NCBI GenBank assembly: GCA_012441205.1 | Contig: GCA_012441205.1_4705.1 | Strand: one strand, 5' to 3' | DNA: 64,000 nt | Source: a phage | Shown here: piece by piece, positions 1-64,000 of the stretch | Layout: the number at the start of each line of letters is the position of its first letter | Position numbering within the stretch: position 1 is the first letter of the stretch | The notes under the pieces: model-generated | Seen by the model: the letters and a program-made list of their open reading frames with translations, nothing else | Told to the model about the DNA's origin: nothing | Databases searched by the model: none | Translations under genes and position numbers: made by a program

Positions 1-1
1 G

Positions 2-787
2 CCGGAAGGTGCGGCGGAAGGTAGTGTCGCGTGGTGGCTCAACCGAGGCAATGTGTTACGCGATCCTGCGAAACGGGGTGATGTGCGCCAAGTTCGTTAT
101 CTGGTTAACGGTGGCTATAATGGATTACGTGACGTTGAACAGCGCTCTGCTTATTGGATTCAGGCGGCTAAGAATGGCACCCTGAAGAAAATGATGGATG
201 AGTTATCGGGATCAACATCAGGCGATCAAGCTGAAGGACCGACTACCGCCGAGCAGGTGAAGAATGAAGCAGCCCAAGAGGCAAACGGAACGCCAACTGT
301 AAGCAACGATCCGCAAGCCCCAGCACCTTCAACCACCCCTGAAGCTAAACCGTCTGCGGCTGCCGGTACGGCTCCAGCACCCGGAGAAGCATCACCAGCG
401 CCTGGAAGTTTCGAAACAGCGAAAGCTGCGGCAGGACAACCGACATCAACGCCAGCACTTAGCGATTTGCCGTCAAACCCTGGCGCAAATCGAGGGATAT
501 CGGTTCCGAATACGCCTGCACAGGTCGCGCAGTCTGCGACACAAACATCGGCCGCGAGTGAGAACTTCTACGGTAGCGCAGGTGAAATTCTCCGACAGCA
601 GCTGACCACGCAGCAGAACATCGAGAAGAACACCGGTAGAACGAATGAACTTATTTCGGAATTAATCCAAGCCGTTAAGGGTTCTTCTATCGGTAAGGGT
701 TCTGCAAGTCCTTCTCAACAACAGGCGATGTCGCTACCTAATCGTCCGCAAGGAATCTCTCCAACACGGACAAGGTACGCGCAGTAG
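2..787 (+). CDS. hypothetical protein, Ala/Pro/Thr/Ser/Gln-rich low-complexity; probably 5'-truncated by window edge
   Basis: Track ORF 53..787 starts with GTG; same frame is open back to nt 2 with no stop, so the gene likely begins upstream of the window. Confidence 0.5.
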   Translation, partial: PEGAAEGSVAWWLNRGNVLRDPAKRGDVRQVRYLVNGGYNGLRDVEQRSAYWIQAAKNGTLKKMMDELSGSTSGDQAEGPTTAEQVKNEAAQEANGTPTVSNDPQAPAPSTTPEAKPSAAAGTAPAPGEASPAPGSFETAKAAAGQPTSTPALSDLPSNPGANRGISVPNTPAQVAQSATQTSAASENFYGSAGEILRQQLTTQQNIEKNTGRTNELISELIQAVKGSSIGKGSASPSQQQAMSLPNRPQGISPTRTRYAQ

Positions 788-798
788 TCATTAGTTAA

Positions 799-824
799 GG
801 GCGGGAATCTCCCGCCCTCTTCTT
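799..824 (+). terminator. intrinsic terminator candidate (GGGCGGG-aatct-CCCGCCC followed by TCTTCTT)
   Basis: GC stem-loop immediately after stop of the first CDS, followed by a T-rich run, then an SD (GAGGAA) for the next gene. Confidence 0.5.
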
Positions 825-836
825 GAGGAATGTTAC

Positions 837-2978
837 ATGGGTATTCTTGTTCAAAACGCCCTAATCACCAAACAGGCGTTTTTATTACCGGGCGATAGCA
901 GCACGCTTAGTGCTGACATGATTAAAGCGAGACATACACCGTATTCCTACGATAACGTCGATGATACCACCTTAGGCGGGAACTGGGTGCTTAACCCACC
1001 ACCGCAATATACCAAATTTGCCGACATCAAGGAACGCCGACGTGCGGTTATGCCTGGATCAACGGGCATGGGCCGAGGCTATAGTGAAAGCATTAACAGC
1101 TTTAAAGAGGTCGTTACGTTACGATTCGGTAAACCTCGCTTTACAGGCGCAAGTATCTTCTTTACTGATTTCTACGATGCCGATGTTGCCGTAACGGTTA
1201 AAACCGGTCGCGATCCCGGTATTCTTTATTACGCAGCCAAAGCGTATACCACCGTTCTTTCTTACCTCACACCTCTACCCTACTTGTATATGGTTGGACG
1301 TATCGGTCGATATTTCCTGGGTAAGCCTACCAGTCAATATTACTATCAAGTACCAACCATGCACGTGTATTGGGCGTCTTTCCAAACGCTGGTAAACCAA
1401 ACAGCGATAAACATGGGTCTTATCGCCGGTGCCGGTAAAGATAAAGGCTATGTGGAAGAAGGGGGTACCGTACTCCACCAATATTCAATCGGTGGTCAGA
1501 ACGTTGAAGAATTCATCAACTACGCCTCTAAGACGCTACCGGGGATTTATAAGAAAGGTGGTGGGATCGATATCTACCAGATCGCAACACGACGTCAGCG
1601 CATACAGAACGCATGGGTACGTCGTATTCAATCCATGATGGAAAACGATTACTCGTCTTACGAGGAGTTCTGGAACGATCTTGATAAACGACTTGATAGC
1701 GGAGCATTTCCATCGGATGTAACCGGCCGTACGTTAACGCAGTATCTCGCCGACACGCAGAAGTCTGCTGTTTACAGTGCGACAGCTGGTGATAATAAAC
1801 AAACGATGGACGACCTTTTATTTGGAAGAGCCTCGTACACCAATAAAGATGCCGATGCTAACTTCAATGTCTCAGCGGCTACCTCCGACGGCGGTACGTC
1901 AACACAGAGTCAGGGTACAACAGCCAATGTCGGTAATTCGACGTCAGGGACAACGCAGGCTTCAACAACAGCATCAACGGCTGGAGGCGCGAACGTACAG
2001 AGCAAAGGAATCGGTCAAACGAACGCAGCCGAAGAAGCTACGTTTCTTGATCTGATGGATGCTGAACTGGCCGATGGTGCTCAGTTTATCAGTTTTCGAG
2101 TCGACTCTGTCACCAGTGTAACCGAAACGTTTTCAAACAGCGCTTCAGAAAGTTCAATCGCACAGACGATGAATAGCCGTGCACAAGCGAACATCGAACG
2201 TCGTTTCACCCTCTCCGGTGGTAATACAGGTTGGGCTGTACTAGACGAAGCCATCAAAGCCGGTTCCGATCTCGTTAATGGTGCTATTTCCGGGATGGGC
2301 CTGGATGGTATTTTTGGTGCCTTCATGGGTTCCGGCTTCGCCGACATTCCGAAATTCTATTCCGGATCATCGGTAAGTCTTCCGCGTGCAGATCTGACGA
2401 TGGAATTGCGTTCCTGGAGCGGGGACCGCTGGTCGATCTTTACGAACCTCATGGTACCTCTTTTAGCGATCCTTGCAGGTGGTTTACCTCAGGCTACCGG
2501 TAAATCGTCCTACGGGATGCCGTTCATGTGTGAGTGTTATATTCCAGGTAAAGTCCAGATTAAAATGGGCCTTATCGATAATATCACTGTGACGCGCCAT
2601 GTTGGAAACGTACCATCAACACGCGAGCGATTACCGTTGGGGATCGACGTCAGCTTCAGCGTTTATGACCTGTCGTCTATCGTCGCCATGCCGATCACAA
2701 CGACGGCCGCATCGATCGCAAAATTGGATCCTCGTGGCTTCTTAAGCGATCTTCTTGCTGACGATACGCCGCTCAACAACTATCTTGCTGTATTATCAGC
2801 ATTGACACTTACGGAACAAGTTTACATGATTCCGGATTTAAGTCGTCGCATGCATAAAACCATGGCTGATATCGATAGTTTCTGGAGCAAAGGTAATTTT
2901 GCTAGCTGGTTGTCTGACACCATGCCTGGCAGGATAGCATCAGGGCTGTTATGGAAACGTACAGAACGGCCGTTCTGA
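837..2978 (+). CDS. hypothetical 713-aa protein with Ser/Thr/Gly-rich linker and hydrophobic C-terminal segments (virion-associated?)
   Basis: Long ORF with ATG preceded by GAGGAA; no catalytic motif recognised. Confidence 0.6.
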   Translation: MGILVQNALITKQAFLLPGDSSTLSADMIKARHTPYSYDNVDDTTLGGNWVLNPPPQYTKFADIKERRRAVMPGSTGMGRGYSESINSFKEVVTLRFGKPRFTGASIFFTDFYDADVAVTVKTGRDPGILYYAAKAYTTVLSYLTPLPYLYMVGRIGRYFLGKPTSQYYYQVPTMHVYWASFQTLVNQTAINMGLIAGAGKDKGYVEEGGTVLHQYSIGGQNVEEFINYASKTLPGIYKKGGGIDIYQIATRRQRIQNAWVRRIQSMMENDYSSYEEFWNDLDKRLDSGAFPSDVTGRTLTQYLADTQKSAVYSATAGDNKQTMDDLLFGRASYTNKDADANFNVSAATSDGGTSTQSQGTTANVGNSTSGTTQASTTASTAGGANVQSKGIGQTNAAEEATFLDLMDAELADGAQFISFRVDSVTSVTETFSNSASESSIAQTMNSRAQANIERRFTLSGGNTGWAVLDEAIKAGSDLVNGAISGMGLDGIFGAFMGSGFADIPKFYSGSSVSLPRADLTMELRSWSGDRWSIFTNLMVPLLAILAGGLPQATGKSSYGMPFMCECYIPGKVQIKMGLIDNITVTRHVGNVPSTRERLPLGIDVSFSVYDLSSIVAMPITTTAASIAKLDPRGFLSDLLADDTPLNNYLAVLSALTLTEQVYMIPDLSRRMHKTMADIDSFWSKGNFASWLSDTMPGRIASGLLWKRTERPF

Positions 2979-2995
2979 TATTCACTGCATAAACC

Positions 2996-3027
2996 CCCTC
3001 TCCCTTCCCTGCTGGGTTGGGAGAGGG
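2996..3027. terminator. nested hairpin element (family copy, reverse orientation) between convergent genes
   Basis: CCCTCTCCC-ttCCCtgctGGGtt-GGGAGAGGG between stops of 837..2978 (+) and 3034..4101 (-). Confidence 0.55.
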
Positions 3028-3033
3028 ATTATG

Positions 3034-4101
3034 TTAACCTAACGTCACCGTCGGTAAATCAGGATAAAGTTTCTTCAAGCCTGCCATCGTGGTGGTAGTT
3101 GTATAATTCTTACCCATCGCAGCAAGAGATGCGTATTTCCTACTGCGAGAGAAAAGAGAATAGAACCCACTGGATGTTTCCATCCACATCGTGAGGAGTT
3201 CTGCATCGTTACCGTGATAGTTCGTTTTACCCCATCCAGGTTTAAACGCATCGGCAAAATCAATTAAACGCGAGGCTTCAGCGTCGTATTCTTTAAGGGT
3301 AAGGTACGATGGAATGCGGTAGTTACGAAACAGTAACGTAATGAGTTCAGGGACAACGCTACGGGCACGTTCAGCCGTGATAAGTTCGGTGATCACAGCA
3401 GCTGTACGGAAATCGCCGTTAAGACCAACGCTGCTTAACGATTCCGCTAAAGTGGTCGCCATCGCCACTTTATCCTCCGCTGACCCAGAGTCATACAGAC
3501 TACGCACATCGATGTAGTTGCCTGCTAATGCGGCTTGACGAATCAACGATGTGACAACTGTCCGGTTCGTCTTATAGTCGTTGTAACTGAATTCGGTTCG
3601 CGTTTTCCCTTGATCGTCGAGATACCGATCGACAATCGTTGAAAGTTTATAATACTCATCGCCCGACATCAGACTATCGAGAAGCTTAACGTTTCCATCT
3701 TTATCAATAAGCTTCCCTAACGCACCATTGGATTGCTGGTTAATGGTACTGTAAATCTGGTCTTTTACTTGCGATAGAATGTTATCGGTTGACGATATAT
3801 TCAGGCCAGTAACATCTTTGATCTTATTCATCAACGCGTTTTCATTCAGGGAGATTTTGCCTCCGCTGATATCGATGAAAGAATTAAGATCGCTTATGGA
3901 AATCAGGTTTCCTGTTAACGCCGATAATGTACTATTGATACTGTTCGTAATACTGCTGCGAAAACTGGTTAACGCATCCGCCGCTGAAACAGCGGTACCG
4001 CTAACCGCTTTAAGGAGCGTATCACGCCCTGTCGAAAAATCGCTGGTGATGGTTTTGATCTTGGACGTATCTATACTCGGCAGTTTGTCGTAAAGACTCA
4101 T
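3034..4101 (-). CDS. hypothetical protein
   Basis: Track ORF 3034..4152; internal ATG (MSLYDKLP) at 4101 is preceded by AGGAGG, so I place the start there. Confidence 0.55.
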   Translation of the reverse strand: MSLYDKLPSIDTSKIKTITSDFSTGRDTLLKAVSGTAVSAADALTSFRSSITNSINSTLSALTGNLISISDLNSFIDISGGKISLNENALMNKIKDVTGLNISSTDNILSQVKDQIYSTINQQSNGALGKLIDKDGNVKLLDSLMSGDEYYKLSTIVDRYLDDQGKTRTEFSYNDYKTNRTVVTSLIRQAALAGNYIDVRSLYDSGSAEDKVAMATTLAESLSSVGLNGDFRTAAVITELITAERARSVVPELITLLFRNYRIPSYLTLKEYDAEASRLIDFADAFKPGWGKTNYHGNDAELLTMWMETSSGFYSLFSRSRKYASLAAMGKNYTTTTTMAGLKKLYPDLPTVTLG

Positions 4102-4183
4102 CACGTCCTCCTGAAAAAGAAAAAAGAAATACGGCATAAAGCCTACCCACACAATGGTGGGTAGGCTAAGATCAACATCGATG

Positions 4184-4696
4184 TTAAACTTCTTCGTTTT
4201 CTGAACCTAATGATTCAGCATCTGGATCGTCAACAGGAATGGTTGCATCAAAATACCGTTTCGTATGCGTGGTTGTATATCCTACGCTATCTGTGATGGA
4301 AATCGTAAACGTGACTTCCCTTGCACGGATTAAGCGTAGTTTATTCATGAAGTTACGGAACGGCATCGATCCCCGATTCAACTCCTTAATGACGTTTCCC
4401 CGAATACTGGAAATGTCTTTATTCGTTTTATCAGGGTGTCGTTTCTTCACATCACGCATATGTCGGGTAATATACGAATTGAGCTGATTTGCGCCGATCC
4501 CTCTCTCCGTATAAATCTGCAACAGGAACTCCGTAAGGAAATCCTGTCTACCCGTAGGCGTCCAGAAATTGTTACCGTGATTGTAGTTAGTCGCTCGTCC
4601 TCGATTGCTTTGAGGATTTTCATCATCGCTTTCATCACGACGCTTAAGCGGATTAATGCGTGCGCGGAAAGAGACTTCATTATATTTATTTGTCAT
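4184..4696 (-). CDS. hypothetical basic protein (putative early gene)
   Basis: Track ORF 4184..4741; start MTNKYNEV at 4696 overlaps the upstream stop in an ATGA arrangement (translational coupling). Confidence 0.5.
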   Translation of the reverse strand: MTNKYNEVSFRARINPLKRRDESDDENPQSNRGRATNYNHGNNFWTPTGRQDFLTEFLLQIYTERGIGANQLNSYITRHMRDVKKRHPDKTNKDISSIRGNVIKELNRGSMPFRNFMNKLRLIRAREVTFTISITDSVGYTTTHTKRYFDATIPVDDPDAESLGSENEEV

Positions 4697-5208
4697 AATA
4701 CACCAGTGTACTGACTGAGTGCGAAGGTTAGGAGTTCGCAACAGTCTCTCGCTAGTTTCCTTGTTTTGCGTAATCCATAAGCCGCATCCAAATCGTCACG
4801 TTCCGCCAGCGCGTCTAACCACGTCGCAAGTATGCGTCCATACTCGATAACGTCACGCATGAGAACGTCGAACCGGATAACACGACCATCGGCATCAGCA
4901 AGCCAACGATTGAACGTGATTTGTGGTGCTAGTATTGCATATGTTCTCTCCTCTAATGCGATTATGTTTATGTTGCCTTCGTTATCGAACGCTTGATGCC
5001 AACGGCGAAGGTCAAGCATCAACGACTCAGCGTCCATATACCACAACGGTAAATACGTTTTACGTGCAACGCGTATATCGTAGATGTTGTGAACCCAGGA
5101 CGTTGTTTTGTAAAGCAACAAGAGTTCGTTTAACCGTTGCCTATCATCTTGAAACGTCTTCCTTTTATAACGTTGGAACGCACGCCTCAAGAAAAAGCGA
5201 TGTAACAT
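4693..5208 (-). CDS. hypothetical protein (putative early gene)
   Basis: 171-aa ORF directly downstream of the promoter-like motif pair at 5258-5313. Confidence 0.55.
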   Translation of the reverse strand: MLHRFFLRRAFQRYKRKTFQDDRQRLNELLLLYKTTSWVHNIYDIRVARKTYLPLWYMDAESLMLDLRRWHQAFDNEGNINIIALEERTYAILAPQITFNRWLADADGRVIRFDVLMRDVIEYGRILATWLDALAERDDLDAAYGLRKTRKLARDCCELLTFALSQYTGVL

Positions 5209-5257
5209 GGCATCACCTATGTATCATTCTTGCAGGCATCAATGAAGCCATCACAAG

Positions 5258-5313
5258 AAGGTAACGTTATACGTCGCCTTCATGACTGTCATCATGAAGG
5301 TAATATAGTCCTG
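5258..5313 (-). promoter_or_regulatory. tandem promoter-like motifs (AAGGTAACGTTATACGTC and AAGGTAATATAGTC on + strand; minus strand reads ...TATATTACCTT)
   Basis: Same motif family recurs at 18418, 30976-31038 and 59181, each just upstream of a minus-strand gene block. Confidence 0.45.
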
Positions 5314-5341
5314 TTATTTTTTTCAATACGGAGAATGTAAA

Positions 5342-5971
5342 ATGAGCGAATATGGTGTTGCCCCCGTAGATGATGAACCGCAAGAAGCACCTGATAAATT
5401 CGAGGTCCGTCTTGACGAAACCCGTAATATCCGCCAACGATTTATTCAACGCCTTGAAATGCTGTTAGATAGCGAATTCAAAGATTTCGAGCTTAATCCT
5501 GGCGCTGATAACAAAGCCATCGTCGACGTCGAAAACGTCGACCGAATAGGTAAGCTGTTGTTGAAATCGTTGGGCGATAACGACAAAGTCGACTTAACGT
5601 TGAAACGTATCAGTGCCGACCAGGCCATGAATGACAGCGCACTGAAAACAGCACAAGCCCTAACCGAAACCATGCTGCGCCGCTTAGGTCAGATGGATCA
5701 ACATCCTCTCGCAGCAGGGGCTGTTTATGAAGGCGAAGTCGTGAAGCCAGTCACGCCTGAAGAACGTGATCGTCGACTTGGTTTTGCGTCATTGGAAGAG
5801 TTCGATAGCAAGGAGTTCTCACCAGGCGTTCTCATCCAGGGACGTGTCGAAGAAACCAGCGATGCTTTCTATGCTAGAATGGCTCAACTGACGGCGTCGG
5901 TTCGTGAGGAGGTATCTCAGAAGATGGCTGCAGATCATCAGTCTTCGGAGGCGTCACACGAGGAGGAATAA
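5342..5971 (+). CDS. hypothetical acidic protein
   Basis: ATG preceded by GGAGA at 8 nt; 209 aa, Glu/Asp-rich. Confidence 0.6.
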   Translation: MSEYGVAPVDDEPQEAPDKFEVRLDETRNIRQRFIQRLEMLLDSEFKDFELNPGADNKAIVDVENVDRIGKLLLKSLGDNDKVDLTLKRISADQAMNDSALKTAQALTETMLRRLGQMDQHPLAAGAVYEGEVVKPVTPEERDRRLGFASLEEFDSKEFSPGVLIQGRVEETSDAFYARMAQLTASVREEVSQKMAADHQSSEASHEEE

Positions 5972-6662
5972 AATAACTGAACCATTTTATTCCAAAGAAC
6001 CGCATGAACATCACAGGCGCGTTAGAAAGTTCGATTGCTTCGTAAAGTTTGTCATAAGCCAGATCGGAATCAGGGATGGTTTCACTGATTCGTCTGGCTA
6101 CAACCAATACGTTACAAATCGGATTGTCTTCTAACAGCATCTGATTGGGGAGGTGCCAGCGTTTGAAATCGTAAAAGAACATCGCATTATACGTCTTACG
6201 GATTTCTGACGGATGCAGTGTGGCCGGATGACGGTAAATAATCTCAACGCTATCTTGCGCGCCGAGGTATTGCTGGATGCCTTCTTTTAACGCAATTGCA
6301 GCATCTCCCACAAATTCAAACGGGTACGTATTCACATGAACCGAAAAATCCGGTGCGGCAATCCCTGTCAAGCGGTCTTTCATGTAGTCCGCAACCACGT
6401 AACATAATCGCCACATCAACTCCGTCGGAATACATTTATCAAGAATGGTTTCATCGATATTTGCCAACGCACCCTTAAACTCTTCGTAAGTGTAAGTAAC
6501 ACCCGCCTGCTTTTCCGGCTCCAGGTTATAGGGTCGGTAATGCCATTTCTTCCCCCACTTTCTGATAGCCTCAGGATCCAACGTTGTTGCTACCGCCATT
6601 TCGATATCAAGCAGCGCCTCGAGTTCTACGTACACCGTCACTAACGCCGCATTTCCAGTCAT
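5874..6662 (-). CDS. hypothetical protein (3' end overlaps convergent gene 5342..5971)
   Basis: 262-aa ORF; Pro-rich C-terminal ~30 aa lie in the 98-bp overlap with the + gene. Confidence 0.5.
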   Translation of the reverse strand: MTGNAALVTVYVELEALLDIEMAVATTLDPEAIRKWGKKWHYRPYNLEPEKQAGVTYTYEEFKGALANIDETILDKCIPTELMWRLCYVVADYMKDRLTGIAAPDFSVHVNTYPFEFVGDAAIALKEGIQQYLGAQDSVEIIYRHPATLHPSEIRKTYNAMFFYDFKRWHLPNQMLLEDNPICNVLVVARRISETIPDSDLAYDKLYEAIELSNAPVMFMRFFGIKWFSYFIPPRVTPPKTDDLQPSSEIPPHEPTPSVEPF

Positions 6663-7366
6663 CGTTGCTCTCCAGCTTCACCGGTTAACATCTGCATATC
6701 GGGAGACGTTTTAATTTTCTTCTCGTACTCTTTTGTTTGTTTGAATACCAACTCACCGATTTCTTCCAATTCTTCAACGGTGACGGTATGCAAATAAAGC
6801 AACGGAATAATCCAGGTATTCGCACGAAGCATATCCCGAATATCATCAATGGTGGGTAATTCCGTAAAGAACTGTTCGTCTACCGCGAATAAATCCCGGG
6901 CGATACCATCCACCAGTTTATGATTGCTTTCATGGATCCATGCAAAACTTCCAGCAAGATGATCGATAAGCATATCGATGTCATCGACAGTTGAGAACAC
7001 TGTACGCCGAACGTGCGTTGTGAGGTCCATCGTAAAACCCATTAACGAAGGGGTTTCCTCAGAACGGAGTTCACGCCAAAGACGGATCATGTTTTCAGGG
7101 ATAAACAAATCATGGATGAACGTCACACTGAATTTCGTAACCCAGTCACGAATTGTTGCCCCTTTGGAATATTGTTGCGGTGGGGAATACAAATACACCC
7201 AGCGTTTCGTGTACGCGATAACTTCCTTTCGCATCGCCGCATCTAAAACAAGCACGTAACGATCGGAAGCAAGCTCTTCTAATAAAAGCTCGAACGCAGT
7301 ATCACTCTCTGGGGAGAACGATCGTTTTATTTCTGCGATACGTCGTGATAACCGACCACGTAACAT
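6659..7366 (-). CDS. hypothetical protein
   Basis: 235-aa ORF, 4-bp overlap with downstream gene (operon-like packing). Confidence 0.55.
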   Translation of the reverse strand: MLRGRLSRRIAEIKRSFSPESDTAFELLLEELASDRYVLVLDAAMRKEVIAYTKRWVYLYSPPQQYSKGATIRDWVTKFSVTFIHDLFIPENMIRLWRELRSEETPSLMGFTMDLTTHVRRTVFSTVDDIDMLIDHLAGSFAWIHESNHKLVDGIARDLFAVDEQFFTELPTIDDIRDMLRANTWIIPLLYLHTVTVEELEEIGELVFKQTKEYEKKIKTSPDMQMLTGEAGEQR

Positions 7367-7368
7367 AA

Positions 7369-8043
7369 TTAGCCCTCATCAAGGTTATTCTGGAGATGCA
7401 TCGCGGTGAGGATAACGCCAACCGCCGAAACCGATTTTGCCTTGCTGTCTTCAGGGAGCTGCTCCAAGCTTACGGTACCTGTTTCTAACAGCATGCGGTT
7501 CATCGCGTTGAACTTCTTATCGTCACCACCACGAGCCTGCATCAGCTCTCGGTTCACGTTCGGCATCGACCGTCCTAACGTCGCTTGCATTTCCGGCTGG
7601 CTCCAAGTGGAACCTTTACTATCACCCGTCGGCTGATTGGTGAGCTGGTCCTTGGTGTTGTTGTTTTTCGGAATCGAAATTTTAGCACTCAACGTTTCGG
7701 CTTGTCGGCGGTTTGGAATCAGGTACAATCTGGTTGGGCGGTCACGAAGCACCAATTGCCCTGTTTTCTGGTCGGTGAGATAAATGCGTTGGAAGAAAGG
7801 GAAACCGTATTTCTTACCGACTTCCAACGCACGTTTTATCGTCACCTCGTTTTTGTTCATGTTGGGTACCCAGATGGGTAGAATCTCTTTCTTATCCCGA
7901 CATAAACGCATATAGGCATCAAACGTCTCATCATCGATTTCAGCAAAACGTTTTTTGTAAATAGCGTAAGTCGGGCTCGATTCACCCACCAGGTCTTTGA
8001 TATACCCAAGAATGAATTTTTCTGCTGCAGCGCGGTTGGACAT
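7369..8043 (-). CDS. hypothetical protein
   Basis: 224-aa ORF in tight minus-strand array. Confidence 0.55.
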   Translation of the reverse strand: MSNRAAAEKFILGYIKDLVGESSPTYAIYKKRFAEIDDETFDAYMRLCRDKKEILPIWVPNMNKNEVTIKRALEVGKKYGFPFFQRIYLTDQKTGQLVLRDRPTRLYLIPNRRQAETLSAKISIPKNNNTKDQLTNQPTGDSKGSTWSQPEMQATLGRSMPNVNRELMQARGGDDKKFNAMNRMLLETGTVSLEQLPEDSKAKSVSAVGVILTAMHLQNNLDEG

Positions 8044-8052
8044 AAACGTCTC

Positions 8053-8394
8053 CTATTGTCGTGTCTGTTGCGGAAATACCCGAAACACCTGGACAATGAT
8101 GTTCTTGTCCTCGCGGTTGGCGATGTCGATCATGTGTTTTGTTCCAGGACTTTTGAAATCCCAGAACGCAATTAAATGCGTAATGACATCGCCCATCCAC
8201 TCATTGCGTCTGAATCCAGCACCTTTACGATAAGGACCATCCCAATCGGCAGGAAACGTGGTGTATTTAAACCCGTAATCCTTCGCGTAGCGGCGCACAT
8301 GCAAATCAGCGCCTGAATGCGCACCGCCAGCAATGAGATGAACTTTGTCGTGAGGAAGGTTGTGTAACATCTGGTTCATACGCTTTTCGAACAA
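8053..8394 (-). CDS. small Rossmann-like protein, possible SLOG/DUF2493-like
   Basis: Motifs LIAGGAHSGADL ... FPADWD ... GAGFRRNEWM ... LIAFWDFKSPGTKHMI resemble phage-associated SLOG proteins (from memory). Confidence 0.35.
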   Translation of the reverse strand: MFEKRMNQMLHNLPHDKVHLIAGGAHSGADLHVRRYAKDYGFKYTTFPADWDGPYRKGAGFRRNEWMGDVITHLIAFWDFKSPGTKHMIDIANREDKNIIVQVFRVFPQQTRQ

Positions 8395-8447
8395 GGGATA
8401 ATCATCCCAGTAGCGTGATCCCGATACCCCTACACGATAGGGTTCGC

Positions 8448-8768
8448 TTATCTTCCACCGCGCAATGACTTTACGTTGCGTGCGATAAAGGGTGCAACGT
8501 AATCACGGAAATTATGGATCCATCCTTTAATGGGTTGGTTGTCTAGTAAGCACTCACGTACCGAAAACGTACTTACTTCTAATACACCAAACTGTAGTCG
8601 CCAATAGCGATTGATTTCAGCTTGGGTATGTTCTAATGTCATGTACTCAGGAACACGAGCCAATAGGTCGTGTTTAAATTGCTCAGCAATCGCTGGTTGA
8701 TGTGACGCAATTGTCTGCGTGATAACATCAATCAGTTCATGTGCATGCTTGATAGCAGGTGCGGTCAT
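8448..8768 (-). CDS. hypothetical protein
   Basis: 106-aa ORF in same operon-like array. Confidence 0.5.
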   Translation of the reverse strand: MTAPAIKHAHELIDVITQTIASHQPAIAEQFKHDLLARVPEYMTLEHTQAEINRYWRLQFGVLEVSTFSVRECLLDNQPIKGWIHNFRDYVAPFIARNVKSLRGGR

Positions 8769-8780
8769 TTATTTAGCCTT

Positions 8781-10271
8781 TTATTTTTTACTCGGACGAT
8801 TCAATGCGGGTACCGGGTTCTTTGGTTGCTTTGTCTTTTCATCCATCCAGTACGGGAAGTACTCACCAGTACGCATACGCAATAAGTCCATTGTGGACAG
8901 GAACGGCAGCGGGTTAGGATCGTCCAGATACGTCCAGTAACCACGCGTGTTTAACAATACATCCCAATCGAAACCTTTTGCTTTAAGATCGTCGTACAGT
9001 TCCTGTGGGGTGCAATACAGCTGTGGGTTTTCGTAAACCTCTTGACGCCAGAGATTATGCATTTGACACAGCTCCGACGTAATTTCCAGAGCACGCTGTA
9101 AATACTCATCCTCTTCGCAGAGAGAACGAATGGTCGTACGCTGCAACGCAACATCCGGATAAATATCCAAATATACCGTTGAAGCACCATCAGCTGACTT
9201 ACCACCTGACGCATGCATACCCCAACCACGCATCCAATCTTTATCACGCAGGTAGTGGTATTCCGTTAATGATGGTTTAACCCCTTCGCTCTGACTAACC
9301 ACAATCGGGAACGGTAAGCCGGTGGGTCCGTTTTTAGCGCGCATGTTAAAGACTTGAATCAACTGCAGATCGGTATCCCCGATAAGGTTGTCACCAGGCC
9401 CACGCGGATAAAGGACGCGTTTATCCGCGTTCTGAAGAATCGTCAGTTTATCGATTTTCCAGAGGTTATTCGTATAAAACGTGAAGCGTTCCGGGACGTT
9501 CTTAAACTTCTCATCGCCCTTAAACCCTTTCAGTTTTCGTACCGGTTGCTGTCCCGGCATACCACCAACGTTTACACCGTCACCAAGGTGGGCGGTCATG
9601 GTAATGTAGATACCCGCCGACGCTGTGAGTACTGGCATCTGTGATAGAATCTGGCTTTTCGCAGCTGCTGAACGCATCGCTTCAGCATTCAGTTTTGCGC
9701 CACCCGCGGTTTCTTTATCGAACAGTGCATCAACGGCATCGATTGGTAATCCAGAGAAACTGTCGATGAGTACAACGGTCGGCAACCACCAGGTATAGTT
9801 CTCACCGTGTTTATTAATAAACGGAACGGCTTTGCGTTGAGATTTATCTTTGACCTTGTCGTCACGGAATTTCTTAATCGCATCAAACCAAATGTTACCG
9901 CTCATCTGAACAGCATCGGTGATAAACACACGTTCTTCTTCGAAAAGATCGACACCTGCGATATTAGACATGTTCATCGCAAGCGTTAAGATACGTGTTG
10001 TCGTTAACGACATTTCTGTGTCGTAAACGCTACTATTGCTGTTTGCGTAACGATCGATAACGCGTAACAAGCGAAACATTATGAACGTGGTTTTGTTCAT
10101 GTTGCCGCGAGCGCCTGCGCCCTCAACAAGCATCATGCCGCCGTTACAAATGCTTTCACCGTGTTTACCGACATAGTACCGACCACCAGATGTGGGAATA
10201 TCCATTAAGCAACCAATGTTGAGATTAAAACGCATCTCTTCACCAGGAGAAAGGTACTTATTAAGATTCAT
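8781..10271 (-). CDS. hypothetical 496-aa protein, possible RecA-fold NTPase with atypical P-loop
   Basis: NGGMMLVEGAGARGNMNKTTF resembles RecA GG...hhhhEhxG....KTT, and TVVLIDSFSG resembles Walker B hhhhDS; P-loop is non-canonical. SD AAGGAG upstream. Confidence 0.3.
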   Translation of the reverse strand: MNLNKYLSPGEEMRFNLNIGCLMDIPTSGGRYYVGKHGESICNGGMMLVEGAGARGNMNKTTFIMFRLLRVIDRYANSNSSVYDTEMSLTTTRILTLAMNMSNIAGVDLFEEERVFITDAVQMSGNIWFDAIKKFRDDKVKDKSQRKAVPFINKHGENYTWWLPTVVLIDSFSGLPIDAVDALFDKETAGGAKLNAEAMRSAAAKSQILSQMPVLTASAGIYITMTAHLGDGVNVGGMPGQQPVRKLKGFKGDEKFKNVPERFTFYTNNLWKIDKLTILQNADKRVLYPRGPGDNLIGDTDLQLIQVFNMRAKNGPTGLPFPIVVSQSEGVKPSLTEYHYLRDKDWMRGWGMHASGGKSADGASTVYLDIYPDVALQRTTIRSLCEEDEYLQRALEITSELCQMHNLWRQEVYENPQLYCTPQELYDDLKAKGFDWDVLLNTRGYWTYLDDPNPLPFLSTMDLLRMRTGEYFPYWMDEKTKQPKNPVPALNRPSKK

Positions 10272-10370
10272 TGGGTAAAGACTCCTTCGATTCTTCGACT
10301 AATTCTTAGTGTTCAGAGAATAACTATTTTTTAGTTAAGACTGACAACCGCTATTTCCACGAGGACAATC

Positions 10371-11213
10371 ATGCATAAATTTACCATTCCTGAAGACCCG
10401 ATTACACTGCAGACCCTTTGGGATTCACATCGTGCTTTATCAATGGAAGGCTTTGCGCAAGACTTCGCTTCACTTACCGCAGTAACGAATCTTCGCAGTA
10501 TGTTTACCAACGGTAAGAAGTTTGTTACCGATTGGCTTAAGAAACGTGATGTGACGGTTTATCCTAAAGTTTTCGATGACCTCGATACGATTTTTAGCAA
10601 CAACGCTTACAGCGATCTCATTGGGTATCGTGCTTTTATTCCGAATGGTTTAAATGCGCCGATGTCAGATTATGTTGTTGCTTTAACTCAGAGCCTGGAT
10701 AGCGTGATTGGCACCATCCTACCTGATTTGGATAAGCTGACCGTAACGTGCGCTAAAGCCGTCAACGACGTTAACTTCCGTCGTAGTAGTGGTATGGCTC
10801 AAACGCTACCTAAAAACGATCCAGAGAACGTTCTAGAGACGTTACGTGCGATGTTCAAACAAGGGACGGTAACACAGACCACTGTAGGCCGTGCATATAA
10901 GAACGAAGATGATATTCGTCAGATCGGAAAAGATCTGGATGCTTCCCGTATCCGTGCGCTTGACGTTAATCCTAAAGACGTGAAGAAGGCAATCGAACGT
11001 TTCATGGAGGTAGCTGACCGTTTAACCGAAATCCTGGTTCAAGACTACAATGAAGGTGCGGTGAGCAACGCGATGATTCGCGATATTAGTGACGCTATCT
11101 ACCAAACAGCCAAGCAGGCTGAACTGTATGCGTTTCTCGTGAACGCTTTGGCTGAGGCGATCATCGCATATAACGACACTTGGGACGCCGTTAAAAAGAA
11201 CGCGAAAAAATAA
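10371..11213 (+). CDS. hypothetical protein
   Basis: 280-aa ORF, ATG preceded by GAGGA at 5 nt. Confidence 0.6.
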   Translation: MHKFTIPEDPITLQTLWDSHRALSMEGFAQDFASLTAVTNLRSMFTNGKKFVTDWLKKRDVTVYPKVFDDLDTIFSNNAYSDLIGYRAFIPNGLNAPMSDYVVALTQSLDSVIGTILPDLDKLTVTCAKAVNDVNFRRSSGMAQTLPKNDPENVLETLRAMFKQGTVTQTTVGRAYKNEDDIRQIGKDLDASRIRALDVNPKDVKKAIERFMEVADRLTEILVQDYNEGAVSNAMIRDISDAIYQTAKQAELYAFLVNALAEAIIAYNDTWDAVKKNAKK

Positions 11214-11221
11214 CATAATAA

Positions 11222-11257
11222 CCCACCCTACTACCCCGTTAAGGGCGGTAGGGTGGG
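11222..11257. terminator. nested hairpin element between convergent genes
   Basis: CCCACCCTAC-taCCCCgttaaGGGcg-GTAGGGTGGG between 10371..11213 (+) and 11265..11696 (-). Confidence 0.55.
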
Positions 11258-11264
11258 ATAAGGT

Positions 11265-11696
11265 TTATTTGCCGTATAGTTGTACCACTCGTTGTGTCGT
11301 AGGAACGCAGACTCTTACCAGAAGCTTTTTAATCTCCTGACGAATCGTTGCTTTATCATCATAATAAAGCCATGGCGGAACGCGTTGCATTATGCACTGC
11401 ACGGCTTCATCGTAGTTCGTCGTCTCATTAAGTAACGTCTCACTATCCAGATCTTTCCATGCAGTAATACCAAGTCGCGCAGCAAACATCAACGCTGAAA
11501 CCGACTCAGCTATCTCCAATCGCTCATTCATATCCGCAAGACCTTTTAGCATGATGTAATTATCGTCATGCTGGTGCAGGGTACCATACAAACTTCCGAA
11601 GAGAAGTATGCGTTTAGCTTTTGCGGTTAAGAGGAACGATAGGAGAGCGTGTTTCAACGGTTGTTTCTCACGTTCTACCTGTTCGACCATCACCAT
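11265..11696 (-). CDS. hypothetical protein
   Basis: 143-aa ORF. Confidence 0.5.
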   Translation of the reverse strand: MVMVEQVEREKQPLKHALLSFLLTAKAKRILLFGSLYGTLHQHDDNYIMLKGLADMNERLEIAESVSALMFAARLGITAWKDLDSETLLNETTNYDEAVQCIMQRVPPWLYYDDKATIRQEIKKLLVRVCVPTTQRVVQLYGK

Positions 11697-11699
11697 TGA

Positions 11700-13226
11700 T
11701 TACTCCAACACATAACGTGGGTTACTGTATATGTTAGCCCATATACCAACGTCGTCTCCCGACTCAATAATCACAGCGAAACGAAACGCAACATCAGACT
11801 CGCGATATGTTACCGCGTACGCTTTCGTTTCCGGTGATGCTAAATAGCTCAAGTTCAGACGTTGAGGCAGGTCTAACCCCAAGGACATGGTACAAGACGT
11901 AACGCCCTGCTTATCGGGGGTCAGTCTGTAATTCACGTCCACCTTCAAGCTTTTCGTAACCTGCGTAATCGCACTATGCACTTTGGTAACCGTTTTGCCT
12001 TTCTTATCCTTTTCTGTTTCGAAAAGAACGTCGGTAATTTCGGTTACGACTAGACGCGGTGTGGATTCGCGGTTAGCGTCAAGCCATTCATCCAGTAACG
12101 TCTTTAAGAAGTTCAAGGAATCAATCGCACGCCAAGCAAGGTTAGGCGGGTTGCACGCTTCCATTAAAATGGCTGTGTTGGATCCACCTAGCGGAAGATG
12201 CACGCTCTTACCGAGGCCTGTCGGACGCATCGTAAGATCGCACTCACCCTCAAGAATATCGCGATGATATTGACGATGATGAAGGTTATCCGTGTATGCG
12301 ATATACACTGACTCCGTTGTCCCATGCTCTAATACCCGAGATGCATGCGTACGCATAATCTCAACAGCATCATCCGGCTTGCTTAGATAGATAACACTGT
12401 ACGCACTATCGCTAATCCTTTTCCCTAACTCAAGACGTCCCTTGTTGTCTTTATCGGTGTTACCACCGAAATAGATGTAGCGGCCATCTTTCGCACGCTC
12501 TTGCTGCTGGTTGGTGGTAAAGTAGCAGCGTGAGAACGTAAAGAACGGGCTTATTTCCGGTTCGGGGCTCCAATACCCCTTAGCCGGAAGTTCGCGGCGT
12601 ATTTGGGTTCTTACAGCCCAGTCCTGGTTTTGTGATAGATATGTTCCACGCGTTGCCAACATATCCGCACGTTCGTTACCAACATTGCCCTCATGTCCAG
12701 GAACATAGCGCAGCGAAATATCGATAGCGTCGCGCTTCGCATCCCTTATCGCGCTATCGAGTTTCCGCCACCGTTCCGCATTCATTAACGGTTTATTGTC
12801 GGATTTAACCCAGTTGTTCTCTCGCCAATTAGCAAGATGGTTGGTGGCACCTACAACAACATATTGGCTGTCCGACAACAGCTGGATCCGTTTTGCCCCC
12901 TTTGCTTTTCCAAGTTCAATCGCACGTATTGCGGCATCCAACTCAGCCTGATTGTTCGTTACATTGAAACCCAAAGCCTCTAACTCATCCACGTATTCCT
13001 TGGGTTCGACCAGCACAGCGTCTTTAGGAAAGTCGAGTTTAGGGTCAACATAACCGTATTGCGTTGGTTTGGGCTTCCCACTTTTTGAAGGTTCCAAGGT
13101 GCCTTTTATTTCTTTCACCATATCGTAGGTGTAGCCATGCACGCCATAGCCACCATACCCACTCGATGTTGGACGGGATCCTCCATCACAGTAGAAAACG
13201 GCACCAAGCTCAGTATTTCCTGCCAT
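11700..13226 (-). CDS. RNase HI-domain protein fused to ~300-aa C-terminal domain of unknown function
   Basis: N-terminal FYCDGGS, GYGGYG, TNNQAELDAAIRAIE, LLSDSQYVV, GHEGNVGNERADMLA match the RNase HI D-E-D-H-D catalytic pattern; start placed at ATG 13226 (GAGG 6 nt upstream). Confidence 0.7.
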   Translation of the reverse strand: MAGNTELGAVFYCDGGSRPTSSGYGGYGVHGYTYDMVKEIKGTLEPSKSGKPKPTQYGYVDPKLDFPKDAVLVEPKEYVDELEALGFNVTNNQAELDAAIRAIELGKAKGAKRIQLLSDSQYVVVGATNHLANWRENNWVKSDNKPLMNAERWRKLDSAIRDAKRDAIDISLRYVPGHEGNVGNERADMLATRGTYLSQNQDWAVRTQIRRELPAKGYWSPEPEISPFFTFSRCYFTTNQQQERAKDGRYIYFGGNTDKDNKGRLELGKRISDSAYSVIYLSKPDDAVEIMRTHASRVLEHGTTESVYIAYTDNLHHRQYHRDILEGECDLTMRPTGLGKSVHLPLGGSNTAILMEACNPPNLAWRAIDSLNFLKTLLDEWLDANRESTPRLVVTEITDVLFETEKDKKGKTVTKVHSAITQVTKSLKVDVNYRLTPDKQGVTSCTMSLGLDLPQRLNLSYLASPETKAYAVTYRESDVAFRFAVIIESGDDVGIWANIYSNPRYVLE

Positions 13227-13276
13227 TGTAAACCTCATTAATCATTGTCCGTATGATAGCCCAAAGTTGTACGGTA

Positions 13277-13828
13277 TTACCGATTACCGTCAGTTGACGT
13301 TGGTTGATTGCGATCGATTTTCATTGACCGTAATTTTCCACCATTAGTTACACACTGATTGCGCTGTTCGACGGAGGCCAGACTGTTACAGACATAATAA
13401 GTATCGATAAAACGCTCAACGCGTTCTTGAAACTTCCTCCCGGCAACTTGCTCTTTTTCAAAAGTTCGTAATGCACGATCGACCTCACCTTGGAGAATCC
13501 GGTTCTGTTCAACCATACTGTCTATTAAACGGCCTCGCACTTCGTTCGATGTGTAGAGTTGATGAATCAGTTCTCGGTTGGTGTCTCGCGCATAACGCAA
13601 TGTTGCATTTTCCTGACGTAAACTACTCACGTCAGCCATCAAGGTAATGATTTTTTCGCCAGCGAATAACGTCACGATACCCAATACGATGAAAAAGCCC
13701 GTAATCAAGAATATCGAGGACTGTCGAGCTCCATCTCGACGATAGCGTGTGGGCGGTCGCTTACTTCGCCGAAACAACTCGCGAAGAAAAGGGAAAAGCC
13801 AGGGCAACGCCTTGAGTGTAGTAAACAT
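13277..13828 (-). CDS. membrane protein with one TM helix followed by coiled-coil (spanin-like or other membrane factor)
   Basis: Internal start MFTTLKALPW (AAGGA upstream); hydrophobic IFLITGFFIVLGIVTLFA then heptad-like charged region. Confidence 0.45.
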   Translation of the reverse strand: MFTTLKALPWLFPFLRELFRRSKRPPTRYRRDGARQSSIFLITGFFIVLGIVTLFAGEKIITLMADVSSLRQENATLRYARDTNRELIHQLYTSNEVRGRLIDSMVEQNRILQGEVDRALRTFEKEQVAGRKFQERVERFIDTYYVCNSLASVEQRNQCVTNGGKLRSMKIDRNQPTSTDGNR

Positions 13829-13882
13829 GCGTGTGTCCTTGATAGTATGAAATTTCCAATACAACTTAACCGAGGACGTCGA

Positions 13883-15223
13883 ATGATTAGTATTTTTGGT
13901 TTTTATACGTACAAAGGGTACGCTAATAACCACCCAAAAACCACGGCGAAATTCGGTGAGTTCAGTCAGCACAGTGCTACGTTCAGTCGCGAAATCGGCA
14001 TCTATACCAACACGGCGTACGCACGTACGACCTTATTAGTGTTGAATGCCGAAAACGAAGCTGGTGAAGCACAAACGCTGAATGACGACACCGCAGGCCG
14101 CATTCTTCAGGTTGGTCAATGGTTGCTGGAAAAAGCCTCATCAGGCGAAATCCAGGATGACCGAGACCAGGTTATCGGCTACCTAAAAGACGACTTCACA
14201 ACGTATCTGGATTCTATCGACATCCCAACACCCACCACCGATGGTACCGTCTATCTACCGGCGTGGATCAGTTTCAAGATAACCGCCACCGGCGATGTCG
14301 TCAAGATTTGGTTGTCTGATAGCGTATTCCAAAGTCAATATCCAAAATACGAATATGAAGTCGTTCCCCCTGTTCCTAAGGATCAGTTAGATACCTTCTT
14401 CGAAGATCTGGCAACATTGAAGAAACTGGTTGACAGTCGAAGCAGCGAGAAACTGACCGAAGAAATCAACGAGGTGCGCGACCAATTCCCAGACACACAA
14501 TTGTGGACGAAAACATATAAAGCGTACGATTACACCGACGATTCGAAATATATTAATACCGATTGGACGGTGATTATCTACGGTGCAGCAGGTAACAACA
14601 TTGATAATATCAAGGAGTTCCTGCAAAACTGGATTCTTAGCAATAGCACGCACGGACGTCCAGACTGGGAAATCGTTCTGCCGGATCTTTTTATTCCGAC
14701 GGAACACATCTTCATTCCAATCTGGAACCGCCACAGTGCGCCAGAAATGACCAATCAGGCACGTATCTATAGTCCTATATTCGATGATTCGTTGATGGAT
14801 ACCTACCTGAAAAACTTTGCTGATGGTTACGGCGAAACCGCCGAAGTCCGTAAATCGCTTCAAGCGGTGCCGACGTTGTGGCGCTCGATCGGTTTCTTAA
14901 GCGTTGGTAACTCACGTAACCGAGACGGTAAACTTAAGTTCTACGATCGTTGGCCGCAATACGCGCTCATCAGCACAACCAGCATCGATATTAACCGTAT
15001 CGATGATGCGACACGTGAATTCATCACGTTCACTTACGAAATGCTGAAACTGGCAGAATCGCTGACCGAAGACGACCCGGTACCGTTGGGTTATAGTCGT
15101 GTTACGCGTGGTAGCAATAGCTTCTTAGCGAAAAGCCACAACGATGTTCAGTATCTCTTCTTAACAAAAGAAGCGTTCCTGAAGAAAATGCCGGATGAAG
15201 CCGACACGCCTGTTGGAGGTTGA
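13883..15223 (+). CDS. hypothetical protein
   Basis: Track ORF 13847..15223; ATG at 13883 has GAGGA 6 nt upstream. Antisense ORF 14387..14863 judged spurious. Confidence 0.6.
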   Translation: MISIFGFYTYKGYANNHPKTTAKFGEFSQHSATFSREIGIYTNTAYARTTLLVLNAENEAGEAQTLNDDTAGRILQVGQWLLEKASSGEIQDDRDQVIGYLKDDFTTYLDSIDIPTPTTDGTVYLPAWISFKITATGDVVKIWLSDSVFQSQYPKYEYEVVPPVPKDQLDTFFEDLATLKKLVDSRSSEKLTEEINEVRDQFPDTQLWTKTYKAYDYTDDSKYINTDWTVIIYGAAGNNIDNIKEFLQNWILSNSTHGRPDWEIVLPDLFIPTEHIFIPIWNRHSAPEMTNQARIYSPIFDDSLMDTYLKNFADGYGETAEVRKSLQAVPTLWRSIGFLSVGNSRNRDGKLKFYDRWPQYALISTTSIDINRIDDATREFITFTYEMLKLAESLTEDDPVPLGYSRVTRGSNSFLAKSHNDVQYLFLTKEAFLKKMPDEADTPVGG

Positions 15224-15225
15224 TT

Positions 15226-15852
15226 ATGGCTGTAACACGCATGACGCCAAGTCCCGGTGCGGTCGGGGTATTCACAGTATCAGCGCCGTTTACCGTTGGT
15301 GCGTCAACGCTATATACCGTTACAGCGTTGCGAAGATTCAGCGAAGTCATCGGTAGTGGAATCGATCTATTTACGGAACTGTACGAACCGTTATCAATAG
15401 ACAAATCCACATTCGAAGCGCATCTCGAAGCGAATGCTTATCTCGTCACGTTGCAACCGGATTACGGTGCACCCGTACTGGTACCTGATACGTATATCAC
15501 GTCGTACCCAAAGAACGATTCATTGCGGTATCGTCGCATTATTCTGGGTATCGATTTCGGGCCTCTTCCTCCCGGTCTTGACCTTTCGTATTTAACAACG
15601 ATATTGAAAGGTAAGGCCAGTGATATTCTTGGTGTCGAACCTGAAGTTAAAACGATGGAAATCACTCTCGATGATACCGTTACTCAGGAACAACATCAGA
15701 TAAACGAAGCCCGTCGTCAGGCCGCGATAAAAGAGCGAGATACCATATACGCACGTTGTGAAACGCAAGAGAAGCAGATAACGGCTTTACTTGCAACCCA
15801 AAAGCAACTTATCAAATTGCTTCAAGACGCCGGTATCAATCCGACACCTTAA
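15226..15852 (+). CDS. hypothetical protein
   Basis: ATG at 15226 preceded by GGAGG; start overlaps stop of upstream gene. Confidence 0.55.
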   Translation: MAVTRMTPSPGAVGVFTVSAPFTVGASTLYTVTALRRFSEVIGSGIDLFTELYEPLSIDKSTFEAHLEANAYLVTLQPDYGAPVLVPDTYITSYPKNDSLRYRRIILGIDFGPLPPGLDLSYLTTILKGKASDILGVEPEVKTMEITLDDTVTQEQHQINEARRQAAIKERDTIYARCETQEKQITALLATQKQLIKLLQDAGINPTP

Positions 15853-15858
15853 CATATT

Positions 15859-15890
15859 CCCTCCTCCTTCCCTGTTGGGTTGGAGGAGGG
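15859..15890. terminator. nested hairpin element (reverse orientation) between convergent genes
   Basis: CCCTCCTCC-ttCCCtgttGGGtt-GGAGGAGGG; reverse complement is nearly identical to the copy at 43673. Confidence 0.55.
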
Positions 15891-15904
15891 TTATGCTGTC
15901 AAGC

Positions 15905-15920
15905 AAAAAAAAAAAAAAAA
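15905..15920. repeat. homopolymeric A16 tract
   Basis: 16 consecutive A between the hairpin and the stop of 15966..16667; reads as U16 on the minus-strand transcript. Confidence 0.8.
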
Positions 15921-15965
15921 TGATAGTCACAGGCTCTCCAATGAAGGAGAGCCGTGACCGTCAGT

Positions 15966-16667
15966 TTAAGATGCAGATAATCTCGCGTACTTCTGGCGAA
16001 CATGGTTCTTACGGCGAACTTCGTCGTCCTCGTCGCGCCATTCGAGGTAAGCAACGAATCGACGTAACTGCGCCGCCGTCATCGTTGACGAGCGGTCTTC
16101 TACGTCTAGAACAACGTAACGAACATCACCAACGCCATCGCAATCAACGTAACTGAATACCAAAAGGCCATCGCCGTACTCAACGATGGTAACTTCGAAT
16201 CGTTTATCGAACAAATAAAACAGTTCCGATTCAATGATCATCGGAATGACGCATAAATCAGCACGATTGAGGATTTCCATCATCACCCGTAACGCGCGAG
16301 GAGTATGGCGAGCGAACTGGTCGTTAAAACGTTGTTTCATCGCTTGTTCCACGCCATCTGTTTTTGTTCCAAACCACGGACGTACTACAGATTTCGGTGG
16401 TGTAAGACGAAAGCGATATGCTTGTATAAACAACAGAATATCAGCGACGTTAGGAAATTCTTCCTGGTCTTCGTATATCTTGCGGATAATATCCGGAATC
16501 GTAACCATCAAGTATTTCTTATCGCCTCCCACTTTCTCGAGATTAGCAATATGTCCTTCTACCACAGGCTGGTAAACGAAATTATACCAATGACGGTATC
16601 TTTCAGTACGTTGGTAGTTTGGGATAAAATTAAGAATAATACTCACTGCGCGTTTTAATGGGTTCAT
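15966..16667 (-). CDS. hypothetical protein
   Basis: 233-aa ORF, last gene of the minus-strand block starting at 18392. Confidence 0.55.
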   Translation of the reverse strand: MNPLKRAVSIILNFIPNYQRTERYRHWYNFVYQPVVEGHIANLEKVGGDKKYLMVTIPDIIRKIYEDQEEFPNVADILLFIQAYRFRLTPPKSVVRPWFGTKTDGVEQAMKQRFNDQFARHTPRALRVMMEILNRADLCVIPMIIESELFYLFDKRFEVTIVEYGDGLLVFSYVDCDGVGDVRYVVLDVEDRSSTMTAAQLRRFVAYLEWRDEDDEVRRKNHVRQKYARLSAS

Positions 16668-16681
16668 CGGAAGGATCCTTC

Positions 16682-17095
16682 TTATGTTTTAATATGCACA
16701 TCGTCAATCCCCTCGGTAATCCAGCCGATGGGAAGGACAATCGTTGTTATCCTGTTATGGGTGTAGTGGTTGAGAAAATGGAAATAGTAATTTTTGTTAG
16801 ACTGTTCGATCCGCAGGTCGAGATGCGCGTCTTCAGGTAACCGTAACCAAGCACCGTACAGTTCATTAAACTTACGCTGAATTTTACCGGGGTTCATTGG
16901 AACCCCACGACCACGACGATGTAGCTGACGTAATGATTCAATCAAACACTCAGAGATACCCGTTGTCGTTCCGTTATCGCTTGTATCAATAACGATGAAC
17001 TCTCGTGACCCACGACCGAGATAAAAGCCAGCGACAAAAGCTGCAGCAACAAAAATTATCGTACCGATACCAATATACCAATAGTAAGTATCCAT
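16682..17095 (-). CDS. N-terminally membrane-anchored protein
   Basis: Start MDTYYWYIGIGTIIFVAAAFVAGFYLG (GTGAGG upstream) gives one N-terminal TM helix then a globular domain. Confidence 0.5.
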   Translation of the reverse strand: MDTYYWYIGIGTIIFVAAAFVAGFYLGRGSREFIVIDTSDNGTTTGISECLIESLRQLHRRGRGVPMNPGKIQRKFNELYGAWLRLPEDAHLDLRIEQSNKNYYFHFLNHYTHNRITTIVLPIGWITEGIDDVHIKT

Positions 17096-17106
17096 AACGA
17101 CCTCAC

Positions 17107-17634
17107 TTATACCCAATAGTCGGCAAGCGGTTTTACCTTATTAATGGGCAACTGTACTTTACCGATGTTCTCTACATCCGCATCAGCGTAGAGAACAATT
17201 TTATCACCGTCTCTTTCCCAACGAATAATGAATCGACCAGGAAGAAGATTACTCTGTTCAAGAGACGCAGTAACCTGTTGTGTTAAAACAGACAACCAAG
17301 CAGGCATCAGTGTTGCAACATCTAAGTCATTTGACCATTCAGCGCGTTGCTCCACTGGACGTAACATACGTTCGACGGTGCGTTGAACTGTTGCGGTGAT
17401 ATAGCCTTTATCTTCGTCACTGATTGGATCAGGACGAGACACAAAACGTTCAGCAGGCTTGTGGGTAATATATTCATGCAAATCGATGAGTGGTGTTGTC
17501 ATAGTACTCGCTCCATCAGAATGTAATTGGGTAACCCGTAGGGTTGTCTGCATGCTATTCAGCAGCGCAAAAGCGCCATAAACAACAACGATACCAAGTA
17601 TAGCCAAAACAGAAATCATTAACGTGTATTGCAT
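17107..17634 (-). CDS. N-terminally membrane-anchored protein
   Basis: Start MQYTLMISVLAILGIVVVYGAFALL (GGGGAG upstream); single N-terminal TM helix. Confidence 0.5.
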   Translation of the reverse strand: MQYTLMISVLAILGIVVVYGAFALLNSMQTTLRVTQLHSDGASTMTTPLIDLHEYITHKPAERFVSRPDPISDEDKGYITATVQRTVERMLRPVEQRAEWSNDLDVATLMPAWLSVLTQQVTASLEQSNLLPGRFIIRWERDGDKIVLYADADVENIGKVQLPINKVKPLADYWV

Positions 17635-17682
17635 TGTCATCTCCCCTACATACGCATCTTGAAGATCGGTTAAAAACAACAA

Positions 17683-17732
17683 AAGAAAAAACGATATAAA
17701 GCAAGGTCCTCTGATATCAGAGGACCTTGGAT
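17683..17732 (-). terminator. rho-independent terminator candidate (perfect palindrome plus T-run on minus strand)
   Basis: AGGTCCTCTGA-tat-CAGAGGACCT followed on the minus strand by CGTTTTTTCTTTTGTTGTTT, just after the stop of 17736..18392. Confidence 0.6.
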
Positions 17733-17735
17733 CAA

Positions 17736-18392
17736 TTAGCTTGCAGCTTCTTCATTTGTATCAGGTTTGCTTCCCCCTAACAAACCGTCAAACAGACCCG
17801 TATGTTTCAGGTAGAAGAGAGCGATAGCGCCCATTGCTGCTGCGCTCGTCGCCGTTAACGCAACCCCGGCACGATACTGCCATTTACGGTCAGGCTTTTG
17901 ATCAAGAGCCATACGACGCATGTATTCAGCCTCTGCTTCATTCCGATGAATTTCGGATTCAGCCAAGCGGGCTAAGGTATCGCGGTCAAGGTTATCATAA
18001 CGTACGTTCATGGTGGTTTCCTCTTGTTTGGAAGTTGATTGCTTAGTGGATTCTTGGTCAACAGTCGTTTCAGATGGTTCAAACGGCTGGTTGTTCATTT
18101 TCTGATCTTTATTGGTCATGATAGACTCCTTCGATTTTTGAGACGAAATTGATTTAAACCATCGTGGATGGCGGTATTCAGTTTTACATGTGCAGTTAAG
18201 TTTCTCGTGCAGGAAAGCGTAAAAACGTTTTGCGCCTACACGTAAGGCTTTCAGCATTACCCATCCACGAGCACTCAAACGGTGTAGCTGTTGCGGTATG
18301 TCGAGTTTCCTAGCCAAGCGAAAGTATCTTTCAATCACTTCGATAGGAAACCATTGTTGTTCCACATCGGTGAGACTGAAAGTCTTATCCAT
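17736..18392 (-). CDS. tail-anchored membrane protein (basic N-terminal domain, acidic middle, C-terminal TM helix)
   Basis: C-terminal ALTATSAAAMGAIALFYL hydrophobic segment; first gene after promoter-like motif at 18418. Confidence 0.5.
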   Translation of the reverse strand: MDKTFSLTDVEQQWFPIEVIERYFRLARKLDIPQQLHRLSARGWVMLKALRVGAKRFYAFLHEKLNCTCKTEYRHPRWFKSISSQKSKESIMTNKDQKMNNQPFEPSETTVDQESTKQSTSKQEETTMNVRYDNLDRDTLARLAESEIHRNEAEAEYMRRMALDQKPDRKWQYRAGVALTATSAAAMGAIALFYLKHTGLFDGLLGGSKPDTNEEAAS

Positions 18393-18417
18393 GATTGAAA
18401 TCTCGCTGGCTTACTTC

Positions 18418-18438
18418 ACTTAAGTAATATAGCCGTGA
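18418..18438 (-). promoter_or_regulatory. promoter-like motif (TTAAGTAATATAGCCGTGAAA on + strand; TATATTAC core on minus strand)
   Basis: About 30 bp upstream of minus-strand gene 17736..18392; same family as 5298, 31018, 59181. Confidence 0.45.
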
Positions 18439-18542
18439 AAAATGTTGGATTAAGTTAAATACCGCAACCGCAGCTAATTTTATAGGCTTTTAGCCTAAAC
18501 CAATCATCTTCGGAATCATCATCTTTGAAACAGGAATCTATC

Positions 18543-19364
18543 ATGGAAAAAGTATTTGTTTGTAAGTTGTTTACCAACGGCAATAGCCAACCAATGTATC
18601 TGACCGATCCTGTTCTAGGTAATCGGAACAGTACCGTATTCAAAGAGGCTTTCGAATACGCTAAAAATAAAGCCGTGAGAACACTGACGTCTGATGACTG
18701 TATCAACGGTATCACGTGGGCAGAGTTAATCGGTGATGCCGTTCGACACTTCGTTCGGGATGCGAGAAAACGGGAAATCTGTCTCACGACTATTGTTGTG
18801 CGTGAAAACGCAGAAATTTTATCAAACGTTTTGGTTGATTTTAATGACGTTTGTGTGTTTAATCCAGAGAACACGTTTGAACAATACCTTACTGCCCTGA
18901 ACAACCAGCTCGGTAAAGATATTCATCCCGAATTCGCCAAGTTAACATATCAGTTACTTTTTGACGACGTCGATCCAAATACGAAGATCGATACCAGCTT
19001 ATCGCCCCTGGTAAAGAAATACGGATCGGTTCTCGCTACGGCAACACCCACCACCGATGGTGGTTATGATATCGAATTGGATGATCCATTAAAAGAACAA
19101 GAGCCTACTGGGGTTAGGGCGGTACATCACAACCTCGTCGTTAAATCTGATGGATGCGATGAACATTACGCTATGATAAACGATGAAAACAATTACCGTT
19201 TAAGTCAAGCGATTGGTGTTCTACGCTATACCGAACCCACTGTTGTAGACGATTATACATCGACAACAACGCACACCACGTGTTTCATTTTCATCTATCC
19301 CAATGAAAGTGTGTACATTACCGACTGCTATGGCAATACCGTAGATAGCTTACGTCGTTATTGA
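18543..19364 (+). CDS. hypothetical protein
   Basis: Track ORF from 18525; ATG at 18543 has AGGA 8 nt upstream. Confidence 0.55.
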   Translation: MEKVFVCKLFTNGNSQPMYLTDPVLGNRNSTVFKEAFEYAKNKAVRTLTSDDCINGITWAELIGDAVRHFVRDARKREICLTTIVVRENAEILSNVLVDFNDVCVFNPENTFEQYLTALNNQLGKDIHPEFAKLTYQLLFDDVDPNTKIDTSLSPLVKKYGSVLATATPTTDGGYDIELDDPLKEQEPTGVRAVHHNLVVKSDGCDEHYAMINDENNYRLSQAIGVLRYTEPTVVDDYTSTTTHTTCFIFIYPNESVYITDCYGNTVDSLRRY

Positions 19365-19370
19365 TTATCG

Positions 19371-19398
19371 AGCCTGTCCTTCGGGGCAGGCTTTTTAT
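19371..19398 (+). terminator. rho-independent terminator
   Basis: AGCCTGTCC-ttcg-GGGCAGGCT followed by TTTTTA, directly after the stop of 18543..19364. Confidence 0.75.
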
Positions 19399-19473
19399 GC
19401 TGTTAAATATCAGGAATAAGAATTAACAAAATAGGAAAATGGTGTGTATATAACACAAAGGAGGGAGATGATT

Positions 19474-19590
19474 ATGTTACTCATTCTAATGGAGAGAGCA
19501 TTGCTGGCGGGTATCTGCGCATTCTCTGTTAAACACGCTGTTGCTATCATGGCTGAAGAAAGGCGTAATACGCATAATGTATTACGCTGA
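19474..19590 (+). CDS. small hydrophobic peptide (38 aa), unannotated short ORF
   Basis: Strongest SD in the window (AAGGAGGG) 6-7 nt before ATG; MLLILMERALLAGICAFSVKHAVAIMAEERRNTHNVLR. Below the ORF-track size cutoff. Confidence 0.4.
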   Translation: MLLILMERALLAGICAFSVKHAVAIMAEERRNTHNVLR

Positions 19591-19658
19591 AAACACTGTG
19601 TGCATTAGTGTATGACGAGAAATCGTCGAGGCCCCCGTCTTCACGAGGGCCAACACCT

Positions 19659-20009
19659 ATGCATGATTATTCATCGTCTGTTAAACAAAAGGTTATAAAC
19701 ATGAGCAATTTGAACGTTGAATTTACTTCAACAACGCCTGTCATGAATGGTGTTGGCACTGAAACCAAAATCGTATTAGAACCCATTCCAGGGTTACGCG
19801 ATCTCGGTGATTTTTATCCACTGATGCCGCGTATACGGAAGGCCTTAAACAGTATCGATCTTGATTCCAATAAAGATTTCCAACACGATACAGAAAATAC
19901 CGATCATGTATTGCTGCCATCAGGGATCGCAAAATTCACCTACACGCAAACATTGAAAGCCTCTGATGGTGAAATCCGTCGTTTTATCGTTGAAGTAGAA
20001 AGCGCATAA
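19659..20009 (+). CDS. hypothetical protein (start uncertain: 19608 GTG, 19659 ATG or 19701 ATG)
   Basis: Track ORF 19608..20009; internal ATGs at 19659 and 19701 have weak SD-like sequences. Confidence 0.45.
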   Translation: MHDYSSSVKQKVINMSNLNVEFTSTTPVMNGVGTETKIVLEPIPGLRDLGDFYPLMPRIRKALNSIDLDSNKDFQHDTENTDHVLLPSGIAKFTYTQTLKASDGEIRRFIVEVESA

Positions 20010-20013
20010 AAAC

Positions 20014-20045
20014 CATCCTCCCAACCCGTAAGGGAAGGGAGGATG
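20014..20045. terminator. nested hairpin element between convergent genes
   Basis: CATCCTCCC-aa-CCCgtaaGGG-aa-GGGAGGATG with GNRA-type GTAA tetraloop. Confidence 0.6.
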
Positions 20046-20062
20046 AAATATGCCGTTAAACG

Positions 20063-20692
20063 TTATTCAACAAACCCTGCATTCAACAGATTGTCGTAAA
20101 CACGATTAGCGACATCAACAGGAGAATGTGTGTTACTGGTATCTATACGCAGCGTTTTCGCGTCGCCGAGATAGTCCATAAAATCCATGTAACGATAACG
20201 TCGTTTATTGAATGTCGCTTCATCGATGTTATCAAACATCTGATGTTTAGCGTGACGAACACGGAACCGCCTTAAATACGTAGGATAGTCGATATCCAGA
20301 TAAACATAGTAAGACGGCATGATAATCGACGGTAGGTTCGGCAACAATGCGTCAAACAACTTAACGTTGGCATCATTAACCTGATAAACATACGTCGAAG
20401 CAATCGAACGATCGCTAAGCACAGTCTTCCCTTCGTTAAGGGCTGGATGAATCACCTTGTTGAAGAGATGATTACGTTGCGACATCATCGCCAATAGTTC
20501 AGTTTCTGGATCGAATCTGTTCGTTGGTGTCTGATCTTCCAGGATAAGTTTACGAATGGCTTCTCCGTAGAGCGTACCACCGGGTTCACGTACGACACAG
20601 ACGTTGTTTAAACGACTGTGTAAAGACGAGATAACCGAACTCTTTCCTGAATAATCCAGACCTTCAATAACGATATATTTATTACGAGACAT
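20063..20692 (-). CDS. tmk: thymidylate kinase (dTMP kinase)
   Basis: KYIVIEGLDYSGKSS (P-loop), REPGGT, VLSDRSIASTYVYQ match the Tmk motif order; start placed at MSRNKY. Confidence 0.8.
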   Translation of the reverse strand: MSRNKYIVIEGLDYSGKSSVISSLHSRLNNVCVVREPGGTLYGEAIRKLILEDQTPTNRFDPETELLAMMSQRNHLFNKVIHPALNEGKTVLSDRSIASTYVYQVNDANVKLFDALLPNLPSIIMPSYYVYLDIDYPTYLRRFRVRHAKHQMFDNIDEATFNKRRYRYMDFMDYLGDAKTLRIDTSNTHSPVDVANRVYDNLLNAGFVE

Positions 20693-20708
20693 TCCCCGCT
20701 CCAATTAA

Positions 20709-21935
20709 CTACTTCGTTTTCGCCGTTATCGGCTGCGATACTGTAATCTCGACCCGATCGACATCGGTACGTTTAACGATGATAAGGCTGCGTTCATCAC
20801 CGAATGGTTCTGAGATCTTACAAGCCTCTTTAAGATTTTCGAGAATCGTGCCATGGGGTTCAAACACCGCAAAACCGGAACTAGCGTCGATTCTTATTAA
20901 ATATACACGCACATTGTTTACGGTAATGGTGTCATCCGTCTTGAACCCACAGCAGGAGGGTAGACAGAACTGACCATTAACGCAATTAGCTAAGTATGCC
21001 TCACCACCGAACATTTCTATTAACGTCACCGGTTTAAATGTTTTCTCTGGGAAAGCATTATTAAGAATATCGTTTCCATTCACAAACCAGATCGTTACTT
21101 TATCTTCGGAATACGCTAGTCTGTATGGTTGGGTTGCGGACGCCTGCGCTTTATGCTGGTTAAATAACTTTGATTTTGTCGCAATCACAGCACGACCTTG
21201 GGCGTCAAAGTACAGAACTTCATACCCAACACATCCGATAAACACGCGACGGTTATTAAGTTCCGGAATTCTGACTACTAACGCATTACCATCTTCCGTC
21301 GGTGTAATACCACGTAGGATGATAGATTCGTTGTTCAATGTTGAGTTGCTCACGATGACGCTTCGCATTACCGCTGGCGACACTATTTCATCTGCTGCAG
21401 GTTCAAGTTGCTCCGCTGTTACAGTCACGGATCTGTCTTCCTTTTCAACTGGCCAGTTGAAAAGGATTGTTTTATTAAGACAAACAATTGGGGTAATTTC
21501 GCCGATACTCCGTATCTTGACTGAGGGGCAATTGCACACATACGGAACAAAAACATCAATATCGTTGGTCGCTTCTTCAAGCATGCTAGCATACGCCATT
21601 GCTTCGGGACGATCGGTGAGATGAATAACAGCATAGACGATATCGTCTTTTAACCACGCACGTTTCACTCGTCCTATAACACGATTGATGTCTACAATAA
21701 CTCTCTGAGCTTTCATCTCCCATTTTACTGCATCAGTACCACCCGCAACCACGTTCGGTTTATCCGTGTTTACACGATGAAGGAAACTATTGATTATTTC
21801 CTCATCGATCTGGATATCCTTTCTCGCAAAATTCAACAACGGAATAACGAACTCATTGTTACCGCACTTCTCTGCTCCGCGAATGATAGGAGTACACTTC
21901 TTGTTCTCATCTGATCCCCAGATAACTTTAGTCAT
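20709..21935 (-). CDS. hypothetical protein
   Basis: Track ORF 20709..21962; ATG at 21935 has AAGGAAAC upstream. No motif recognised. Confidence 0.55.
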   Translation of the reverse strand: MTKVIWGSDENKKCTPIIRGAEKCGNNEFVIPLLNFARKDIQIDEEIINSFLHRVNTDKPNVVAGGTDAVKWEMKAQRVIVDINRVIGRVKRAWLKDDIVYAVIHLTDRPEAMAYASMLEEATNDIDVFVPYVCNCPSVKIRSIGEITPIVCLNKTILFNWPVEKEDRSVTVTAEQLEPAADEIVSPAVMRSVIVSNSTLNNESIILRGITPTEDGNALVVRIPELNNRRVFIGCVGYEVLYFDAQGRAVIATKSKLFNQHKAQASATQPYRLAYSEDKVTIWFVNGNDILNNAFPEKTFKPVTLIEMFGGEAYLANCVNGQFCLPSCCGFKTDDTITVNNVRVYLIRIDASSGFAVFEPHGTILENLKEACKISEPFGDERSLIIVKRTDVDRVEITVSQPITAKTK

Positions 21936-21968
21936 TTTCTGTTTCCTTCTTGGGTTTTGCACAAGTTT

Positions 21969-22583
21969 CTAACGGCGTTTTGTACCGACCTTCCCATTTC
22001 GATGGTCATCAAGAATACGCCATTCTTCGAACAGGAGTTCGGCTGCGAAATAACCTACAGCGATGCTGTCTATCGCATGCTCATCAAGATTCGCTAACAC
22101 AACACCGTTTCTGGGTGTGATGTTCATGAGGTTCAACACTTTCTGGCGAACATCGTCCTTACCAACACGGGACGTCATAATCCCAACAGCGCGTTTTGCG
22201 CTTCGGTTATCAACCCCTAAGAAAGATACCGTAGGATCAAAATCGATAACCGTTGTATGAATCGCTGAAAACAGCTCGCTGAGCGCCATACCGCTTTGCT
22301 TGAAACGACCGATGAATGGCGTCTCACAAGCGACCGCTTGCGGCTGGTACTCTTGCAATAACGTTGTCAGTGAACGACGGTGTTCTTGGATACGTGCGGC
22401 ACGATTACCGTATCCAAGCGCAATATCGCCATCGGGATCATATCGACGTGAAGCGTGCCATGTCCCTGCATACAGCAGTTCAATATCTTCGACACGCACG
22501 TCCAAACGTAGTAACGACGCACCGAGTGTATCGGTGCCAGGGTCGATTGCCAGAATATCGTAAGCGTATTCTGGTGGGATCAT
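21969..22583 (-). CDS. RuvC-like Holliday-junction resolvase
   Basis: ILAIDPGTDTLG (cf. RuvC ILGIDPGSRVTG), acidic E in ACETPF, and C-terminal DEHAIDSIAVG (cf. DAADALAIAI); start overlaps upstream stop as ATGA. Confidence 0.65.
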   Translation of the reverse strand: MIPPEYAYDILAIDPGTDTLGASLLRLDVRVEDIELLYAGTWHASRRYDPDGDIALGYGNRAARIQEHRRSLTTLLQEYQPQAVACETPFIGRFKQSGMALSELFSAIHTTVIDFDPTVSFLGVDNRSAKRAVGIMTSRVGKDDVRQKVLNLMNITPRNGVVLANLDEHAIDSIAVGYFAAELLFEEWRILDDHRNGKVGTKRR

Positions 22584-23395
22584 GGTGTTACAACAGCCTC
22601 TACTGACCATGGGAAGGTTTTCGCAACAACACCTTCCAGGAAGCGTTCAACTTCCGATTGCTCATACACCGAAAGCTTTTCGAACGGCGTTTGGTCTTCG
22701 GTTAAACCTATCGCGTGAATAGGACCCAGGTCTTTAACCAGAGTGACTTCGCCTTTAACGCCTTCGCGTTTAACGATGATCGCATGATCATTAACCTTGG
22801 GATCATACAGCACGCGCATCATGGTTACCGCGTCATCCGGTTCATGACCGAAATCGATGGCAACACGAGCATTCGTCCCTTCATCATCCAGAAGCTTGCT
22901 CAGCGCTTTACAACGGTCTTCAATCCAATCCAACGCAACCACGGTTTCTTGGCGTAGCTGAACCTCAACTTCTTTTCCTTGTTCGTCGATACGTTTCACG
23001 GTAACAAAATCGTGTAATAGGCGGTCAGGAAGGAGGGAAGCAATAAGCTCAATGTTGGGTTCAGGTTTTTCGTTTTCCAGAATGATGGTCGCTTGTGCGT
23101 CCAGATGTTCTTTAAAACGGATGTAGCGCGTTAATCGCAGAACTTCATCTTGGGATTTTGCGTCTTCGGGAATAATCTCCGTCATGACGTTATAAATCTT
23201 TTCAGCGAACGTCGGAATTACGGTGATTGTAATTCGTGCTGGTGTACCACGCTCCTGGTACTCATCGGCTAACTTCTTCGCCATCCCGTTAAAGTAGGTC
23301 TGGAGAAACGGTTGCTGCGTTAAAAACATTTTCTCCAGATCGGAATAGCGATGCTTGCGTGCATGGCCTAGCTTCTTCATGGGTTTTTTCATCAA
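22580..23395 (-). CDS. hypothetical protein (no metallophosphatase motifs, so not an obvious SbcD/Mre11)
   Basis: 271-aa ORF between the SbcC-like gene and the RuvC-like gene. Confidence 0.55.
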   Translation of the reverse strand: MMKKPMKKLGHARKHRYSDLEKMFLTQQPFLQTYFNGMAKKLADEYQERGTPARITITVIPTFAEKIYNVMTEIIPEDAKSQDEVLRLTRYIRFKEHLDAQATIILENEKPEPNIELIASLLPDRLLHDFVTVKRIDEQGKEVEVQLRQETVVALDWIEDRCKALSKLLDDEGTNARVAIDFGHEPDDAVTMMRVLYDPKVNDHAIIVKREGVKGEVTLVKDLGPIHAIGLTEDQTPFEKLSVYEQSEVERFLEGVVAKTFPWSVEAVVTP

Positions 23396-23413
23396 CAGAA
23401 ATCCTTATTTGTC

Positions 23414-25933
23414 TTAAATAATCGTGACGTGTTCGTTATATGTTTCAGGGAGAATGATGTTCGTTTTATCAAGAACCATACACTCGGCTTTACGGAATGA
23501 TGCATGGTTGATCACATAGTGACTGATGAACCACACCTGGCTTACGCGGTGACCATCAACCAGACGACGAACAAAATCCATGGCATTAGATTGGTGCTGC
23601 GGATCAAATGTTGATGCGAATTCATCTAACATCAACGGATAATCCGTAAACCCCTTGTAATGCATCATCGCGATGATGAACGCGATATTGATAATTTCCT
23701 TTTGTCCCTTACTCCCATAAACAATATCTTTTCGCGGTGTCGGATACTTCTCAGTTAAAAGCGGAAAACGATAGTTCAATCCTTGCGCGTCGATAGCACA
23801 CGGGAGTATCTGAAGTTGGTATTCCCAAATACTCGCAATGATGCCGTTCATGTACTCAACGAACGCGTTGATGGGACCCGCAATTGTTTCGGCAATCAGT
23901 CCGTTGGATGGACTCAACTCATCCAGAACAAGTTGTGCGTAACTGAGCTGTTCTTCCACCTCTTTTTGTGTCGTTTCCAACTGAGCCAGAAGCTGCTGGT
24001 CGGTTTTAGCTTCCTGTAGTTGCTGTTCGACATGACTTATTCGGCGAACTGTATCAGACATCGCAGCACGTAACGATTTCGTGTAGAGGTGTTGCAGATA
24101 CTCTAACCACAGTTGCGTTAACGCTTTATCGCTGTTATCAGAACGTACCTGATCTTCCATAATCGCCGTAATGGTTTCCAATCTACCTTCCGTAGCTGTG
24201 ATGGCTTGTGTTAACCGCTCAACGGTTGTTAACAACTCTGTCCTGTTCTTATAAAGCAATTCTCGACGTTGCTGTAACGGTTCAACATCAACCGCTTGTA
24301 CACGTTCGAGCATGCCTTGAAGATGTTTACGTTCTTGTTCGGCTTGTGTATAACGTGCGAGTTTCTCGAATGCAAGCAACCAATCATTAATGATTCCAAT
24401 GCTGCGGAATCCTAATCCGTTTTTACGTCCTTCTTCCAGCAGATTGTCCCACATGGGTTTAATGGCGTAATAATCCTTCGTCCAACGTGTTAACTGACGA
24501 TGTTGTTCCATCCAGAGCGTATAACGCTGAACCTTCTCGCTAAGCTCAGCTAACGATTTCTCTTGTTCTTCAACCCAAGCACGGCCTTTCTGAATGCGTT
24601 GTTCAATACTCGCTTTGCTGGTCTTTTCCGTTTCACCAACATGAAAGCGATAATTGCATTTTGGACAGCTGGTCTGGGGTTGATGATTCAGATGGTCGAG
24701 ATGCGCTTCCAAATCGGCTAACGCATGTTTCGCGTTACGCAAACGCATTCTTGCTGCCTCTTCCTCCTTGATGTAAGCTTCAGCATCGTAAACATGATAG
24801 GTGTTGTCGGTATCAATCCATTCTTGCAATAGTTCCGTTAACGGAGCCTGAACTTGTGTGAGCTGTTGTAAACAAACCGCAGCGTCCAGATTCATCGTTA
24901 AAAGCTCACCTGGATGATCTTGCTGAAGTTGTTCGTCCAAACATGCAATGCGGGCTTTAATTTGATCGATATCACCTTCGCCAGACTGTTTCAACTGGTC
25001 AAGGATATTATCGATACCCAACAGCTCGTCAACCTGACTTTCGAGTTTTGCATTCGCATTCGCGAGTTGCTCTCTTAGTTCAGCCAGATTCTGCTGTTCT
25101 TGTTGCGATGTTCCTCCTTGGTAACGAACAACCGCACGAAGAAGCTCGCGATTAAAATGATGGGCACGTTGTGCGGATTCCAGAAGCTGTCGTTGATCAA
25201 CATCGCTATCGAATAACGGCAATCCCATCATCGCTTCGAGCGCTGAGCGTTGCTGTTTTAACTCTGCTTCCAATCCCTGGTGGTCGGTGCCCGTGTATTT
25301 CGCTTCAATGCGCTGTGATGTTTCAACCAACTTATTCAGTGTATGCTCATTCACCGCTTTCAGTGAACGTACTTGTTGCTTAACAACCTGAAACAACTCG
25401 AGCGCATAATCGACGTTAACCGGACATATCTGTGTTAATCGTTCGCGGCGTTTCATCGGTCCCATTTCGGTGAACTGATAAGCCGTTTCGTAACCTAGCA
25501 ACAAACGAATGGTGTCATCATTAAGTTCGAAATGTTCTTCAATCAGTTTCCATTGGGCCGGTTGTGTGCCACCACCGTTCAGGTTCTCGCTGTCGTTAAC
25601 GTAGAACTCATGCTTAAACCCTTTTTCTAAACGACTGATAAGACGGTATTGCTTATTACGGTGTTCGCAGCGGTACTCGTAATACCCGTCTTTATCAAAA
25701 TCAGCACGCTCAGGAACGGTCGGATACAGCAAAGGCAATAGACTACTCTTACCGGAACCATTACTGCCTAAAATGAGTTGTACGGGATTATCTGGCCGGA
25801 TGACCAGCTCCCGAATCATCCCGGTATCAAAACGATTGAATCCACGTAAGTGGAGATAGGTGCATCGCATGCTATGATAATCCTTCTTCGATACCTTCTG
25901 AACCACGGGTTCAGAATGCGAAGCTGAAGCCAT
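23414..25933 (-). CDS. SbcC/Rad50-like SMC-family ATPase with zinc-hook
   Basis: N-terminal LILGSNGSGKSSLL (Walker A), long coiled-coil middle with CPKC hook motif, C-terminal LMLDEFAS (Walker B). Functional start may be internal Met at 25870. Confidence 0.7.
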   Translation of the reverse strand: MASASHSEPVVQKVSKKDYHSMRCTYLHLRGFNRFDTGMIRELVIRPDNPVQLILGSNGSGKSSLLPLLYPTVPERADFDKDGYYEYRCEHRNKQYRLISRLEKGFKHEFYVNDSENLNGGGTQPAQWKLIEEHFELNDDTIRLLLGYETAYQFTEMGPMKRRERLTQICPVNVDYALELFQVVKQQVRSLKAVNEHTLNKLVETSQRIEAKYTGTDHQGLEAELKQQRSALEAMMGLPLFDSDVDQRQLLESAQRAHHFNRELLRAVVRYQGGTSQQEQQNLAELREQLANANAKLESQVDELLGIDNILDQLKQSGEGDIDQIKARIACLDEQLQQDHPGELLTMNLDAAVCLQQLTQVQAPLTELLQEWIDTDNTYHVYDAEAYIKEEEAARMRLRNAKHALADLEAHLDHLNHQPQTSCPKCNYRFHVGETEKTSKASIEQRIQKGRAWVEEQEKSLAELSEKVQRYTLWMEQHRQLTRWTKDYYAIKPMWDNLLEEGRKNGLGFRSIGIINDWLLAFEKLARYTQAEQERKHLQGMLERVQAVDVEPLQQRRELLYKNRTELLTTVERLTQAITATEGRLETITAIMEDQVRSDNSDKALTQLWLEYLQHLYTKSLRAAMSDTVRRISHVEQQLQEAKTDQQLLAQLETTQKEVEEQLSYAQLVLDELSPSNGLIAETIAGPINAFVEYMNGIIASIWEYQLQILPCAIDAQGLNYRFPLLTEKYPTPRKDIVYGSKGQKEIINIAFIIAMMHYKGFTDYPLMLDEFASTFDPQHQSNAMDFVRRLVDGHRVSQVWFISHYVINHASFRKAECMVLDKTNIILPETYNEHVTII

Positions 25934-25984
25934 ACTTCAGCGTTATTTTCTATATCGTTATTTAAATCAGTAGGAGATTACAGC

Positions 25985-27073
25985 ATGAGCGACCTGGCAA
26001 CAGACAATCGCACAAAAGGGAGTCAGCTAGCTCCAGACAACAACGTAAGCGTTTTCCGTATCTATGCCTTGGGTACTGTTGCTGCCGACTTTTCCAATAA
26101 AAGTCTGGAGGAAGATCCTAACCAGACGCTGGAGGTCTTTCTTGATGAGATGATGTCAGGCGCTGATGGGAAAGTTGAAGCGGTGGGAAGCGTTAAAGAA
26201 GTCAGTGCAACAGACGCTCAAGGGAACAGCTATACGGCGAAAGCGGCAACAACAACCAGCATACAGTGTTACTGGTTACCCTTCGGCAGTAACCGGATGA
26301 CAGCACCTAACTTGAGGAAAGGTCAGCGTGTGGTGGTTTGGCGTACCGCGGATGAAGAACAACTCTATTGGCAACCCAAAGGAGGGGATAGCGAGCTGAT
26401 GACCATGGAATCGGTTATCCTCACCGTCAGCGCACGTCCTAGCGCCAAGAAGGACCGTAAATCGATTTCAACGGAAGACTGCTATTACCTAATGGTTGAT
26501 ACCTTCCTCAAGAAAGCGGTTATCGGCACCAGCGCACAGCTTGGTGAAGTTACCCAAGTCTACATGGAACTTAATCTGGACGAGGGTTACCTACAGGTTG
26601 CGGACAGCGTTCATCAAAATCTGTTGTTACTCCATTTTGTCGAGCATATGCTGCGTTATCAAAACCAGGACGACAGCATCATCGACGTGACAAAAAAGAA
26701 CATCACGTTCCAGTGCGAGGATACGCTCAAAGCAATCGCTAAGAACGATATCCGAATGAAAGCAAAAAATATTTATACGGAATGTGAGAACTTTGAACGT
26801 ACCAGCAAAACAGAAAGCGTTACGAGTCAGAATGTTTCTTTGAAGTGTGATCGTTACACCGCGCAAGTATCAGGACAGACCACGTTTAAATGTCCTAATA
26901 CGGTATTCACTGGAGCTGTAAGCTTCACAGGTGAAGACGGAAACACGATGACGTTGAATGGGAACTTCGTACACATCGCAGGCTCTTGGCGTTCACCAAC
27001 CGGAACAAACGTATACACCCACGATCACGGTGGTGTAGATCGTGGTAGCGGTCGTACAGACCCGTTCCAATAA
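25985..27073 (+). CDS. hypothetical protein, possible baseplate central-spike (gpV-like) with His-rich apex
   Basis: AGGAG 8 nt upstream of ATG; C-terminal NVYTHDHGGVDRGSGRTDP recalls the HxH iron-binding tip of P2 gpV / phi92 gp138-type spikes (from memory). Confidence 0.3.
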   Translation: MSDLATDNRTKGSQLAPDNNVSVFRIYALGTVAADFSNKSLEEDPNQTLEVFLDEMMSGADGKVEAVGSVKEVSATDAQGNSYTAKAATTTSIQCYWLPFGSNRMTAPNLRKGQRVVVWRTADEEQLYWQPKGGDSELMTMESVILTVSARPSAKKDRKSISTEDCYYLMVDTFLKKAVIGTSAQLGEVTQVYMELNLDEGYLQVADSVHQNLLLLHFVEHMLRYQNQDDSIIDVTKKNITFQCEDTLKAIAKNDIRMKAKNIYTECENFERTSKTESVTSQNVSLKCDRYTAQVSGQTTFKCPNTVFTGAVSFTGEDGNTMTLNGNFVHIAGSWRSPTGTNVYTHDHGGVDRGSGRTDPFQ

Positions 27074-27104
27074 ACAGAAGAAAAAAAAAAGAAATGCAAT
27101 ACAA

Positions 27105-27139
27105 CCTCCTTCCCTAGCCGTCAAGGCCGGGGAAGGAGG
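27105..27139. terminator. nested hairpin element between convergent genes
   Basis: CCTCCTTCC-ctaGCCgtcaaGGCcgg-GGAAGGAGG, preceded by an A10 run. Confidence 0.55.
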
Positions 27140-27154
27140 ATTATAGTTTATTTA

Positions 27155-27544
27155 TTAACGCGTTGCATTCTGGATGATTTCTTTTCCGATCTTAACCAAA
27201 GCGGGTATCTGTACAGCGGTTGCGCCTCGATGACGAAACGCGGTCGTTAACGCGGTATCGATACTCACCGCACGTCCGTGAAGACGATCGAAATAGACTT
27301 GAGTGATTGCGGTAGCGTAATCCTTTCGCTGTTTCTTGGTTTGGCTCAACAGCGCCGCACTATGACTAACGATGAAGTAAGCGATTAAGAAGAACGCCGC
27401 TGACCGAGAACCAGGTAGAAAACCTTGTCGCTTAGGGAGCATCTCACAATCGCGAACACTATTATCGTTCGCCAGCTCTTCCATATCAACACAGCATAAT
27501 TTTGCATAGGTGTGGAGATAGTGGGTAAAAGTTGAATTTAACAT
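27155..27544 (-). CDS. hypothetical small protein (putative early gene)
   Basis: 129 aa; last gene of the minus-strand array downstream of the 31 kb promoter-like motifs. Confidence 0.5.
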   Translation of the reverse strand: MLNSTFTHYLHTYAKLCCVDMEELANDNSVRDCEMLPKRQGFLPGSRSAAFFLIAYFIVSHSAALLSQTKKQRKDYATAITQVYFDRLHGRAVSIDTALTTAFRHRGATAVQIPALVKIGKEIIQNATR

Positions 27545-27649
27545 TTTCTTTCCTCGATTGCCATGAGTTCAATGTATAGCTTAAACGTCACAGAACGACG
27601 TATAACGGTTTGTTTTAATTTCTAAGGGGTTTCCTTATCTAAGATTGAT

Positions 27650-28012
27650 TTAAAGCGTTCTGAAGAGTTCTGTAGCGTTCTCGTCACGTAGGCAGGCTTC
27701 GTTCAACAATTCAGCTAACAGCTTCGACCGAACTTCAACAAATGTCCTGAGGCGATGCTCCCATTCTAAACGGATAGTGTACGTATTATCCAGGTTTTTG
27801 TAATCAACGACAGATGTAGAACAACGGGCCTCGCGTTTGTTCACAGCACTCCAAACATCACGGATAACCGTCACGCCTTTCTTGGTACACGTAAACGTTA
27901 AAATAAAGCGATTATTCGCAGCTTCTTCACGGACGCCAACAAATTCACTTCGCAACGATGAGACTTTGATCAGTCGGTCAATAGCTAACGATAAACCGAT
28001 ACGTTGTTGCAT
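27650..28012 (-). CDS. hypothetical small protein (putative early gene)
   Basis: 120 aa; stop 2 nt from the next start. Confidence 0.5.
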   Translation of the reverse strand: MQQRIGLSLAIDRLIKVSSLRSEFVGVREEAANNRFILTFTCTKKGVTVIRDVWSAVNKREARCSTSVVDYKNLDNTYTIRLEWEHRLRTFVEVRSKLLAELLNEACLRDENATELFRTL

Positions 28013-28013
28013 A

Positions 28014-28439
28014 TCAAATTCCTTCTTTCAGAATCTCATTAAGACCGTCAGTAATCCAGTCGAACTTCGTCTTAATCATGGCTGGGTTCAATCCATATAC
28101 TTCCCACACAAGCTGGGGTTTATGTGTTCCATCGTCCAAACAAAGCACATCGATTGAGAGTACCATACCACCCGTCAATTTCATGTTCTCGCAACTACGA
28201 AGATATGCGGATTCTAGCAATACTTTCCCTAACGCAGTGCAAGCAAATGTTAACCGGGAAGAGTACAGGTACGATGACGTTTTACAGTAGGTTGCTGATA
28301 TCGGTTGAATATGTTTGCGGAGTTTGGCGTCTTCACGTAAAAGCAATAACGTGTGATGTAACCGCGTATGCTCGGTAACCGATGAGCTATACTCACCGAT
28401 ACACTCTTCGGCGACTGATTTAGGCCATTTAATTTTCAT
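28014..28439 (-). CDS. hypothetical small protein, paralog-like with 28455..28898
   Basis: N-terminus MKIKWPKSVA resembles MEIKFCKSIA of the neighbour. Confidence 0.5.
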   Translation of the reverse strand: MKIKWPKSVAEECIGEYSSSVTEHTRLHHTLLLLREDAKLRKHIQPISATYCKTSSYLYSSRLTFACTALGKVLLESAYLRSCENMKLTGGMVLSIDVLCLDDGTHKPQLVWEVYGLNPAMIKTKFDWITDGLNEILKEGI

Positions 28440-28454
28440 GTTCGATTCCTCGTA

Positions 28455-28898
28455 TTAACACTGTGTTCCATTCGATAAGCGGGTGGTATCAAAACGATCC
28501 AGTTGGTGTACAATGCTATCAGCAACACGATGCAAATAGTGTATTTTGTCCATTCGTGAAATCGCAGAAATCGTCCAGCAAGCCTCTGACGTCCAATAGG
28601 TGCCGTCTTCACTAAGGCTAACGTTATAAACTAACTTCGTCATCACATTTCTCGCCTTATGCTCAGCAGACCAGAATATGTTTTCTAACACATCCTTCCC
28701 CGTTTGTGAAAACACGAACCCAAGCTTCACGTCGAAGTCGGATGCTTCAAGATTAACGCAGTGAAGATGATTCTCTAACGGCGCAAAAGAGGCTAAACGT
28801 TCCAGCGCATGTTGCAGTGTGGGATGATCGAGCTTTTCGAGATCATCCGCAGGTTGTTCAGGTACAATCGCGATCGATTTACAGAATTTAATTTCCAT
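28455..28898 (-). CDS. hypothetical small protein, paralog-like with 28014..28439
   Basis: 147 aa; similar N-terminus to neighbour. Confidence 0.5.
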   Translation of the reverse strand: MEIKFCKSIAIVPEQPADDLEKLDHPTLQHALERLASFAPLENHLHCVNLEASDFDVKLGFVFSQTGKDVLENIFWSAEHKARNVMTKLVYNVSLSEDGTYWTSEACWTISAISRMDKIHYLHRVADSIVHQLDRFDTTRLSNGTQC

Positions 28899-29010
28899 GG
28901 TAGGTTCCTCTTGATAGTGGTTGATGATAGTAACGGGGACGGCGATGTCCCCTTGGTTTCTTATTGCCCCGCCTGTACCCGATGGGGTACAGGCGGGTGA
29001 TGTTGATGCG

Positions 29011-29418
29011 TTATAGCGGCATCAGACGTTCTTTAAGTTGGGTTAACTTATTTGCAACGATGTTCTCAACGTCGATCATCTTGTTCATGTTGTCGAGGGT
29101 ATCCTGCCAGATGAAAATATCCACGGAACCGGTTCCGACTAACGCGTTCTCAGGACGATGGTCACGGGTCACGTAGCGTGGTCTCTGCGGGCAGGTTTGT
29201 AACTCGATCCAAAGCGCATCTAACGGACCACGGTCCGTGACACCTAAGGCGAAGAATTCACCTCGTACGACCAGAACATCATCAGCCGTCCTGACACGGG
29301 TTGATCCTTCGTACACCAATTCCATCTTTGCTCGACAGGCTGGGTTCTCGTTCCACGCCTGGACGGCATCGGCAAGGGCTATTGACGTTGCGGTGGTGTT
29401 CGTTTGATCATGTTGCAT
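29011..29418 (-). CDS. hypothetical small protein (putative early gene)
   Basis: 135-aa ORF. Confidence 0.5.
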   Translation of the reverse strand: MQHDQTNTTATSIALADAVQAWNENPACRAKMELVYEGSTRVRTADDVLVVRGEFFALGVTDRGPLDALWIELQTCPQRPRYVTRDHRPENALVGTGSVDIFIWQDTLDNMNKMIDVENIVANKLTQLKERLMPL

Positions 29419-29495
29419 TCTAAGCTCCTGTAACGCTCTCTAAGCGTCGTTTTAAGTTAAGGTATAGTTTCCCTTCTTTGGATTCGTTTATTGCG

Positions 29496-29771
29496 TTATA
29501 CGGCTTTTCTGTGCGCGTAGAACGCCTTCGTTCCGTTGTTGATTGCTTCAACCACATCCCGGGTTAACACAACGGCGTTATCGCTTCGAGACGACGGTGC
29601 GTAATACCCTTCACCGTTCTCGGTAATCAGGCGATAACGGACTAAGCCTATGCTCGGTTCAACACGTAGCACCTTCTCAAGTTTGTATTTGATGATCTTC
29701 GTCAGGCTAACCGTGTCTGACGCGTAGATCGCTTTATAAACTTTGTTCTTTGCTGTGGGTTTCATCAACAT
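29496..29771 (-). CDS. hypothetical small protein (putative early gene)
   Basis: 91-aa ORF. Confidence 0.45.
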   Translation of the reverse strand: MLMKPTAKNKVYKAIYASDTVSLTKIIKYKLEKVLRVEPSIGLVRYRLITENGEGYYAPSSRSDNAVVLTRDVVEAINNGTKAFYAHRKAV

Positions 29772-29811
29772 GATTTCTGTTGTATTTTCCTTTTCGCTTG
29801 TTGGTGTTGGA

Positions 29812-30111
29812 TTAATGTTTAGGTTCCGTTTTGTGTTGTGCGAGTAATGTGTTGATCTGCTCCCGTTGTTCTTTTAAGCATGCAGGAAGCTGGTCTTCCC
29901 GTACCGTTCCGATTTCCAACGTGATGTACCAACGTTGTTCGGAAGCCTGCCATTGAAAACTGCTCTGTAACCTCAGGATGCTAGGATCACGTACCTTGCT
30001 TGCACTGTAACGGTTGAACCAATCCAGGTATGCTGCTTTCCCTTCCTCGTCAGCGATGTAACGCTGCACGCTGTTCTTCCCTTTGTTCTCGTATCCCGTT
30101 GCACGTATCAT
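29812..30111 (-). CDS. hypothetical small protein (putative early gene)
   Basis: Track ORF 29812..30165; start MIRATGY at 30111 overlaps the upstream stop as ATGA. Confidence 0.45.
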   Translation of the reverse strand: MIRATGYENKGKNSVQRYIADEEGKAAYLDWFNRYSASKVRDPSILRLQSSFQWQASEQRWYITLEIGTVREDQLPACLKEQREQINTLLAQHKTEPKH

Positions 30112-30890
30112 GCGAACGTTTCTCCTGTAATGTGTTGCGGATGGCGTAGCATGGTAGCATCCCATTGTACGATCTGGCTTCGGCTTACCCGCATCATGAT
30201 GGATTCGTCATCAAGCCCCTGTTGCGCAACCGGCAACCAACGTTCCCCAAGCACCTTCGCTTCAACACGTTTCTTGCGTGGGTTGTAACGCACCTCGCTA
30301 ACCCAAGCGAATCCAAGCGGATGGACTACCCGTGGATAAAACATGCGAAGCAATTGATGCATCCGATCCGTTGCCTCCAATTTGCCATCCACCATGTAAG
30401 GTTTCACCATGGTAAGCTTTTTGGTGTAATACGTTCCAACGGTATGGTTACGCCAACTTGGCAAGGCATGATCCCCTTCTCTCAGTTTGCTATCCGAGTT
30501 CATTGACCAGACCTGCTGTTTACCGGCCAGCATCGCGTACTGCCGATCAACGCAACGAACCCGATCGGCGAACAATGGATCCAGGACATCATCCACCGCG
30601 CCCTTATTGCGATAACCGTGATGTACCACCAACCTGCTTGCGCTCATCGATGCGGGATGCTGGCTCTTATGCGCATACAGCCCTCCGTCACCGCGAGCGT
30701 CGTAAAGATAACCGCATGCGCCACGCCATATCACCTTGCCTACGGTTCTCTCGTCTTCAAGCAGCATCGTCGGCCCATCAAGCAAATTGGTGAACCACTG
30801 CACCTTCACGCATTCCGCTTGGACATGCTCAGGTAATGCCTGATACTCTTTTTGGGTGTATAAGGTATCAAAAATGATTTCTTCGTTCAT
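30108..30890 (-). CDS. hypothetical protein, first gene after the AT-rich control region
   Basis: 260-aa ORF; no motif recognised. Confidence 0.55.
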   Translation of the reverse strand: MNEEIIFDTLYTQKEYQALPEHVQAECVKVQWFTNLLDGPTMLLEDERTVGKVIWRGACGYLYDARGDGGLYAHKSQHPASMSASRLVVHHGYRNKGAVDDVLDPLFADRVRCVDRQYAMLAGKQQVWSMNSDSKLREGDHALPSWRNHTVGTYYTKKLTMVKPYMVDGKLEATDRMHQLLRMFYPRVVHPLGFAWVSEVRYNPRKKRVEAKVLGERWLPVAQQGLDDESIMMRVSRSQIVQWDATMLRHPQHITGETFA

Positions 30891-31717
30891 TTAAAAAGTT
30901 CCTCTGTTTCACGTTAATTAAACAACGTATTGATTTCTATTTGACAGAATACGAACATCGTACGTATCTATCACTTAGGTAACGCTTACGCGTCGCGTTC
31001 ATGATACCATGCATCATGAAGGTAATATAGCCGTGAAAGGATTTGTGTTAACGCAAGGGTTTTGTTTGTTTTTTAAGAAGGGATGGATTTAGAAGAGGTG
31101 TTTCAAGGAAGGTAAACGAGAATAGGTATTTTGATTTAAGTAAGATGTTATCTGTATCCGTTAGAAGTGTATTGTCTAAGTTATCTTGTTTATCTTAGGT
31201 TTAATCGTTTTTATCTTGGTATGTTTAAGTTGTTTTTATTTAACTGTTAAAATGCTTATCTTCAAAACAATGGATAACATGTGTTTACTACGCTCGTTGA
31301 GTTATAACTCAACGGTAACACATGTCATCTGTGCATTACACTACGTTACATGCTAGTTAAATCGGATAACTCAAAAAAACATTTGTGATACTCTTCTTCA
31401 CGTTGTTCATCAGAGTATCTCGTCTATACTCATTGCATTCGTATACGACATAACCGTTACACGCTAACGCTACGCTTATAGCTTGATAACTCTAAGGATA
31501 AAAACATAAACTCGCTTCGCTCGTTTAGTTTTTCTTTTTCTTAGAGTTATCCTGTTGCTCGTCTCTAAAGGACTTCGCTCCTCCCCCGTCCCCCGAAGGG
31601 GCCGAGGTCGTGGAAATTTTACTTTCCAAATACATTTACAACATCTGTAAACTTTTACTCCAGGTACTTAATCTTATCATTAGAAATTATAAAAGAGAAA
31701 ATAAACACAAACATAAA
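30891..31717. other. AT-rich ORF-free region with direct and inverted repeats (candidate origin / promoter cluster / ncRNA locus)
   Basis: About 830 bp with no ORF of 60 aa or more; five TTATCT(T/G) repeats (31150-31260), GGATAAC/GAGTTATC repeats, palindrome CGTTGAGTTATAACTCAACG; no tRNA-like T-loop seen. Confidence 0.5.
30976..31038 (-). promoter_or_regulatory. tandem promoter-like motifs (TTAGGTAACGCTTACGCGTC and GAAGGTAATATAGCCGTGAAA on + strand)
   Basis: Minus strand reads CACGGCTATATTACCTTC; 90-130 bp upstream of minus gene 30108..30890. Confidence 0.45.
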
Positions 31718-31750
31718 CCTTCCCCCGACCCGTAAGGGAAGGAGGAAGGG
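31718..31750. terminator. nested hairpin element downstream of minus-strand gene 31761..32654
   Basis: CCTTCCcccga-CCCgtaaGGG-aa-GGAGGAAGG. Confidence 0.55.
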
Positions 31751-31760
31751 AGAGATTAAA

Positions 31761-32654
31761 TTATTCGGAAACGTTATAACCGAATACTGCTTTACCGTAG
31801 GTGTGAGTACCGTCAGCTAACGACAGCACCAACACATGGTTGTATGTAGCGTTAACGCCTTTATCGGTAGACCCGGTGGTAGCACCGTTATAGACAAAGG
31901 TAGCTGTTTGCAGATTGGTTTTCAGTTCATTGATGATATCATCACTTACACCAGTCTGTTCTTTAATCAGGGTGGTCAGGTTACCCGCTAAGCCTGCATC
32001 GATCTTGGTATCGTTACTGGTAATAGCTTGTAAACCTGCGGTGTAAGTACTGAAGTCTAACGGATAGGTTAACAGACGTGCTGAGGTCTTGGTACCATCG
32101 CCTTCATCAACGTAGGTTAAGTTACCCAGATTGGTAACCTTGATGATGTTAGCCAGATCCAGCGTGGTGTTATAAACTTTAACTTGAACAGAGCCATACC
32201 ACGCCAACGAATCTTCTTTGGCTTCCAGGGTGATCGTCTGGATACCATGCTGGTCGAAGGTAACCGGCGTAGCTAACGTTTCGGCTTTGATGTCTTTCGC
32301 TTTATCCAGGAACTTCTCACCGGAAGGCGTGATCATACCGTAGCGTTGAGCTACAAGGTCAACCACATCACCGATGGTGGTGTTCGCCTCAACGTTAACA
32401 CGTACAGCGATCTTCTGGAACCACTTAGCCAGATCCAGACGATGGTAGGTGACATCTCGGTTATTGAAGTAAGGGGTACCTTCACCAGGACTAAGTGTTA
32501 AAGTTGCTTCTGGAGCAGAAGGATTCTTTTCTTTAAGGACGTATTTAAGGTCGGTATATTTAAAGCTGGCACCAGTGTCAGCGTTAAGCTGGTTGATCTC
32601 ATCAACGATAAGTTGCCAAGGTGTTTTTAAAGTAAGCGATACTTGAGCAGTCAT
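31761..32654 (-). CDS. YYDR-domain paralog family member (structural protein candidate)
   Basis: Internal start MTAQVSL with GAGGAAG SD; shares YHRLDL ... LAWYGSV ... GYNV motifs with 43714, 45536, 46398 and 32794 genes. Confidence 0.55.
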   Translation of the reverse strand: MTAQVSLTLKTPWQLIVDEINQLNADTGASFKYTDLKYVLKEKNPSAPEATLTLSPGEGTPYFNNRDVTYHRLDLAKWFQKIAVRVNVEANTTIGDVVDLVAQRYGMITPSGEKFLDKAKDIKAETLATPVTFDQHGIQTITLEAKEDSLAWYGSVQVKVYNTTLDLANIIKVTNLGNLTYVDEGDGTKTSARLLTYPLDFSTYTAGLQAITSNDTKIDAGLAGNLTTLIKEQTGVSDDIINELKTNLQTATFVYNGATTGSTDKGVNATYNHVLVLSLADGTHTYGKAVFGYNVSE

Positions 32655-32793
32655 TTTCTTCCTCGATAGTTGGTACATCACTCTCAAAAGATGTAAGTGT
32701 TTACAGAAATTAATATATTTTATATTAAATGTGAATATTATGGAGAACGACTCCGAATCTCCTTTTCGACCATCAAAATCAGAGGACACGAAC

Positions 32794-33339
32794 ATGTCTA
32801 CTTTAGACTTTAACAAAGCAGCGAAATCCCTTCTGCTTGATCTTATTAACACCAAAGCGACCCGCACATTGGCTGAAGAAGAACTGCAGTTCGGTACTCC
32901 GCAGGAATCTTCCGAACATGAAAAGAACACCGTTATTCAGCTGGACGCGGCGGCTGAAGCAGCTAACCTGCAGGGTACTCAGCAGTTCTACTACGATCGT
33001 CTGGCTCTGTCTGACGTTTTCGCTGATGTAACTGGTGATGTTACTTTCGAACTGCCGCACGGTACTGACAGCATTCAGGCTTCTGAGCTGGTAAGCAAGC
33101 TGGTCACCAAATTCGGTCTGGCTTCCCTGAATGGTGAAATCAGAGAAGAAACCTTCCAGCTGTCTGCCGGTACTGTTGATGAGGTAATTCTGAATGCGAT
33201 CGAGGGTGGCCTGGTATACACTGGTACTCTGCGAGTTGCCCTGACCTACGCACTGGCACCAAAAGACGAACTGGCAACCGTTCTGGCGAATAACGTAGCT
33301 GAAGGTTTCGAGAAACCGACCGTTAGCGTTGTTGGCTAA
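32794..33339 (+). CDS. abundant small virion protein candidate, minimal member of YYDR-domain family
   Basis: Strongly biased E. coli-like codon usage; FYYDRLAL ... FGLASL ... LVYTGTLRVAL matches the family domain; GAGGA before ATG at 32794. Confidence 0.6.
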   Translation: MSTLDFNKAAKSLLLDLINTKATRTLAEEELQFGTPQESSEHEKNTVIQLDAAAEAANLQGTQQFYYDRLALSDVFADVTGDVTFELPHGTDSIQASELVSKLVTKFGLASLNGEIREETFQLSAGTVDEVILNAIEGGLVYTGTLRVALTYALAPKDELATVLANNVAEGFEKPTVSVVG

Positions 33340-33632
33340 TAAGCACATAGAGCAATAGTATGGGTTTTGTACAGCTCGGCTATTGATCTTCTACAATTTG
33401 GTTGTAACAATCTGCGTGGTTGCACGCTTATCTTTCTCATTGAACGCTTCGTATGAAGCGTGGTGTTGAAAGGGTTGTGGATCTCCTCAAGCGGCCAGGG
33501 ACCCAGACCAACCTGAATAAACACAAACACATGTTAAGCCCCTCCTCATCCGTTATTGGGTGGGGGGGGTCTTATACGTCTTTATGCGTTCCGTTCGTTC
33601 TGGAGCGTTTTAGGACGGTTTATGATGGTGTT

Positions 33633-34268
33633 TTACTCAACACTGAACCCGTTCAAGATGATCGCTTCATAACGCTTACGTTCACGACGTTTGCGTGCCT
33701 GCCAACCGTAGATGAATTTCTCATCTTTCTCACGACGTTCCGCTAATTCGATGTAATAGGTGCTCTGCATGTCCAGCATCGCATCGATGAGATAATCCTT
33801 ACCGGTTGCACCACGCTTAGCGATGTAAGCGTCGAGCGCGCTTAACGTCGCAGGTCCCATCAAACCGTCGGCGTTGATATTCTTCCAGTACGTTTGTCGG
33901 TTGTTCATGACGTTCAGATAACGTTGGAGGTTCTTAACCGGGACGGTTTTGCCAGCATTGATACCCAGGTCAAAGAGACGGTCAGCTAAGAACACAGAAC
34001 GTTTCATGACTTCGTCAAGTTTCATCTTATCCCAGAAGTGGGTCTTGTAGATAAAGAACGCCATTTCCGTGGTAAGGTTACGCATGTTACCGTCCCAGCC
34101 GAATTTCGTTTTCAGCGTGGTTTTGTATTGATCGGCGAGTGTTTTCGTAATGCCGTGGTTCGTGATTCCACCCGAGTCATCGGGATCGTCGACGTAACCT
34201 GCTTCGATGCTGGTTTTATCGCGAATGATAAATTCGCACGTGAAATCTTTCTCAGTAATCTTAGCCAT
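33633..34268 (-). CDS. endolysin, GH108-type muramidase with C-terminal peptidoglycan-binding domain
   Basis: EAGYVDDPDDSGGITNHGIT matches the GH108 signature EGGYxxDPxDxGGxTxxGIT; Trp/Gly-rich C-terminal half is consistent with PG_binding_3. Confidence 0.75.
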   Translation of the reverse strand: MAKITEKDFTCEFIIRDKTSIEAGYVDDPDDSGGITNHGITKTLADQYKTTLKTKFGWDGNMRNLTTEMAFFIYKTHFWDKMKLDEVMKRSVFLADRLFDLGINAGKTVPVKNLQRYLNVMNNRQTYWKNINADGLMGPATLSALDAYIAKRGATGKDYLIDAMLDMQSTYYIELAERREKDEKFIYGWQARKRRERKRYEAIILNGFSVE

Positions 34269-34394
34269 TAGAACTCCTCGTTTAAATAACGATTTAGAGG
34301 AACAGGAAGGGTCTAGAACGCGATAAACGATTTAACCCAGGCAAACCCTAGATTAAACTTTTCGAAGCGTTACAACGCGTTCTAGAACGTTGAA

Positions 34395-36443
34395 TTAAAT
34401 ACCCTTGGTTCCCTTCACGTGATGTGCAATTTCTTCAACCATTGCACGCAGAGCACGAAGTTGTTGGTCATGTTCGTACCAACCACCCAACAGAACCCCG
34501 CTATACACCATGGTGTCAAGACTTAACAGCCCTTTATCTGATACGTTGATCATTTCCGGGAACTGTTCTTGAACACGCTGTGCGATAACACCGATCTTCT
34601 CGACATCAGGATCGTAGTTGTGACGGAAACGGGCAAGTCCGGTATACGCCATTTCACGTAAACGATCACTGAAAGATTCCGGATGATCTTTCAGATAACG
34701 AATGTCATGTTTACTACGTTCATCCGAGCGAATGTAAGCGTTAGGAACATCGATATTGCTGTTGAAGTACAGCGCACTACCACCGCCTGCAGAGTTCCCC
34801 CAATAGAAGCGTGTGATCTCACCGCCACCATTCTCCGTGATGATGACATGTTTACCTAAACGCGTACCGCCACTACCATCAACGAAGACCAGTTTGTTTC
34901 CGCTGTAAGAACCCCAGAACAAACGTGTATCGATGATGTGCGTTGCAGCGAGGCGGGCGTTACGTGGCGTAGAATACACGGTGTTAACATCTTGCTGCGC
35001 TTGCGCATCGGAAGCGATACCATAGTTCTGTACGTTACCTAACCCAACCTGCGCTTTCGTAACCGCGTGTGGGTTATCACGACGGTTAGCGTGAGCGTTA
35101 ACCAGATCACCCGCTAATTTCTGAATTGCCCAGTTGGTAGACTGTGGTGTCATGTAACGGTTAGTTGCAGAACCACCTTGCGCTTCAGCTTGGTTAGCGG
35201 TTGGATAGTTCTCAACGCTTCCCAAACCGACCTGCGCTTTGGTTACTCTGTGTGGGTTGTTCTTGTCAGCGATGTGCGCATTAAGCGGAACTAACGCAAA
35301 GGTCTCAATGGACGCTTTGGTTGTGTTCGGTGCCATTAATCGGTTAGCTGCAACACCGGCACGCGCTTCTTCTTCAGAAGCCATCGGATAGTCTTGCACA
35401 TTCCCTAACCCAACCTGCGCTTTGGTTACTCTGTGTGGGTTGTTGTAATCGGCTTTATGTGCATTAAGTGGAATCAATGCGAACTGTTCAATCGCTGCAA
35501 CAGTGCGTAGCGGCGTCATGAAACGGTTGTTCGCTGTTCCGGCTTTCGCCTCATCATCCGAAGCGGTCGGGAAGTTATCAACGTTCCCAAGGTTAACCTG
35601 TGCTTTGGTGACGCTATGCGGGTTGTCTCGACGGTTAGCGTGAGCGTCGACTAGATCGCCCGCCAGTTTAGCAATCGCCCATCCAACCGTTTGTGCTGTC
35701 ATGTAACGGTCTGGTGCGGTACCGGCTTCTGCCTCCGCCTTGTTGGCAGTAGGATAGTTCTGTACATTACCTAGTCCGACTTGGGCTTTTGTGGTTTCGT
35801 GCGGGTTATCGGTACGGTTAGCATGTGCGTAATGCAGATCGGTCAGATCTTTATCCGCTGCTTGCATGTCTTTGCGTAACTGATCGATTGCCGCCCAGAG
35901 ACGGTTATCGGATGCAGCATCACCGATAAGTATTGCGGCTTTCAGTGAATAGATCGCTAAGCAAAGATGTTCGGTACCGTAGATAGCACTAACGTGGTGG
36001 ATGTGTGGTTCAGGCGGATAAAGTTCCGGTTTGTTCTTGATGTCGTCCCAGTTGATCGGACGATCGTCAAGTTTGAGTTCTTCGATAGCCTGATACAACG
36101 CGTCAATAAGACTTACGTAAACACCACCGATGATACGATAGTCGTTAACTAACGTCCCCTCGATATCATCGTTGATGATGGCGATGGCTGCACAGATTTC
36201 TTTACCAGCGTAAAGCGTAGCGTCCTGATACAAGAAGATGGGTTTGTAATCCACGCCGCGTACCAGTGTCTTACCGGTAAGCTTTTCAGTGATGACCAGA
36301 CTTTCGGTGAAGAACGGTCCGCCATCAAGAGCGTAACATTTGTTCTCGGTTCGTGGAACGGTATGCTCTTCACCAACGATGTGGTTGCTATCGAGCGTGC
36401 CGGTCCAGTCCTCGGGGTACTTCAGGGTAATTGGTGTTGACAT
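34395..36443 (-). CDS. tail fibre protein with five ~45-aa fibre repeats and C-terminal intramolecular chaperone (S74-like) domain
   Basis: Five repeats of NRxDNPHxVTKAQVGLGNVxNY...NRYMT (about 35125-35835); C-terminal SDERSKHDI ... GVIAQRVQEQFPEM ... LRALRAMVEE resembles the autoproteolytic chaperone of endosialidase/T5 pb1-type fibres. Confidence 0.8.
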   Translation of the reverse strand: MSTPITLKYPEDWTGTLDSNHIVGEEHTVPRTENKCYALDGGPFFTESLVITEKLTGKTLVRGVDYKPIFLYQDATLYAGKEICAAIAIINDDIEGTLVNDYRIIGGVYVSLIDALYQAIEELKLDDRPINWDDIKNKPELYPPEPHIHHVSAIYGTEHLCLAIYSLKAAILIGDAASDNRLWAAIDQLRKDMQAADKDLTDLHYAHANRTDNPHETTKAQVGLGNVQNYPTANKAEAEAGTAPDRYMTAQTVGWAIAKLAGDLVDAHANRRDNPHSVTKAQVNLGNVDNFPTASDDEAKAGTANNRFMTPLRTVAAIEQFALIPLNAHKADYNNPHRVTKAQVGLGNVQDYPMASEEEARAGVAANRLMAPNTTKASIETFALVPLNAHIADKNNPHRVTKAQVGLGSVENYPTANQAEAQGGSATNRYMTPQSTNWAIQKLAGDLVNAHANRRDNPHAVTKAQVGLGNVQNYGIASDAQAQQDVNTVYSTPRNARLAATHIIDTRLFWGSYSGNKLVFVDGSGGTRLGKHVIITENGGGEITRFYWGNSAGGGSALYFNSNIDVPNAYIRSDERSKHDIRYLKDHPESFSDRLREMAYTGLARFRHNYDPDVEKIGVIAQRVQEQFPEMINVSDKGLLSLDTMVYSGVLLGGWYEHDQQLRALRAMVEEIAHHVKGTKGI

Positions 36444-36456
36444 AACCTGGAGGTCC

Positions 36457-39054
36457 TTATAACGTGACTGTACCTAATTTGGTTGTCTTATTGAGATTAA
36501 TGACTGAGATCTGGGTATCGCTGGTCGTGATGGTGCCGATATTAACGCGCTGTCCTTTATCATCCTCTTGCTTGTGGATGGTTAATTCCAGCTCTAACTG
36601 GTTACCATTAGGAACAACGGAAACGTACCATGTTTTATTACCTGGTGAGCTATTATAGTCTTTTAGGTTATAATGGCCTTTAGGTAAGGTCATGGCCTTA
36701 CCAGCAAACAAACATGAAATATCCTCGTTGATATAAACGTCGAAACCGGAAGAAGCGATGACTGTTGAGGCCATTATTCGAGACGCGACGATACCACGAT
36801 TATAGTCGTCGATTGTGGTACCTATGACATTGAATACTTGCCCCCCGTTACCCATAATGGTCGATTCGCTAGTGTTTACGTAGCCGATACCCCAAGTCGG
36901 ATGAATGTTCCAGCGGTACCCACTGTTTTGTAAATATGTATACAAGTCTTCATAGGCCGCATTCACCCAACTACCATCACTTTTTCGTCCAGCCCTAAAT
37001 TGGAATGTATTGCTATTTCCAGATGTTCCTCGGCCAAGAGGGACATGTCCCGCCACTAACCAACCATCTGTACTTTGCATATACGCGAACGAACCGTACG
37101 CTCTGTTATCGGCCCAAATATTCACGGTATCAACACGTTCAACGTAGGCGATCACCTTTTGTACGCCGGTTATAGCGATCGAACCCTTGCGTGCCGACAC
37201 ACTAACTTCAGCAATTACGACACCCATTTTCCGCTGGCTGCTGTTAAATCCCAATACAACCATTAAACACGGTGCGTTTGTTGTTTCTGGAGGAATCGTT
37301 ATCGATTGTTTCCAGTCGGTGATTCCGCTGAGTTTTGTTCCAGTATATGCGTTCCAGACGGTTTGTCCAGCCGATTTCAGATTCTGTTCAGAAATAGAAA
37401 TGGCCTCGCCCTCAGGGATTAACGTGTCGTAATTGAGACCAATGTTGCTGGATAGACGAAGGTCGTTTAAGTAAGATCCGCTGAGTGTGACGTTACCGTT
37501 ACGATAAATTGTCAAGAATGGCGCAGCCAGGGAGTTTAATACCGTAAAGTTACTCGATGGCATGAAACCATAGACATCGATGCCATTACCGTGGTAATGG
37601 TAGTTTGTCCAACTACCTTGATAACTTACGGTACGTGCATCGTAGTGGCCTTGTCCAAGACCGCTGCTGGATAACGTGTATATCTTGGTTGCTGATAGAA
37701 ATGCGAGATATCCATGCGCTGCCAGAGCTCCAACTACCCTGTCTTTTATCTTTAACCAAGCTGAAGTATACAACGTACTGTCGGGATTCATTTTGGCTAT
37801 TTCATCGTAAGCCGTGCCTGCGAAGTTTCCGATAGTGTACGTACGTATATCCGGCTGTCCGTTATTGTCGTTCTGTACAGCAATTACTTGCCCAGAATCA
37901 TTGATATCGATATTACCGATACAGTTGTGAGCCCCCCACACCCAATATCCATCTTTATAATTGGATTCTCCTTGTGTAAATGTCGACGGTCCTCGCCACG
38001 CGATGCCGTTCGATTCGGCGTAGTAGGTAGCTTGTCCCGATCCTGGATTCATGGCGTATCTGTTATTGGTCGGGTCAAAATCGATGTAAAAATGATGCAT
38101 TCCTTGACGTTGACGGTTGTCCCGATCATTTGTCCACCACGACGAACCGACCAGAATTCGCGCCTTACCATTTTTTACAGTGGACCATAAACGTATTGCG
38201 GCGCGCCAGACGATTTGACCGATCCCGTTGGACGGGAAACTATTCGTACTGATGCTGTTGCAGACAACGAGCTCGCTGCTGTTGTTTATTTGAGTCCCTT
38301 CAATTGTAACGCCGTTTATGTTAGTAATCAGTGTTGCCGATACACTACCCCCTGTAGGGGCGATAGAGGAACGTTGAACGGTGTAAATTTTTAGTGATAA
38401 TTTATAGCCGCTCCGAATAGCTATACCAATGTAAATAGTTCCGTTAATTTCCCAACAACAAACATCGGGCATTGTTTCTTTGAAATCGGATAAAGCACCG
38501 TCGATATACATCGCAACGTGTTTACTGGCGTCGAATGTGCCGTCCGTTAACGCGATGAACATTTTGGCGTTATTGCCGTTGATATCAGCCGCTAATCCGA
38601 GTAGTATGTTGTTCTGATGACAGTAGATGGCTTTAGGTGCTAGATCCAACATAGCTGGTTGGTACTGTCGGCTTGTTGGTATTACGCTAGTAACTGCACC
38701 ATTTTGATCCGTTTTACAAATAACGTAATATACACCGTGTATGATGCTGTTTGTCGCTGACCTCAGTAGGACGATCGTCCCGTCAGATTCACGACATATA
38801 CCGTAATGGCGATAGTCGGTGATTAAACCGATAGCGCCATCGGCCGAACCTTCGATTGCCAGAGGAAAATAACTTTGGTCCCCAACCTGTTCGATATCGG
38901 TTGCGCCGATATCGATGTATTTTTCCATCTCAGTGTTGAACTCAGCGGTACTGTAGGCACCGAGATCGCTCGCCTTTAGTCCCGTTGGGTTGTCACGACT
39001 GGCGATACGTGTAGTAACGCTACTCACCAGTTCGCTGAACTTTTTCATTGCCAT
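36457..39054 (-). CDS. distal tail fibre / receptor-binding protein candidate
   Basis: 865 aa, Gly/Asn/Ser/Thr/Trp/Tyr-rich; N-terminus carries one degenerate fibre-repeat-like motif (RDNPTGLKASDLG). Confidence 0.6.
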   Translation of the reverse strand: MAMKKFSELVSSVTTRIASRDNPTGLKASDLGAYSTAEFNTEMEKYIDIGATDIEQVGDQSYFPLAIEGSADGAIGLITDYRHYGICRESDGTIVLLRSATNSIIHGVYYVICKTDQNGAVTSVIPTSRQYQPAMLDLAPKAIYCHQNNILLGLAADINGNNAKMFIALTDGTFDASKHVAMYIDGALSDFKETMPDVCCWEINGTIYIGIAIRSGYKLSLKIYTVQRSSIAPTGGSVSATLITNINGVTIEGTQINNSSELVVCNSISTNSFPSNGIGQIVWRAAIRLWSTVKNGKARILVGSSWWTNDRDNRQRQGMHHFYIDFDPTNNRYAMNPGSGQATYYAESNGIAWRGPSTFTQGESNYKDGYWVWGAHNCIGNIDINDSGQVIAVQNDNNGQPDIRTYTIGNFAGTAYDEIAKMNPDSTLYTSAWLKIKDRVVGALAAHGYLAFLSATKIYTLSSSGLGQGHYDARTVSYQGSWTNYHYHGNGIDVYGFMPSSNFTVLNSLAAPFLTIYRNGNVTLSGSYLNDLRLSSNIGLNYDTLIPEGEAISISEQNLKSAGQTVWNAYTGTKLSGITDWKQSITIPPETTNAPCLMVVLGFNSSQRKMGVVIAEVSVSARKGSIAITGVQKVIAYVERVDTVNIWADNRAYGSFAYMQSTDGWLVAGHVPLGRGTSGNSNTFQFRAGRKSDGSWVNAAYEDLYTYLQNSGYRWNIHPTWGIGYVNTSESTIMGNGGQVFNVIGTTIDDYNRGIVASRIMASTVIASSGFDVYINEDISCLFAGKAMTLPKGHYNLKDYNSSPGNKTWYVSVVPNGNQLELELTIHKQEDDKGQRVNIGTITTSDTQISVINLNKTTKLGTVTL

Positions 39055-39066
39055 TATTCACCTCGA

Positions 39067-39552
39067 TTAAATAGGCGAGTCGGGTAGCTGACCATCATCG
39101 ATCTCGATGGTGGCCACCTTACGTGTTGCAGCAAGATGTGATGTACCCTGGATTTTGTTCCAGGTGCCGATACGCATGGCGTTTTTGTAGCTGCTATCGC
39201 TATCGTTCAGCGTGTAAACAAAACCGCTATCGGTTACGGCAAGATAGATCCAGCCTACAGACTCACTGATGCCTGACACATCCAAAGTTGCTGCTGGCAC
39301 CGTCCCTACCACCGTGTTGTATTCCGCTGTACCTTGACCAATGCTGATCCGGCCGTTGCTGTAAGTGGCTGCCGGAAGCGTTTTATTTCGACTGAAGAAA
39401 AGAAACGGAAGGTAACGCTGAGTAACAAGCGGTGCAAGTTTAGGAGCCACTTCGGTCTTAACGTAGACATTTGTTTGTGCTGGCGTTACCTCGTGAGGGT
39501 TCTTTTGGGTGAGATACGCTCCCCATTCAGAAAGCAATGTTGATAGCTTCAT
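39067..39552 (-). CDS. small tail-fibre-associated protein (paralog of 39557..40072)
   Basis: N-terminus LSEWGAYLTQKNPHEVTPAQ carries the NPHxVTxAQ motif of the fibre repeats. Confidence 0.5.
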   Translation of the reverse strand: MKLSTLLSEWGAYLTQKNPHEVTPAQTNVYVKTEVAPKLAPLVTQRYLPFLFFSRNKTLPAATYSNGRISIGQGTAEYNTVVGTVPAATLDVSGISESVGWIYLAVTDSGFVYTLNDSDSSYKNAMRIGTWNKIQGTSHLAATRKVATIEIDDGQLPDSPI

Positions 39553-39556
39553 GCGG

Positions 39557-40072
39557 TTACCCCATGTAACGTTTTTGGCCGAGGATGAAGACTTTGTTGA
39601 ATACCACCGAAGTGATTCCTGTTGCGTTACAGCTCACCTGCCCGACGCGAATTGCTGTTGATGTATCGACCCCAGCACTACTCTGCCAGATCCAATCGAT
39701 CGATCCGTCTTTCTGACGAATGAAAAGATAACCGGTTTTGTTCGCCCAGTCGGAAGTAAGTTTTTTGATGTCTAGCGTTCCCTTCGCCAGAATATAGTCG
39801 GTACCGGCGATCATGACGGGTATTTCAGGATACGAGATTACCGTACCGCTGGCAGTAACGTTGCTGATGCGTTCGCTACGAATATCGGTACAGTCACCGA
39901 AATACGCTACGGGGAGTATCCCCTTAGGGAGCTTTTTGCCGATTCTCGTATCGATCGTGTTTTTATCGGGTGCGTCGATTTGCGCTGCGGTGACTTGGTT
40001 AGGGTTATCCTTCCTTGCGTACCATGTCGTCATGCGAGCACCCAATTCACTCATTTTTGTGCCCATTTTCAC
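39557..40072 (-). CDS. small tail-fibre-associated protein (paralog of 39067..39552)
   Basis: N-terminus MSELGARMTTWYARKDNPNQVTAAQ; similar layout to neighbour. Confidence 0.5.
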   Translation of the reverse strand: MKMGTKMSELGARMTTWYARKDNPNQVTAAQIDAPDKNTIDTRIGKKLPKGILPVAYFGDCTDIRSERISNVTASGTVISYPEIPVMIAGTDYILAKGTLDIKKLTSDWANKTGYLFIRQKDGSIDWIWQSSAGVDTSTAIRVGQVSCNATGITSVVFNKVFILGQKRYMG

Positions 40073-40123
40073 ATCCTATCGAAAAATAAAAAGAAGGAAA
40101 GGTGGGTAGAACCCACCCATCCG

Positions 40124-42277
40124 TTATAACGTTTCGAAGTCGGTTGCTTTGATAACCGCGTTGAAGTTGGCAAGGAATTCCTTAAGCAGTGCTTGGAAGA
40201 CATCACGAAACGCTGTGTTCGTCTGCAAGCTGGTTAAATAATCGTTCTTAAGGTAATCGCTCAGCTTACCGATCTTCTGCATCTTCTCGCCGTCTTGGTT
40301 CTCTCCAGGTTCTTGGCTGTTGATGTTAACCCATTTGATCCCTTCGAGATCACCATCGGCAAGGAAGTTGGCGGGTGTCTCATCGTCGTTCAGGATTTTA
40401 ATCGTATCACTGGATTCAATGCCACCGTAAGCTTCCAGAAGCTGGTTGACTGTTAGCTTATTGGTGTTGATTGAACCATTGACACCATCGATACCGATGC
40501 CTGCACCTGTGATGGATGTCGCCGAAAGATCGATCGGTCCGGTTAACTTACCACCGTTGATCGGTAACGCACCAACTTGCTCAGCGGTGTGTGTATGGTC
40601 AGCTAACGCCGCAAACGCCACGATAGACTTATATGTCGAATACGGCGTCATATACGCTGATTGGTTGGTGTTGTCAGCCGCTTCAGTATCGGTAGCGACA
40701 TTAAAGTTCTGCACGTTGCTGAGACCGACCTGCACCTTCGTTACTTCATGCGGGTTGTTCTTATTGACAACGTGTGCTGCAAAACCATCACCAGCTAAAG
40801 CAGTGATTGCCGCTTTTGTCGCAGCCGGTGTCATATAGCGGTTGGTTGCTTCACCCGTTTGCGCCTCTTCGTCGGAAGCAACAGGATAGTTCTCAACGCT
40901 TCCCAAACCGACCTGAGATTTTGTTACTTGGTGTGGGTTTTCGGTATTCGCAATATGACTACTGAACCCTTGACCCGCCAGTTGCTCGATTGCGTAACGA
41001 ACAAGTATTGGTGTCATGTACTTGTTGTTAACTTGACCATCGATAGCTTCTTGGGTGGTGGCAACCCCGAAGTTTTGCACGCTCCCCAACCCAACTTGAG
41101 ATTTTGTTACCCCATGGGGGTTATTGGTGTTACCGATGTGTTCGGTTACAGTTGGGGTGATTAATGCTGCGATAGCGGCTGCTGTGGTCGCAGGTGTCAT
41201 GTATTTATCGTTAGCAACACCCGCAGCAGCTTCTACGTTAGATGCTAAACCGTAGTTCAATACACTACCCAACCCAACCTGAGCCTTGGTTACCCCATGG
41301 GGGTTGTTCTTGTCTCCGGTATGGGTTGTCAACGAAGCATTAACGTTATCGATACGTGTACTTAAGCCATCGGTGATTGCTTTGATTGCGGCTCGTACAC
41401 CCGCTGGAGTCGTGTACAGATTTGTGGCCGTACCGGTAATAGTTGTATTACTATCGGCTACACCGTAGTTCTCAACGTTTCCGAGTCCGATCTGTGCCTT
41501 GGTCACCTTGTGTGGGTTGTTGTAGTTGCTGATGTGCGCAGCGGCACTATCACCACTCAGGTTAGCGATCATCTTACGTGTCATCGCCAACGTCATGTAC
41601 AGATTTTCACCGATGGTTTCCAGATCGCTCTCGGTCGCCGTTGTGAAGTTCTGCACATTCCCTAACCCAACCTGAGCCTTGGTTACCCCGTGGGGGTTAT
41701 CGCGACGATTCTCGTGCTGCAACAATGCGGTCATTGCTTTATTGAACCCTTCTTCAAGCGGTTCTTTCAATGATTCGATTGCAGCTACCACATCGTCCCA
41801 CGTCATTGTGTCGGTTTCGACATTATGCTGGTGGTTAATTGGCGGGAATACGGAAGGAACGTCGGCAACCTTTTCCCAGAATGTAACGCGAGGGTCGTAA
41901 AGGTTGTTGGCTAAAACGTTAAGAATTTGCTGCTGATCGAGTGTAAACTCACCCCCCAGTGAATAGTAGTTCAGTTGCAACTGTCCACTGAATGCGGTGT
42001 CCAACAGCATGATGGAACCGTATAATTCCAGGCCGGTCAGCGCAGCCATGGCACGGAAGGGGTGAGTGCATAAAAAGTCAACGCCTTCTTCCAGATACGC
42101 GTTTGTTTCAGGGTTATAGATCTTTAACCCATTACGAAAATATGGCGCGTATTTAGGAACGAGAAAGTTAAATCCGGTCCCCGTGGAAGGACGGACAGTG
42201 ACGAGTTCTTCTGGAACCCATGCGCCATCCAAATTCCCCTGCGGGTTATACGGAAGGCGTTTAATTTCATCTGTCAT
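40124..42277 (-). CDS. tail fibre protein with six fibre repeats
   Basis: Six repeats of NPHGVTK(A/S)QVGLG(N/S)V(Q/E)N(F/Y) (about 40867-41710); N-terminal domain resembles that of 34395..36443. Confidence 0.8.
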   Translation of the reverse strand: MTDEIKRLPYNPQGNLDGAWVPEELVTVRPSTGTGFNFLVPKYAPYFRNGLKIYNPETNAYLEEGVDFLCTHPFRAMAALTGLELYGSIMLLDTAFSGQLQLNYYSLGGEFTLDQQQILNVLANNLYDPRVTFWEKVADVPSVFPPINHQHNVETDTMTWDDVVAAIESLKEPLEEGFNKAMTALLQHENRRDNPHGVTKAQVGLGNVQNFTTATESDLETIGENLYMTLAMTRKMIANLSGDSAAAHISNYNNPHKVTKAQIGLGNVENYGVADSNTTITGTATNLYTTPAGVRAAIKAITDGLSTRIDNVNASLTTHTGDKNNPHGVTKAQVGLGSVLNYGLASNVEAAAGVANDKYMTPATTAAAIAALITPTVTEHIGNTNNPHGVTKSQVGLGSVQNFGVATTQEAIDGQVNNKYMTPILVRYAIEQLAGQGFSSHIANTENPHQVTKSQVGLGSVENYPVASDEEAQTGEATNRYMTPAATKAAITALAGDGFAAHVVNKNNPHEVTKVQVGLSNVQNFNVATDTEAADNTNQSAYMTPYSTYKSIVAFAALADHTHTAEQVGALPINGGKLTGPIDLSATSITGAGIGIDGVNGSINTNKLTVNQLLEAYGGIESSDTIKILNDDETPANFLADGDLEGIKWVNINSQEPGENQDGEKMQKIGKLSDYLKNDYLTSLQTNTAFRDVFQALLKEFLANFNAVIKATDFETL

Positions 42278-42308
42278 GATGCGCCCTTTACAAGTTGTTA
42301 GTAAGAGT

Positions 42309-42326
42309 GGGATACCCTGGGGTATC
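42309..42326. promoter_or_regulatory. palindrome GGATACC-ctgg-GGTATCC in divergent promoter region
   Basis: Perfect 7-bp inverted repeat between starts of 40124..42277 (-) and 42382..43662 (+); followed by AAAATATTACTGTAACTATAAAATAAG. Confidence 0.35.
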
Positions 42327-42381
42327 CTGTGTTAACAGCGGTAAAATATTACTGTAACTATAAAATAAGGGGGCCTCTACC

Positions 42382-43662
42382 ATGTATACATTGGTAAAAA
42401 CTTACGGATTACCCGTAGGTTCTGGCACGGCCTGGACAGCACTTGAGGCGGGTGAAAGTGTCCTGAGTACGTTGTTCTCAACGTATCAAAAACTCAAGAT
42501 CCAGGTTCATGAAAGCTATGCTGACCAGCAACAAGTTATTGATCTGTACGCATTTCAATCCGAGCTTCAAAATAGTAGCGATACGCTTAATGCGTGGTTG
42601 AAAGCGAAATCGGATGCGCATACCAACCTTCGCGGACAGCCCGGCGAGCTGTCGATTAAAACCCACAAGCTCTATTGCCATGACGCTATTACAGTAGGCT
42701 TTCTTCCCAAAGTCGGTAATAGCGGCTATCATCCGAGCAACGCGATCCCTGAGTCGGAACGCACTGATATCCTGTTGACGAAAGCAAATACGAATTACGA
42801 AAATATCGGCAAACATTGTCTATTCACCGTAGGCGGTTATGTTCACCCTCATGTCTACGGTAAAGATGTTGGCGTCTATATCCAGGGTGGGTTCAAAACA
42901 GCACAGCGCAGCCAAGAAAACGATATCGGCATGATTGATTTTAGCCGTATCGGGAGTTTGGAAATTCATGCTATCACAGAAGAGATGATTGCTGATTCCA
43001 CGAAGCTCTTGCCGTATAAGGACGAGATGTACTTACGGCTACCGCGCAAGGTCGCCGAAGATGAAACCGTTGCGCTGGTGTTCGGGGGATATTTACATCT
43101 TCTTGACGATTGTTACACGATCGTTAGTGACACGACAGCGAAAATAAACTGCATTAATATGTTTCTGTATGAAAGATACTTCCGCTCCCGCAAATACCTT
43201 GATTTAACATCCCTTGGTATTCTGCTGAACGAAGAAGACCCGCAGTCCGACATTGTTGCCAATCGTTTACTGTCCGATAAAGCATTAAAAGCTTGGGTGA
43301 CGCACCCCTGCAGTTTCTGGGTGTATATCAAAGCAACATCGATTCAGGTTACGCAAGAACCTTTACCACGAAGTGGCGTACCAGGACAATATTTCTTAGG
43401 TAAGAAACCGGAAGGACTGATTCGAGCCGATCTCGGCGAGTTACCGGCTTACGTGCAGACCTATGAAAAACCGTTATGGGTACTTCACTCGCGTTGGGGA
43501 CTTCGTAAGAACATGTTGTTTGAAAATACATTGTACAAACATACCCGCGTTAAGAGACTTAACGATACGCCTTATCTTCACCAGGTTTGGTTGGAAACGC
43601 ATGCGACGTTACAGACAGTACACAAGCTCGAATTGATCGATTCCAGTCAGAAAAACAAATAA
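42382..43662 (+). CDS. hypothetical protein
   Basis: 426-aa ORF; no motif recognised. Confidence 0.6.
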   Translation: MYTLVKTYGLPVGSGTAWTALEAGESVLSTLFSTYQKLKIQVHESYADQQQVIDLYAFQSELQNSSDTLNAWLKAKSDAHTNLRGQPGELSIKTHKLYCHDAITVGFLPKVGNSGYHPSNAIPESERTDILLTKANTNYENIGKHCLFTVGGYVHPHVYGKDVGVYIQGGFKTAQRSQENDIGMIDFSRIGSLEIHAITEEMIADSTKLLPYKDEMYLRLPRKVAEDETVALVFGGYLHLLDDCYTIVSDTTAKINCINMFLYERYFRSRKYLDLTSLGILLNEEDPQSDIVANRLLSDKALKAWVTHPCSFWVYIKATSIQVTQEPLPRSGVPGQYFLGKKPEGLIRADLGELPAYVQTYEKPLWVLHSRWGLRKNMLFENTLYKHTRVKRLNDTPYLHQVWLETHATLQTVHKLELIDSSQKNK

Positions 43663-43672
43663 CCAAACATAA

Positions 43673-43704
43673 CCCTCCTCCAACCCGTAAGGGAAGGAGG
43701 AGGG
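43673..43704. terminator. nested hairpin element (archetype copy) between convergent genes
   Basis: CCCTCCTCC-aa-CCCgtaaGGG-aa-GGAGGAGGG: perfect 9-bp outer stem, symmetric AA bulges, 3-bp inner stem, GTAA tetraloop. Confidence 0.65.
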
Positions 43705-43713
43705 AATATGCTG

Positions 43714-44619
43714 TTATGCTACATATAACGTCAGATAACCGTCGATGAGCGTATTCATCACACTGAGTTGAAGTACGACAGCTTTACTACCATCTGTACG
43801 TACACCGAACGGTAGTGTTTTGAATTGCTCTGGATCGGCTATTACTTGCGCATTCTGCAAGTTGAGCGGTCCAGGCATTGCTGACAATACCCAGCGATCG
43901 TTGACCATAAGGCCGTCGATCTCTTCAGAGAGACCCAATTGCAGTGCGTTCATTTCTGCGATTAGTGCCTCCGATTGCGTATCGCCTGAGGTTAGCGTAT
44001 ACCCATCGGTAAGCGATGCCAGAACACCAGCAGATACGAACCAGTTGTACGAAACAATAGCGCCTGGGAGTTTACTGCTATCTCGATCGATGATATAATT
44101 CAACCCAGCCAACATATTGTTGCGAACGAGGTTGTTGAGGTCATTATGTCCTGAGGTTAACTCAACAAGTAACTGACCAACCCATACTTGGTTACCGGGT
44201 TTAGGTGTTATCATAACCTGTATCGGTGACTTGGACTTATCCAGATCCGCGTCGACAATCTCGGTTTTGTTGAGAAGGATACCGTACGTCGATGCTAAGA
44301 CAGGTAGGATCTCAGAGACCTTGGTTAATGCATCTAAGGTTTCGATCTCGATGGGCCAGCGGTGCTGTCCGCCAGACCAGGTACCCAGTTTACCAAGATC
44401 GATGCGGTTATAATAGATGTCGACAGAGTTCACCAACCCTGAACCCGGTTGGGGATGCACGGTTAACTTGCTGTTACGCTTGTACCATGTGCTTTCAGAA
44501 GCCTCACCGATAACCAGTTTATCCAGCGTTACGCCTCGAGCATCGAAATCGCTATGCTTTCGAATCAGCAGAAAGAGGATTTCTTTCGATTCTAACCCCA
44601 GGATTTCACTGTACTCCAT
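43714..44619 (-). CDS. YYDR-domain paralog family member (structural protein candidate)
   Basis: IYYNRIDLG ... VWVGQLLVEL ... DRWVLSAMPGPLNLQNAQV shared with 46398 (DRWVLDDNIAPYNLYNAKV). Confidence 0.6.
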   Translation of the reverse strand: MEYSEILGLESKEILFLLIRKHSDFDARGVTLDKLVIGEASESTWYKRNSKLTVHPQPGSGLVNSVDIYYNRIDLGKLGTWSGGQHRWPIEIETLDALTKVSEILPVLASTYGILLNKTEIVDADLDKSKSPIQVMITPKPGNQVWVGQLLVELTSGHNDLNNLVRNNMLAGLNYIIDRDSSKLPGAIVSYNWFVSAGVLASLTDGYTLTSGDTQSEALIAEMNALQLGLSEEIDGLMVNDRWVLSAMPGPLNLQNAQVIADPEQFKTLPFGVRTDGSKAVVLQLSVMNTLIDGYLTLYVA

Positions 44620-44634
44620 TTAACACCCCTTAGG

Positions 44635-45519
44635 TTACGGTAGGATTTCTGCGCCCGTCGGGCCTGCCTTACGAGCTTCCAACGCACCAAGGTCGTATTT
44701 CAACGTCAGCGTATCGTTGGTGGTAAATAGGTTGTGATAAGTCGAAATCAGATCGGTAACCTGTGCGCCTACGATTTCGTTCATGTCGAAGGCAGAACCT
44801 TGACCATCATCAGCACGAACGATTTTGTCGCCAGCAGAGACCATCCCAATTTCAGAAATAACCGCGTACTCTTCACCACCTTCGGTGAGTTTAGCCACAT
44901 TGAGGTATTCGCTGATATCCCACGGCGTCCAGACCAAAGAGACTTTACAGCTATAATCGTAGTACTCTCCGGTTGCCACCAGAATTCCTGTTGTTGGAAT
45001 ATCCGGTCGGGGTGGGTTGAGGTTCTTGTCGGTTGGATGCCATTCAATAGTCTGAGCAACACCATCGATGTACTTGGTATATCGCGTGGAGCGGACAACG
45101 TTATCGAAATCGATGCGACGGCCGTAATAACAGATGTACTTTTTACCGTTTTCCAGTGTCTCAATACGACGTAACCCAAATCTAGCACGTTCGTCCGTGG
45201 TTAAATCGTTACCAACTTCACGCATCACGAAAGGTTTGATTTTCCATGGTGAAAGATCGCTTGCTTCGTGAGCGATCGGCATCGAGGAAGGGATGCCGTT
45301 AGCGTTGCGGATGAATTCGTGACCTTGGTTGCCGATACAGAAGTAACGTACAGCAGGATTACCCTCGGGGTAAACCTTTGATTGAATCTGAAGCTTTTCG
45401 TTCAAGGTGCTGTGTTCTTCCCATGCGTGAGGAAGACCGAGCGTAAGGTTAGTTTGTACTTGACCGCCGATAATCGTACGGACGATACGATCGGTAGCAC
45501 GGATTTGTGTAGAAGCCAT
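44635..45519 (-). CDS. hypothetical protein, possibly divergent member of the same family
   Basis: YYGRRIDF ... SLVWTPW weakly matches the family motifs. Confidence 0.5.
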   Translation of the reverse strand: MASTQIRATDRIVRTIIGGQVQTNLTLGLPHAWEEHSTLNEKLQIQSKVYPEGNPAVRYFCIGNQGHEFIRNANGIPSSMPIAHEASDLSPWKIKPFVMREVGNDLTTDERARFGLRRIETLENGKKYICYYGRRIDFDNVVRSTRYTKYIDGVAQTIEWHPTDKNLNPPRPDIPTTGILVATGEYYDYSCKVSLVWTPWDISEYLNVAKLTEGGEEYAVISEIGMVSAGDKIVRADDGQGSAFDMNEIVGAQVTDLISTYHNLFTTNDTLTLKYDLGALEARKAGPTGAEILP

Positions 45520-45535
45520 GTCTTTTCCTATTTAA

Positions 45536-46387
45536 TCAGTTATATTGCATCAACAGGATACCGCCGTAGTTCGTGCAGTAATCTTGGCTAAGCGTAACGA
45601 TAACAGCGTTAGCGAACGCAGGGTTAACAGGATAACCCTGTGCGATAAGTTCTGTTGTTTTACCGGTTGCAAGCACGGTGGCTCCGTAAAGGTTGTTTTC
45701 GTCTTCACGGCCGTTATAAACCCATGGGGTTGGCGCAACGTTGTTGAATAAGCTAACCAATGCGCTTAAGTTACCACCAACTTTTAACCCGGCGAGATCG
45801 GAACGGATAGCTGTACAGTCTATAGCGTAACTGTAGACCAATGCCTGGATACGATTTGCGGTGTAGTACGGGAAATTGAGACCGGTCATCACCGAAGTCT
45901 TCATCATCCCCGCAATATCGTGGGCACTATCGAGGAGATAGAACGTAACACTTCCCGTCCAAGCCAATCCGGTTGTTTTCAATTCTACGGTGTGAGGGAA
46001 CGGATACTCATCACCTCGTACGATCGGAGAATCGACGCAGCTATCCTGATCGATAACGATTCCGTACGTTGATTGAATCAGAGGGATAAGATCGTGCGTT
46101 GTTTTAACCCCAGCATCGATAGCAAGCTTCGGTTCCATTCCCAAGAAGAAGTCTTGGATAGGGATACGATCGTACCACACGTAGCTGCTTTCGCGGTATT
46201 GTGCTGGTGTTACTGTTGCCGAAGGGGATACCTTAGCGCGAGTGTTTCGGCTATACGCGTGGTTTCCGTTTTCAGCAACATCCGTGATATCAATTGCATC
46301 GAAGTTAAAGTCGAAGTCAGGATTGGCTGCCTGAATAAGTTCAGCGACCAGTACTTTAGGACTTTTGTTTAACAATTTCTGACTCAT
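45536..46387 (-). CDS. YYDR-domain paralog family member
   Basis: VWYDRIPIQ ... LAWTGSVTFYL ... QDYCTNYGGILLMQYN. Confidence 0.6.
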   Translation of the reverse strand: MSQKLLNKSPKVLVAELIQAANPDFDFNFDAIDITDVAENGNHAYSRNTRAKVSPSATVTPAQYRESSYVWYDRIPIQDFFLGMEPKLAIDAGVKTTHDLIPLIQSTYGIVIDQDSCVDSPIVRGDEYPFPHTVELKTTGLAWTGSVTFYLLDSAHDIAGMMKTSVMTGLNFPYYTANRIQALVYSYAIDCTAIRSDLAGLKVGGNLSALVSLFNNVAPTPWVYNGREDENNLYGATVLATGKTTELIAQGYPVNPAFANAVIVTLSQDYCTNYGGILLMQYN

Positions 46388-46397
46388 TGTTTATTCC

Positions 46398-47333
46398 TTA
46401 GCCTTGTTCTTCTGGAGAACGACCCTGGAGGCTTGCGGTATGTCCGTCGACGTTGTAATAGAAAATCAATGGACCGCCGACAGCAGTACAGTAGTTTTCA
46501 TCCAGACTGATCTCGATACCGTATTGGTAACCTGCTCGTGCTGGAATACGTCCACCTAACTCGCCGTTGAAAGCCACTTTAGCGTTATACAGGTTATACG
46601 GTGCGATGTTGTCGTCTAATACCCAACGATCGGTAGTCATTTCAGCCAGAAGATCGGCAACCACCACATCGCTAATAACGGTACCTGTTACCAGCGAAGC
46701 CAGCAGTTCACCGTAATCAGAGGTATCACGACTGTAACTGTAAATCTCACCGCTAGCGCGTACGCCTTGACCAAAGAACTTAAGACCATCCAGCTCCTTG
46801 ATCGCGATAATATCATCAAGATTCGGTACACGCGACTTCATCAAGATACGAACGCTCCCCGTCCAAGCCAGGCAGTTAGATGCGACACGAAGCAATTGTC
46901 CGTTAACAGTATCCCAGTTAAGTTCGTCGTTGACGATTTCTTCCGCGGTAAGACCAAGACCGAAACGTTCTTTGATGATAGGCCAGATATCACGCATCTT
47001 GGCGGCGTCTGGCGCATCGATAAGAATAGGCGCTACGTTACGCAGATACGCACCGATATTGATACGATCGTAATACAGCGTCGTCGAACCTTCATAATCG
47101 TCTAACTCGGTAAGCTTAGCGGTTGCTGTCGCCGTAATCTGGGTGTCGCGCTCATAGGCGCTTTGGTTGGTGGTTGGTGTTCCTAAAACCAATAATTCAG
47201 GGGTTAGGATATGCTCTCCGTTCTGAGGTGGGTTATCGTGGTTGATAAGACCATACACGAGATCGGATGAGGGTAAAGAGACGTCGACCGGGTAAAGTTC
47301 GGTGTCGTCAATAGTTGTTACCGTATCACTCAC
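46398..47333 (-). CDS. YYDR-domain paralog family member
   Basis: LYYDRINIG ... LAWTGSVRILM ... DENYCTAVGGPLIFYYN. Confidence 0.6.
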   Translation of the reverse strand: MSDTVTTIDDTELYPVDVSLPSSDLVYGLINHDNPPQNGEHILTPELLVLGTPTTNQSAYERDTQITATATAKLTELDDYEGSTTLYYDRINIGAYLRNVAPILIDAPDAAKMRDIWPIIKERFGLGLTAEEIVNDELNWDTVNGQLLRVASNCLAWTGSVRILMKSRVPNLDDIIAIKELDGLKFFGQGVRASGEIYSYSRDTSDYGELLASLVTGTVISDVVVADLLAEMTTDRWVLDDNIAPYNLYNAKVAFNGELGGRIPARAGYQYGIEISLDENYCTAVGGPLIFYYNVDGHTASLQGRSPEEQG

Positions 47334-47392
47334 GGTGACCTCCTCGCCAGGAATTAGATAAAAAAGACTTTACGATTTGCTGCGCTATCACG

Positions 47393-49804
47393 TTAAACGT
47401 CCTCGATAGGCAAAGGTTTAACAATCAAACGATTGAGCGGATTCGATAGACGCATACTGATAGGCTTATACGCAGCATGATTCGTCTCACTTAGAGCCAC
47501 TGATCTGAAACGACCGTTCAACTGTTTGTAAATCGGTTCTATCCAGAGACCTCGAAGATCACGTTTACGGAAACGTTGTTCGAACGGTTTGATTGGGGTT
47601 ACGGTTAACCCACGCAACGACTCTGATGGCAGACGCTCACGAAGGTCGCGTGGTGCCCGACCTGGGAACGGTGCAAGCCACAAACCATCGAGCGGATTTT
47701 TACGGAAACGCAACGAGACAGGATCGCTAATGACTTGTGCCCAATATTGCGTACTGAATCGAACGGTTTGGGTGTTCTCGTAACCACTACAATCACACCA
47801 GGTTGGTTTCGGAGGCGCTTCCAAACTTTCAACCGCTGATTCACGCCAGTTCGTCATCGGGTTGTTATCATGCACGAATTTGATAACTTCCGTAGCCTGG
47901 TTATCCGTATCATGAACGTTTGCCTGTGCCCAGTCTTCCCACAGTTCTTCACTACCACTTACTAAACTCGAACCGAGACGAACGGCGATTTTATTTAGTG
48001 GTTTGATTGGGTCACTGTTGATTGTCTGGATAAAATGGATGGTGTAACTGCTCAATGTCTTAAGCAGCTGCAGCATTCCGTATTGAATATCCTTAAGACT
48101 GGTGACATCTTCCAAATCCTGGCCGGTGGCCTTTGTGAAGATATCGAGAGCCAGAATACCCGCCTCTTCTTGACTGATTGCGTCAAGCTCCCAATCCATC
48201 GATAAGAACCATTCCTTGTAAAGCTGTCCAATACCGAAGTCGACACCAACATCCATGTAGAAGTTTTCAACGATTGCTTCAGCCATGCCTCGAGCTTGAT
48301 AATGTTCTTGGAGCTGATACATGAACTGATGGCGACGCCAGCCCTGGTAAATCTCGGTAACGGCGCTCAGAAACTCTTCAGTACTGACGACAGCACGCAG
48401 CGTCACTTGCTTATCCAAACACCACCAGATCAGTTTATCGGGAATGATAGCAGGATCGGTAATGCTACGGAGATGGTCGAATGTCGGTAGCGTTAACACC
48501 CTGACGTGGTTAGCATGGATCTTAGGTACTTCAATCAGCGTCATGCCCATCGAATAGTTCAGCAAATACAAGAACAGCTTGTATGCATCTTTCATCGACA
48601 TCGTCATGGTATCACCCGTCACCGGGTTGGTTGTCGTTAACCGTGACTGATACATGCCTATCGCGCTAAGATGAATCCATTCGTTCAGCAGGAAATCATA
48701 CTTAGGATACAGTTCACTGTCTGTAAGGTCTTCGGCTTCACTTTCCAACACCTTGGTCGTTAAGGTATTGTTGTCATGCATCGACATCTTCTCTATCGTG
48801 CGGTTAAGCTCGGTATAATACTCCGCTTCGTTATCCCGCGCTAAAGGGAACTGTTGCTGCATCACGGTGGTGACCTTACGTCTTACCGTGCCATTACCGA
48901 CGATCTCTTGAAGGTTAAGCGGTTTACGCTCCATGTAAACAGCAGGTTTTAACGTCTGGGGTATCTCGGAAGCGTCTTGTTTGATCGAGAACGCACCGAT
49001 TGGAATTCCACGATCGGTTAATACCTTTTGAATGAGCTTATCGTAGTTTTCCGTTCTGCCCATGTTTCTTTCAACGTAAGCGATGTTACGATAGAACCAG
49101 AGCATTTGGGATTCGGTCATGTATCGCTTGAATCGATCGAGACCTTGATGGCTTGCCAGATAACTCCAGATATGGAAGCTATGGGCATAATGGGTATGAC
49201 AGTTTTCCCAACGAATACCTTTTATCATCTCAGGTATTTGTGTGAATAGGATGGCGTATAGCGCAGGCCAATGAAGCATATCGACGCTCTCGTATGCCGG
49301 ATGTTCCCAGCGTCTGAAGTAATCGTCGATTTCTTGCTGTAAACGTGGAATAAGATTGGCCTCGCGTGACTCAACCTCTTGTGTATCGTACCAGAGAATC
49401 TCATGATTGCGTGCCGCAATTGCTTTCTCGATATCGATGGGGTTAAGGATACCCAAGATCAACATACGTTGTTCCGGGTACCGCGCAATTAAACGATTGA
49501 AATAATCTCCACCATACGCGTACTCCCTTGCCGTCATGCGATGCCGTAACATGTTTTCCTTAGTGAACTCGATCTCTTCGAGCGTATCCAGGGAATTTAC
49601 GGTCATCATTGTCTGACAAGGATGATACTCGCCAGCGAGATTCATGTAGTATAACCACGTGCGTGGGTCGTCCCCGACGGCCATCTGGTAGACTTCGGAA
49701 ACCTTGAGGTTTAACCGTTCTGCCGTGATGTCGCTTTTAATAATCAGGGTGTCCGTTAGACGCTGCACGCTTTCCGAATAAAGCTGATAGTCAGTGTTGG
49801 ACAC
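47393..49804 (-). CDS. large hypothetical protein with C-terminal R/L/W repeat motifs
   Basis: Track ORF to 49873 (TTG); GTG at 49804 has GGAGGA 6 nt upstream. C-terminus repeats SLRFRKNPLDGLWLAPF / RKRDLRGLWIEPIYK / RFRSVALSE. Confidence 0.55.
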   Translation of the reverse strand: MSNTDYQLYSESVQRLTDTLIIKSDITAERLNLKVSEVYQMAVGDDPRTWLYYMNLAGEYHPCQTMMTVNSLDTLEEIEFTKENMLRHRMTAREYAYGGDYFNRLIARYPEQRMLILGILNPIDIEKAIAARNHEILWYDTQEVESREANLIPRLQQEIDDYFRRWEHPAYESVDMLHWPALYAILFTQIPEMIKGIRWENCHTHYAHSFHIWSYLASHQGLDRFKRYMTESQMLWFYRNIAYVERNMGRTENYDKLIQKVLTDRGIPIGAFSIKQDASEIPQTLKPAVYMERKPLNLQEIVGNGTVRRKVTTVMQQQFPLARDNEAEYYTELNRTIEKMSMHDNNTLTTKVLESEAEDLTDSELYPKYDFLLNEWIHLSAIGMYQSRLTTTNPVTGDTMTMSMKDAYKLFLYLLNYSMGMTLIEVPKIHANHVRVLTLPTFDHLRSITDPAIIPDKLIWWCLDKQVTLRAVVSTEEFLSAVTEIYQGWRRHQFMYQLQEHYQARGMAEAIVENFYMDVGVDFGIGQLYKEWFLSMDWELDAISQEEAGILALDIFTKATGQDLEDVTSLKDIQYGMLQLLKTLSSYTIHFIQTINSDPIKPLNKIAVRLGSSLVSGSEELWEDWAQANVHDTDNQATEVIKFVHDNNPMTNWRESAVESLEAPPKPTWCDCSGYENTQTVRFSTQYWAQVISDPVSLRFRKNPLDGLWLAPFPGRAPRDLRERLPSESLRGLTVTPIKPFEQRFRKRDLRGLWIEPIYKQLNGRFRSVALSETNHAAYKPISMRLSNPLNRLIVKPLPIEDV

Positions 49805-49831
49805 GATCGGTCCTCCAAGGAGCCAGTGTAA

Positions 49832-52741
49832 ATGAACGATATAAATAAAGGGCGCGTCGCCCTCGAACGTCAAATGAGCAATAATGACGTTGCGAAGGCA
49901 CTCATGAACAAATTTGTCGCTCCTGCTCCGCAGTCACGTCTTTATAATACACGTGATGCGGAAGGAGCGAACGGTCGTTTCGGGTTAGTTGTTCCCGACC
50001 AAATGACGATGAACACGGTTACGCGTGCTACCGCGACAAACATCGAGGATAATAAAAACATCCTCGAGCTGTTCCCTGAACTTAAACGCGTGATGCAGAT
50101 CTATGTTGCCGCGTTGACGAACCCTAACGATCTTAAGACGGTCGAGATGTTTATCGACAGCGAAGATTTCCCCGGCAGAGTCGCAGAAATCGTTCAGCCG
50201 ATGATCGATACCATCGACACGCATTTTAAGAATATCTATAAAATAAAGACGCTTATCCCTCGTATCATCGAAGACGTCTTCTTTATCAAGGGCAGTTATA
50301 ACTTCGTTGTTCTGCCGGAAAGCACGCTCGACCGCGCCATTAATGGTAACGGTCAACTGAAACTTGAAGAATACGGATTTAAAGACAACCATTTTGCAAG
50401 TTGGGGGCTTCTAGGTAACGACAGTCGCAAACGCCACGAAAATCAATTACCTGCGACGGTTTCGATGGAAGATTATTTCTCGGGTGTTAATGAAACCATA
50501 CCGTACGATCCTGTTGTTCGCATAGACAGCATCAAGTTTACCAATACCCTGCTTCGCGATAAGGACGGTAAATTCATTGAAGCGAAGATCGATATTCCGG
50601 ATATGGTTACGGTTGTCGATAACCCAGACATCCTCCGCATGCCTATTCTGCATCAACGTCGAGCAGCGACAGCAGTGCAGCGTGCGTTACGCGCAAACAC
50701 GTTAGGAGGTAGTGGTTTGGTAACGCTGTCAGGCGATCCGACCCTAACCGCTAACCGACGTGAGCTGTCGCAAGAACAGGTTAACGAGATCTGGAATAAG
50801 CTCAACATCCAGCGCCACACCAAGGTATCGCCCGTTTACGCGCTGGCAACCCCAGATACGCTTGATCGTCAAAGCGTTGGCCATCCTGGCGTGATGCATG
50901 TACCACCTGAGGCATTAGAACCCGTACATGCGCCCGGTGATCCTGAGAACCATATCGGGTATTTGGTTCAGTTGGATGAGTTTGGTTATCCAGTACGTTT
51001 GGTTGAAGATGCGGCGTATTACAAGCAGTTGGAAGGTCGGTTGTCGAAGATCACCGCAGATATCGCAGGTACGTCAAGCAACGGCATGGCGAGCGAGATG
51101 ATTGGTGCAGCCAAGAACATGATCCAAGGTACGTCATGTAATCAGGTAGACATGTCGGCCTTCGTATCATCGTACGAATCGCTGATGCAACGTTACATTG
51201 TCGAACGTATCGTTAACGGTTATCTTGGCAGTGCGGTGGAGATCGGTGCGACATCATCGTTTTATCTGTCGATGCTTGCTCGTAGCCTCGCTCACAAGCA
51301 GACCCGTGTTTTGTTTATTCCTCGAGAGATGGTGACTTACATCGCCTATGAATACAACAAATACGGTATCGGTCGTTCGCTGCTTGAAAGTACGAAGATG
51401 ATCTCATCGCAACGAGCCATGCTCATGGTTCAAGAACTGATGGCGAAAATCAAAAGTTCGTTGAACTATACGACGCTAAGCGTAATGCTTGAAGACACCG
51501 ACAGAAACCCGGTCGATACCGTCGAACAAGCACTGCATAGTTTCGCTCGTGTCTACCAGTCTGGTTTCCCGTTGGGTGAAACTAACCCGATGGATATCAT
51601 CAACGCGTACGAACGAAGCTCGATTAGATTGAAGGTTGAGGGGAATAACCCACGCTTCCCGAAATTGAATACAGACGTCAGTGTTGAGCAGCGTAACTAT
51701 CAGTCTCCTGATAATGAGCTGATGGATCGTTACCGTCGTGACCATTTCATGGGCTTGGGTGTGTCTCCGGAGATTATCGATACTTCCTACCAATCTGAAT
51801 TCGCAGCTTCTGTGATTACAGCTAACGCGATGCAAGAGAAACAGTTCACGGTTTGTCGTGAGGTGATCACGAATGGGTTATCGGACCACATCAAGAAATA
51901 TACGGCATACAGTCCCGTGTTGTTGACGTCGTTACGAAACACGGTTCGTGCGAACATGTCTAAGCTTTCCCAGGCACAATTGAAGCAGCTTTTTGGTAGC
52001 GATTTCGAAAACGGTGTTATCCGTAACGTTAACGCCTATCAGGAGATTGACGACCAATCAGCAACAATGGATCTGGATTACACTAAACCAGAAGTCCAGG
52101 AAGTTATTGCCGATGCTTATGTGTCCATGTTCTTAAACAGCCTGCGTGTGCGTTTACCGGATAGCAATGCCCGTCGCCTTGAAGATCAGGTACGTGAATA
52201 TAATCAGTACAAGGAAGCGATTACTGCGCAACTTGATGATTATTTAACGCCTGATTACGTCATGGGTCTGGGTGGGGTTGATGAAACAACGCTGCAGATG
52301 ATCCGCGCATGCATTATTGGTACCGCGATGCGTACGTGGGCAAAAGAGAACAACTTCAATCAGGAGCTGGCTGATCTCTTCAGTCTTGACGATAAGAAGA
52401 ATGCCGTGCAAGATTGGAAACGTATGTCCATGGAACATATTGAAGTCATGGGTAAATGCATGGGTGATTTTGCATTGTATATTCAGAATCTGACGAAGAA
52501 GATTGAAGAGAAGATGGGAGCTCAAGCACAGGACGGTAGCGTTTCATCTGATGGTTCGTGGTCATCCGATTCAAGTAGCGATACCGGTTCTTCTGATGAC
52601 TTCGGTGGCGGTGACGATTTCGGAGATACCGATTTCGATACCGAAACGATGGAGGAAACCTCAACAGAAGAAACAACCACATCTGAGGAAACGACGACCG
52701 ACACAACGTCAGAAGACGACACTTCAGGTGACATTGTCTAA
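49832..52741 (+). CDS. large hypothetical protein (969 aa) with extremely acidic Ser/Asp/Thr/Glu-rich C-terminal tail
   Basis: AAGGAG 9 nt upstream of ATG; last ~70 aa are DGSVSSDGSWSSDSSSDTGSSDDFGGGDDFGDTDFDTETMEETSTEETTTSEETTTDTTSEDDTSGDIV. Confidence 0.6.
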   Translation: MNDINKGRVALERQMSNNDVAKALMNKFVAPAPQSRLYNTRDAEGANGRFGLVVPDQMTMNTVTRATATNIEDNKNILELFPELKRVMQIYVAALTNPNDLKTVEMFIDSEDFPGRVAEIVQPMIDTIDTHFKNIYKIKTLIPRIIEDVFFIKGSYNFVVLPESTLDRAINGNGQLKLEEYGFKDNHFASWGLLGNDSRKRHENQLPATVSMEDYFSGVNETIPYDPVVRIDSIKFTNTLLRDKDGKFIEAKIDIPDMVTVVDNPDILRMPILHQRRAATAVQRALRANTLGGSGLVTLSGDPTLTANRRELSQEQVNEIWNKLNIQRHTKVSPVYALATPDTLDRQSVGHPGVMHVPPEALEPVHAPGDPENHIGYLVQLDEFGYPVRLVEDAAYYKQLEGRLSKITADIAGTSSNGMASEMIGAAKNMIQGTSCNQVDMSAFVSSYESLMQRYIVERIVNGYLGSAVEIGATSSFYLSMLARSLAHKQTRVLFIPREMVTYIAYEYNKYGIGRSLLESTKMISSQRAMLMVQELMAKIKSSLNYTTLSVMLEDTDRNPVDTVEQALHSFARVYQSGFPLGETNPMDIINAYERSSIRLKVEGNNPRFPKLNTDVSVEQRNYQSPDNELMDRYRRDHFMGLGVSPEIIDTSYQSEFAASVITANAMQEKQFTVCREVITNGLSDHIKKYTAYSPVLLTSLRNTVRANMSKLSQAQLKQLFGSDFENGVIRNVNAYQEIDDQSATMDLDYTKPEVQEVIADAYVSMFLNSLRVRLPDSNARRLEDQVREYNQYKEAITAQLDDYLTPDYVMGLGGVDETTLQMIRACIIGTAMRTWAKENNFNQELADLFSLDDKKNAVQDWKRMSMEHIEVMGKCMGDFALYIQNLTKKIEEKMGAQAQDGSVSSDGSWSSDSSSDTGSSDDFGGGDDFGDTDFDTETMEETSTEETTTSEETTTDTTSEDDTSGDIV

Positions 52742-52771
52742 ACGGATGTAAAAAAAATAACACATAGTTAA

Positions 52772-52806
52772 CCTTCTCCCCAACCCGATGAGGGAAGGGG
52801 AGAAGG
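52772..52806. terminator. nested hairpin element between convergent genes
   Basis: CCTTCTCCCC-aa-CCCgatgaGGG-aa-GGGGAGAAGG. Confidence 0.6.
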
Positions 52807-52826
52807 GCTATGCGCTATTTAATTTA

Positions 52827-53099
52827 TTACGAGGTTAACCACGATTCAATTGTGGTGAGTTTGCTTCTCAGTACGCGCCAACTAGGGTGTGGTGGGATCA
52901 CAGCGCCTTTGTCGATTACGGTTAACTGAACCTGGTACTTCTGCTGCATACGCGCTACCGTGTCGCTTATCGAGAGGAAAAGCTGGTAACGTTCATATGC
53001 CGTCAGTTCACTGTCCTGTTGAACTGCGTTGGCCGCTAACGTAATTTCGCGTAAGTCCTTTGCATCCACAGAGACGGTAATGAGTTTATATTGACTCAT
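52827..53099 (-). CDS. hypothetical small protein
   Basis: 90-aa ORF at the 3' end of the 59.2-52.8 kb minus-strand block. Confidence 0.45.
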   Translation of the reverse strand: MSQYKLITVSVDAKDLREITLAANAVQQDSELTAYERYQLFLSISDTVARMQQKYQVQLTVIDKGAVIPPHPSWRVLRSKLTTIESWLTS

Positions 53100-53160
53100 A
53101 CGGTTTCCTTATCAACTAGGGTATTGCAAATACAATACCCACCGTCGGACGATAAGTTAA

Positions 53161-55719
53161 TTACTGCTCTTCACGTTCCAGCAGATACTCGGAAGCGGTA
53201 ATACCGTTTACCGTACGTACTGCTTTCAGACGAGTATCATCGCTCAGAATTACAGTAACAGATTGCAGACCTTTTACTTTGGTTTCGAAGGTCTTGAACA
53301 CCTGATCCAGCATACGAGCAATGCTTGGGTTGGTTGCAGCCGATGCGTGGGTGTAACCGCTTTGGTTCAGCTTCAGAATCTTGGCGTTGGTCGGTACGCG
53401 AACAACAACATGCGGACGCATCGCGAACACGCTATGATTAAACCAGTAAGCATCGTTGCTATCTTCGTCGGTAACGATGTCTGGATTAACACGCATATCC
53501 TCGACAGCCGCATCCGCCAAACGACGTTCGATTTCATCGGCGTCCAGAGAGCCATCTTTCTCCAGTTCTGCACGATACTCACTCATGGCAACCAGATGAC
53601 GTTCACGATTCGCTGCGGATTTTTCGTGAGCGGCTTTCAGGTAGTCATGCATGTTGTACAGTTCTGCCATGGAAAGACGAATGTTCCACTGACCTTCGCC
53701 GTCACGATTGCAGTAGAGACACTTCAGCATGTTGACCCAGGTATAGTAGCAATTGGAGAATTCATCTTCAATGAACTTCTGGTCCATTTTAAGATCGTGA
53801 ATCAGCCAACCGGACAGTTCTCCGATATCATCAACGAAGCTAGAGATGGTGGTTTCAGAGAAGTTCTTCGGTACGATACGTTTGATCAGCTTATTGACGT
53901 CTTTGGTCATGCTATCGTTCAGGAAATGCCAGATACGCAGAGGAATAACATCTCGATACTGTTGCATGATCTGACGATAAGCTTTGATATCGTCGCTACG
54001 ACCTTTATCAATAGACAACGCATCCAGGAATTCATGGATTGCATCCAGCTCTTTGTCGGTATAGGTTCCCAGATAGGAATTGACGGTGGCAAGGAATGCT
54101 AATGCGTCGTTTTGGTTGACGTCGGTGTTGGTCTGCTGAATGATTGCCACTGAAGCTTTGGTTTCAGCATCCTCAACGCTTGACGCTGCGATTGCGTCGG
54201 TGACGGTAAACAGTTTCATTTCGCGCTGCTCACCGACAACGATTGGCTCACGTTGAACCGGTTTGTTAAGACTAACACGAACAACTTCTGCTTGCGCGAT
54301 ACGATCCAGTTTTGCCATTTCCTGCTCTGCCATACGACGAGCGGTTGGATCTGATTCAAGTTCGATGTATTCCACTTCTTCCTCCGTGAGGGATGTAATG
54401 TCAACAATGGTTTCATGAAGAATTCCGTTTTCGTCGATACGTGCTCGACGAGCGAAGTGCCTGAAGTCATACAACGTCGGCCAACGACTATTAGGTGCAA
54501 AGTCTTTGGCTTTCAGACGCATCTGCATAAATTCTTCATGTTGAACAACACGACCGTAACGCTTAGCATCTTCGGTCGCATCAATTGGATTAACGGTCTT
54601 TGTTACCGTAGCAGAACGAGCCGTACGAACGGGTTCCGGTTTCACCTGCGCAGGTTCAGGTTGAACGGGTTTCTGCTGCCCAGCCTTAACATGCCATTCT
54701 GGCTCTTCGTACTGTTCAGCAAACTGTTCAGCCGCTGCAAAGATATCGTTGATACCACCAATATCTCCTTCAGGATTTGTCGAGTAAATCCGTGGTTGTG
54801 GTGCCTCGTAACGCGGCGCTGTAGTAGCAGGCACCTCATCAACGATAGGATCGTCATCACCAACATCATACAAACGGTTGAACGCACAATCCTTCGAATC
54901 AATGTACGATGGCGCTTGTGGTTGGACAACCGTCGGCCGAGGTTGTGCACCGTATCCTGGTGTTGTTGGAGCCATGCCGCGCATAACTGCCGGACTAGGT
55001 TGGTATTGCGGTTGCGGATAGGTTCCACCATACATAGCGTACGCAGGCTGTTGTGGTTGACCATACCCGTTGCTAACCATCGCGCTTGCTTGCGGCCCAC
55101 GATAAGTCATCCCCATCTGCATCACCTGCTGCTTCAAACCACGTGACTTCTGAGCGATTTGCGCTAGGCTTCCGCTTTTATTCAGCTGCGTGTACTTATT
55201 CGCGGCTTCCGGGTTAATGCGTGATAATTCGATCGCGCGATAATATTCCGGGTACTGATTCGGTTCAAAGAGCCACGTTACAAGGTGATACAGCGCAACT
55301 GTGCTCACAGCAGCAGAGACGATCTGGTCGTCGGACGCGTTCTGCGGCATCGGGTTGATGTAAGAGAATACGTTCCAACAACAGTCTTCAACAAGCGATT
55401 CCATCATCATATCGTTATTGGTATAACGTGCGACGAACTCGGTTTGTATTTTGTCTTGCTGAGCGAAGTCTTTCAGGACATTAAAGATGGCTTGACGGAT
55501 TTTGACGATCGTCGCTTCTTGGGTGATGAAGTTATAGTTCTGCTGATATGAGGGTTGTTGGTATTGTGGTGGTTGATAGGCGTTATTCGGGTATGCGCCG
55601 TACGGAGATTGCTGATACTGTTGCTGACGAACCTGTTCAGCCGCATAATTAACCGTGCTCGTATAAGGGTTTTCGCTATAACCCATTTGTTGATACATGT
55701 TGTTACTGCCATTATACAT
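53161..55719 (-). CDS. 852-aa protein with prion-like Q/Y/P/G-rich low-complexity regions
   Basis: N-terminal ~60 aa (YQQMGY ... QQQYQQSPYGAYPNNAYQPPQYQQPSYQQNYN) and a second stretch (GYGQPQQPAYAMYGGTYPQPQYQPSP...); AAGGA upstream of ATG. Confidence 0.6.
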   Translation of the reverse strand: MYNGSNNMYQQMGYSENPYTSTVNYAAEQVRQQQYQQSPYGAYPNNAYQPPQYQQPSYQQNYNFITQEATIVKIRQAIFNVLKDFAQQDKIQTEFVARYTNNDMMMESLVEDCCWNVFSYINPMPQNASDDQIVSAAVSTVALYHLVTWLFEPNQYPEYYRAIELSRINPEAANKYTQLNKSGSLAQIAQKSRGLKQQVMQMGMTYRGPQASAMVSNGYGQPQQPAYAMYGGTYPQPQYQPSPAVMRGMAPTTPGYGAQPRPTVVQPQAPSYIDSKDCAFNRLYDVGDDDPIVDEVPATTAPRYEAPQPRIYSTNPEGDIGGINDIFAAAEQFAEQYEEPEWHVKAGQQKPVQPEPAQVKPEPVRTARSATVTKTVNPIDATEDAKRYGRVVQHEEFMQMRLKAKDFAPNSRWPTLYDFRHFARRARIDENGILHETIVDITSLTEEEVEYIELESDPTARRMAEQEMAKLDRIAQAEVVRVSLNKPVQREPIVVGEQREMKLFTVTDAIAASSVEDAETKASVAIIQQTNTDVNQNDALAFLATVNSYLGTYTDKELDAIHEFLDALSIDKGRSDDIKAYRQIMQQYRDVIPLRIWHFLNDSMTKDVNKLIKRIVPKNFSETTISSFVDDIGELSGWLIHDLKMDQKFIEDEFSNCYYTWVNMLKCLYCNRDGEGQWNIRLSMAELYNMHDYLKAAHEKSAANRERHLVAMSEYRAELEKDGSLDADEIERRLADAAVEDMRVNPDIVTDEDSNDAYWFNHSVFAMRPHVVVRVPTNAKILKLNQSGYTHASAATNPSIARMLDQVFKTFETKVKGLQSVTVILSDDTRLKAVRTVNGITASEYLLEREEQ

Positions 55720-55753
55720 TTCTTACGATCCTTTTTATTTATTCGGTTATGTG

Positions 55754-57553
55754 TCAATCGATTATGTCGTGATCGTTAATTTCTACAATTTCTTCATCGA
55801 ATCGACCGACGTCTTTCTTCAAGCCTGCATTGGTTGCTGCAACGTCATTTGCAATTTGTGGGGTAATGATTAACCGACCGCGCTCATCGATAGGTGCGTA
55901 CATACTGAACTTCTGACGTCCGGTTGGTTCGGAGTGTGGAAGATTCAGATAGCTTGCACAGAACGGGATGGAACCACTAACCAAACGACTCTCGTCAGCC
56001 AATGCAGCACCGCCTGCGTTTTGGCTCTGGAGAACAACATGCGTGCTCACTTTGAACAGCATGCAATCACCCGGTGACTGAATCGATGTTGCCACTTTCT
56101 CACGTTTATCACGATTGCTCTGGATATTGAGAATCGCTTCCGTTGCAACTTGATTTCGCAACGCCTTCTGTACATCACGATTGGTCATCTCTTTACGGTT
56201 GTTCTGTCGTTTACCACGTTCTGTGGTTTTAAGATGGAACCCCAGTTTAAAGATGCTCTTACGCACATCCTCCATGACATATTCCAACACCATCAATTCC
56301 TTACCGAACATCGTCGTGGTATCAACACGACTCATTTCGATAGTGACATTGTCAATCAGATACGCCATAAATTCGTAGAAGTCGTCGCAAGGAATATTTT
56401 CCTGTTTGAACTTCTTCTGTTGAATTTCATCAACGTAAAGATCGAGACTGTCGATGTGGTGGTTTACATCACGCAACAAACGCGCATCCGCGTTGTTGTT
56501 ATTAAAGATAATCAAACCGAGTAATGTACGCCAATGGTCTGGCGCATTCGCGAACTCTTCAACCGGATAGTCTTCCGGAAAACGATCGTAATAACGGTCG
56601 ATGAGATACAAGAATGCACCGACAAGGCCAAGAACAATACGTTCCGTGCCTCCACGTCTTACTGCAATTTGAATATCAGGATGTTTGTAACGTACAGCGC
56701 TAGCGCTACGGCTTTTACCGCTTTTGCTGATACTAAAACCTTTAGGAATAACCCCCATGGTGCGATAGATTACCCATTGGTCACGCGGAAAATCACGTTC
56801 AGCAAGGTTCCGTCCGGTTACGGCTTCGACACCTGCAAAACGTCGGAAACACTCACCCACCCCGTACTTCGCAAAGAGATAGTGACCCAGTGTGGTTACG
56901 CTGGTGTGGTTGATGTTGTCACCGTTCACTTTACTTTGTTTGGTAAGATGATAGATTTGTGACCAGGGTAATGACAGGTAATGACGATAATCGATACCGG
57001 TCGGTGTATCATTGCTCAGGAACTGATACGGTGTACGTTTAACCGTGATTTTGTCACGCGGAAGCATGATGAACGCCATGTCTTTCGTGTAACTGATTAC
57101 CGGGTCAGCGAGCACTGCACTGAGAATGAAGTTCGCACCACGTAGACGCATTTTACCACCCTGACCTACCGCGGGTAATAGGAGAGGATGTCGGATAATG
57201 CAGTAGTCCTTTCCGGGTTCACGACGGTCACCTGATTCCATCGCTCCGTACCAGCGGAATTCTAGCATCACCATAAACACATCGGATGGCGCAAGGTCGA
57301 AGGTCAGCTTACCGCTATCCTTCCCTTTGGTTTTCTTTCCTCCGCTTAAGTAGTGGAACTGTTCGCGGGCCATACAGCGACGCAGGCCATGATACACCAG
57401 ATCCTTAGGTAAACTATCTTTGCTGTTCCGCCAAAGACGATCAACATAGGACTCAACATCTTGCATCTTATCGACGACGATGTTGCGTGCTATCTTCTCG
57501 TTCATCTTCGGTGCAAGCCCAGCGACAGCTTTGCAGAATCTAGGATCCATCAC
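55754..57553 (-). CDS. 599-aa hypothetical protein in putative early operon (worth testing as nuclear-shell/chimallin-like)
   Basis: Long ORF tightly linked to neighbours; no motif recognised. The chimallin idea is pure inference from size and operon context. Confidence 0.55.
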   Translation of the reverse strand: MMDPRFCKAVAGLAPKMNEKIARNIVVDKMQDVESYVDRLWRNSKDSLPKDLVYHGLRRCMAREQFHYLSGGKKTKGKDSGKLTFDLAPSDVFMVMLEFRWYGAMESGDRREPGKDYCIIRHPLLLPAVGQGGKMRLRGANFILSAVLADPVISYTKDMAFIMLPRDKITVKRTPYQFLSNDTPTGIDYRHYLSLPWSQIYHLTKQSKVNGDNINHTSVTTLGHYLFAKYGVGECFRRFAGVEAVTGRNLAERDFPRDQWVIYRTMGVIPKGFSISKSGKSRSASAVRYKHPDIQIAVRRGGTERIVLGLVGAFLYLIDRYYDRFPEDYPVEEFANAPDHWRTLLGLIIFNNNNADARLLRDVNHHIDSLDLYVDEIQQKKFKQENIPCDDFYEFMAYLIDNVTIEMSRVDTTTMFGKELMVLEYVMEDVRKSIFKLGFHLKTTERGKRQNNRKEMTNRDVQKALRNQVATEAILNIQSNRDKREKVATSIQSPGDCMLFKVSTHVVLQSQNAGGAALADESRLVSGSIPFCASYLNLPHSEPTGRQKFSMYAPIDERGRLIITPQIANDVAATNAGLKKDVGRFDEEIVEINDHDIID

Positions 57554-57589
57554 ACACTCCTTTCAGAAAGTTGCTTAAGCAGATTAAAG

Positions 57590-59032
57590 TTACTTTTTCG
57601 ATGACACTTTCTCAAGAATCTTGAAAAAGGTCATACCTATACCGACAACGGCCGCGGTTATGCTCGCAGCGGCTTTCCAAACATCGACGTTACGTTGACG
57701 TCGCGCTTCTTCCGCTTCACGTTGTCTTTTTGCCTCTTCATCACGTCGACGTATCTCAGCAGCAAACTCGTCGTGCTTACGTTTGGATTCTTCGTCTCGA
57801 CGACGAAGTTCAGCGACGAATTCTTCATGTTTGCGTTTAGCCTCGTCGTCACGACGTTTTAAATCAGCTTGATAATCTTCGTGTATTTGTCTACGTAGAT
57901 CATCTTGACGCTTCATTTCGGCTTGGTGTTGTTCCATCCTACGTTTTTGTTCGTCTTTAAGCTGATCGAGTTCGGCTTTATGTTGTTCATCACGCAGCTT
58001 TGCGTCGGCGCGATGCGCCTCATGCATCTGTGCGATAACTGCCTTGTGTTCATCCGCCATACGTCGCATTTCAGCCATCACCCCTTTAAGGGTTTCTTCT
58101 GATGCCTTACGTTCGTAGCTACGTTGGTCGAAATCATTTTTGTAGGCTTCTTTTTGGATGGGGTCGCGCCAATGCAATGCCGATTCACGTGTCGGAAAAA
58201 CATTGTACTTCCACATCTCTTTTTCCAAATCTTCGACCGGTACGAAGATGGAGTCATTATTCCCGAAGGTAACCAACATACCTGGCGCGCCTGCTCCATT
58301 CGTTGGTTTTATTTCGAACGCTTTCCCCAACACGTTAACCCATAAGCTATACGGATTATGAAAGTCGGGCGGCGTCCAATGGATAGTGAGTTGCGTTCCG
58401 AGAATCCGGAAACCCTCTGTTTTTCCCGTCAAGCTCCGCGCGCACGTTGCGATGTAGGGGTGATCAATCCCTTTCGTAACGTGGTCTGCGCTTTTGTATT
58501 CTCCTTTAACTTTTACGATTGCCACGTTGATTTGCGCGACATAAGCGGGTTGATTAAAGTTCAGCGTGTTGAGGTCAATTTGACATATCTCATCCAGCGT
58601 ATCGTACCAGTCTTGCTGGTCTAATAGACGCGGCATTTTCTCAGCGTTAACAATACGACGGATATGCGGTTTCCTTATCGCGTAACCTGTACCGTTTTTA
58701 ACACGGAGTATATCCCGACGTCTACCCGCGTAGACGAAGTTTCTGAATGCACCATTCGCATTAGATACGTCATGGCTGTCAACTATTACAGGACTACGAA
58801 ATTTTGAACGTCGTACGATCCTGAATGTATTGCCGTCCTCAACCCTACCAGGAATGTACTGGAACATATTGTCGGAGGTGATAACCAACACGGTATGGCC
58901 AGATTCATTAATACATGCCCATCCTAATTCCAGGTCATATAACGGTTCAGCATAACCGTCAATGCGATAAGCGTGCGTACCATCCCACGGTTCGAACGCG
59001 GTATCACATATTGGCATGGAGGGCATCGTCAA
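57590..59032 (-). CDS. tail-anchored protein: globular N-domain, K/R/E/D-rich coiled-coil with tandem repeats, C-terminal TM helix
   Basis: Repeats KRRDDEAKRKHEEFVAELRRRDEESKRKHDEFAAEIRRRDEEAKRQ then AAASITAAVVGIGMTFFKIL at the C-terminus. Confidence 0.6.
   Translation of the reverse strand: MTMPSMPICDTAFEPWDGTHAYRIDGYAEPLYDLELGWACINESGHTVLVITSDNMFQYIPGRVEDGNTFRIVRRSKFRSPVIVDSHDVSNANGAFRNFVYAGRRRDILRVKNGTGYAIRKPHIRRIVNAEKMPRLLDQQDWYDTLDEICQIDLNTLNFNQPAYVAQINVAIVKVKGEYKSADHVTKGIDHPYIATCARSLTGKTEGFRILGTQLTIHWTPPDFHNPYSLWVNVLGKAFEIKPTNGAGAPGMLVTFGNNDSIFVPVEDLEKEMWKYNVFPTRESALHWRDPIQKEAYKNDFDQRSYERKASEETLKGVMAEMRRMADEHKAVIAQMHEAHRADAKLRDEQHKAELDQLKDEQKRRMEQHQAEMKRQDDLRRQIHEDYQADLKRRDDEAKRKHEEFVAELRRRDEESKRKHDEFAAEIRRRDEEAKRQREAEEARRQRNVDVWKAAASITAAVVGIGMTFFKILEKVSSKK
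57710..57880 (-). repeat. in-frame ~54-bp tandem repeat inside CDS 57590..59032
   Basis: DNA repeats encode the ~18-aa RRRDEE(S/A)KRKH(D/E)EF(V/A)AE(L/I) unit about 2.5 times. Confidence 0.5.
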
Positions 59033-59180
59033 CCTCCATCAGATTGAAAACTATCACGCATAATACATTTCCCTTTTCTTGTTCTTATCGAGCCGACAGC
59101 CGACGGTTTCAGCATCGTTCCTAGCGCGAGAACGACCTTACGTGTTGTCTATGCCTTATTCATCGCAGGCGTCTGTCACC

Positions 59181-59200
59181 TAGGTAATGTAAGCGTCAAA
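59181..59200 (-). promoter_or_regulatory. promoter-like motif (TAGGTAATGTAAGCGTCAAA on + strand)
   Basis: Same family as 5258, 18418 and 30976; about 150 bp upstream of minus gene 57590..59032 and downstream of the hairpin that follows the 740-aa gene. Confidence 0.4.
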
Positions 59201-59234
59201 TTTTTTCTATTCGCAACAATAAACGGCATAGAAA

Positions 59235-59264
59235 CCTCCCCCAACCCTTGCGGGCTGAGGGAGG
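59235..59264. terminator. nested hairpin element downstream of the 740-aa virion protein gene
   Basis: CCTCCCcc-aa-CCCttgcGGG-ctga-GGGAGG; a second small hairpin CCGGA-tgaatg-TCCGG lies at about 59285. Confidence 0.55.
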
Positions 59265-59363
59265 CTGACTTATGTATCACGGTGCCGGATGAATGTCCGG
59301 TGCAATGAAACCATCCGCAACGTTGTCGTCAAGAATATCATCCAACGAAGCAGCTACGGTAGT

Positions 59364-61586
59364 TCAGTTAGTCTGAACAGGCAGCTTGATGTTTTCAGTG
59401 TAGACCTTACGCAGGTTCACAACGTTAATCAGACCCAGCAGCGGGCAGTTGTTAACGAAGCGGCAGCGCGGCTGAACCATGGTTTCTTTAGAAACCTGAC
59501 CGTTACGGGTAACCTGAGCAACAGATACCAGTTCCGGTACATACAGGAACATACCGAAGGTCAGCGGATCCGGAGAACCCTGGATACCACGAGACAGGGT
59601 CACGAAGATCTTATCGCGCAGCATGACGTTCGGGTTATCTACAACTACGAAGTTGAAGCTTACACCAACGGTACGGAAATCACCATCGGTCTGCAGGAAC
59701 TGCGGGATGTAGTTGTCAGTTGCTACTACGCAACGCGGTTTCTCATCAGCGTTGGAAGACAGCAGCTGCAGAGCTGGCTGATAACCAGACTCGGAGTACA
59801 TGCGGTATGCCATCTCACGAATCACGTTCATGATCGCAGCAGACACTTCAGCACGACGTTCTGCAGTGGTGGTACCCTGAACAGATTTCTCCAGGTCCAG
59901 ATTGATTTCTTCGAACCACGGACGGATCAGGTAACGACCGAAACCTTCGATCTGGATGTCACCGAACTGACGGAAGCGAGAGGTCGCAACCGCTTTCAGT
60001 GCGTCTTTGTAGCTGAACAGTTTCTCAACCATCAGGTTGTCGAAACGTGCGTTAGCAGCTTGGATCAGAACGTCCAGGTCAGCAGCGTTTTCTTCCCAAT
60101 CCAGCGGACGAGGAATGGAGAACGGAGCCAGCAGGCCGATTGCGTAACGTTCTTGCTTCATGTTGAAGTCAAGGTGCTTACCGCGCTCACGACGGTTGCT
60201 GTTGTTACGGCGGATACGCAGTTCGTAACCAACCAGTTTGAAGCTCAGGTCTTCAGCCAGTTGTTTGAACTCTTCGCTCTTACGCGGTTGTTCGATGTTG
60301 TCCTGATCAACCAGGCGATACAGTTCAGCGTTAGCGCCGTTAACACGCAGACCGGCTTTCTCTACGTTGGAAGAACCGTAAACTTCGATCGCCAGCTGAG
60401 CAGCAGATTTCGCATCGATGATGTCCTGCAGCGCTTCAGCTTTCGCGCCTTTAACGTCTTTGGTGTTCTCATCAACGAAGATGGAGTGGGTGTCGAACGC
60501 CAGGGTCATTTTGCGGAAGTCGCCTTCCAGGGATTTCTGGAAACCGTTGGTGATCAGACCAGATACGTCGAACGGTACGTAAGAGGTTTTGCTGTGCTTG
60601 GTAGATTTGATTTCCACCAGGATTTTGGTCAGCGTGATCTGGGCGTCCAGCGCGTCGGTGTTGTCGCTGTAACCGTTAGCCAGGATGCTATCGTCTTCAG
60701 CAATACCGATCATGTCGATCAGTTTATCAACAGCCAGGTAAGACGTTTTGTAAGTTACGCCTTTAATTTCGATGTCGCGCGGAGCAACGATAGCTTTGTC
60801 AACGAAGTACTGTGCGTTAGCATCGTCAGCACGATAGATCGGATGCAGATCGGTCACGTCGTTGGACAGAACGTCGTTGTACATGAACGCATCCAGCAGC
60901 GGACGACGTACCCAATCAGCCGGAGTACCGTCAGCGTTACGACGCAGGTGGTTGAACACCAGCGGACGACGGAAAGATACGTCGTAACCGATCTGGTTCG
61001 GAGCCAGAACGATGGTGTTGTACAGTTCGTTACCCATGCGGCTCAGACGAGAAGCCTTCACGTTGAACACAACGGAGTACGGCATCATGTCACGCAGTTC
61101 TTTCTGGTCGTAGGACAGCTGAACCAGTTCTTCAGATTCGCAACCGCAGGAATCAGCAGCCATCATGACGAAGTTAGAGCTGTCAACTTCACGGCCAGAC
61201 GGAGTGGTGCTGATGTTCATGGAACGTGCTTGTTTAGCATATTCTACCGGGTTACCATGAGCCAGCATGATCAGTGCTGCTGCACGAGCCTGCTGTGCGT
61301 TCATGGTGAACAGCTGTTCTTCAATACGCTGCTTCTCTTCCGGAGTGGTGGTTTCGAAGCCCAGCATGGACAGAACCGGTTCTTCGGCTTTACGGATGTC
61401 GCTGCTGAAGCTCTTAACATCCATTTCGTTAACCAGTTTGTCCATGGATTTGAAATCAACCTTAGAAGCAGATTCCATAGACAGGAAGGTGTTCTCCAGA
61501 CCTTTGTCTGCTGGTTTGCTACCATTAGCGGTCAGGAACTGGCGAGTGGCCGCGACCTGTTGGCTAAGAAGGGTTTTATCATTCAT
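59364..61586 (-). CDS. highly expressed 740-aa virion protein; candidate major capsid protein of a jumbo phage (tail sheath not excluded)
   Basis: Strongest codon-usage bias in the window; size matches phiKZ-type capsid proteins (~740-750 aa, from memory). The antisense 766-aa ORF on + strand is a shadow ORF. Confidence 0.45.
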   Translation of the reverse strand: MNDKTLLSQQVAATRQFLTANGSKPADKGLENTFLSMESASKVDFKSMDKLVNEMDVKSFSSDIRKAEEPVLSMLGFETTTPEEKQRIEEQLFTMNAQQARAAALIMLAHGNPVEYAKQARSMNISTTPSGREVDSSNFVMMAADSCGCESEELVQLSYDQKELRDMMPYSVVFNVKASRLSRMGNELYNTIVLAPNQIGYDVSFRRPLVFNHLRRNADGTPADWVRRPLLDAFMYNDVLSNDVTDLHPIYRADDANAQYFVDKAIVAPRDIEIKGVTYKTSYLAVDKLIDMIGIAEDDSILANGYSDNTDALDAQITLTKILVEIKSTKHSKTSYVPFDVSGLITNGFQKSLEGDFRKMTLAFDTHSIFVDENTKDVKGAKAEALQDIIDAKSAAQLAIEVYGSSNVEKAGLRVNGANAELYRLVDQDNIEQPRKSEEFKQLAEDLSFKLVGYELRIRRNNSNRRERGKHLDFNMKQERYAIGLLAPFSIPRPLDWEENAADLDVLIQAANARFDNLMVEKLFSYKDALKAVATSRFRQFGDIQIEGFGRYLIRPWFEEINLDLEKSVQGTTTAERRAEVSAAIMNVIREMAYRMYSESGYQPALQLLSSNADEKPRCVVATDNYIPQFLQTDGDFRTVGVSFNFVVVDNPNVMLRDKIFVTLSRGIQGSPDPLTFGMFLYVPELVSVAQVTRNGQVSKETMVQPRCRFVNNCPLLGLINVVNLRKVYTENIKLPVQTN

Positions 61587-61735
61587 TGAAAGTATCCTTT
61601 ACAGAATTAACTTATATAAGTCGGTCGATAGACCATAGCGTACACGCGTGCATGCGCCACTATAGTATCAGTAAACACTTACCGTTATTGAGGTCGTGAT
61701 ACAACACTAAAAATGCCGCATAACTTTTCCCTACG

Positions 61736-62356
61736 TCACAAACGACGCAGGCGATAATGGATGGAACGATTGGTGCAATATGAACGGAACAGCGGCAATT
61801 GCGCAACTTCCGCAAGACTCATATTAATTCGCAGGTGTTCAATAACGGCGCTGTAGTTATCAGCAATACGATCGCTCAATAACTCTTCTGCCAATAAAGG
61901 AAGACAATCGACAACAATCGCGATCACATCCTCATTAACATAACGCACCCGAACACTCAACGGACGTTTGTCTGGGCTGTAAGTTGGATCCGCCAAACGA
62001 CGTTCAATATCACGCGGATAGCTCGTCAGTAAATGGTAATAACCATTGTCATAACGATTGATGTACTCACACAGCACATCAACATTCTTCTCTGGCGGCA
62101 AACCTGTTTCGTCATAGTGATACGCAAACATACCACCAAGCAGGTTGTTAAGATGAACCGCAGGGTTCGCTTGTTCGTGTTCTTTCGTGATGAAGAAAGG
62201 CACGTTCTGGGCTGCGAAATAAAAACCTACATCATTGGGCGATAGTATGCCGAAAAGACTTTTAGGGTCTAATAACACCTGTAAGTCATCACGCGCATTT
62301 CGAATAATCGCGTGTTCTACCCAATTCGGAACGACGAGATATCGGAGTTCCTTCAT
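61736..62356 (-). CDS. hypothetical protein
   Basis: 206-aa ORF upstream (minus strand) of the 740-aa gene. Confidence 0.55.
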   Translation of the reverse strand: MKELRYLVVPNWVEHAIIRNARDDLQVLLDPKSLFGILSPNDVGFYFAAQNVPFFITKEHEQANPAVHLNNLLGGMFAYHYDETGLPPEKNVDVLCEYINRYDNGYYHLLTSYPRDIERRLADPTYSPDKRPLSVRVRYVNEDVIAIVVDCLPLLAEELLSDRIADNYSAVIEHLRINMSLAEVAQLPLFRSYCTNRSIHYRLRRL

Positions 62357-62395
62357 TATGATTACCTCTTTGCAAGTATCGAAAGGATTGAGTCG

Positions 62396-64000
62396 ATGGA
62401 CCCAAAACAGATAGCCATTAAGATTATTACGTTACTGTTTCGTAATGCACAATTGAACCATCCCGATCCCAGTACGATCGAACATGTTAAATCCGTCTTA
62501 GATAAAGTCGAACCCCCGAAAAACCATCTCGCTACAGACGTAGATAGAGAGGTTTTCAACAACCTGATGAATACCATTCATTGGATGTTGGAACAACCAT
62601 TATCGGAACCTTTCGATAAACAACAGTTGTTACAAAGGATACGTTTGGATTGCCTTGAACAAAGCAATCTTTACGAGATTCTTGCCGACGGACTGTACGA
62701 TATCGAAGACGACGCTCATATCAGTAAGGTCTGTTCACTCTATTACAACGAATTACGTAATCTGATTACCCGTCGTCGTGTTTTCGAAACCTTTAGAAAC
62801 ACGTACATGGATATCAGTAACGGGCGACTTGGGGATAAAGAATTTTTCGATGCAATGGCGAATCTGAAATTATCGCTAGACAGTATCGAAATGGATACCG
62901 AAAATCCCGAAGAGATGTCGTGTATGATTGACGGCTTTATCGCTGACAGCGAAGACGATATCGAGAAAGTCGAACGTATGTTCGTCAAAGCGATGGAACG
63001 TAACAGTCCTGAAGGTGGATTTGTAACCGGCTGGCAAGGCTTTAATAAAATGTTGGGGTCGGTCGGTGTTTTACGTCGCGGTACCTTAGGACTGATTGGT
63101 GCAATGCAGCACCGGAACAAGTCAGGCGTGTTGTTAAAACTGTTCACACATCTGGCATTGTACAACAAACCCCATTTCTTTTTCCCGGAGCGAGCAAAGA
63201 AAGCATTACTGATTCATTTGTCGACAGAAAACGAAGTGGAAGAAAACACGCTTCAGATATACAAGAACATGCGAGAACAGGAAACAGGCGAATATGTCGA
63301 TATTCGTAAGATTGACCCTCGCGAGGCATCACGTTATGTGTTGAAGGTGTTCAACGATGCGGGTTTCTCTGTTTGTATGCGTCGTGTTGATGGGATGAGT
63401 TATAAACAACTCGCTAATCTCATCGACCATTTCGAACGCATGGGTTATGAAGTCATGGCGTTGTTCATTGACTATCTGAAAATGTTCTCATCGGAAGGGC
63501 TGGATAGAAATGGACCGACCGGCGCATGGCTCCAAGAACTCTTCAACAAAGTCCGTAACCTCTGCAGTGTTAAACGTATTTTAGGCATGACCGTACACCA
63601 GCTGTCATCCGATGCGAAGATGCGTGCACGTGATGGCAACGATGAAGAGTTTGTTGACCAAGTCGCAGGTTTAAGTTACTGGGATGGTTGTAAAGGGATT
63701 GACCGTGAGATTGACCTTGAAGTGATTGTTGATATCGTTAAGGAACCGGGCAAACGTCAAAGCTGGCAAGTCTTTGCATTAGGGAAAGACCGTCAACCGG
63801 ATAACGGTTCAACGAAACCTGAAGACAAACACTTCGCAATGCCATTCCAAACCATCGGGATGCTTCCTGATGATTACGGTAAGAAAGCAGTGTATTGCCG
63901 CAAGGTTGGCGGACAACCTGTCTCCGAGGGAGGTAAAGGTCCGTGGAACAAGTTCGATGAAAACGCAGCACCGAGTAATGAATTACAATTTGATTTAGAA
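62396..64000 (+). CDS. DnaB/SF4-like helicase candidate, 3'-truncated by window edge (not in ORF track)
   Basis: ATG at 62396 (AAAGGA 8 nt upstream) opens a frame with no stop to nt 64000 (535 codons, my own translation). GFVTGWQGFNKMLGSVGVLRRGTLGLIGAMQHRNKSG, LFIDYLKMF and HQLSSD resemble DnaB H1/H2/H3, but the P-loop is atypical. Confidence 0.45.
   Translation, partial: MDPKQIAIKIITLLFRNAQLNHPDPSTIEHVKSVLDKVEPPKNHLATDVDREVFNNLMNTIHWMLEQPLSEPFDKQQLLQRIRLDCLEQSNLYEILADGLYDIEDDAHISKVCSLYYNELRNLITRRRVFETFRNTYMDISNGRLGDKEFFDAMANLKLSLDSIEMDTENPEEMSCMIDGFIADSEDDIEKVERMFVKAMERNSPEGGFVTGWQGFNKMLGSVGVLRRGTLGLIGAMQHRNKSGVLLKLFTHLALYNKPHFFFPERAKKALLIHLSTENEVEENTLQIYKNMREQETGEYVDIRKIDPREASRYVLKVFNDAGFSVCMRRVDGMSYKQLANLIDHFERMGYEVMALFIDYLKMFSSEGLDRNGPTGAWLQELFNKVRNLCSVKRILGMTVHQLSSDAKMRARDGNDEEFVDQVAGLSYWDGCKGIDREIDLEVIVDIVKEPGKRQSWQVFALGKDRQPDNGSTKPEDKHFAMPFQTIGMLPDDYGKKAVYCRKVGGQPVSEGGKGPWNKFDENAAPSNELQFDLE

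Follow-up and report, generated by a model that had tools for sequence, protein, structure and literature searches.

The stretch of DNA analysed here (the window; 64,000 nucleotides) aligns with Escherichia phage Goslar at 92-98% nucleotide identity (about 96-97% overall), covering Goslar positions 221389-237307 and 1-48075, and to judge by this identity the window phage is a close relative of Goslar, which belongs to the Chimalliviridae and is a jumbo phage that forms a phage nucleus. Five minus-strand open reading frames, all confirmed between positions 20063 and 25933, correspond to Goslar gp012 to gp008. They form a co-directional block in which adjacent frames overlap or are separated by gaps of at most 18 bases, and all five are real genes. 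Their coordinates, with those of the motifs discussed below and of the divergent neighbour, are given in Table 1.

Table 1. Genes and sequence features of the ATPase locus (positions of the window).
Feature	Position	Strand	Remarks
Thymidylate kinase, Goslar gp008	20063..20704	-	Pfam Thymidylate_kin E = 9.8e-28
417-aa ORF, Goslar gp009, no assigned function	20709..21962	-	Accessory, hypervariable
Replaceable cassette, N-terminal ~173 residues of the 417-aa protein	21416..21942	-	Sharp identity boundaries vs three other Goslar-like genomes
RuvC-like Holliday junction resolvase, Goslar gp010, 213 aa	21969..22610	-	Pfam RuvC, phrog_159
271-aa protein, Goslar gp011, no assigned function	22580..23395	-	Goslar clade only
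SbcC/Rad50-like ABC ATPase	23414..25933	-	phrog_77, SMC_N; orthologue of Goslar gp012, phiKZ gp165
C-terminal ATPase half: GSKGQ signature (740-744), Walker B LMLDE (767-771), H-loop ISH (803-805)	23519..23716	-	
CPKC zinc-hook motif, residues 423-426	24656..24667	-	C-P-x-C identical across four divergent orthologues
Walker A / P-loop GSNGSGKS, residues 56-63	25745..25768	-	Invariant in phiKZ gp165, RAY gp23, RP12 ORF069
Baseplate spike/assembly protein, Goslar gp13	25985..27073	+	phrog_3216 E = 1.3e-61; divergent from SbcC-like gene

An earlier note on this DNA had ascribed a Rad50/SbcC architecture to the 839-aa product of the largest frame, and this assignment was borne out. Walker A, the CPKC hook and Walker B were all located, together with a Q-loop (Q127) that lies with Walker A in the N-terminal half. 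The frame matched the PHROG family phrog_77 ('SbcC-like', E = 1.2e-74) and Pfam SMC_N (E = 8.7e-10), NCBIfam Rad50_Sulf aligned over the hook region (residues 369-483, E = 2e-6), and the protein is 99.2% identical to Goslar gp012. Four aligned orthologues, among them phiKZ gp165, RAY gp23 and RP12 ORF069, share a mere 24-28% identity, yet neither the head motifs nor the CPxC hook vary among them; among solved structures, a profile of these four matched the N- and C-terminal halves of Rad50 (3qku, E = 5e-9). The hook sits at the midpoint of an insert of about 510 residues that separates the ATPase halves. With 1.8% Pro and an abundance of E, L, Q and A, the composition of this insert is consistent with a long antiparallel coiled coil, for which a crude periodicity test was uninformative. 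With a bipartite ABC ATPase head and a CxxC hook, for which zinc binding is predicted from the motif, the protein is by motif and homology a true Rad50/SbcC-type protein and, as the orthologue of Goslar gp012, phiKZ gp165 and SPN3US gp186, belongs to the core proteins of the Chimalliviridae, an ATPase found in every nucleus-forming jumbo phage. The maximal frame stands as the earlier note gave it, but the protein is probably shorter: the true start is most likely the ATG at 25870 (M22), which is preceded by AAGGA and yields 818 aa, a start on which the Goslar annotation, independent gene calls and the alignment of orthologues agree.

The assignments of RuvC and Tmk in the same block likewise held. 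The RuvC-like frame scored 26.0 bits against Pfam RuvC (cut-off 22.2) and matched phrog_159 with E = 1.9e-21; it carries the motifs IDPG (22-25), CETP (95-98) and DEHAIDS (176-182), and its match to RuvC in the PDB is weak (E = 0.016). It has the RNase H-fold resolvase domain with acidic residues, and catalysis is predicted from these. Tmk matched thymidylate kinases in the PDB with E-values down to 7.8e-19. Both are ordinary DNA-metabolism genes. On the other side of the ATPase gene, the baseplate assignment of Goslar gp13 is supported by the Goslar cryo-EM paper (10.64898/2026.04.21.720040). In phiKZ, RAY, RP12, LucasX and Noxifer, this place is likewise taken by a divergently transcribed gene of about this size, with a baseplate annotation in RAY and Noxifer and the label 'structural protein' in phiKZ, so that, as far as gene position and annotation indicate, the gp13-type gene is the sole neighbour of the ATPase conserved in place across the Chimalliviridae. 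What follows the ATPase gene downstream in these five phages is unrelated to the 271-aa and 417-aa proteins.

The earlier note had further stated that the two unassigned neighbours lack the metallophosphatase motifs of Mre11/SbcD, and had proposed either that the nuclease partner is encoded elsewhere or that one of these neighbours is a novel partner. The first statement was confirmed: neither the 271-aa nor the 417-aa frame matched Pfam Metallophos at E <= 0.1 or contains the five phosphoesterase motifs (DxH, GDxxD, GNH(D/E), H, GHxH), and a motif scan found no GNH[DE]-type motif III in any frame of the window. Searching the window by tblastn with Goslar gp178, the SbcD of RP12 and Goslar gp157 gave a best E-value of only 0.26; hence no SbcD is encoded in the window.

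Goslar gp178, labelled 'hypothetical protein' in RefSeq, has the properties expected of the partner. It shares 32% identity with RP12 ORF282 ('Nuclease SbcCD D subunit'; E = 2e-59), which scores above the Pfam Metallophos cut-off, and it matches phrog_100 ('SbcD-like', E = 1.8e-40), whereas by itself it stays below that cut-off (14.8 bits vs 21.5). Searched against solved structures, a profile of the five-member gp178 family gave as its top matches the Mre11 of Thermotoga maritima (E = 1e-9), the SbcD of E. coli and the Mre11 of Pyrococcus furiosus. Four of the metal-binding motifs (I, II, IV and V) are conserved, and the remaining one, motif III, takes the variant form GT..HD, without the canonical Asn; five homologues have residues D20/H22, G56-D57..D60, G96-T97..H100-D101, H172-G173 and H210/H212 in common without exception. 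The phosphoesterase domain is followed by a C-terminal extension of about 130 residues, the terminal segment of which is conserved. With its five-motif phosphoesterase domain and its Mre11/SbcD homology, gp178 is, as judged from these comparisons, a divergent SbcD/Mre11-like metallophosphatase orthologous to phiKZ gp065, and its relabelling as an SbcD-like subunit would be a simple fix to the RefSeq annotation. Its gene lies at about 163 kb in Goslar, about 155 kb from the ATPase gene and thus beyond a 64-kb window, which is why the partner had seemed absent. When a 64-kb window covers only part of a 240-kb genome and seems to lack a partner, the remaining genome is the first place to look. 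Goslar gp157 (185 aa, Metallophos_2, phrog_547), the sole Goslar protein annotated as a metallophosphoesterase, was considered as SbcD and rejected; it is a minimal phosphoesterase domain with homologues scattered over Enterococcus, Streptomyces and a few Erwinia phages, and from this sporadic distribution it is neither a chimallivirus core gene nor SbcD.

The two genes have the same distribution by genus. An SbcD-like protein was found in 315 phage records and an SbcC-like protein in 287, and the genus counts are nearly the same, with equality for Pseudomonas (81/81), Salmonella (24/24), Serratia (21/21), Aeromonas (19/19), Klebsiella (16/16) and Ralstonia (13/13). A cognate Mre11/SbcD gene accompanies the ATPase gene in Goslar itself and in Goslar-like contigs: both are present in IMGVR_UViG_3300011560_000001, and the NCBI tags ACI5OW_003089 and ACI5OW_003249 share a prefix (same assembly), the longest contig listed for each being 241,126 bp. 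In every related genome examined, Goslar included, the SbcD-like gene is distant from the ATPase gene. By analogy with Goslar and the other Goslar-like genomes, the window phage should carry its SbcD gene outside the window. Of the alternatives in the earlier note, a nuclease partner elsewhere is the one that the evidence favours, and what the note named as grounds for refutation, an SbcD/Mre11 gene elsewhere with neighbours unrelated to the ATPase, is essentially what is seen in Goslar and related contigs.

That the two genes are unlinked in every chimallivirus looked at could also suggest an ATPase acting without a nuclease, as an SMC-like tether or organiser of the phage chromosome in the phage nucleus, and LmuB and RecF are among the other SMC-like ATPases that the protein weakly resembles. 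We consider this very unlikely: the best structural relatives are Rad50 proteins, the CxxC hook is conserved, the SbcD-like gene is found in the same genera in near-identical numbers, and reports on phiKZ count both among the core genes and give fitness phenotypes for them.

The second alternative, a novel partner next to the ATPase gene, found no support in the comparison with other genomes. The gene of the 271-aa protein (270 aa in the gene call) always has the SbcC-like gene on one side and RuvC on the other, and it overlaps the start of RuvC; in the related lineages L024 and L028 it has the same position at 44-45% identity, and one 90%-identity cluster alone contains 302 member sequences, so that the protein is well conserved among Goslar-like phages. 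Searches of Pfam, PHROG, NCBIfam and PADLOC assigned it to no family, and tblastn against phage records returned Goslar only. Its family comprises 3 clusters among 5.8 billion proteins, and an exhaustive HMMER search of 1.84 billion representatives gave 5 matches, all from the Goslar clade. Its retention between the two genes in three Goslar-clade lineages diverged to about 45% is the basis for the idea, unlikely as we rate it, that gp011 is a clade-specific accessory factor coupling an Mre11-Rad50-type complex to junction resolution, a functional analogue of Nbs1- or CtIP-like adaptors for which no homologues are detectable elsewhere. The same position and conservation would suit a clade-specific accessory subunit, an alternative nuclease or an adaptor serving the ATPase, RuvC or both besides SbcD; we hold this to be distinctly unlikely, as gp011 bears no nuclease or other family signature, is confined to one clade while the ATPase occurs in 287 phage records, is unrelated to what lies downstream of the ATPase gene in five further chimalliviruses, and gave an uninformative AlphaFold2 model (pLDDT 46) with no credible fold match.

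For the 417-aa protein (gp009; 408 aa from the ATG at 21935 in the gene call), the place of its gene within the co-directional block of the ATPase is what would recommend it as a novel nuclease partner. This proposal is close to refuted: the gene is absent from L024 and reduced to a 163-aa version consisting of the N-terminal domain in L028, with the ATPase kept in both, and no family was matched in Pfam, PHROG, NCBIfam or PADLOC, nor any motif. The protein is only 62% identical to Goslar gp009, with flanking genes at 96-99%; its family falls into 181 clusters at 63-99% identity, in which the N-terminal domain drops to 19%, and its AlphaFold2 model reached a pLDDT of 48. On these comparisons the gene is a hypervariable accessory insertion. 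Its replaceable cassette (Table 1) is the more interesting by-product of the analysis and may mark a locus under diversifying selection. Neither protein, then, is a conserved partner of the ATPase; both genes are lineage-specific passengers with no assigned function.

Taken together, the ATPase is very probably the Chimalliviridae core Rad50/SbcC-like protein working with an SbcD/Mre11-like metallophosphatase whose gene lies in another part of the genome. It most likely dimerises via its ATPase heads and the CPKC zinc hook, as other Rad50/SbcC proteins do, and pairs with the remotely encoded nuclease of the Goslar gp178 and phiKZ gp065 type. Such a complex, presumably acting inside the phage nucleus, would process DNA ends and hairpins and thereby serve both the repair of the phage chromosome and its recombination-dependent replication.

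Much of this is already known. The SbcC and SbcD genes were described in 2016 as 'drastically separated' in SPN3US, phiKZ and relatives, and SbcC is essential in SPN3US (PMC5105663); both genes are practically universal in jumbo phages (PMC7824862). In phiKZ, a published screen recovered zero transposon insertions in orf165, and the published list of core genes includes 065 ('nuclease') and 165, both with knock-down phenotypes. The literature yielded no published biochemistry on the chimallivirus pair. As the ATPase is already recognised as a core and essential gene of the family, its identification here is of little biological consequence.

Compared with known systems, the Goslar pair is closest to phiKZ gp165 and gp065 and to SPN3US gp186 and gp27, which are orthologous pairs with the same motifs and CPxC hook and with genes that are likewise far apart; by tblastn, the phiKZ orthologues are about 26% (SbcC-like) and 31% (SbcD-like) identical. 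The genes downstream of the ATPase differ, RuvC, the 271-aa gene and tmk following it in the Goslar clade only, and nothing essential differs. In phage T4, the genes of gp46 and gp47 are adjacent, unlike those of the chimallivirus pair, and gp46 is much shorter, at 63.6 kDa with a shorter coiled coil. The two T4 proteins (Rad50/Mre11) are likewise a phage-encoded pair, needed for recombination-dependent replication (cited in PMC5105663, PMC7824862), and the T4 and SPN3US proteins share no similarity detectable by BLASTP (PMC5105663). E. coli SbcCD and the archaeal and Thermotoga Mre11-Rad50 complexes also combine a bipartite ABC ATPase bearing a CxxC hook with a five-motif metallophosphatase, and the phage family profiles match 3qku (Rad50), 2q8u/4o24 (Mre11) and 6s6v (SbcD). 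The cellular genes form an operon, whereas the phage genes lie apart, and motif III reads GT..HD in the phage SbcD-like family in place of the GNH(D/E) of cellular Mre11/SbcD.

The region 20063-25933 of the window is 95.9% identical to Goslar (Escherichia phage vB_EcoM_Goslar, NC_048170), one of the nucleus-forming jumbo phages in the Chimalliviridae. The window spans Goslar 221389-237307 followed by 1-48075, and therefore crosses the arbitrary ends of that record. The five minus-strand ORFs of the earlier note were confirmed at the positions compiled in the table, spaced by at most 18 bases or overlapping. Its assignments of RuvC (Pfam, 26.0 bits at a cut-off of 22.2; phrog_159, E = 1.9e-21) and of tmk (Pfam, E = 1e-27; thymidylate kinases in the PDB, down to E = 8e-19) were both upheld.

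Table. Coordinates of the genes and sequence features discussed in the text
Feature	Position	Strand	Remarks
SbcC/Rad50-like ATPase (Goslar gp012)	window 23414-25933	minus	839-aa ORF; annotated SbcC-like in Goslar
Walker A GSNGSGKS	ATPase residues 56-63		839-aa numbering
Q-loop	ATPase Q127		839-aa numbering
CPKC	ATPase residues 423-426		midpoint of the central region of ~510 residues
Signature motif GSKGQ	ATPase residues 740-744		
Walker B LMLDE	ATPase residues 767-771		
H-loop ISH	ATPase residues 803-805		
271-aa protein (Goslar gp011)	window 22580-23395	minus	annotated hypothetical in Goslar
RuvC (Goslar gp010)	window 21969-22610	minus	
417-aa ORF (Goslar gp009)	window 20709-21962	minus	annotated hypothetical in Goslar; 408 aa from the ATG at 21935
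Variable cassette	window 21416-21942	minus (ORF)	~525 bp; N-terminal ~173 residues of the gp009 homologue
Thymidylate kinase (Goslar gp008)	window 20063-20704	minus	
Divergent upstream gene	window 25934-27073		counterparts phiKZ gp164, RAY gp21, RP12 ORF067, LucasX 312, Noxifer gp166
Goslar gp178	NC_048170 162609-163751 (L004:44612-45751)	minus	380 aa; annotated 'hypothetical protein'

The Rad50/SbcC architecture that had been proposed for the ATPase was borne out. The protein is recognised by the family models phrog_77 ('SbcC-like subunit', E = 1.2e-74) and Pfam SMC_N (E = 8.7e-10), and its central region is Pro-poor, with E, L and Q abundant. The assignment is sound because no motif, C-P-x-C included, varies when the ATPase is aligned with the divergent orthologues phiKZ gp165, Erwinia phage RAY gp23 and Ralstonia phage RP12 ORF069 (just 24-28% identity to the window ATPase), because the four-sequence orthologue profile retrieved archaeal Rad50 ATPases as top solved structures (3qku, E = 5e-9), and because the NCBIfam Rad50 model covers the hook region. 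Translation likely starts at M22, the ATG at 25870 (21 codons in from 25933), giving 818 aa; this ATG is preceded by a Shine-Dalgarno-like AAGGA 10 nt upstream, and the same start is annotated in Goslar, given by independent metagenomic gene calls and favoured by the orthologue alignment.

For the nuclease subunit, the 271-aa and 417-aa neighbours were found to lack metallophosphatase motifs, as noted before, and to have no match in Pfam, PHROGs, NCBIfam or PADLOC either. The Goslar annotation lists no SbcD, and regular expressions for metallophosphatase motifs, including GNH(D/E), gave zero matches in six-frame ORFs of at least 100-120 aa from Goslar and the window. When 124 Goslar ORFs (170-620 aa) were scanned with Pfam, one clear metallophosphoesterase emerged, gp157 (Metallophos_2; NC_048170 140999-141556), which belongs to the small phosphoesterase family phrog_547, found in Enterococcus, Streptomyces and a few Erwinia phages; its small size (185 aa) and sporadic distribution rule it out as SbcD. 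Its motif III reads GNWDE, with Trp in place of the usual catalytic His.

In the phiKZ-like phage RP12, SbcC (ORF69) and SbcD (ORF282) are encoded wide apart (PMC5105663, PMC5468394). This literature, together with synteny around ORF282, led to Goslar gp178, the positional counterpart of ORF282 within a conserved gene block. The two proteins share 32% identity across 376 residues (E = 2e-59); RP12 ORF282 scores above the Pfam Metallophos cut-off, gp178 alone below it (14.8 bits, E = 0.04), and gp178 matches phrog_100 ('SbcD-like subunit') with E = 1.8e-40. An alignment of five members (Goslar gp178, RP12 ORF282, phiKZ gp065, RAY gp238 and the Bacillus phage PBS1 protein) keeps motifs I (D20, H22), II (G56-D57..D60), IV (H172-G173) and V (H210, H212). 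Motif III of the family is G-T-x-x-H-D, unusual compared with G-N-H-D/E, which is why the regular expressions had missed it. With a profile of the five proteins, the best solved structures were Thermotoga maritima Mre11 (E = 1e-9), E. coli SbcD and Pyrococcus furiosus Mre11. Judged by its sequence, gp178 is an SbcD/Mre11-like subunit, orthologous to phiKZ gp065 and PhiPA3 gp059.

At ~163 kb in Goslar, gp178 is outside the span of the window, and tblastn searches of the window with gp178 and RP12 ORF282 gave a best E of only 0.26. Across phage records, tblastn detected an SbcD-like protein in 315 and an SbcC-like protein in 287, with closely paired counts by host genus (SbcD-like/SbcC-like: Pseudomonas 81/81, Erwinia 62/60, Salmonella 24/24, Vibrio 23/22, Serratia 21/21, Aeromonas 19/19, Klebsiella 16/16, Ralstonia 13/13); the surplus of SbcD-like proteins consists of distant matches in Bacillus and Staphylococcus jumbo phages. 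Both genes are present on the Goslar-like IMG/VR contig UViG_3300011560_000001. In a Salmonella assembly, a gp009 homologue (ACI5OW_003089) and an SbcD-like protein (ACI5OW_003249) have a common locus-tag prefix, each listing a longest contig of 241,126 bp. An identical copy of the window's 408-aa protein is present on 238-kb and 248-kb contigs of NCBI assemblies, one of them ABDDKD010000007.1, whereas collections of complete E. coli genomes and of plasmids yielded no match for the genome of the window. The proposal that the nuclease partner lies elsewhere was thus right, as seen from gp178 in Goslar and Goslar-like genomes; for the remainder of this phage's genome, we infer the same.

Such a pair is practically universal among jumbo phages (Iyer et al., 2021, PMC7824862). 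In SPN3US, the SbcC subunit gp186, a homologue of phiKZ ORF165, is essential, and gp27 was named the SbcD subunit (Thomas et al., 2016, PMC5105663); the same paper describes the genes for SbcC and SbcD as 'drastically separated' in SPN3US, phiKZ and relatives. In phiKZ, orf165 received zero transposon insertions (bioRxiv 2025.11.23.690004), and 065 ('nuclease') and 165 are listed as core genes, both with antisense knock-down phenotypes (PMC12571901). The apparent orphan ATPase is therefore a known trait of the phage family rather than a new one, and hence of low interest.

The other option raised in the earlier note, a novel partner among the neighbours, is unsupported, given that the genes downstream of the ATPase in five other chimalliviruses are unrelated to either protein, that the family of the 271-aa protein is tiny, and that the 417-aa gene sits in a variable slot, between RuvC and tmk. 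The downstream genes differ throughout phiKZ, RAY, RP12, LucasX and Noxifer, and when the gp011 and gp009 families were compared by HMM with the SbcC-downstream genes of these five phages, no similarity was found. The 271-aa family comprises three clusters among 5.8 billion proteins, and gave five matches when 1.84 billion representatives were searched exhaustively with HMMER. Its gene is stable in the Goslar clade; in L024 and L028, two related lineages more distant from Goslar, it is still located between ATPase and RuvC, overlapping the RuvC start, with protein identities of 45% and 44%, respectively (in L028, ATPase 50% and RuvC 65%). A clade-specific accessory role of the 271-aa protein is conceivable but unlikely, with nothing positive in its favour. 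AlphaFold2 modelled both the 408-aa and the 271-aa protein with low confidence (pLDDT 47.7 and 46.4), and Foldseek searches with both against the PDB gave no credible match. The only lead, that the 408-aa model weakly resembles the T4 gp21 protease, was rejected: the probability was 0.99, but TM-scores were 0.21 and 0.45, and the N-terminal domain has no invariant His or Ser.

The sole neighbour that keeps its place beside the ATPase in these five phages is the divergent upstream gene, compared across loci L007, L008, L009, L026 and L027. In Goslar it is the baseplate spike gp13, and in RAY and Noxifer it carries a baseplate annotation. Its position is the same in every chimallivirus examined, a conserved pairing of a structural and a DNA-repair gene.

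Among Goslar-like phages that are otherwise nearly identical, the 417-aa gene stands out for its variability. It is missing from L024 and replaced in L028 by a 163-aa ORF resembling only its N-terminal domain. The family forms 181 clusters (90% identity) with 63-99% identity to the window protein; residues ~20-170 are hypervariable and residues 200-300 nearly invariant, and the N-terminal domain falls into two deep types with pairwise identities down to 19%. At the nucleotide level, the cassette has no match in Goslar or two other Goslar-like genomes; its edges are sharp and identical (21416, 21942) in comparisons with three other Goslar-like genomes, with flanks 93-98% identical. It has the appearance of a module that diversifies or is exchanged, and may be an arms-race locus. 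A search for a template repeat of the kind used by diversity-generating retroelements found none that matches the cassette. Within the coding sequence, just inside one cassette boundary, a perfect 28-bp palindrome, TCCTTTTCAACTGGCCAGTTGAAAAGGA (window 21439-21466), is followed by a T-rich tract on the plus strand; read on the antisense strand it resembles a terminator, and it may serve as a site of recombination or cleavage.

Two further stretches of the window, 36756-38191 and 30454-31013, match Goslar poorly or not at all. The former is inside an 865-aa ORF (36457-39054, homologous to Goslar gp026); this ORF adjoins a Peptidase_S74 virion protein and may belong to a host-recognition module. 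Many NCBI assemblies of isolates labelled E. coli, Salmonella enterica, Shigella flexneri or Shigella sonnei also contain Goslar-like genomes, as contigs of 235-250 kb, and a single SbcD-like sequence variant is present on 60 contigs (loci L014, L018; proteins P0017, P0025, P0063, P0067, P0078, P0088, P0130-P0135). The Goslar-like phage family is regarded as strictly lytic; these contigs suggest either frequent carrier-state or pseudolysogenic carriage, or culture contamination.

With a gp178-type protein as the partner, the mechanism expected from the families would be as follows. Two ATPase subunits would join via their ATP-bound heads and zinc co-ordination by the CPKC hooks, and a dimer of the metallophosphatase would dock on the heads. 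The docked complex, presumably located in the phage nucleus, would act on hairpins and on DNA ends, blocked or free, cutting them in an ATP-dependent manner; the cut ends would then be channelled into repair of the phage chromosome and its recombination-dependent replication, with RuvC resolving the junctions that result. The putative role of the ATPase and gp178 can be likened to that of T4 gp46/gp47, which likewise feed recombination-dependent replication and repair.

What the first reader, a model, noticed from the sequence alone, without database searches (positions are those of the whole stretch)
25985..27073. Possible central-spike protein with His-rich apex, located among replication genes
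C-terminal ...NVYTHDHGGVDRGSGRTDP resembles the HxH metal-binding tip of gpV/gp138-type spikes. Its position divergent from the SbcC-like gene would fit the scrambled gene order of jumbo phages.
Basis: inference. Interest (0 to 1): 0.4.

Follow-up and report, generated by a model that had tools for sequence, protein, structure and literature searches.

The report
Jumbo-phage tail spike with built-in tip

Summary
The ORF at 25985-27073 (+), 362 aa, is real and ends ...NVYTHDHGGVDRGSGRTDPFQ as described. The window comes from a close relative of Escherichia phage Goslar (97.3% nt, 98.9% aa over this gene).

The ortholog, Goslar gp13, was built as the trimeric central spike in the 2026 Goslar virion cryo-EM model. 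The matching PDB chain (36za_qs, 3 copies) is wrongly named "Tail terminator gp51".

Residues 22-252 are homologous to the phiKZ central spike gp164 (E 2e-27). An AlphaFold model hits the phiKZ spike structures first (Foldseek 1e-17).

A C-terminal profile of the HxH-bearing relatives matches the solved apex domains of Mu gp45 and P2 gpV with the histidines in register. Pfam Apex and TIGR01644 hits are colinear but below their cutoffs.

phiKZ's spike ends bluntly and carries a separate PAAR tip (gp163.1). No such gene was detected in the window or in Goslar. The spike most likely sharpens itself with a fused metal-holding histidine cage (H346/H348 from three chains).

The position next to the SbcC-like gene is conserved synteny from phiKZ to Goslar, not local scrambling.

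Verdict: interpretation supported, already known, low interest.

The parts
25985..27073 (+). Central spike gene, ortholog of Goslar gp13 and homolog of phiKZ gp164; 362 aa plus stop
   Evidence: ORF. PDB 36za_qs matches at E 6e-245 and phiKZ gp164 (6orj) at E 2e-27. PHROG 3216 E 1e-61. Goslar gp13 is the spike with 3 copies.
25972..25976 (+). Shine-Dalgarno sequence AGGAG, 8 nt upstream of the ATG
   Evidence: Read directly from the sequence. The upstream 51 nt are identical in Goslar.
26042..26719 (+). Residues ~20-245: conserved spike body, an N-terminal OB-fold-type beta domain followed by a beta-sheet domain. This is the part shared with phiKZ gp164.
   Evidence: AlphaFold pLDDT is mostly above 90 over residues 20-270 and all-beta. 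Foldseek hits 9xph_I at 1.3e-17 and 6orj at 2.4e-15. phmmer aligns residues 22-252 to gp164. All invariant family columns of A3 (G62, W97, P108, W129, E188) lie here.
26720..27004 (+). Residues ~246-340: region that should form the intertwined triple beta-helix in the trimer. Its length varies among relatives.
   Evidence: It is coil or short strands in the monomer model. Pfam Phage_spike PF18715 matches residues 294-336 at E 0.006-0.08, below threshold. TIGR01644 phage_P2_V positions 118-191 align to residues 277-360. Indels of about 19-21 aa relative to P0002 and P0003 are seen. The beta-helix assignment is an inference from the gp164 and gpV structures.
27005..27070 (+). Residues ~341-362: apex domain (TNVYTHDHGGVDRGSGRTDPFQ)
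   Evidence: Pfam Apex PF18946 matches residues 345-359 at 16.1 bits for the full protein and 19.3 bits for the last 75 aa; the cutoff is 20.8. The A2 profile hits Mu gp45 (3vto, 1.6e-5), gp86 (9zd7, 9e-6), 9cuy (2e-5) and P2 gpV (3qr7, 6e-4) with the HxH aligned.
27020..27028 (+). Codons CAC GAT CAC = H346-D347-H348, the proposed metal-coordinating HxH. Three copies in the trimer would form a six-histidine cage.
   Evidence: Sequence. Conserved in P0002 (HDH) and P0003 (HTH). Chance occurrence 0.56%. The role of HxH in P2 gpV is described in bioRxiv 10.1101/2023.02.25.529910.
27105..27139 (.). GC-rich hairpin (CCTCCTTCCC...GGGAAGGAGG) between the convergent spike gene and the ORF at 27155-27544 (-). 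It is a likely bidirectional transcription terminator.
   Evidence: Sequence. Identical in Goslar, where it is annotated as a putative terminator at 11186-11220.
23414..25933 (-). Syntenic partner, not part of the spike: the SbcC/SMC-like gene transcribed divergently. Its true start is probably near 25870.
   Evidence: PHROG 77 E 1e-74. phiKZ gp165 aligns from residue 1 at 25870 down to 23420, E 1.4e-71. The same arrangement is seen.

Best explanation
The gene encodes the trimeric central spike, the membrane-piercing needle of the baseplate hub, of a Goslar-like chimallivirus jumbo phage.

Three copies assemble under the gp27-like hub (Goslar gp48, encoded just outside the window). The N-terminal beta domains dock to the hub. 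The middle of the three chains intertwines into a beta-helix.

Unlike phiKZ gp164, which ends bluntly and is capped by a separate PAAR protein (gp163.1), this spike carries its own fused apex domain. In that domain H346 and H348 from each chain form a six-histidine cage around a buried metal ion, Fe by analogy with P2 gpV and Mu gp45. The result is a rigid, pointed tip.

On sheath contraction the spike is driven through the E. coli outer membrane ahead of the tail tube and is then released.

Shown: the identity of the protein, its homology to gp164, its spike fold, its copy number and position in the virion of the 99%-identical ortholog, and sequence-profile homology of the C-terminus to solved apex domains.

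Inferred: metal binding, the absence of any tip protein, and the piercing role.
For: The protein is 98.9% aa identical to Goslar gp13. It matches PDB 36za_qs over its full length at E 6e-245, and that chain is present in 3 copies. The Goslar cryo-EM paper states that gp13 is the spike with three copies and C3 symmetry, sitting under the spike cap gp48, and names no tip protein.

phiKZ gp164 (6orj, 'Central spike of phiKZ phage tail') matches at E 2e-27 by sequence. By structure, 9xph_I scores 1.3e-17 and 6orj 2.4e-15. These are followed by eCIS, PVC, R2-pyocin, VgrG and T4 gp5 spikes. The model has pLDDT 83.

The C-terminal profile matches the apex domains of Mu gp45 and P2 gpV and two other tail-tip proteins at E 9e-6 to 6e-4, with HxH in register. 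Pfam Phage_spike followed by Apex, and the C-terminal end of TIGR01644 phage_P2_V, are colinear with the C-terminus.

HxH is conserved in relatives at 55% and 49% identity and has a 0.56% chance occurrence. phiKZ gp164 lacks HxH, and its downstream gene gp163.1 is a PAAR protein (PF05488, 28.7 bits, above the cutoff of 27). No gp163.1-like sequence occurs in the window. None of the 81 phage records with a gp163.1 match is an Escherichia phage, although the collection searched includes the full Goslar genome.

Published rule: spikes with a C-terminal HxH have a fused Fe-binding apex and no tip protein, while those without it carry a PAAR protein.

Purifying selection is strong, pN/pS 0.044.
Against: The single-sequence Pfam Apex score is below the curated cutoff (16.1 or 19.3 bits against 20.8). 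TIGR01644 is far below its cutoff (18.6 against 46.75). The apex assignment therefore rests on a profile built from relatives that I selected for having HxH.

The AlphaFold monomer gives no confident structure for residues 348-362. No trimer could be modelled.

The Goslar paper does not mention a metal, histidines or an apex. I could not inspect the 36za coordinates.

PAAR proteins are diverse, and a divergent or non-PAAR tip elsewhere in the genome is not excluded by tblastn. In P2 the apex is dispensable in laboratory infections, so its functional importance is uncertain.
Confidence: 0.85

Rival explanations
1. It is the central spike, but the HxH is incidental or only a folding register. 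The tip is formed by a separate, so far unrecognised tip protein (a divergent PAAR or an ORFan like T4 gp5.4) encoded elsewhere in the genome.
For: The closest structurally characterised homolog, phiKZ gp164, uses a separate PAAR tip. The Pfam Apex score is below the cutoff. Blunt-ended metagenomic relatives P0004 and P0005 have no PAAR gene beside the spike, so tip genes can be remote. Only a tblastn-level search for PAAR was possible.
Against: The Goslar baseplate paper states that all hub/spike density was assigned and lists no tip protein. The C-terminal profile matches solved fused apex domains in register. HxH-GG is conserved at 49-55% identity. The published rule says HxH spikes lack tip proteins.
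Confidence: 0.07
2. It is the spike with a fused histidine-cage apex, but the cage holds a metal other than iron (for example Zn or Ni). Alternatively it mainly stabilises trimer register, as in tail fibres, rather than hardening a piercing tip.
For: HxH cages also occur in fibres and tailspikes, where they are thought to keep chains in register. The P2 apex is dispensable in the laboratory. The Goslar-clade apex sequence (VYTHDHGGVDRGSGRTDPFQ) differs from the commoner G-S-T-HxH form of the family.
Against: Every solved spike apex described in the literature read here holds Fe. The motif sits about 16 residues from the C-terminus, as in gpV and gp45.
Confidence: 0.06
3. It is the tail terminator, as the PDB molecule name 'Tail terminator gp51' on chain 36za_qs says.
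For: Only the name attached to the PDB chain.
Against: Goslar gp51 is a 521-aa protein encoded at 53087-54652, and the paper describes it as a hexamer at the neck. The 362-aa chain is identical to gp13 at all four positions where the window differs and is present in 3 copies. Fold and sequence both match central spikes.
Confidence: 0.01
4. It is a generic 'baseplate assembly protein' located elsewhere in the baseplate (wedge or pin), as the RefSeq and PHROG names loosely suggest.
For: RefSeq and PHROG 3216 use the name 'baseplate assembly protein'.
Against: That name derives from P2 'baseplate assembly protein V', which is itself the spike. Direct placement in the phiKZ and Goslar virions is at the central spike.
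Confidence: 0.01

Closest known systems
Escherichia phage Goslar gp13 (HOV27_gp013, YP_009820698; PDB 36za chains incl. qs)
   Same: It has 98.9% aa identity and the same length of 362 aa. It has the same neighbours, upstream region and terminator. It was placed by cryo-EM as the trimeric central spike.
   Different: There are four conservative substitutions (V67A, I93V, V329I, I331V) and 29 nt differences. The source phage is a distinct Goslar-like isolate at about 97.5% nt identity.
Pseudomonas phage phiKZ gp164 central spike (PDB 6orj, 9xph)
   Same: The N-terminal body is homologous (residues 22-252, E 2e-27, about 29% identity), and it is the top structural match. It plays the same role under a gp27-like hub. 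It has the same divergent arrangement with the SbcC-like gene gp165.
   Different: gp164 is 293 aa, ends bluntly (...FTAPRYDFT) without HxH, and is capped by a separate monomeric PAAR protein gp163.1 encoded immediately downstream. The window protein is 69 aa longer, has a fused HxH apex, and has no adjacent or detectable PAAR gene.
P2 gpV, Mu gp45 and phi92 gp138-type spikes with an iron-loaded apex (PDB 3qr7/3qr8, 3vto/3vtn/9ki1; Pfam Apex PF18946; TIGR01644)
   Same: The order is the same: OB-fold, then beta-helix, then apex with HxH about 13-17 residues from the C-terminus. The C-terminal profile matches at E 1.6e-5 (Mu gp45) and 6e-4 (gpV), in register. [quoted passage not shown]
   Different: The N-terminal body is much larger (about 245 aa, with an extra beta domain) and is not detectably similar in sequence to gpV; there was no Pfam Phage_base_V hit. 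The Apex and TIGR01644 scores are below curated cutoffs.
Pseudomonas phage OBP gp146 (PDB 6p2a chimera)
   Same: It is a jumbo-phage member of the same spike family; tblastn covers residues 20-359 at E 5e-28. The P2 apex paper lists it among HxH-bearing spikes. It shows that the fused-apex form of this jumbo-phage spike family was already recognised.
   Different: It shares only about 26% identity and infects a different host (Pseudomonas fluorescens).
T4 gp5/gp5.4 and T6SS VgrG/PAAR
   Same: The overall cell-puncturing logic is the same: a trimeric OB-fold plus beta-helix spike under a gp27-like hub. Weak structural matches were found (4uhv, 1k28, 2z6b).
   Different: Those spikes are blunt and capped by a separate tip protein. 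T4 gp5 also carries a lysozyme domain. No lysozyme domain or PAAR partner is found here.

Membership tests
phiKZ gp164 / Goslar gp13 jumbo-phage central spike family (PHROG 3216) | Significant full-body sequence similarity to family members | tested here: met
   PHROG 3216 scores E 1.3e-61 over residues 20-360. gp164 scores E 2e-27. There are 1,162 representatives at E<=1e-3 and 278 phage records.
phiKZ gp164 / Goslar gp13 jumbo-phage central spike family (PHROG 3216) | Spike fold: N-terminal OB-type beta domain plus beta-structure matching solved gp164 | tested here: met
   The AlphaFold model has pLDDT 83.3. Foldseek hits 9xph_I at 1.3e-17 and 6orj at 2.4e-15, probability 1.00.
phiKZ gp164 / Goslar gp13 jumbo-phage central spike family (PHROG 3216) | Trimer on the tail axis beneath the gp27-like hub in the virion | not testable with these tools
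   This was not tested on the window protein itself. It is shown for the 98.9%-identical Goslar gp13 (3 copies, C3; 3 chains in 36za) and for phiKZ gp164.
phiKZ gp164 / Goslar gp13 jumbo-phage central spike family (PHROG 3216) | Conserved genomic context: divergent from the SbcC/SMC-like gene | tested here: met
   phiKZ gp164/gp165, Goslar gp13/gp12, and metagenomic relatives P0002-P0005.
Fused-apex spikes (P2 gpV / Mu gp45 / phi92 gp138; Pfam Apex PF18946) | [quoted passage not shown] | tested here: met
   H346-D-H348 lies 16 residues from the end. It is conserved in close relatives. It is in the same register as 40 other family members.
Fused-apex spikes (P2 gpV / Mu gp45 / phi92 gp138; Pfam Apex PF18946) | Score above the curated Pfam or NCBIfam threshold | tested here: not met
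   PF18946 scores 16.1 bits for the full protein and 19.3 bits for the last 75 aa, against a cutoff of 20.8. TIGR01644 scores 18.6 against 46.75. Nine of 35 HxH relatives hit Apex, best E 6e-7.
Fused-apex spikes (P2 gpV / Mu gp45 / phi92 gp138; Pfam Apex PF18946) | Profile-level homology of the C-terminal domain to solved apex domains | tested here: met
   The A2 profile hits 9zd7 gp86 at 9e-6, Mu gp45 3vto at 1.6e-5, 9cuy at 2e-5 and P2 gpV 3qr7 at 6e-4, with HxH aligned. Caveat: the profile members were chosen for having HxH.
Fused-apex spikes (P2 gpV / Mu gp45 / phi92 gp138; Pfam Apex PF18946) | Buried Fe ion coordinated octahedrally by six His in the trimer | not testable with these tools
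   This needs the 36za coordinates or map, a trimer model, or metal analysis. The monomer model is unconfident at residues 348-362.
PAAR-capped blunt spikes (T4 gp5+gp5.4, VgrG+PAAR, phiKZ gp164+gp163.1) | No C-terminal HxH, and a partner PAAR/tip protein encoded in the genome | tested here: not met
   HxH is present. There is no gp163.1-like sequence in the window (best E 1.1). None of the 81 phage records matching gp163.1 at E<=1 is an Escherichia phage, and the collection searched includes Goslar. The sensitivity is limited to tblastn.
Pfam Phage_base_V (PF04717) / Phage_GPD (VgrG-gp5 OB-fold region) | Sequence match to the Pfam model | tested here: not met
   Neither family is listed at E<=1 in hmmscan of the full protein. 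The resemblance to gpV, VgrG and gp5 N-domains is only structural and weak.
Tail terminator (PDB name on 36za_qs) | Being Goslar gp51, a hexamer capping the tube at the neck | tested here: not met
   gp51 is 521 aa and is encoded elsewhere. The chain equals gp13 and has 3 copies. The paper assigns gp13 as the spike.

The most novel reading that the evidence does not exclude
Within one homologous jumbo-phage spike family, the membrane-attacking tip is a swappable module. The Goslar clade (like OBP, and about a quarter of family representatives) carries a fused histidine-cage apex and needs no tip protein. The phiKZ clade has a blunt end plus a PAAR cap. Other members carry at least two further conserved C-terminal tails ('...APN(V/I/L)..' and '...GPxxxI') whose tip partners are unknown and are not encoded next to the spike. 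If tip type tracks host envelope type, this would be a host-range determinant in chimalliviruses that neither the Goslar nor the phiKZ structure paper discusses.
Probability: 0.5. Interest if true: 0.3.

Novelty: already known. Interest (0 to 1): 0.12.

Why it matters
The result confirms that a tool-less reading of a C-terminal HxH can correctly pick out a phage central spike.

It adds three small practical points:
- The RefSeq name 'baseplate assembly protein' and the PDB chain name 'Tail terminator gp51' both obscure that this is the spike.
- Goslar-type phages probably use a self-sharpened metal-cage tip, whereas their relative phiKZ uses a PAAR cap. This matters when phiKZ is used as the structural template for other nucleus-forming jumbo phages, or when spikes are engineered.
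- The spike/SbcC gene pair is a stable synteny marker for this phage group.

None of this changes current understanding of contractile injection systems.

Tried and rejected
There were no hits at E<=1. Only sub-threshold Apex and Phage_spike hits appeared.
- **Tail-terminator reading from the PDB name.** Rejected, because gp51 is 521 aa and hexameric.
- **Comparative test 'blunt-ended relatives have an adjacent PAAR gene, HxH relatives do not'.** Inconclusive. Neither HxH relatives (P0002, P0003) nor blunt 'APN' relatives (P0004, P0005) have a PAAR gene within 4 kb. PAAR adjacency is specific to the phiKZ clade.
- **Sigma-70 promoter scan around the gene.** The number of matches was no higher than in shuffles (3 against 2.3). 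These phages use their own RNA polymerases, so nothing can be concluded.
- **AlphaFold monomer for the apex.** It is unconfident at residues 348-362, as expected for a domain that exists only in a metal-bound trimer. The tool cannot model trimers.
- **Foldseek against the PDB.** It did not return 36za itself, because the library stops at 2026-04-08. I therefore could not inspect the experimental apex.
- **Hub protein gp48.** I looked for it in the window. It lies about 1.7 kb beyond the right end.

Full report
**Observation.** An AGGAG ribosome-binding site sits 8 nt upstream. A GC-rich hairpin (27105-27139) follows the stop codon, between this gene and a convergent ORF. The protein has only six histidines. 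H346 and H348 form the only HxH, and in 200,000 shuffles of the sequence an HxH fell within the last 26 residues in only 0.56% of cases. The gene is transcribed divergently from an SbcC-like gene (PHROG 77, E 1e-74), and a RuvC-like resolvase gene lies beyond that.

**Source.** The gene is 97.3% identical in DNA and 98.9% in protein to gp013 of Escherichia phage vB_EcoM_Goslar, a 237-kb nucleus-forming jumbo phage. Window 1-15920 matches the last 16 kb of the Goslar record at 97.6%. The window therefore crosses the arbitrary end/start of that record and comes from a Goslar-like relative. Against Goslar the gene has 25 synonymous and 4 conservative nonsynonymous differences (pN/pS 0.044), so it is under strong purifying selection.

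**What it is.** Three independent lines say it is the central spike.
- *Direct structural placement of the ortholog.* A PDB chain (36za_qs, 362 aa, three copies) matches over the full length at E 6e-245. It is identical to Goslar gp13 at the four positions where the window differs. [quoted passage not shown] The PDB molecule name on that chain, 'Tail terminator gp51', is a labelling error: Goslar gp51 is 521 aa and forms a hexamer at the neck.
- *Homology.* Residues 22-252 match phiKZ gp164 (PDB 6orj, 'Central spike of phiKZ phage tail', and 9xph) at E 2e-27. The phiKZ atlas paper (PMC13250141) places gp164 as the trimeric spike under the gp27-like hub gp101. PHROG 3216 matches at E 1e-61. The family is large, with 1,162 representatives at 50% clustering and 278 phage genomes, mostly jumbo phages of Pseudomonas, Erwinia, Salmonella, Vibrio, Serratia and Aeromonas.
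- *Fold.* An AlphaFold2 model built on a 66-sequence alignment (pLDDT 83.3, pTM 0.71) hits 9xph_I (1.3e-17) and 6orj (2.4e-15) first. These are followed by the spike proteins of extracellular contractile injection systems, the PVC spike, the R2 pyocin spike, VgrG1 and T4 gp5.

**The apex.** On the single sequence the evidence is suggestive but below threshold. Pfam Apex (PF18946, 'GpV Apex motif') matches residues 345-359 at 16.1 bits (19.3 on the last 75 aa) against a cutoff of 20.8. It is preceded colinearly by Phage_spike (PF18715) at residues 294-336. NCBIfam TIGR01644 (phage_P2_V) aligns its C-terminal end (positions 118-191 of 192) to residues 277-360 at 18.6 bits, against a cutoff of 46.75.

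At the family level the evidence is stronger. Of 154 family proteins in hand, 41 carry an HxH in a fixed register about 16 residues from the C-terminus. An alignment of the last 75 residues of the window protein plus 34 such members (A2) also shows a conserved Gly six residues after the second His, which I did not select for. A profile of that alignment hits solved spike apex domains with the HxH in register: tail-tip gp86 (9zd7, 9e-6), Mu gp45 (3vto, 1.6e-5; 9ki1, 1e-4), a baseplate protein (9cuy, 2e-5) and P2 gpV (3qr7, 6e-4). The caveat is that profile members were chosen for having HxH. The closest full-length relatives (55% and 49% identity) keep HDH or HTH followed by GG.

The literature read here states that three copies of this HxH form an octahedral histidine cage around a buried Fe ion. 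It also states that a C-terminal HxH identifies an apex domain, and that spikes lacking it carry a PAAR tip protein instead (bioRxiv 10.1101/2023.02.25.529910; PMC12407873).

**Contrast with phiKZ.** phiKZ gp164 (293 aa) ends ...FTAPRYDFT with no HxH. The gene immediately downstream, gp163.1, encodes an 88-aa PAAR protein (PF05488, 28.7 bits, above the cutoff of 27) that the phiKZ atlas places as the monomeric spike tip. The window protein is 69 residues longer. Its gene is followed directly by a terminator and convergent genes. No gp163.1-like sequence exists in the window (best E 1.1). None of the 81 phage records that match gp163.1 at E<=1 is an Escherichia phage, although the collection includes the complete Goslar genome. 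The Goslar paper lists no tip protein and says all hub/spike density was assigned. It never mentions histidine, iron, metal or apex.

**Mechanism.** The best-supported mechanism is a self-sharpened spike. The N-terminal beta domains dock to the hub, the middle forms an intertwined beta-helix, and the fused apex is held by an H346/H348 metal cage. On sheath contraction it is driven through the outer membrane. Identity, fold, copy number and position are shown, partly via the 99%-identical ortholog. Metal binding, the absence of a cap and the functional importance of the apex are inferred. In P2 the apex is dispensable under laboratory conditions.

**Gene position.** In fact the divergent spike/SbcC-like pair is conserved. 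phiKZ gp165, divergent from gp164, is the full-length ortholog of the window's SbcC-like gene (E 1.4e-71). All four metagenomic relatives examined (55% to 31% identity) have an SMC_N-type gene of 819-846 aa divergent from the spike gene. The hub gene gp48 lies about 1.7 kb beyond the window's right end.

**What did not work.**
- No Pfam Phage_base_V or VgrG/gp5 hit was found.
- The sigma-70 promoter scan was uninformative.
- The monomer model is unconfident at residues 348-362, and trimers cannot be modelled here.
- The Foldseek PDB library predates 36za.
- I tested whether blunt-ended relatives carry an adjacent PAAR gene. The result was inconclusive, because none of the metagenomic loci, blunt or HxH, has one within 4 kb.

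**Novelty and verdict.** The protein is essentially Goslar gp13, already placed experimentally as the spike. Its family's founding structure (phiKZ gp164) dates from 2019. The HxH/apex versus PAAR rule is established, and a jumbo-phage member of the same family with an HxH (OBP gp146) is already cited in that literature. The only increments are the explicit statement that Goslar-type spikes carry a fused apex where phiKZ uses a PAAR cap, the conserved synteny, and the PDB label error. The finding is already known and of low interest.

Noticed in passing
PDB 36za chain qs (matches window 25985-27070): The PDB molecule name for this 362-aa, 3-copy chain is 'Tail terminator gp51', but the sequence is Goslar gp13, the spike. 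The real gp51 is 521 aa. This is likely an entity-naming slip in the composite virion deposition.
   Followed up: yes
window 25923-25941: A 7-bp hairpin (GCTGAAG-CCATA-CTTCAGC) followed by a T-rich run lies just upstream of the spike gene. In Goslar it is annotated as a + strand terminator, although no nearby + strand gene precedes it. On the - strand, the ATG at 25933 that starts the longest SbcC-like ORF sits in the hairpin loop. The phiKZ gp165 alignment and the Goslar annotation suggest the real SbcC start is at about 25870. That would place the hairpin in a 114-bp divergent intergenic region.
   Followed up: partly
window 1-15920: This stretch matches Goslar 221389-237307 at 97.6%, so the window runs across the end/start of the Goslar GenBank record. 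The source genome is either permuted differently or assembled as a circle.
   Followed up: partly
family representatives P0004-P0154 (C-termini): Besides the HxH class (41 of 154), many homologs end in conserved '...APN(V/I/L)(x)' tails (31 of 154, for example ...TAPNLQYN) or 'GPxxxI' tails (13 of 154). phiKZ gp164's ...TAPRYDFT resembles the first type. These may be docking ends for separate tip proteins. Two such relatives have no PAAR gene within 4 kb.
   Followed up: partly
window 26720-26900 (residues ~246-305) versus P0002 and P0003: The presumed beta-helix region differs in length among close relatives, with gaps of about 19-21 residues in the 55% and 49% identical homologs. This suggests gain or loss of helix turns and therefore variable spike length.
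   Followed up: no
window 27076-27092: The A-run just after the spike stop codon is 10 A in the window and 6 A in Goslar. The flanking terminator hairpin is identical. It is a homopolymer length polymorphism or a sequencing artefact.
   Followed up: no
window 22580-23395 (-): A 271-aa ORF of unknown function lies between the RuvC-like and SbcC-like genes, with only weak Pfam and PHROG hits. It is conserved in position in Goslar (gp011) and in the metagenomic relatives (275 aa and 294 aa genes in L008 and L010). It may be a partner of the SbcC-like or RuvC-like proteins, for example an SbcD substitute.
   Followed up: no

Follow-up and report, generated by a model that had tools for sequence, protein, structure and literature searches.

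An array of eight small, undescribed genes of a Goslar-like chimallivirus, with early-expressed orthologues in Goslar

Organisation of the array

The window, by which we mean the whole 64,000-nt stretch of phage DNA analysed here, shares ~96% nucleotide identity with Escherichia phage Goslar (Chimalliviridae), and its genes correspond one-to-one to those of that phage. The initial annotation described eight minus-strand ORFs of 91-260 aa behind a promoter-like region, all of which were confirmed. These ORFs, here called A to H, are orthologues of Goslar gp021 to gp014, respectively, and lie with their closing elements as follows.

30108-30890, minus strand: gene A, 260 aa, orthologue of gp021
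29812-30111, minus strand: gene B, 99 aa, orthologue of gp020; its start overlaps the stop of A (ATGA) and is preceded by a GGAG ribosome-binding site
29496-29771, minus strand: gene C, 91 aa, pI 9.8, orthologue of gp019
29011-29418, minus strand: gene D, 135 aa, acidic, orthologue of gp018
28935-28997, minus strand: element in the D-E gap with two strong GC-rich hairpins (28968-28997 and 28935-28952)
28455-28898, minus strand: gene E, 147 aa, orthologue of gp017, of the E/F/G paralog family
28014-28439, minus strand: gene F, 141 aa, orthologue of gp016, full-length paralog of E
27650-28012, minus strand: gene G, 120 aa, orthologue of gp015
27155-27544, minus strand: gene H, 129 aa, pI 9.5, orthologue of gp014
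27100-27145, no strand assigned: bidirectional intrinsic-terminator hairpin between H and the convergent tail-spike gene
25985-27073, plus strand: tail-spike gene, convergent with H

The window and Escherichia phage vB_EcoM_Goslar (HOV27_gp014-021) agree in the locus, the order of its genes, the flanks, the promoter and the terminator. Between the two, identity is 97-100% for seven of the proteins and only 61% for protein A. All eight Goslar genes are annotated as 'hypothetical protein', none is named in the main text of the Goslar papers searched, and the literature search found no published phenotype for gp014-021. In Goslar numbering, the cassette sits between virion genes, the tail spike gp013 and the DUF7941 genes gp022/023.

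For comparison, eight Goslar-like loci were used: the window, Goslar, and L003, L005, L006, L007, L008 and L009. Each array ORF carries an AGGA/GAGG-type ribosome-binding site, and pairwise dN/dS against the seven relatives ranges from 0.0 to 0.5; the one value above this, 0.90 for D versus Goslar, comes from four differences. Together with Goslar transcripts for all eight and peptides for three of them, these observations establish that the array ORFs are real genes, beyond chance ORFs, and that they are under purifying selection; values of at most ~0.6 in the measurable comparisons give no direct signal of positive selection. For B, the start at 30111 is preferred over the longest reading (start 30165, 117 aa, 58-nt overlap with A), in agreement with the Goslar annotation and with orthologues of 89-99 aa.

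Promoter, leader and terminator

31022-31038, minus strand: chimallivirus early (virion-RNA-polymerase type) promoter motif TTTCACGGCTATATTAC, matching the published consensus
31022-31029, minus strand: TATATTAC core of this promoter
30891-31021, minus strand: structured 5' leader
30978-30985: degenerate repeat CGTTACCT of the 3' part of the promoter

Where tandem promoter-like motifs had been proposed at 30976-31038, one canonical motif, TTTCACGGCTATATTAC, holds up, with 131 nt between it and the start codon of A; the supposed second motif repeats its 3' part only, in degenerate form, 44 nt downstream and behind a hairpin. The TATATTAC core, together with a T-rich TTTCA-type element ~9 nt upstream, corresponds to the early consensus, and comparable promoters have been predicted for related jumbo phages (TATATTAC in phiKZ and TTTRARR_BTATATTAC... 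in 201phi2-1; PMC7058600 Table 2). The sequence TTTCACGRCTAYATTACCT is kept in all eight Goslar-like loci. The leader is predicted to be strongly folded (z = -3.9), with a first hairpin, TTCATGAT...ATCATGAA, directly after the promoter, followed by GCGACGCGTAAGCGTTACC. A 43-nt segment of it (30974-31016), which contains CGTTACCT, is an insertion/deletion polymorphism, which L005, L007 and L009 share with the window and which Goslar, L003, L006 and L008 lack; relative to the Goslar leader, the window has an additional 43-nt hairpin module. The same module of promoter, hairpin and CGTTACC is also found at window positions 5262-5307.

At the other end, the closing hairpin seen earlier (~27104-27139) was borne out by folding (dG -29.7 kcal/mol, z = -5.1), and the Goslar annotation likewise places a terminator at this point. 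Within the array, the D-E gap also folds strongly (dG -41.8 kcal/mol), and Goslar read density drops across it from 1.64 reads/nt in gp018 to 1.08 in gp017; these hairpins possibly serve as an attenuator or an mRNA-stabilising element.

Timing of expression

The evidence on timing comes from per-gene read counts of published Goslar RNA-seq, and thus from the orthologues of the array genes. When ChmA is knocked down and infection arrests at the early-infection vesicle, the genes that stay on are exactly gp014-gp021 (log2FC +0.8 to +1.4), while the flanking gp005-013 and gp022-036 go down by log2 3-7 (8-100-fold). The early block stops at the terminator, beyond which gp013 has a log2FC of -5, and read density from gp021 to gp014 is roughly flat (1.2 to 0.8 reads/nt). 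This pattern is opposite to that of the structural genes gp013, gp022, gp023 and gp041 and is not that of late, nucleus-dependent genes. Since the Goslar block stays on at vesicle arrest while its flanks fall, the description of the array as early is supported, and transcription of the orthologues at the vesicle stage indicates that their expression does not need the phage nucleus; according to the Goslar RNA-seq paper, the injected virion RNA polymerase is carried in the vesicle. It should be noted that 175 of the 249 Goslar genes are detectable 5 min post infection, so that 'early' is a broad class.

The window holds four sites of the TTTCACGGCTATATTAC type, and all four head blocks whose Goslar orthologues stay expressed upon ChmA knockdown (gp021-014, gp004-001, gp040-037 and gp200-201), with the genes neighbouring these blocks falling 8-100-fold. 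This correspondence between promoter and expression provides a simple sequence rule by which early blocks in Goslar-like genomes can be predicted. We consider it reasonably probable, though well short of certain, that the eight genes form a single polycistronic operon of a Goslar-like chimallivirus, early in expression, accessory and specific to the lineage.

Detection in virion preparations

In the initial annotation, detection of these proteins as virion components by mass spectrometry was named as evidence against an early cassette. LC-MS/MS of Goslar virions did detect three of them: gp017 (E) at ~19 copies per virion (4 peptides covering 35% of the protein), gp018 (D) at ~4 copies (2 peptides) and gp016 (F) at ~0.6 copies, while gp014, gp015, gp019, gp020 and gp021 were not detected. 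The same preparation also contained non-virion proteins, namely chimallin (~126 copies), PhuZ (~171 copies) and the nvRNAP, the first two being 6-9 times more abundant than gp017, which implies substantial cytoplasmic carry-over. None of the eight array proteins is found in the 28-protein cryo-EM model of the Goslar virion or among the abundant unmodelled proteins. Given these contaminants and the absence from the model, detection at contaminant level touches this argument in part but falls short of refuting an early cassette.

A packaging scenario, in which certain products, chiefly E/gp017 and D/gp018, enter the virion and are injected, and the cassette partly encodes virion-borne early effectors, could draw on these detections and on the flanking virion genes. 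We regard it as very improbable in view of the carry-over, the five undetected proteins, the lack of any array protein in the structural model, a transcription pattern contrary to that of structural genes, and the loss of E from three related phages.

Lineage restriction and plasticity

The earlier impression that no protein shows a recognisable motif was substantiated, as all eight lack significant matches in Pfam, PHROGs, PADLOC and NCBIfam, and profile searches of the PDB returned zero sequence matches. None of the eight thus falls into a known family of anti-defence proteins, toxins, regulators or enzymes in these databases. With tblastn, all eight proteins found Goslar only among 50,697 phage records. 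The array genes thus lie outside the conserved chimallivirus gene set, with homologues confined to Goslar-like phages.

Across six relatives, the array site holds 7-11 genes between conserved flanks. Families A, B, C, F, G and H occur in all eight genomes examined, several of them 85-99% conserved, while E is missing from L005, L006 and L009, and D from L009. B is 83-97% identical to its orthologues (dN/dS 0.05-0.28), and C, present at every locus, has dN/dS of 0-0.28. In relatives, D has a 156-aa counterpart, of which it is a divergent short allele (34-40% identity). The most conserved member is H (85-99% identity across six loci, 100% to Goslar), whose homologues form only 5 clusters, all of at least 78% identity and all from Goslar-like contigs. 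H contains an invariant hydrophobic 19-mer at aa 49-67 (Kyte-Doolittle 1.85 over AAFFLIAYFIVSHSAALLS), the only hydrophobic helix in an array otherwise devoid of transmembrane segments and signal peptides, and this stretch may possibly insert into a membrane.

Each array gene is nearest to a different relative, which makes the cassette a mosaic, and even close relatives differ in the content of the site, as genes are gained, lost or duplicated and alleles swapped. Variable content between conserved flanks, gene-by-gene mosaic ancestry and the leader insertion polymorphism would all be expected of moron-like or competition genes, for instance for superinfection exclusion of related jumbo phages, maintained by recombination and of little effect in a naive host; early expression would suit exclusion functions as well. 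We nonetheless judge this scenario quite improbable, because every genome retains six of the families, which are under purifying selection, individual genes are not surrounded by mobility genes, repeats or target-site features, and searches of Pfam, PHROGs and PADLOC revealed no similarity to known exclusion proteins. The retention of six families in all eight genomes would fit a lineage-core phage function equally well as an arms-race function.

Two paralog families

1. Gene A and its paralogs. A has an N-terminal cap and a C-terminal half that are both conserved, the latter with HP.G and WD motifs; between them lies a swapped variable segment (aa 29-140). The variable segment has a dS of 1.76, versus 0.28 for aa 141-260, and has been replaced by recombination; that A is only 61% identical to gp021 is explained by residues 29-140 being a different allele. 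Its homologues form 22 clusters, every one from Goslar-like contigs, and a profile search of 1.84 billion representatives retrieved orthologues and paralogs only, all from this lineage. Relatives carry 1-3 extra A paralogs of 277-300 aa (hhalign 98.6%), giving 1-4 family copies per genome. On these sequence comparisons, A founds a lineage-restricted family. Its AF2 model is poor (pLDDT 51).

2. Genes E, F and G. The initial annotation noted similar N-termini in E and F; the relationship in fact extends over the full length (hhalign probability 95.7%, E = 1e-8, 131 of 147 columns). F is present at all eight loci, with 46-97% identity in six metagenome/assembly loci and 100% to Goslar. A probable third member of the family is G, which is shorter at its N-terminus. 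Its profile scores are weak (hhalign 35% for E with G and 18% for F with G) but in consistent register; all three share the core L(T/G)F.C(T/S)..GK and DGTY...L.WE, and the top hits are near-reciprocal: when the window's 429 six-frame ORFs are ranked, G comes directly after F with the E model and directly after E with the F model, and E heads the list with the G model. Homologues of the three were found in Goslar-like contigs only, and G is carried by only 3 IMG/VR contigs.

For E, AF2 predicts a generic two-layer α/β sandwich (pLDDT 84.9, pTM 0.80). A Foldseek search with this model found no significant solved homologue (no match at E <= 0.001). Its neighbours include the dimerisation fold of RNAP alpha/Rpb3/Rpb11/subunit L and the TYW3-like UPF0130 fold, at TM <= 0.41, a level that designed proteins equal; a PDB sequence-profile search gave no signal for the RNAP alpha/Rpb11-like or TYW3-like neighbours, and the modelled helix between two β-hairpins is, in our reading, not the Rpb11 topology. 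A weak fold resemblance (TM 0.44-0.54) links the model to uncharacterised proteins of PhiPA3 (gp356, annotated as similar to phiKZ gp290), 201phi2-1, Erwinia EamM phages and Vibrio VP4B.

In another scenario, the array products serve the early programme of the phage itself, perhaps as accessory factors for the vesicle-to-nucleus transition, mRNA handling or transcription, with E, F and G acting, for example, as small dimerising RNAP adaptor subunits. To our knowledge, phage multisubunit RNA polymerases have no recognised alpha subunit. We consider this scenario rather unlikely.

Possible roles in infection

The array is an ordinary kind of feature, another early ORFan operon, composed of undescribed protein families. 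In phiKZ-like phages, such operons have TATATTAC-type early promoters read by the virion RNA polymerase, and a few of the products have host-directed roles, such as Dip/gp37, whose target is the RNA degradosome, and PHIKZ014, which acts on the ribosome. Shared with the present array are the promoter consensus, nucleus-independent early timing, a compact arrangement of small proteins that lack recognisable domains, and lineage restriction; the array proteins themselves have no sequence homology to proteins of phiKZ, PhiPA3 or 201phi2-1. Likewise, the T-even hypervariable regions and T7 class I genes such as Ocr are accessory or anti-defence hotspots that resemble the array in conserved flanks, variable cargo, paralog expansion, allele swapping and early expression. 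The array differs from these hotspots in matching no known anti-defence family or PADLOC entry, in having most of its families in all relatives, and in presumably being transcribed by a phage polymerase inside the vesicle rather than by host RNAP.

An early host-takeover or anti-defence cassette had been proposed for this locus. The early, promoter-headed part of that proposal stands, on the consensus match and the RNA-seq, whereas searches of Pfam, PHROGs, PADLOC, NCBIfam and the PDB gave no match to a known anti-defence or defence-related family that would directly support the role label. The case for a host-directed role is circumstantial: the genes are expressed early, confined to one lineage, gained and lost between relatives, expanded into paralogs and mosaic through recombination. 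Under the accessory-operon reading that we prefer, array mRNAs would exit the vesicle and be translated in the host cytoplasm within minutes, where the small soluble products (H possibly being membrane-associated) would act on host-specific targets. They might condition the cell, or blunt cytoplasmic defences still able to reach a phage with shielded DNA. The A family would combine a constant C-terminal module with an exchangeable recognition segment, and E, F and G may be diversified copies of one α/β binding domain.

More speculatively, A and its paralogs together with E/F/G could constitute a new class of vesicle-stage effectors with which chimalliviruses infecting Enterobacteria escape or inactivate cytoplasmic immunity that senses protein or RNA, the swapped segment of ~110 residues setting the target; still more radically, E/F/G could be alpha-like assembly or adaptor subunits of RNAP. 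We hold this proposal to be improbable.

Because nucleus-forming jumbo phages shield their DNA, the way in which they deal with the host cytoplasm is decided by expression in the injection vesicle during the first minutes. The genetically tractable E. coli/Goslar system has, in the cassette described here, a cleanly bounded early unit of this sort. With eight undescribed proteins, among them two paralog families, and with natural variants in which genes are present or absent, it is a convenient target for knockdown screens across host strains.

Identity and layout of the cassette

Escherichia phage vB_EcoM_Goslar (hereafter Goslar), a nucleus-forming jumbo phage of 237 kb belonging to the Chimalliviridae, is the sole megablast match of window 27000-31200 (96.4% identity, 91% of the query). 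All eight minus-strand ORFs proposed in the initial annotation were recovered at their coordinates, and they correspond one-to-one with Goslar gp021 through gp014, every one of which is annotated there as a 'hypothetical protein'.

Genes of the cassette and their Goslar orthologues
30108-30890, minus, gene A (gp021)
29812-30111, minus, gene B (gp020)
29496-29771, minus, gene C (gp019)
29011-29418, minus, gene D (gp018)
28455-28898, minus, gene E (gp017)
28014-28439, minus, gene F (gp016)
27650-28012, minus, gene G (gp015)
27155-27544, minus, gene H (gp014)

An AGGA/GAGG-type RBS precedes each of the eight ORFs. The likeliest start of gene B is 30111 (99 aa), where an ATGA overlap with the stop of A and a GGAG RBS are present; it agrees with Goslar and six other relatives and is preferred to a start at 30165 (117 aa). 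Pairwise Nei-Gojobori dN/dS values against seven related genomes lie between 0.0 and 0.5 for all eight genes, the single higher value (0.90, D versus Goslar) being based on four differences. Judged from these sequence features, the eight ORFs are genuine coding sequences.

In Goslar, gp014-gp021 are flanked by the convergent tail-spike gene gp013 on one side, whose product is present in the cryo-EM model, and on the other by the virion genes gp022 and gp023, which encode DUF7941 'fibre cloud' proteins. The same arrangement brackets the early cassette in the window, with a tail spike at 25985-27073 (plus strand) and a DUF7941 region at 31761-32930 (minus strand). With late virion genes on both sides, the cassette forms an early island within a late host-recognition module.

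Expression in vesicle-arrested infections

Armbruster et al. sequenced RNA from Goslar infections with knockdown of chimallin (ChmA), in which the phage is arrested at the early-infection vesicle, a compartment reported to hold the virion RNA polymerase, and an early-type transcriptome remains (bioRxiv 10.1101/2023.09.20.558163). Per-gene values were taken from Supplementary Table 2 of that study.

Log2 fold change (knockdown / control) of Goslar genes
gp014-gp021: +0.8 to +1.4
gp005-gp013: -2.8 to -7.6
gp022-gp036: -3.5 to -6.8

The early timing initially suggested from gene layout is therefore borne out by the Goslar orthologues, which are spared as a block whose edges are exactly the promoter and the terminator located in the window. 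Read density is almost level from gp021 (1.2 reads/nt) to gp014 (0.8), with a bump at gp018, which fits a single polycistronic transcript. The gap between D and E contains two very stable GC-rich hairpins (28935-28997; gap dG -41.8 kcal/mol) located where Goslar read density steps down between gp018 and gp017, and these may act as a partial internal attenuator or as an mRNA-stabilising 3' structure.

Promoter, leader and terminator

The minus-strand sequence at 31022-31038, TTTCACGGCTATATTAC, resembles the predicted promoters of phiKZ (TATATTAC) and 201phi2-1 (TTTRARR_BTATATTACDWHDGTG), of which OBP, N1M2 and EL carry close variants (PMC7058600, Table 2). Its TTTCACGRCTAYATTACCT portion is kept in 8/8 aligned Goslar-like loci. 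The extended motif or a near variant occurs at four sites in the 64-kb window, all of them intergenic, on the minus strand and directed into a gene.

Early-promoter motif sites and associated module
31022-31038, minus, cassette promoter, heading gene A
18424-18440, minus, heads orthologues of Goslar gp004-001
59184-59200, minus, heads orthologues of Goslar gp040-037
5300-5307, minus, heads orthologues of Goslar gp200-201
30974-31016, hairpin-containing 43-nt module immediately 3' of the cassette promoter

The Goslar blocks behind the other three motifs are likewise spared in the ChmA knockdown, and the neighbouring genes gp005, gp041, gp199 and gp202 collapse; motif-headed blocks are thus spared at all four sites, and the motif predicts vesicle-stage expression. 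Exact TATATTAC occurs six times in the window, always on the minus strand, and the copies at 4474, 17472 and 38732 lie inside ORFs and have no upstream TTTCA element. A scan for host sigma-70 promoters gave a result at chance level (10 found versus 9.1 expected).

The promoter motifs had been described as tandem. One is the canonical promoter motif; the second is a degenerate repeat of the promoter's 3' part (CGTTACCT), lying 44 nt downstream with a hairpin in between. The 43-nt module (TTCATGA..TCATGAA, GCGACG..TAA.CGTTACC) has a second TTACCT at its end, resembling the 3' end of the promoter. It is an insertion/deletion polymorphism: the window and the Goslar-like loci L005, L007 and L009 have it, and Goslar, L003, L006 and L008 lack it. 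The same order of promoter, hairpin and CGTTACC is repeated at 5262-5307 (module 5262-5299). The module may have arisen by duplication of part of the promoter or as a small mobile insertion, or it may serve a regulatory role in the leader. The 131-nt leader between promoter and gene A is highly structured (RNA fold z = -3.9), and Rfam has no match in window 26900-31900. A small hairpin with a CGTTAC motif, found in the leader and the C-D gap, was discarded as a special element, its enrichment being unclear and copies occurring within genes too.

At the other end, the hairpin said to close the array was confirmed at approximately 27104-27139 (-29.7 kcal/mol, z = -5.1); it lies downstream of H, where two genes converge, and the Goslar annotation lists it as a terminator. 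With a phiKZ-type promoter at its head and a terminator at its end, the cassette is a discrete operon that is active at the vesicle stage.

Upstream of the promoter lies an AT-rich, indel-rich spacer (31040-31360) with repeated AAGATAA(A/C)/GATAAC motifs, whose length and content are different in each relative. It contrasts sharply with the sequence that precedes it, a non-coding element of about 310 nt (31370-31680 on the minus strand) that hardly varies and lies downstream of the terminator of the gp022 homologue. This element is near identical in 8/8 Goslar-like phages, among which the adjacent protein A is 42-84% identical. It contains no minus-strand ORF of at least 40 aa, has no Rfam match, and finds only Goslar in the phage database. 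Its minus-strand RNA fold reaches -88.9 kcal/mol (z = -5.3; plus strand z = -4.0) and includes a GGCCCC-UUCG-GGGGAC hairpin and a 13-bp long-range stem (GGATAACTCTAAG/CTTAGAGTTATCC). It may encode a non-coding RNA, or serve as a replication origin or some other DNA site.

Protein families and their distribution

The initial annotation reported no recognisable motif in the eight proteins, and searches of Pfam, PHROGs, PADLOC and NCBIfam agree, with no meaningful match for any of them and only sub-threshold noise (DUF2509, RseA_C, OspD and 4-OT; E 0.04 or worse). Sequence and profile searches of the PDB with all eight likewise returned nothing meaningful, and tblastn of the concatenated proteins against 50,697 phage genomes found Goslar alone. 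Protein A has 22 homologue clusters in a search of 5.8 billion proteins; those on long contigs trace to assemblies of approximately 200-250 kb, and those with a name to E. coli, Shigella and Salmonella, and an exhaustive HMMER profile search of 1.84 billion representatives added only A's own paralogs. Homologues of E/F/G and H show the same lineage restriction, and G is found on just three IMG/VR contigs, none identical to the window. JADA, an early Avs5 trigger, was rejected as a candidate: it is a 721-aa protein at a different locus.

The neighbouring pair noted for similar N-termini, E and F, in fact align over their whole length (hhalign 95.7%, E = 1e-8). Protein G aligns with both in the same register, sharing the core L(T/G)F.C(T/S)..GK and DGTY...L.WE, and is a near-reciprocal top match with them among 429 six-frame ORFs; its profile probabilities are low (35% and 18%), and it is probably a third member of the family. 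The AlphaFold2 model of E, built from a joint alignment of 26 sequences, is confident (pLDDT 84.9, pTM 0.80) and places four main β-strands against helices, with a long helix at the C-terminus. Its closest BFVD models (TM 0.44-0.54) are uncharacterised jumbo-phage proteins of 140-165 aa, from PhiPA3 (gp356), 201phi2-1, Erwinia EamM phages, Vibrio VP4B and RaK2. Profile-sequence similarity between PhiPA3 gp356 and E/F/G is absent, and a literature search on phiKZ gp290, to which gp356 is annotated as similar, found nothing. The AlphaFold2 model of A (19 homologues) has a pLDDT of 51 and is unusable for fold search.

Proteins A-G are soluble, not strongly acidic and not obviously nucleic-acid-like. 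In H, residues 49-67 (window 27344-27400) form a hydrophobic 19-mer, AAFFLIAYFIVSHSAALLS (Kyte-Doolittle 1.85), followed by a basic KKQRK stretch; the 19-mer is largely invariant in relatives, with residues 49-59 identical in 7/7. These features predict a possible membrane association of this small protein, which would bear on the lipid early-infection vesicle.

Variation among Goslar-like genomes

The locus was compared in six further Goslar-like genomes (L003, L005-L009), where the cassette has 7-11 genes and the flanks and promoter are kept. Families A, B, C, F, G and H occur in every genome compared; E is absent from three and D from one, and D in the others of these six is a 156-aa form just 34-40% identical to that of the window. 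In most relatives an unrelated gene of 145 aa lies between B and D, and relatives have one to three extra full-length A paralogs (277-300 aa; hhalign 98.6%).

Positions of extra A paralogs
L003, L005-L008: approximately 11070-14140 per locus
L009: 11140-11973

The window and Goslar have neither, either through loss or because the genes were never gained. Nearest relatives also differ between genes (L006 for H, L009 for F, L007 for E, Goslar and L005 for G), making the cassette a recombinational mosaic. The cassette proteins are thus real and lineage-restricted, and gene content is plastic between close relatives.

Between the window and Goslar, A is 61% identical and the other seven proteins 97-100%. 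The divergence of A is limited to residues 29-140, where dS is 1.76 versus 0.28 in the C-terminal half. This high dS points to allele replacement by recombination and not to in-place diversifying (positive) selection on the segment. Residues invariant across A and its paralogs (W146, H190-P191-x-G193, W218, W243-D244) are mostly structural and include no catalytic signature. The A family may pair a constant module with a recognition segment that can be exchanged.

Presence in virion preparations

The initial annotation had set an early role against one in the virion, a question partly answered by the Goslar virion study (bioRxiv 10.64898/2026.04.21.720040, Table S4). Peptides of gp016-gp018 (F, E and D) were detected in the virion preparation; gp014, 015, 019, 020 and 021 were not, and neither the 28-protein atomic model nor the abundant unmodelled proteins include any of the eight. 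Copy numbers per virion were approximately 19 for gp017 (4 peptides), 4 for gp018 and 0.6 for gp016. The same sample also contains chimallin (~126 copies), PhuZ (~171) and nvRNAP, and we read the gp016-gp018 signal as carry-over of cytoplasmic proteins, packaging of gp017 being the less likely reading.

Functional implications

The layout originally described was right, and the host-takeover or anti-defence label attached to it is a guess. We suggest that the products would work in the cytoplasm of the host, or for H perhaps at a membrane, and that their targets would be host-specific, with cytoplasmic defences possibly among them. The chief alternative is an early role intrinsic to the phage; the strong conservation of B, G and H and their presence in every genome favour it, and a weak RNAP-alpha-like fold signal is compatible with it.

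Our literature search found no paper discussing gp014-gp021; what was already known is their hypothetical annotation in Goslar and their expression values in a published supplement. Early ORFan operons are a known kind in phiKZ-like phages, of which this cassette is an uncharacterised new example that holds nothing surprising to a specialist. What it adds is two undescribed protein families together with informative natural variation, and it lends itself well to experiments in a tractable system.

Follow-up and report, generated by a model that had tools for sequence, protein, structure and literature searches.

The closest described counterparts of the sites analyzed here are the early promoters of phiKZ and its relatives. 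The predicted early promoter of phiKZ is TATATTAC, that of 201phi2-1 is given as TTAWTAVAA_HYWTTTRARR_BTATATTACDWHDGTG, and that predicted for N1M2 is TBYAWWWWWTTTCARRYAKATATTATYWAAGTGWA, with OBP and EL listed in the same place (PMC7058600 Table 2). According to a review, early motifs stand upstream of early operons in every jumbo phage that encodes an RNA polymerase and are centered near −10 (PMC7598289), and conservation at −10, −20 and −30 has been described for early promoters (PMC11512511). The phiKZ chimallin gene, gp054, has a primary transcription start site with the early motif (PMC8244752). Chimallin is a protein expressed early, and five virion RNA polymerase subunits have been reported in virions of the coliphage Goslar (10.64898/2026.04.21.720040). 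Our search of the literature on Goslar-like phages found neither transcript 5′ ends or timing data nor a promoter analysis or an annotated promoter set, and a full-text search for TATATTAC returned irrelevant papers only. Promoters of this class, with their core and architecture, have already been published for relatives, and the Goslar-like set described below is an addition to them, correct but ordinary.

Results

The window, by which we mean the whole 64,000-nt stretch of phage DNA analyzed, was compared with sequenced relatives over positions 28000-34000. This part is 93% identical, at 94% query coverage, to Escherichia phage vB_EcoM_Goslar (MK327938, 237,307 bp, Goslarvirus), and the nearest pieces in IMG/VR are 90-97.5% identical to the window, none of them fully so. 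Judged by its sequence, the window phage is a further Goslar-like chimallivirus (Chimalliviridae; phiKZ-type, nucleus-forming jumbo phages). The gene map of the window was transferred from the Goslar annotation, and the intergenic status of sites was judged from it; an ORF that greedy calling had placed over site 1 (see below) was set aside as a shadow ORF in favor of the Goslar annotation. Of the 247 CDS of Goslar, 216 lie on the minus strand; non-coding DNA makes up 7.06% of its genome. Terminators are the sole "regulatory" features annotated in its GenBank record, which includes RNAP beta/beta′-like genes among its annotations. No RNA polymerase gene was recognized among the genes of the 64-kb window, and Rfam and tRNA scans of the window gave zero matches.

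Read on the minus strand, four intergenic sites in the window share an element of about 37 nt, tTAAt..aaa..TTTCACGgCTAtATTACCTnnGTGA. The consensus nnTAAtncAaaannTTTcAcGnCTAtATTACCTangTGA was derived from 23 different site sequences, which come from the window, from Goslar and from two relatives in IMG/VR. The element has three parts: a block resembling TTAAT, an A/T tract that leads into TTTCACGgC, and an AT-rich core, TAtATTACCT, with a (G/A)TGA box 2-3 nt further on. The core is TATATTAC in three of the four window sites and TACATTAC in the remaining one. Substitutions between orthologous sites of four genomes fall at positions that also vary among paralogous sites, namely the G/A before the core and the T/C within it. 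Sites were scored with a 26-nt position weight matrix (PWM); a 50-nt matrix was dropped as overfitted to its 13 seed sites.

Site 1 lies at 5292-5329 on the minus strand (GTATTGAAAAAAATAACAGGACTATATTACCTTCATGA; 26-nt form at 5292-5317, CAGGACTATATTACCTTCATGA; PWM 31.9), 83 nt upstream of the start of the gene at 4693-5208 (−), which heads a three-gene minus-strand block; its Goslar orthologue is at 226680-226705. Site 2, at 18416-18453 (−; TTAATCCAACATTTTTCACGGCTATATTACTTAAGTGA; 26-nt form at 18416-18441, CACGGCTATATTACTTAAGTGA; PWM 37.8), is 23 nt upstream of the gene at 17736-18392 (−), and its sequence is unchanged in Goslar and UViG_3300045988. The locus from which this study set out holds site 3, at 31014-31051 (−; TTAACACAAATCCTTTCACGGCTATATTACCTTCATGA; 26-nt form at 31014-31039, CACGGCTATATTACCTTCATGA; PWM 37.1). 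It stands 123 nt upstream of the gene at 30108-30890 (−), which leads a group of eight small genes, each hypothetical in Goslar, and is kept in four Goslar-like genomes. Site 4, at 59176-59213 (−; CGAATAGAAAAAATTTGACGCTTACATTACCTAGGTGA; 26-nt form at 59176-59201, GACGCTTACATTACCTAGGTGA; PWM 35.3), lies between two minus-strand genes, 143 nt upstream of that at 57590-59032 (−). An earlier note on this DNA had listed this motif, at 59181-59200, as a variant; with the score just given it is a full member. That note had also proposed a plus-strand variant at 62355-62377, upstream of a DnaB-like gene. The gene matches Pfam divDNAB (1e-120), and the proposed site, with a PWM score of −21, does not belong to the family. 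The genes downstream of the four sites are mostly without family assignment. The exception is the gene at 55754-57553 (−), second in the unit downstream of site 4, which matches PHROG 2943 "polymerase" (1e-119). Its product has 599 aa and no Pfam match, and the unit lies directly downstream of the capsid gene.

The repeated motif described in the earlier note is real: its strings are present at the four loci, and it exceeds chance in both the window and Goslar. The core TAYATTACYT occurs five times in the window where 0.54 copies are expected, and none of 100 shuffles reached five. Four copies are on the minus strand, intergenic and embedded in the extended flanks (PWM 32-38); the fifth, at 35763-35772 (+), is in coding sequence and has no such flanks. 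Searching Goslar for TATATTACCT with at most one mismatch returned 20 matches, 13 of which are intergenic (binomial P = 5e-11), all 13 on the minus strand, and about 25 further flanking positions, outside the search pattern, are conserved across these 13. In a permutation control with 400 10-mers of the same composition, none had more than eight intergenic matches (mean 1.9), as against the 13 observed. A similar frequency inside genes had been named beforehand as a result that would speak against a promoter; the motif proved about 24 times as dense between genes as in coding sequence. Per 237-kb Goslar-like genome we count just 13-14 strong sites, fewer than the 28-32 of phiKZ, and the search may therefore have overlooked weaker members.

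Of the 2.9 million contigs in IMG/VR, only three contain the extended pattern TTTCACGRCTAYATTACYTNNNTGA exactly; every one of the three is Goslar-like and has between 3 and 7 copies. Relaxing the architecture to TTT-N-A-N4-TATATTAC-N4-GTGA yielded more than 120 loci in IMG/VR; among the 80 matches listed, 43 come from contigs of 180 kb or more, which often carry several matches each. One of these contigs, of 316,674 nt, is presumably 201phi2-1. Unbiased k-mer enrichment in Goslar intergenic DNA (strand-symmetric counts) did not isolate the promoter; what it brought out was mainly terminator stems, T runs and ribosome-binding sites. The top k-mers there, GGGAGG/CCCTCC, GGGAAGG-type stems and T runs, point to a stereotyped family of terminator hairpins in Goslar, of which 31718-31742 and 59234-59265 are examples in the window.

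The earlier note had proposed that the core matches a phiKZ-type early promoter, and the published sequences bear this out. The 201phi2-1 consensus, which comes from a different phage of a different host, aligns in register with sites 1-4, matching 26, 32, 28 and 29 of its 35 informative positions, and its match to site 2 is the best in the whole window. Over some 128,000 window positions only seven reach 26 matches, the four sites among them, and the three that reach 28 are sites 2, 3 and 4. In the first 50 kb of phiKZ, all seven copies of TATATTAC are on the plus strand, intergenic and 34-72 nt upstream of a plus-strand gene, including the chimallin gene gp054, and their flanks (aaaATTTgAGatTATATTACnnnnTTGA) parallel those of the Goslar-type sites. 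Chimallin allows the two phages to be compared at a single gene. Goslar_00189, which is outside the window, is chimallin (PDB 7SQT, E = 0) and has a perfect site 64 nt upstream, counted from the end of the box to the ATG; the site reads attgaaaaaaATTTCAGGGTTATATTACctagGTGAat in Goslar and aatgaaaaaaATTTGAGATTTATATTACtaaaTTGAat in phiKZ. The gap from core to ATG is 72 nt both in Goslar (172963-172988) and in phiKZ (45568-45575), with unrelated leaders, which hints that the length of the chimallin 5′ UTR is constrained.

Every strong site is on the minus strand, with 23-143 nt (window) or 23-203 nt (Goslar) between its box and the start codon of the following minus-strand gene. All four window sites and 12 of the 13 Goslar sites are intergenic and co-oriented with the downstream gene. 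The thirteenth, at Goslar 49717-49742, is a full-strength site (PWM 34.9) within an annotated 62-aa ORF, Goslar_00047; either the prediction of this ORF is questionable or the promoter sits inside a gene. Eight of the 13 Goslar sites are flanked by minus-strand genes on both sides and have no plus-strand gene to serve. The earlier note had placed each locus upstream of the first gene of a minus-strand block. A minus-strand gene does follow in all four cases, but only sites 1 and 2 precede the head of a block; sites 3 and 4 lie between co-directional minus-strand genes, each downstream of a terminator hairpin, and begin new transcription units inside a minus-strand run. The hairpin at 31718-31742 (−) follows the gene at 31761-32930 (−) and closes the unit upstream of site 3. 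That at 59234-59265 (−), directly upstream of site 4, is a GC-rich stem of 14 bp followed by UUUCUAU (fold −35.9 kcal/mol, z = −5.5) and is likely the terminator of the major capsid gene, so that site 4 falls between this terminator and the next minus-strand gene. Because most sites have no plus-strand gene and sites 3 and 4 follow terminators, the minus-strand reading proposed in the earlier note is right.

Two further features of the window deserve separate mention. A 766-aa open frame at 59289-61589 (+), unusually long, runs antisense across the whole major capsid gene at 59364-61586 (−; homologue of Goslar_00041) and is probably a shadow ORF. Between site 3 and the terminator of the gene at 31761-32930, some 680 nt (31040-31717) hold no ORF of at least 60 aa. 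They contain strong hairpins (e.g., 31485-31504/31532-31551 and 31273-31329) and repeated AAGATAA motifs, have a minus-strand fold z of −3.1, match nothing in Rfam or tRNA scans, and are about 90% conserved in relatives; the Goslar counterpart, 14972-15825, is unannotated. This region could be a non-coding RNA or origin-like.

Two copies of the motif had been claimed at each of 5258-5313 and 30976-31038. Each locus has one full member, and the second copies (5258-5280 and 30976-30996) are degenerate, with PWM scores below zero. That beside site 3, at 30971-30996 (−; GCGACGCGTAAGCGTTACCTAAGTGA; PWM −5.9), keeps TTACCTnnGTGA but reads AGCG at the TATA of the AT-rich core; that beside site 1 is at 5251-5278 (−; GGCGACGTATAACGTTACCTTCTTGTGA). 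Both retain just the 3′ half, TTACCT..TGA, with AGCG or AACG where the core has TATA. Goslar has a single degenerate copy, the counterpart of that beside site 1, at 226647, and we rejected the second copies as a promoter class of their own, as no more instances were found. An 8-bp inverted repeat, TTCATGAT/ATCATGAA, read from the sequence at 30998-31020, separates the full from the degenerate copy at site 3, and at the other tandem locus the two copies are likewise separated by an analogous one (5278-5285/5292-5299). At site 3 an indel unit of 43 nt (window 30974-31012 versus Goslar 15052-15060) corresponds to one degenerate copy plus the palindrome; it is present in the window and UViG_3300011560, absent from Goslar and UViG_3300045988, and bounded by TGAT direct repeats. 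This pattern fits either a tandem duplication or a deletion in which two promoter copies recombined at their 3′ ends.

Discussion

Our analysis makes it very probable that these sites are early promoters of the phiKZ type, read by the injected virion RNA polymerase. The motif, its excess, its intergenic position and orientation and its in-register match to 201phi2-1 are observed directly; for the polymerase, the early timing and the start site we argue from homology. If the phage resembles phiKZ and 201phi2-1 in this respect, the tripartite element of about 37 bp would be recognized by a multisubunit virion RNA polymerase injected with the DNA. With the core centered near −10, the start would fall in or beside the conserved GTGA box, some 6-9 nt past the core. 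Transcription would then proceed leftwards, through operons of mostly small genes of unassigned function, up to an intrinsic terminator.

The sites could instead be read by the E. coli sigma-70 RNA polymerase, with TATATT as the −10 hexamer and the TTAAC/TTAAT block, 16-17 bp upstream, as the −35. Site 3 indeed reads TTAACA-16-TATATT, with 10 of 12 matches, and many sites have a TTAAy-like block at the −35 position. In a scan that required both hexamers, a spacer of 16-18 bp and 9 or more matches out of 12, however, only one of the four window sites passed, and the counts equaled the shuffle expectation. Conservation is strongest where a sigma-70 promoter needs none, in TTTCACGgC of the spacer, in ACCT and in the GTGA box, and the architecture is common to jumbo phages of Pseudomonas and Klebsiella whatever the host. 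Early transcription of phiKZ has, moreover, been reported to be independent of host RNA polymerase (PMC7598289). We consider promoters of this host type very unlikely. Somewhat less improbable, though still quite unlikely, is that the promoters are dual-use in E. coli, serving both the virion RNA polymerase and the host sigma-70 holoenzyme (TTAAC(A)-16/17-TATATT), or that the tandem module of full copy, palindrome and degenerate copy is a regulatory switch rather than a decayed duplicate.

The palindrome beside two of the sites, together with the 43-nt indel, whose short direct repeats show recombination between copies, could also suggest that the element is no promoter but a site, present in several copies, to which a phage regulator binds, or else the remnant of a recombination event or of a mobile element. 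Against this, conservation is limited to about 37 nt, with neither terminal repeats nor an associated gene, position and orientation follow gene starts, and relatives have promoters of this same sequence architecture that were mapped by experiment; such a role or origin seems very unlikely. The chance that the sites work on the plus strand (AAGGTAATATAGCC), for instance as a ...TATAG promoter of T7 type or some other signal serving the plus-strand genes at 5342 and 18525, is very small. It would account for the two window sites in divergent intergenic regions, 30-105 nt upstream of plus-strand genes, but not for sites 3 and 4 or the 8 of 13 Goslar sites, which have no plus-strand gene downstream, and the published family consensus fits the minus-strand reading only.

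Taken as phiKZ-type early promoters, the sites provide an early-promoter map for Goslar-like coliphages; Goslar itself serves as the principal E. coli model of nucleus-forming phages. They mark the operons likely to be transcribed first, within the early infection vesicle, and are candidate parts for phage engineering. Their in-register conservation from Pseudomonas phages to coliphages constrains how a sigma-less virion RNA polymerase reads DNA. Current understanding is unchanged by this result, and its value lies in annotation and in that comparative constraint.

Among known systems, E. coli sigma-70 promoters resemble the element in the −10-like hexamer TATATT and sometimes in a −35-like hexamer, TTAACA, at 16 bp, but the family overall fails the two-hexamer scan and its conserved positions lie outside the sigma-70 contacts. 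OBP, N1M2 and EL, with cores TATATTAT/TACATTAT, have the same TTT-CA-RR-..-ATATTA-..-GTG layout, and 23-30 of 33-35 positions match; their cores end in T rather than C, the phages are more distant, and the promoters there are likewise only predicted. PhiKZ has the identical core TATATTAC, preceded by an A/T tract and a TTT block and followed 4 nt downstream by a (G/T)TGA box. It differs in the block between T tract and core, which is aAAcAG or GAGAT in phiKZ and CACGgC here, and in having 28-32 sites per genome rather than 13-14 strong ones; the present phage, moreover, has a longer core, TATATTACCT, and E. coli as its host, and its sites are predicted from sequence. In 201phi2-1, the RARR block stands where CACG is found here, and the sites are supported by ONT-cappable-seq whereas ours are predicted, yet both phages have the three blocks at equal spacing.
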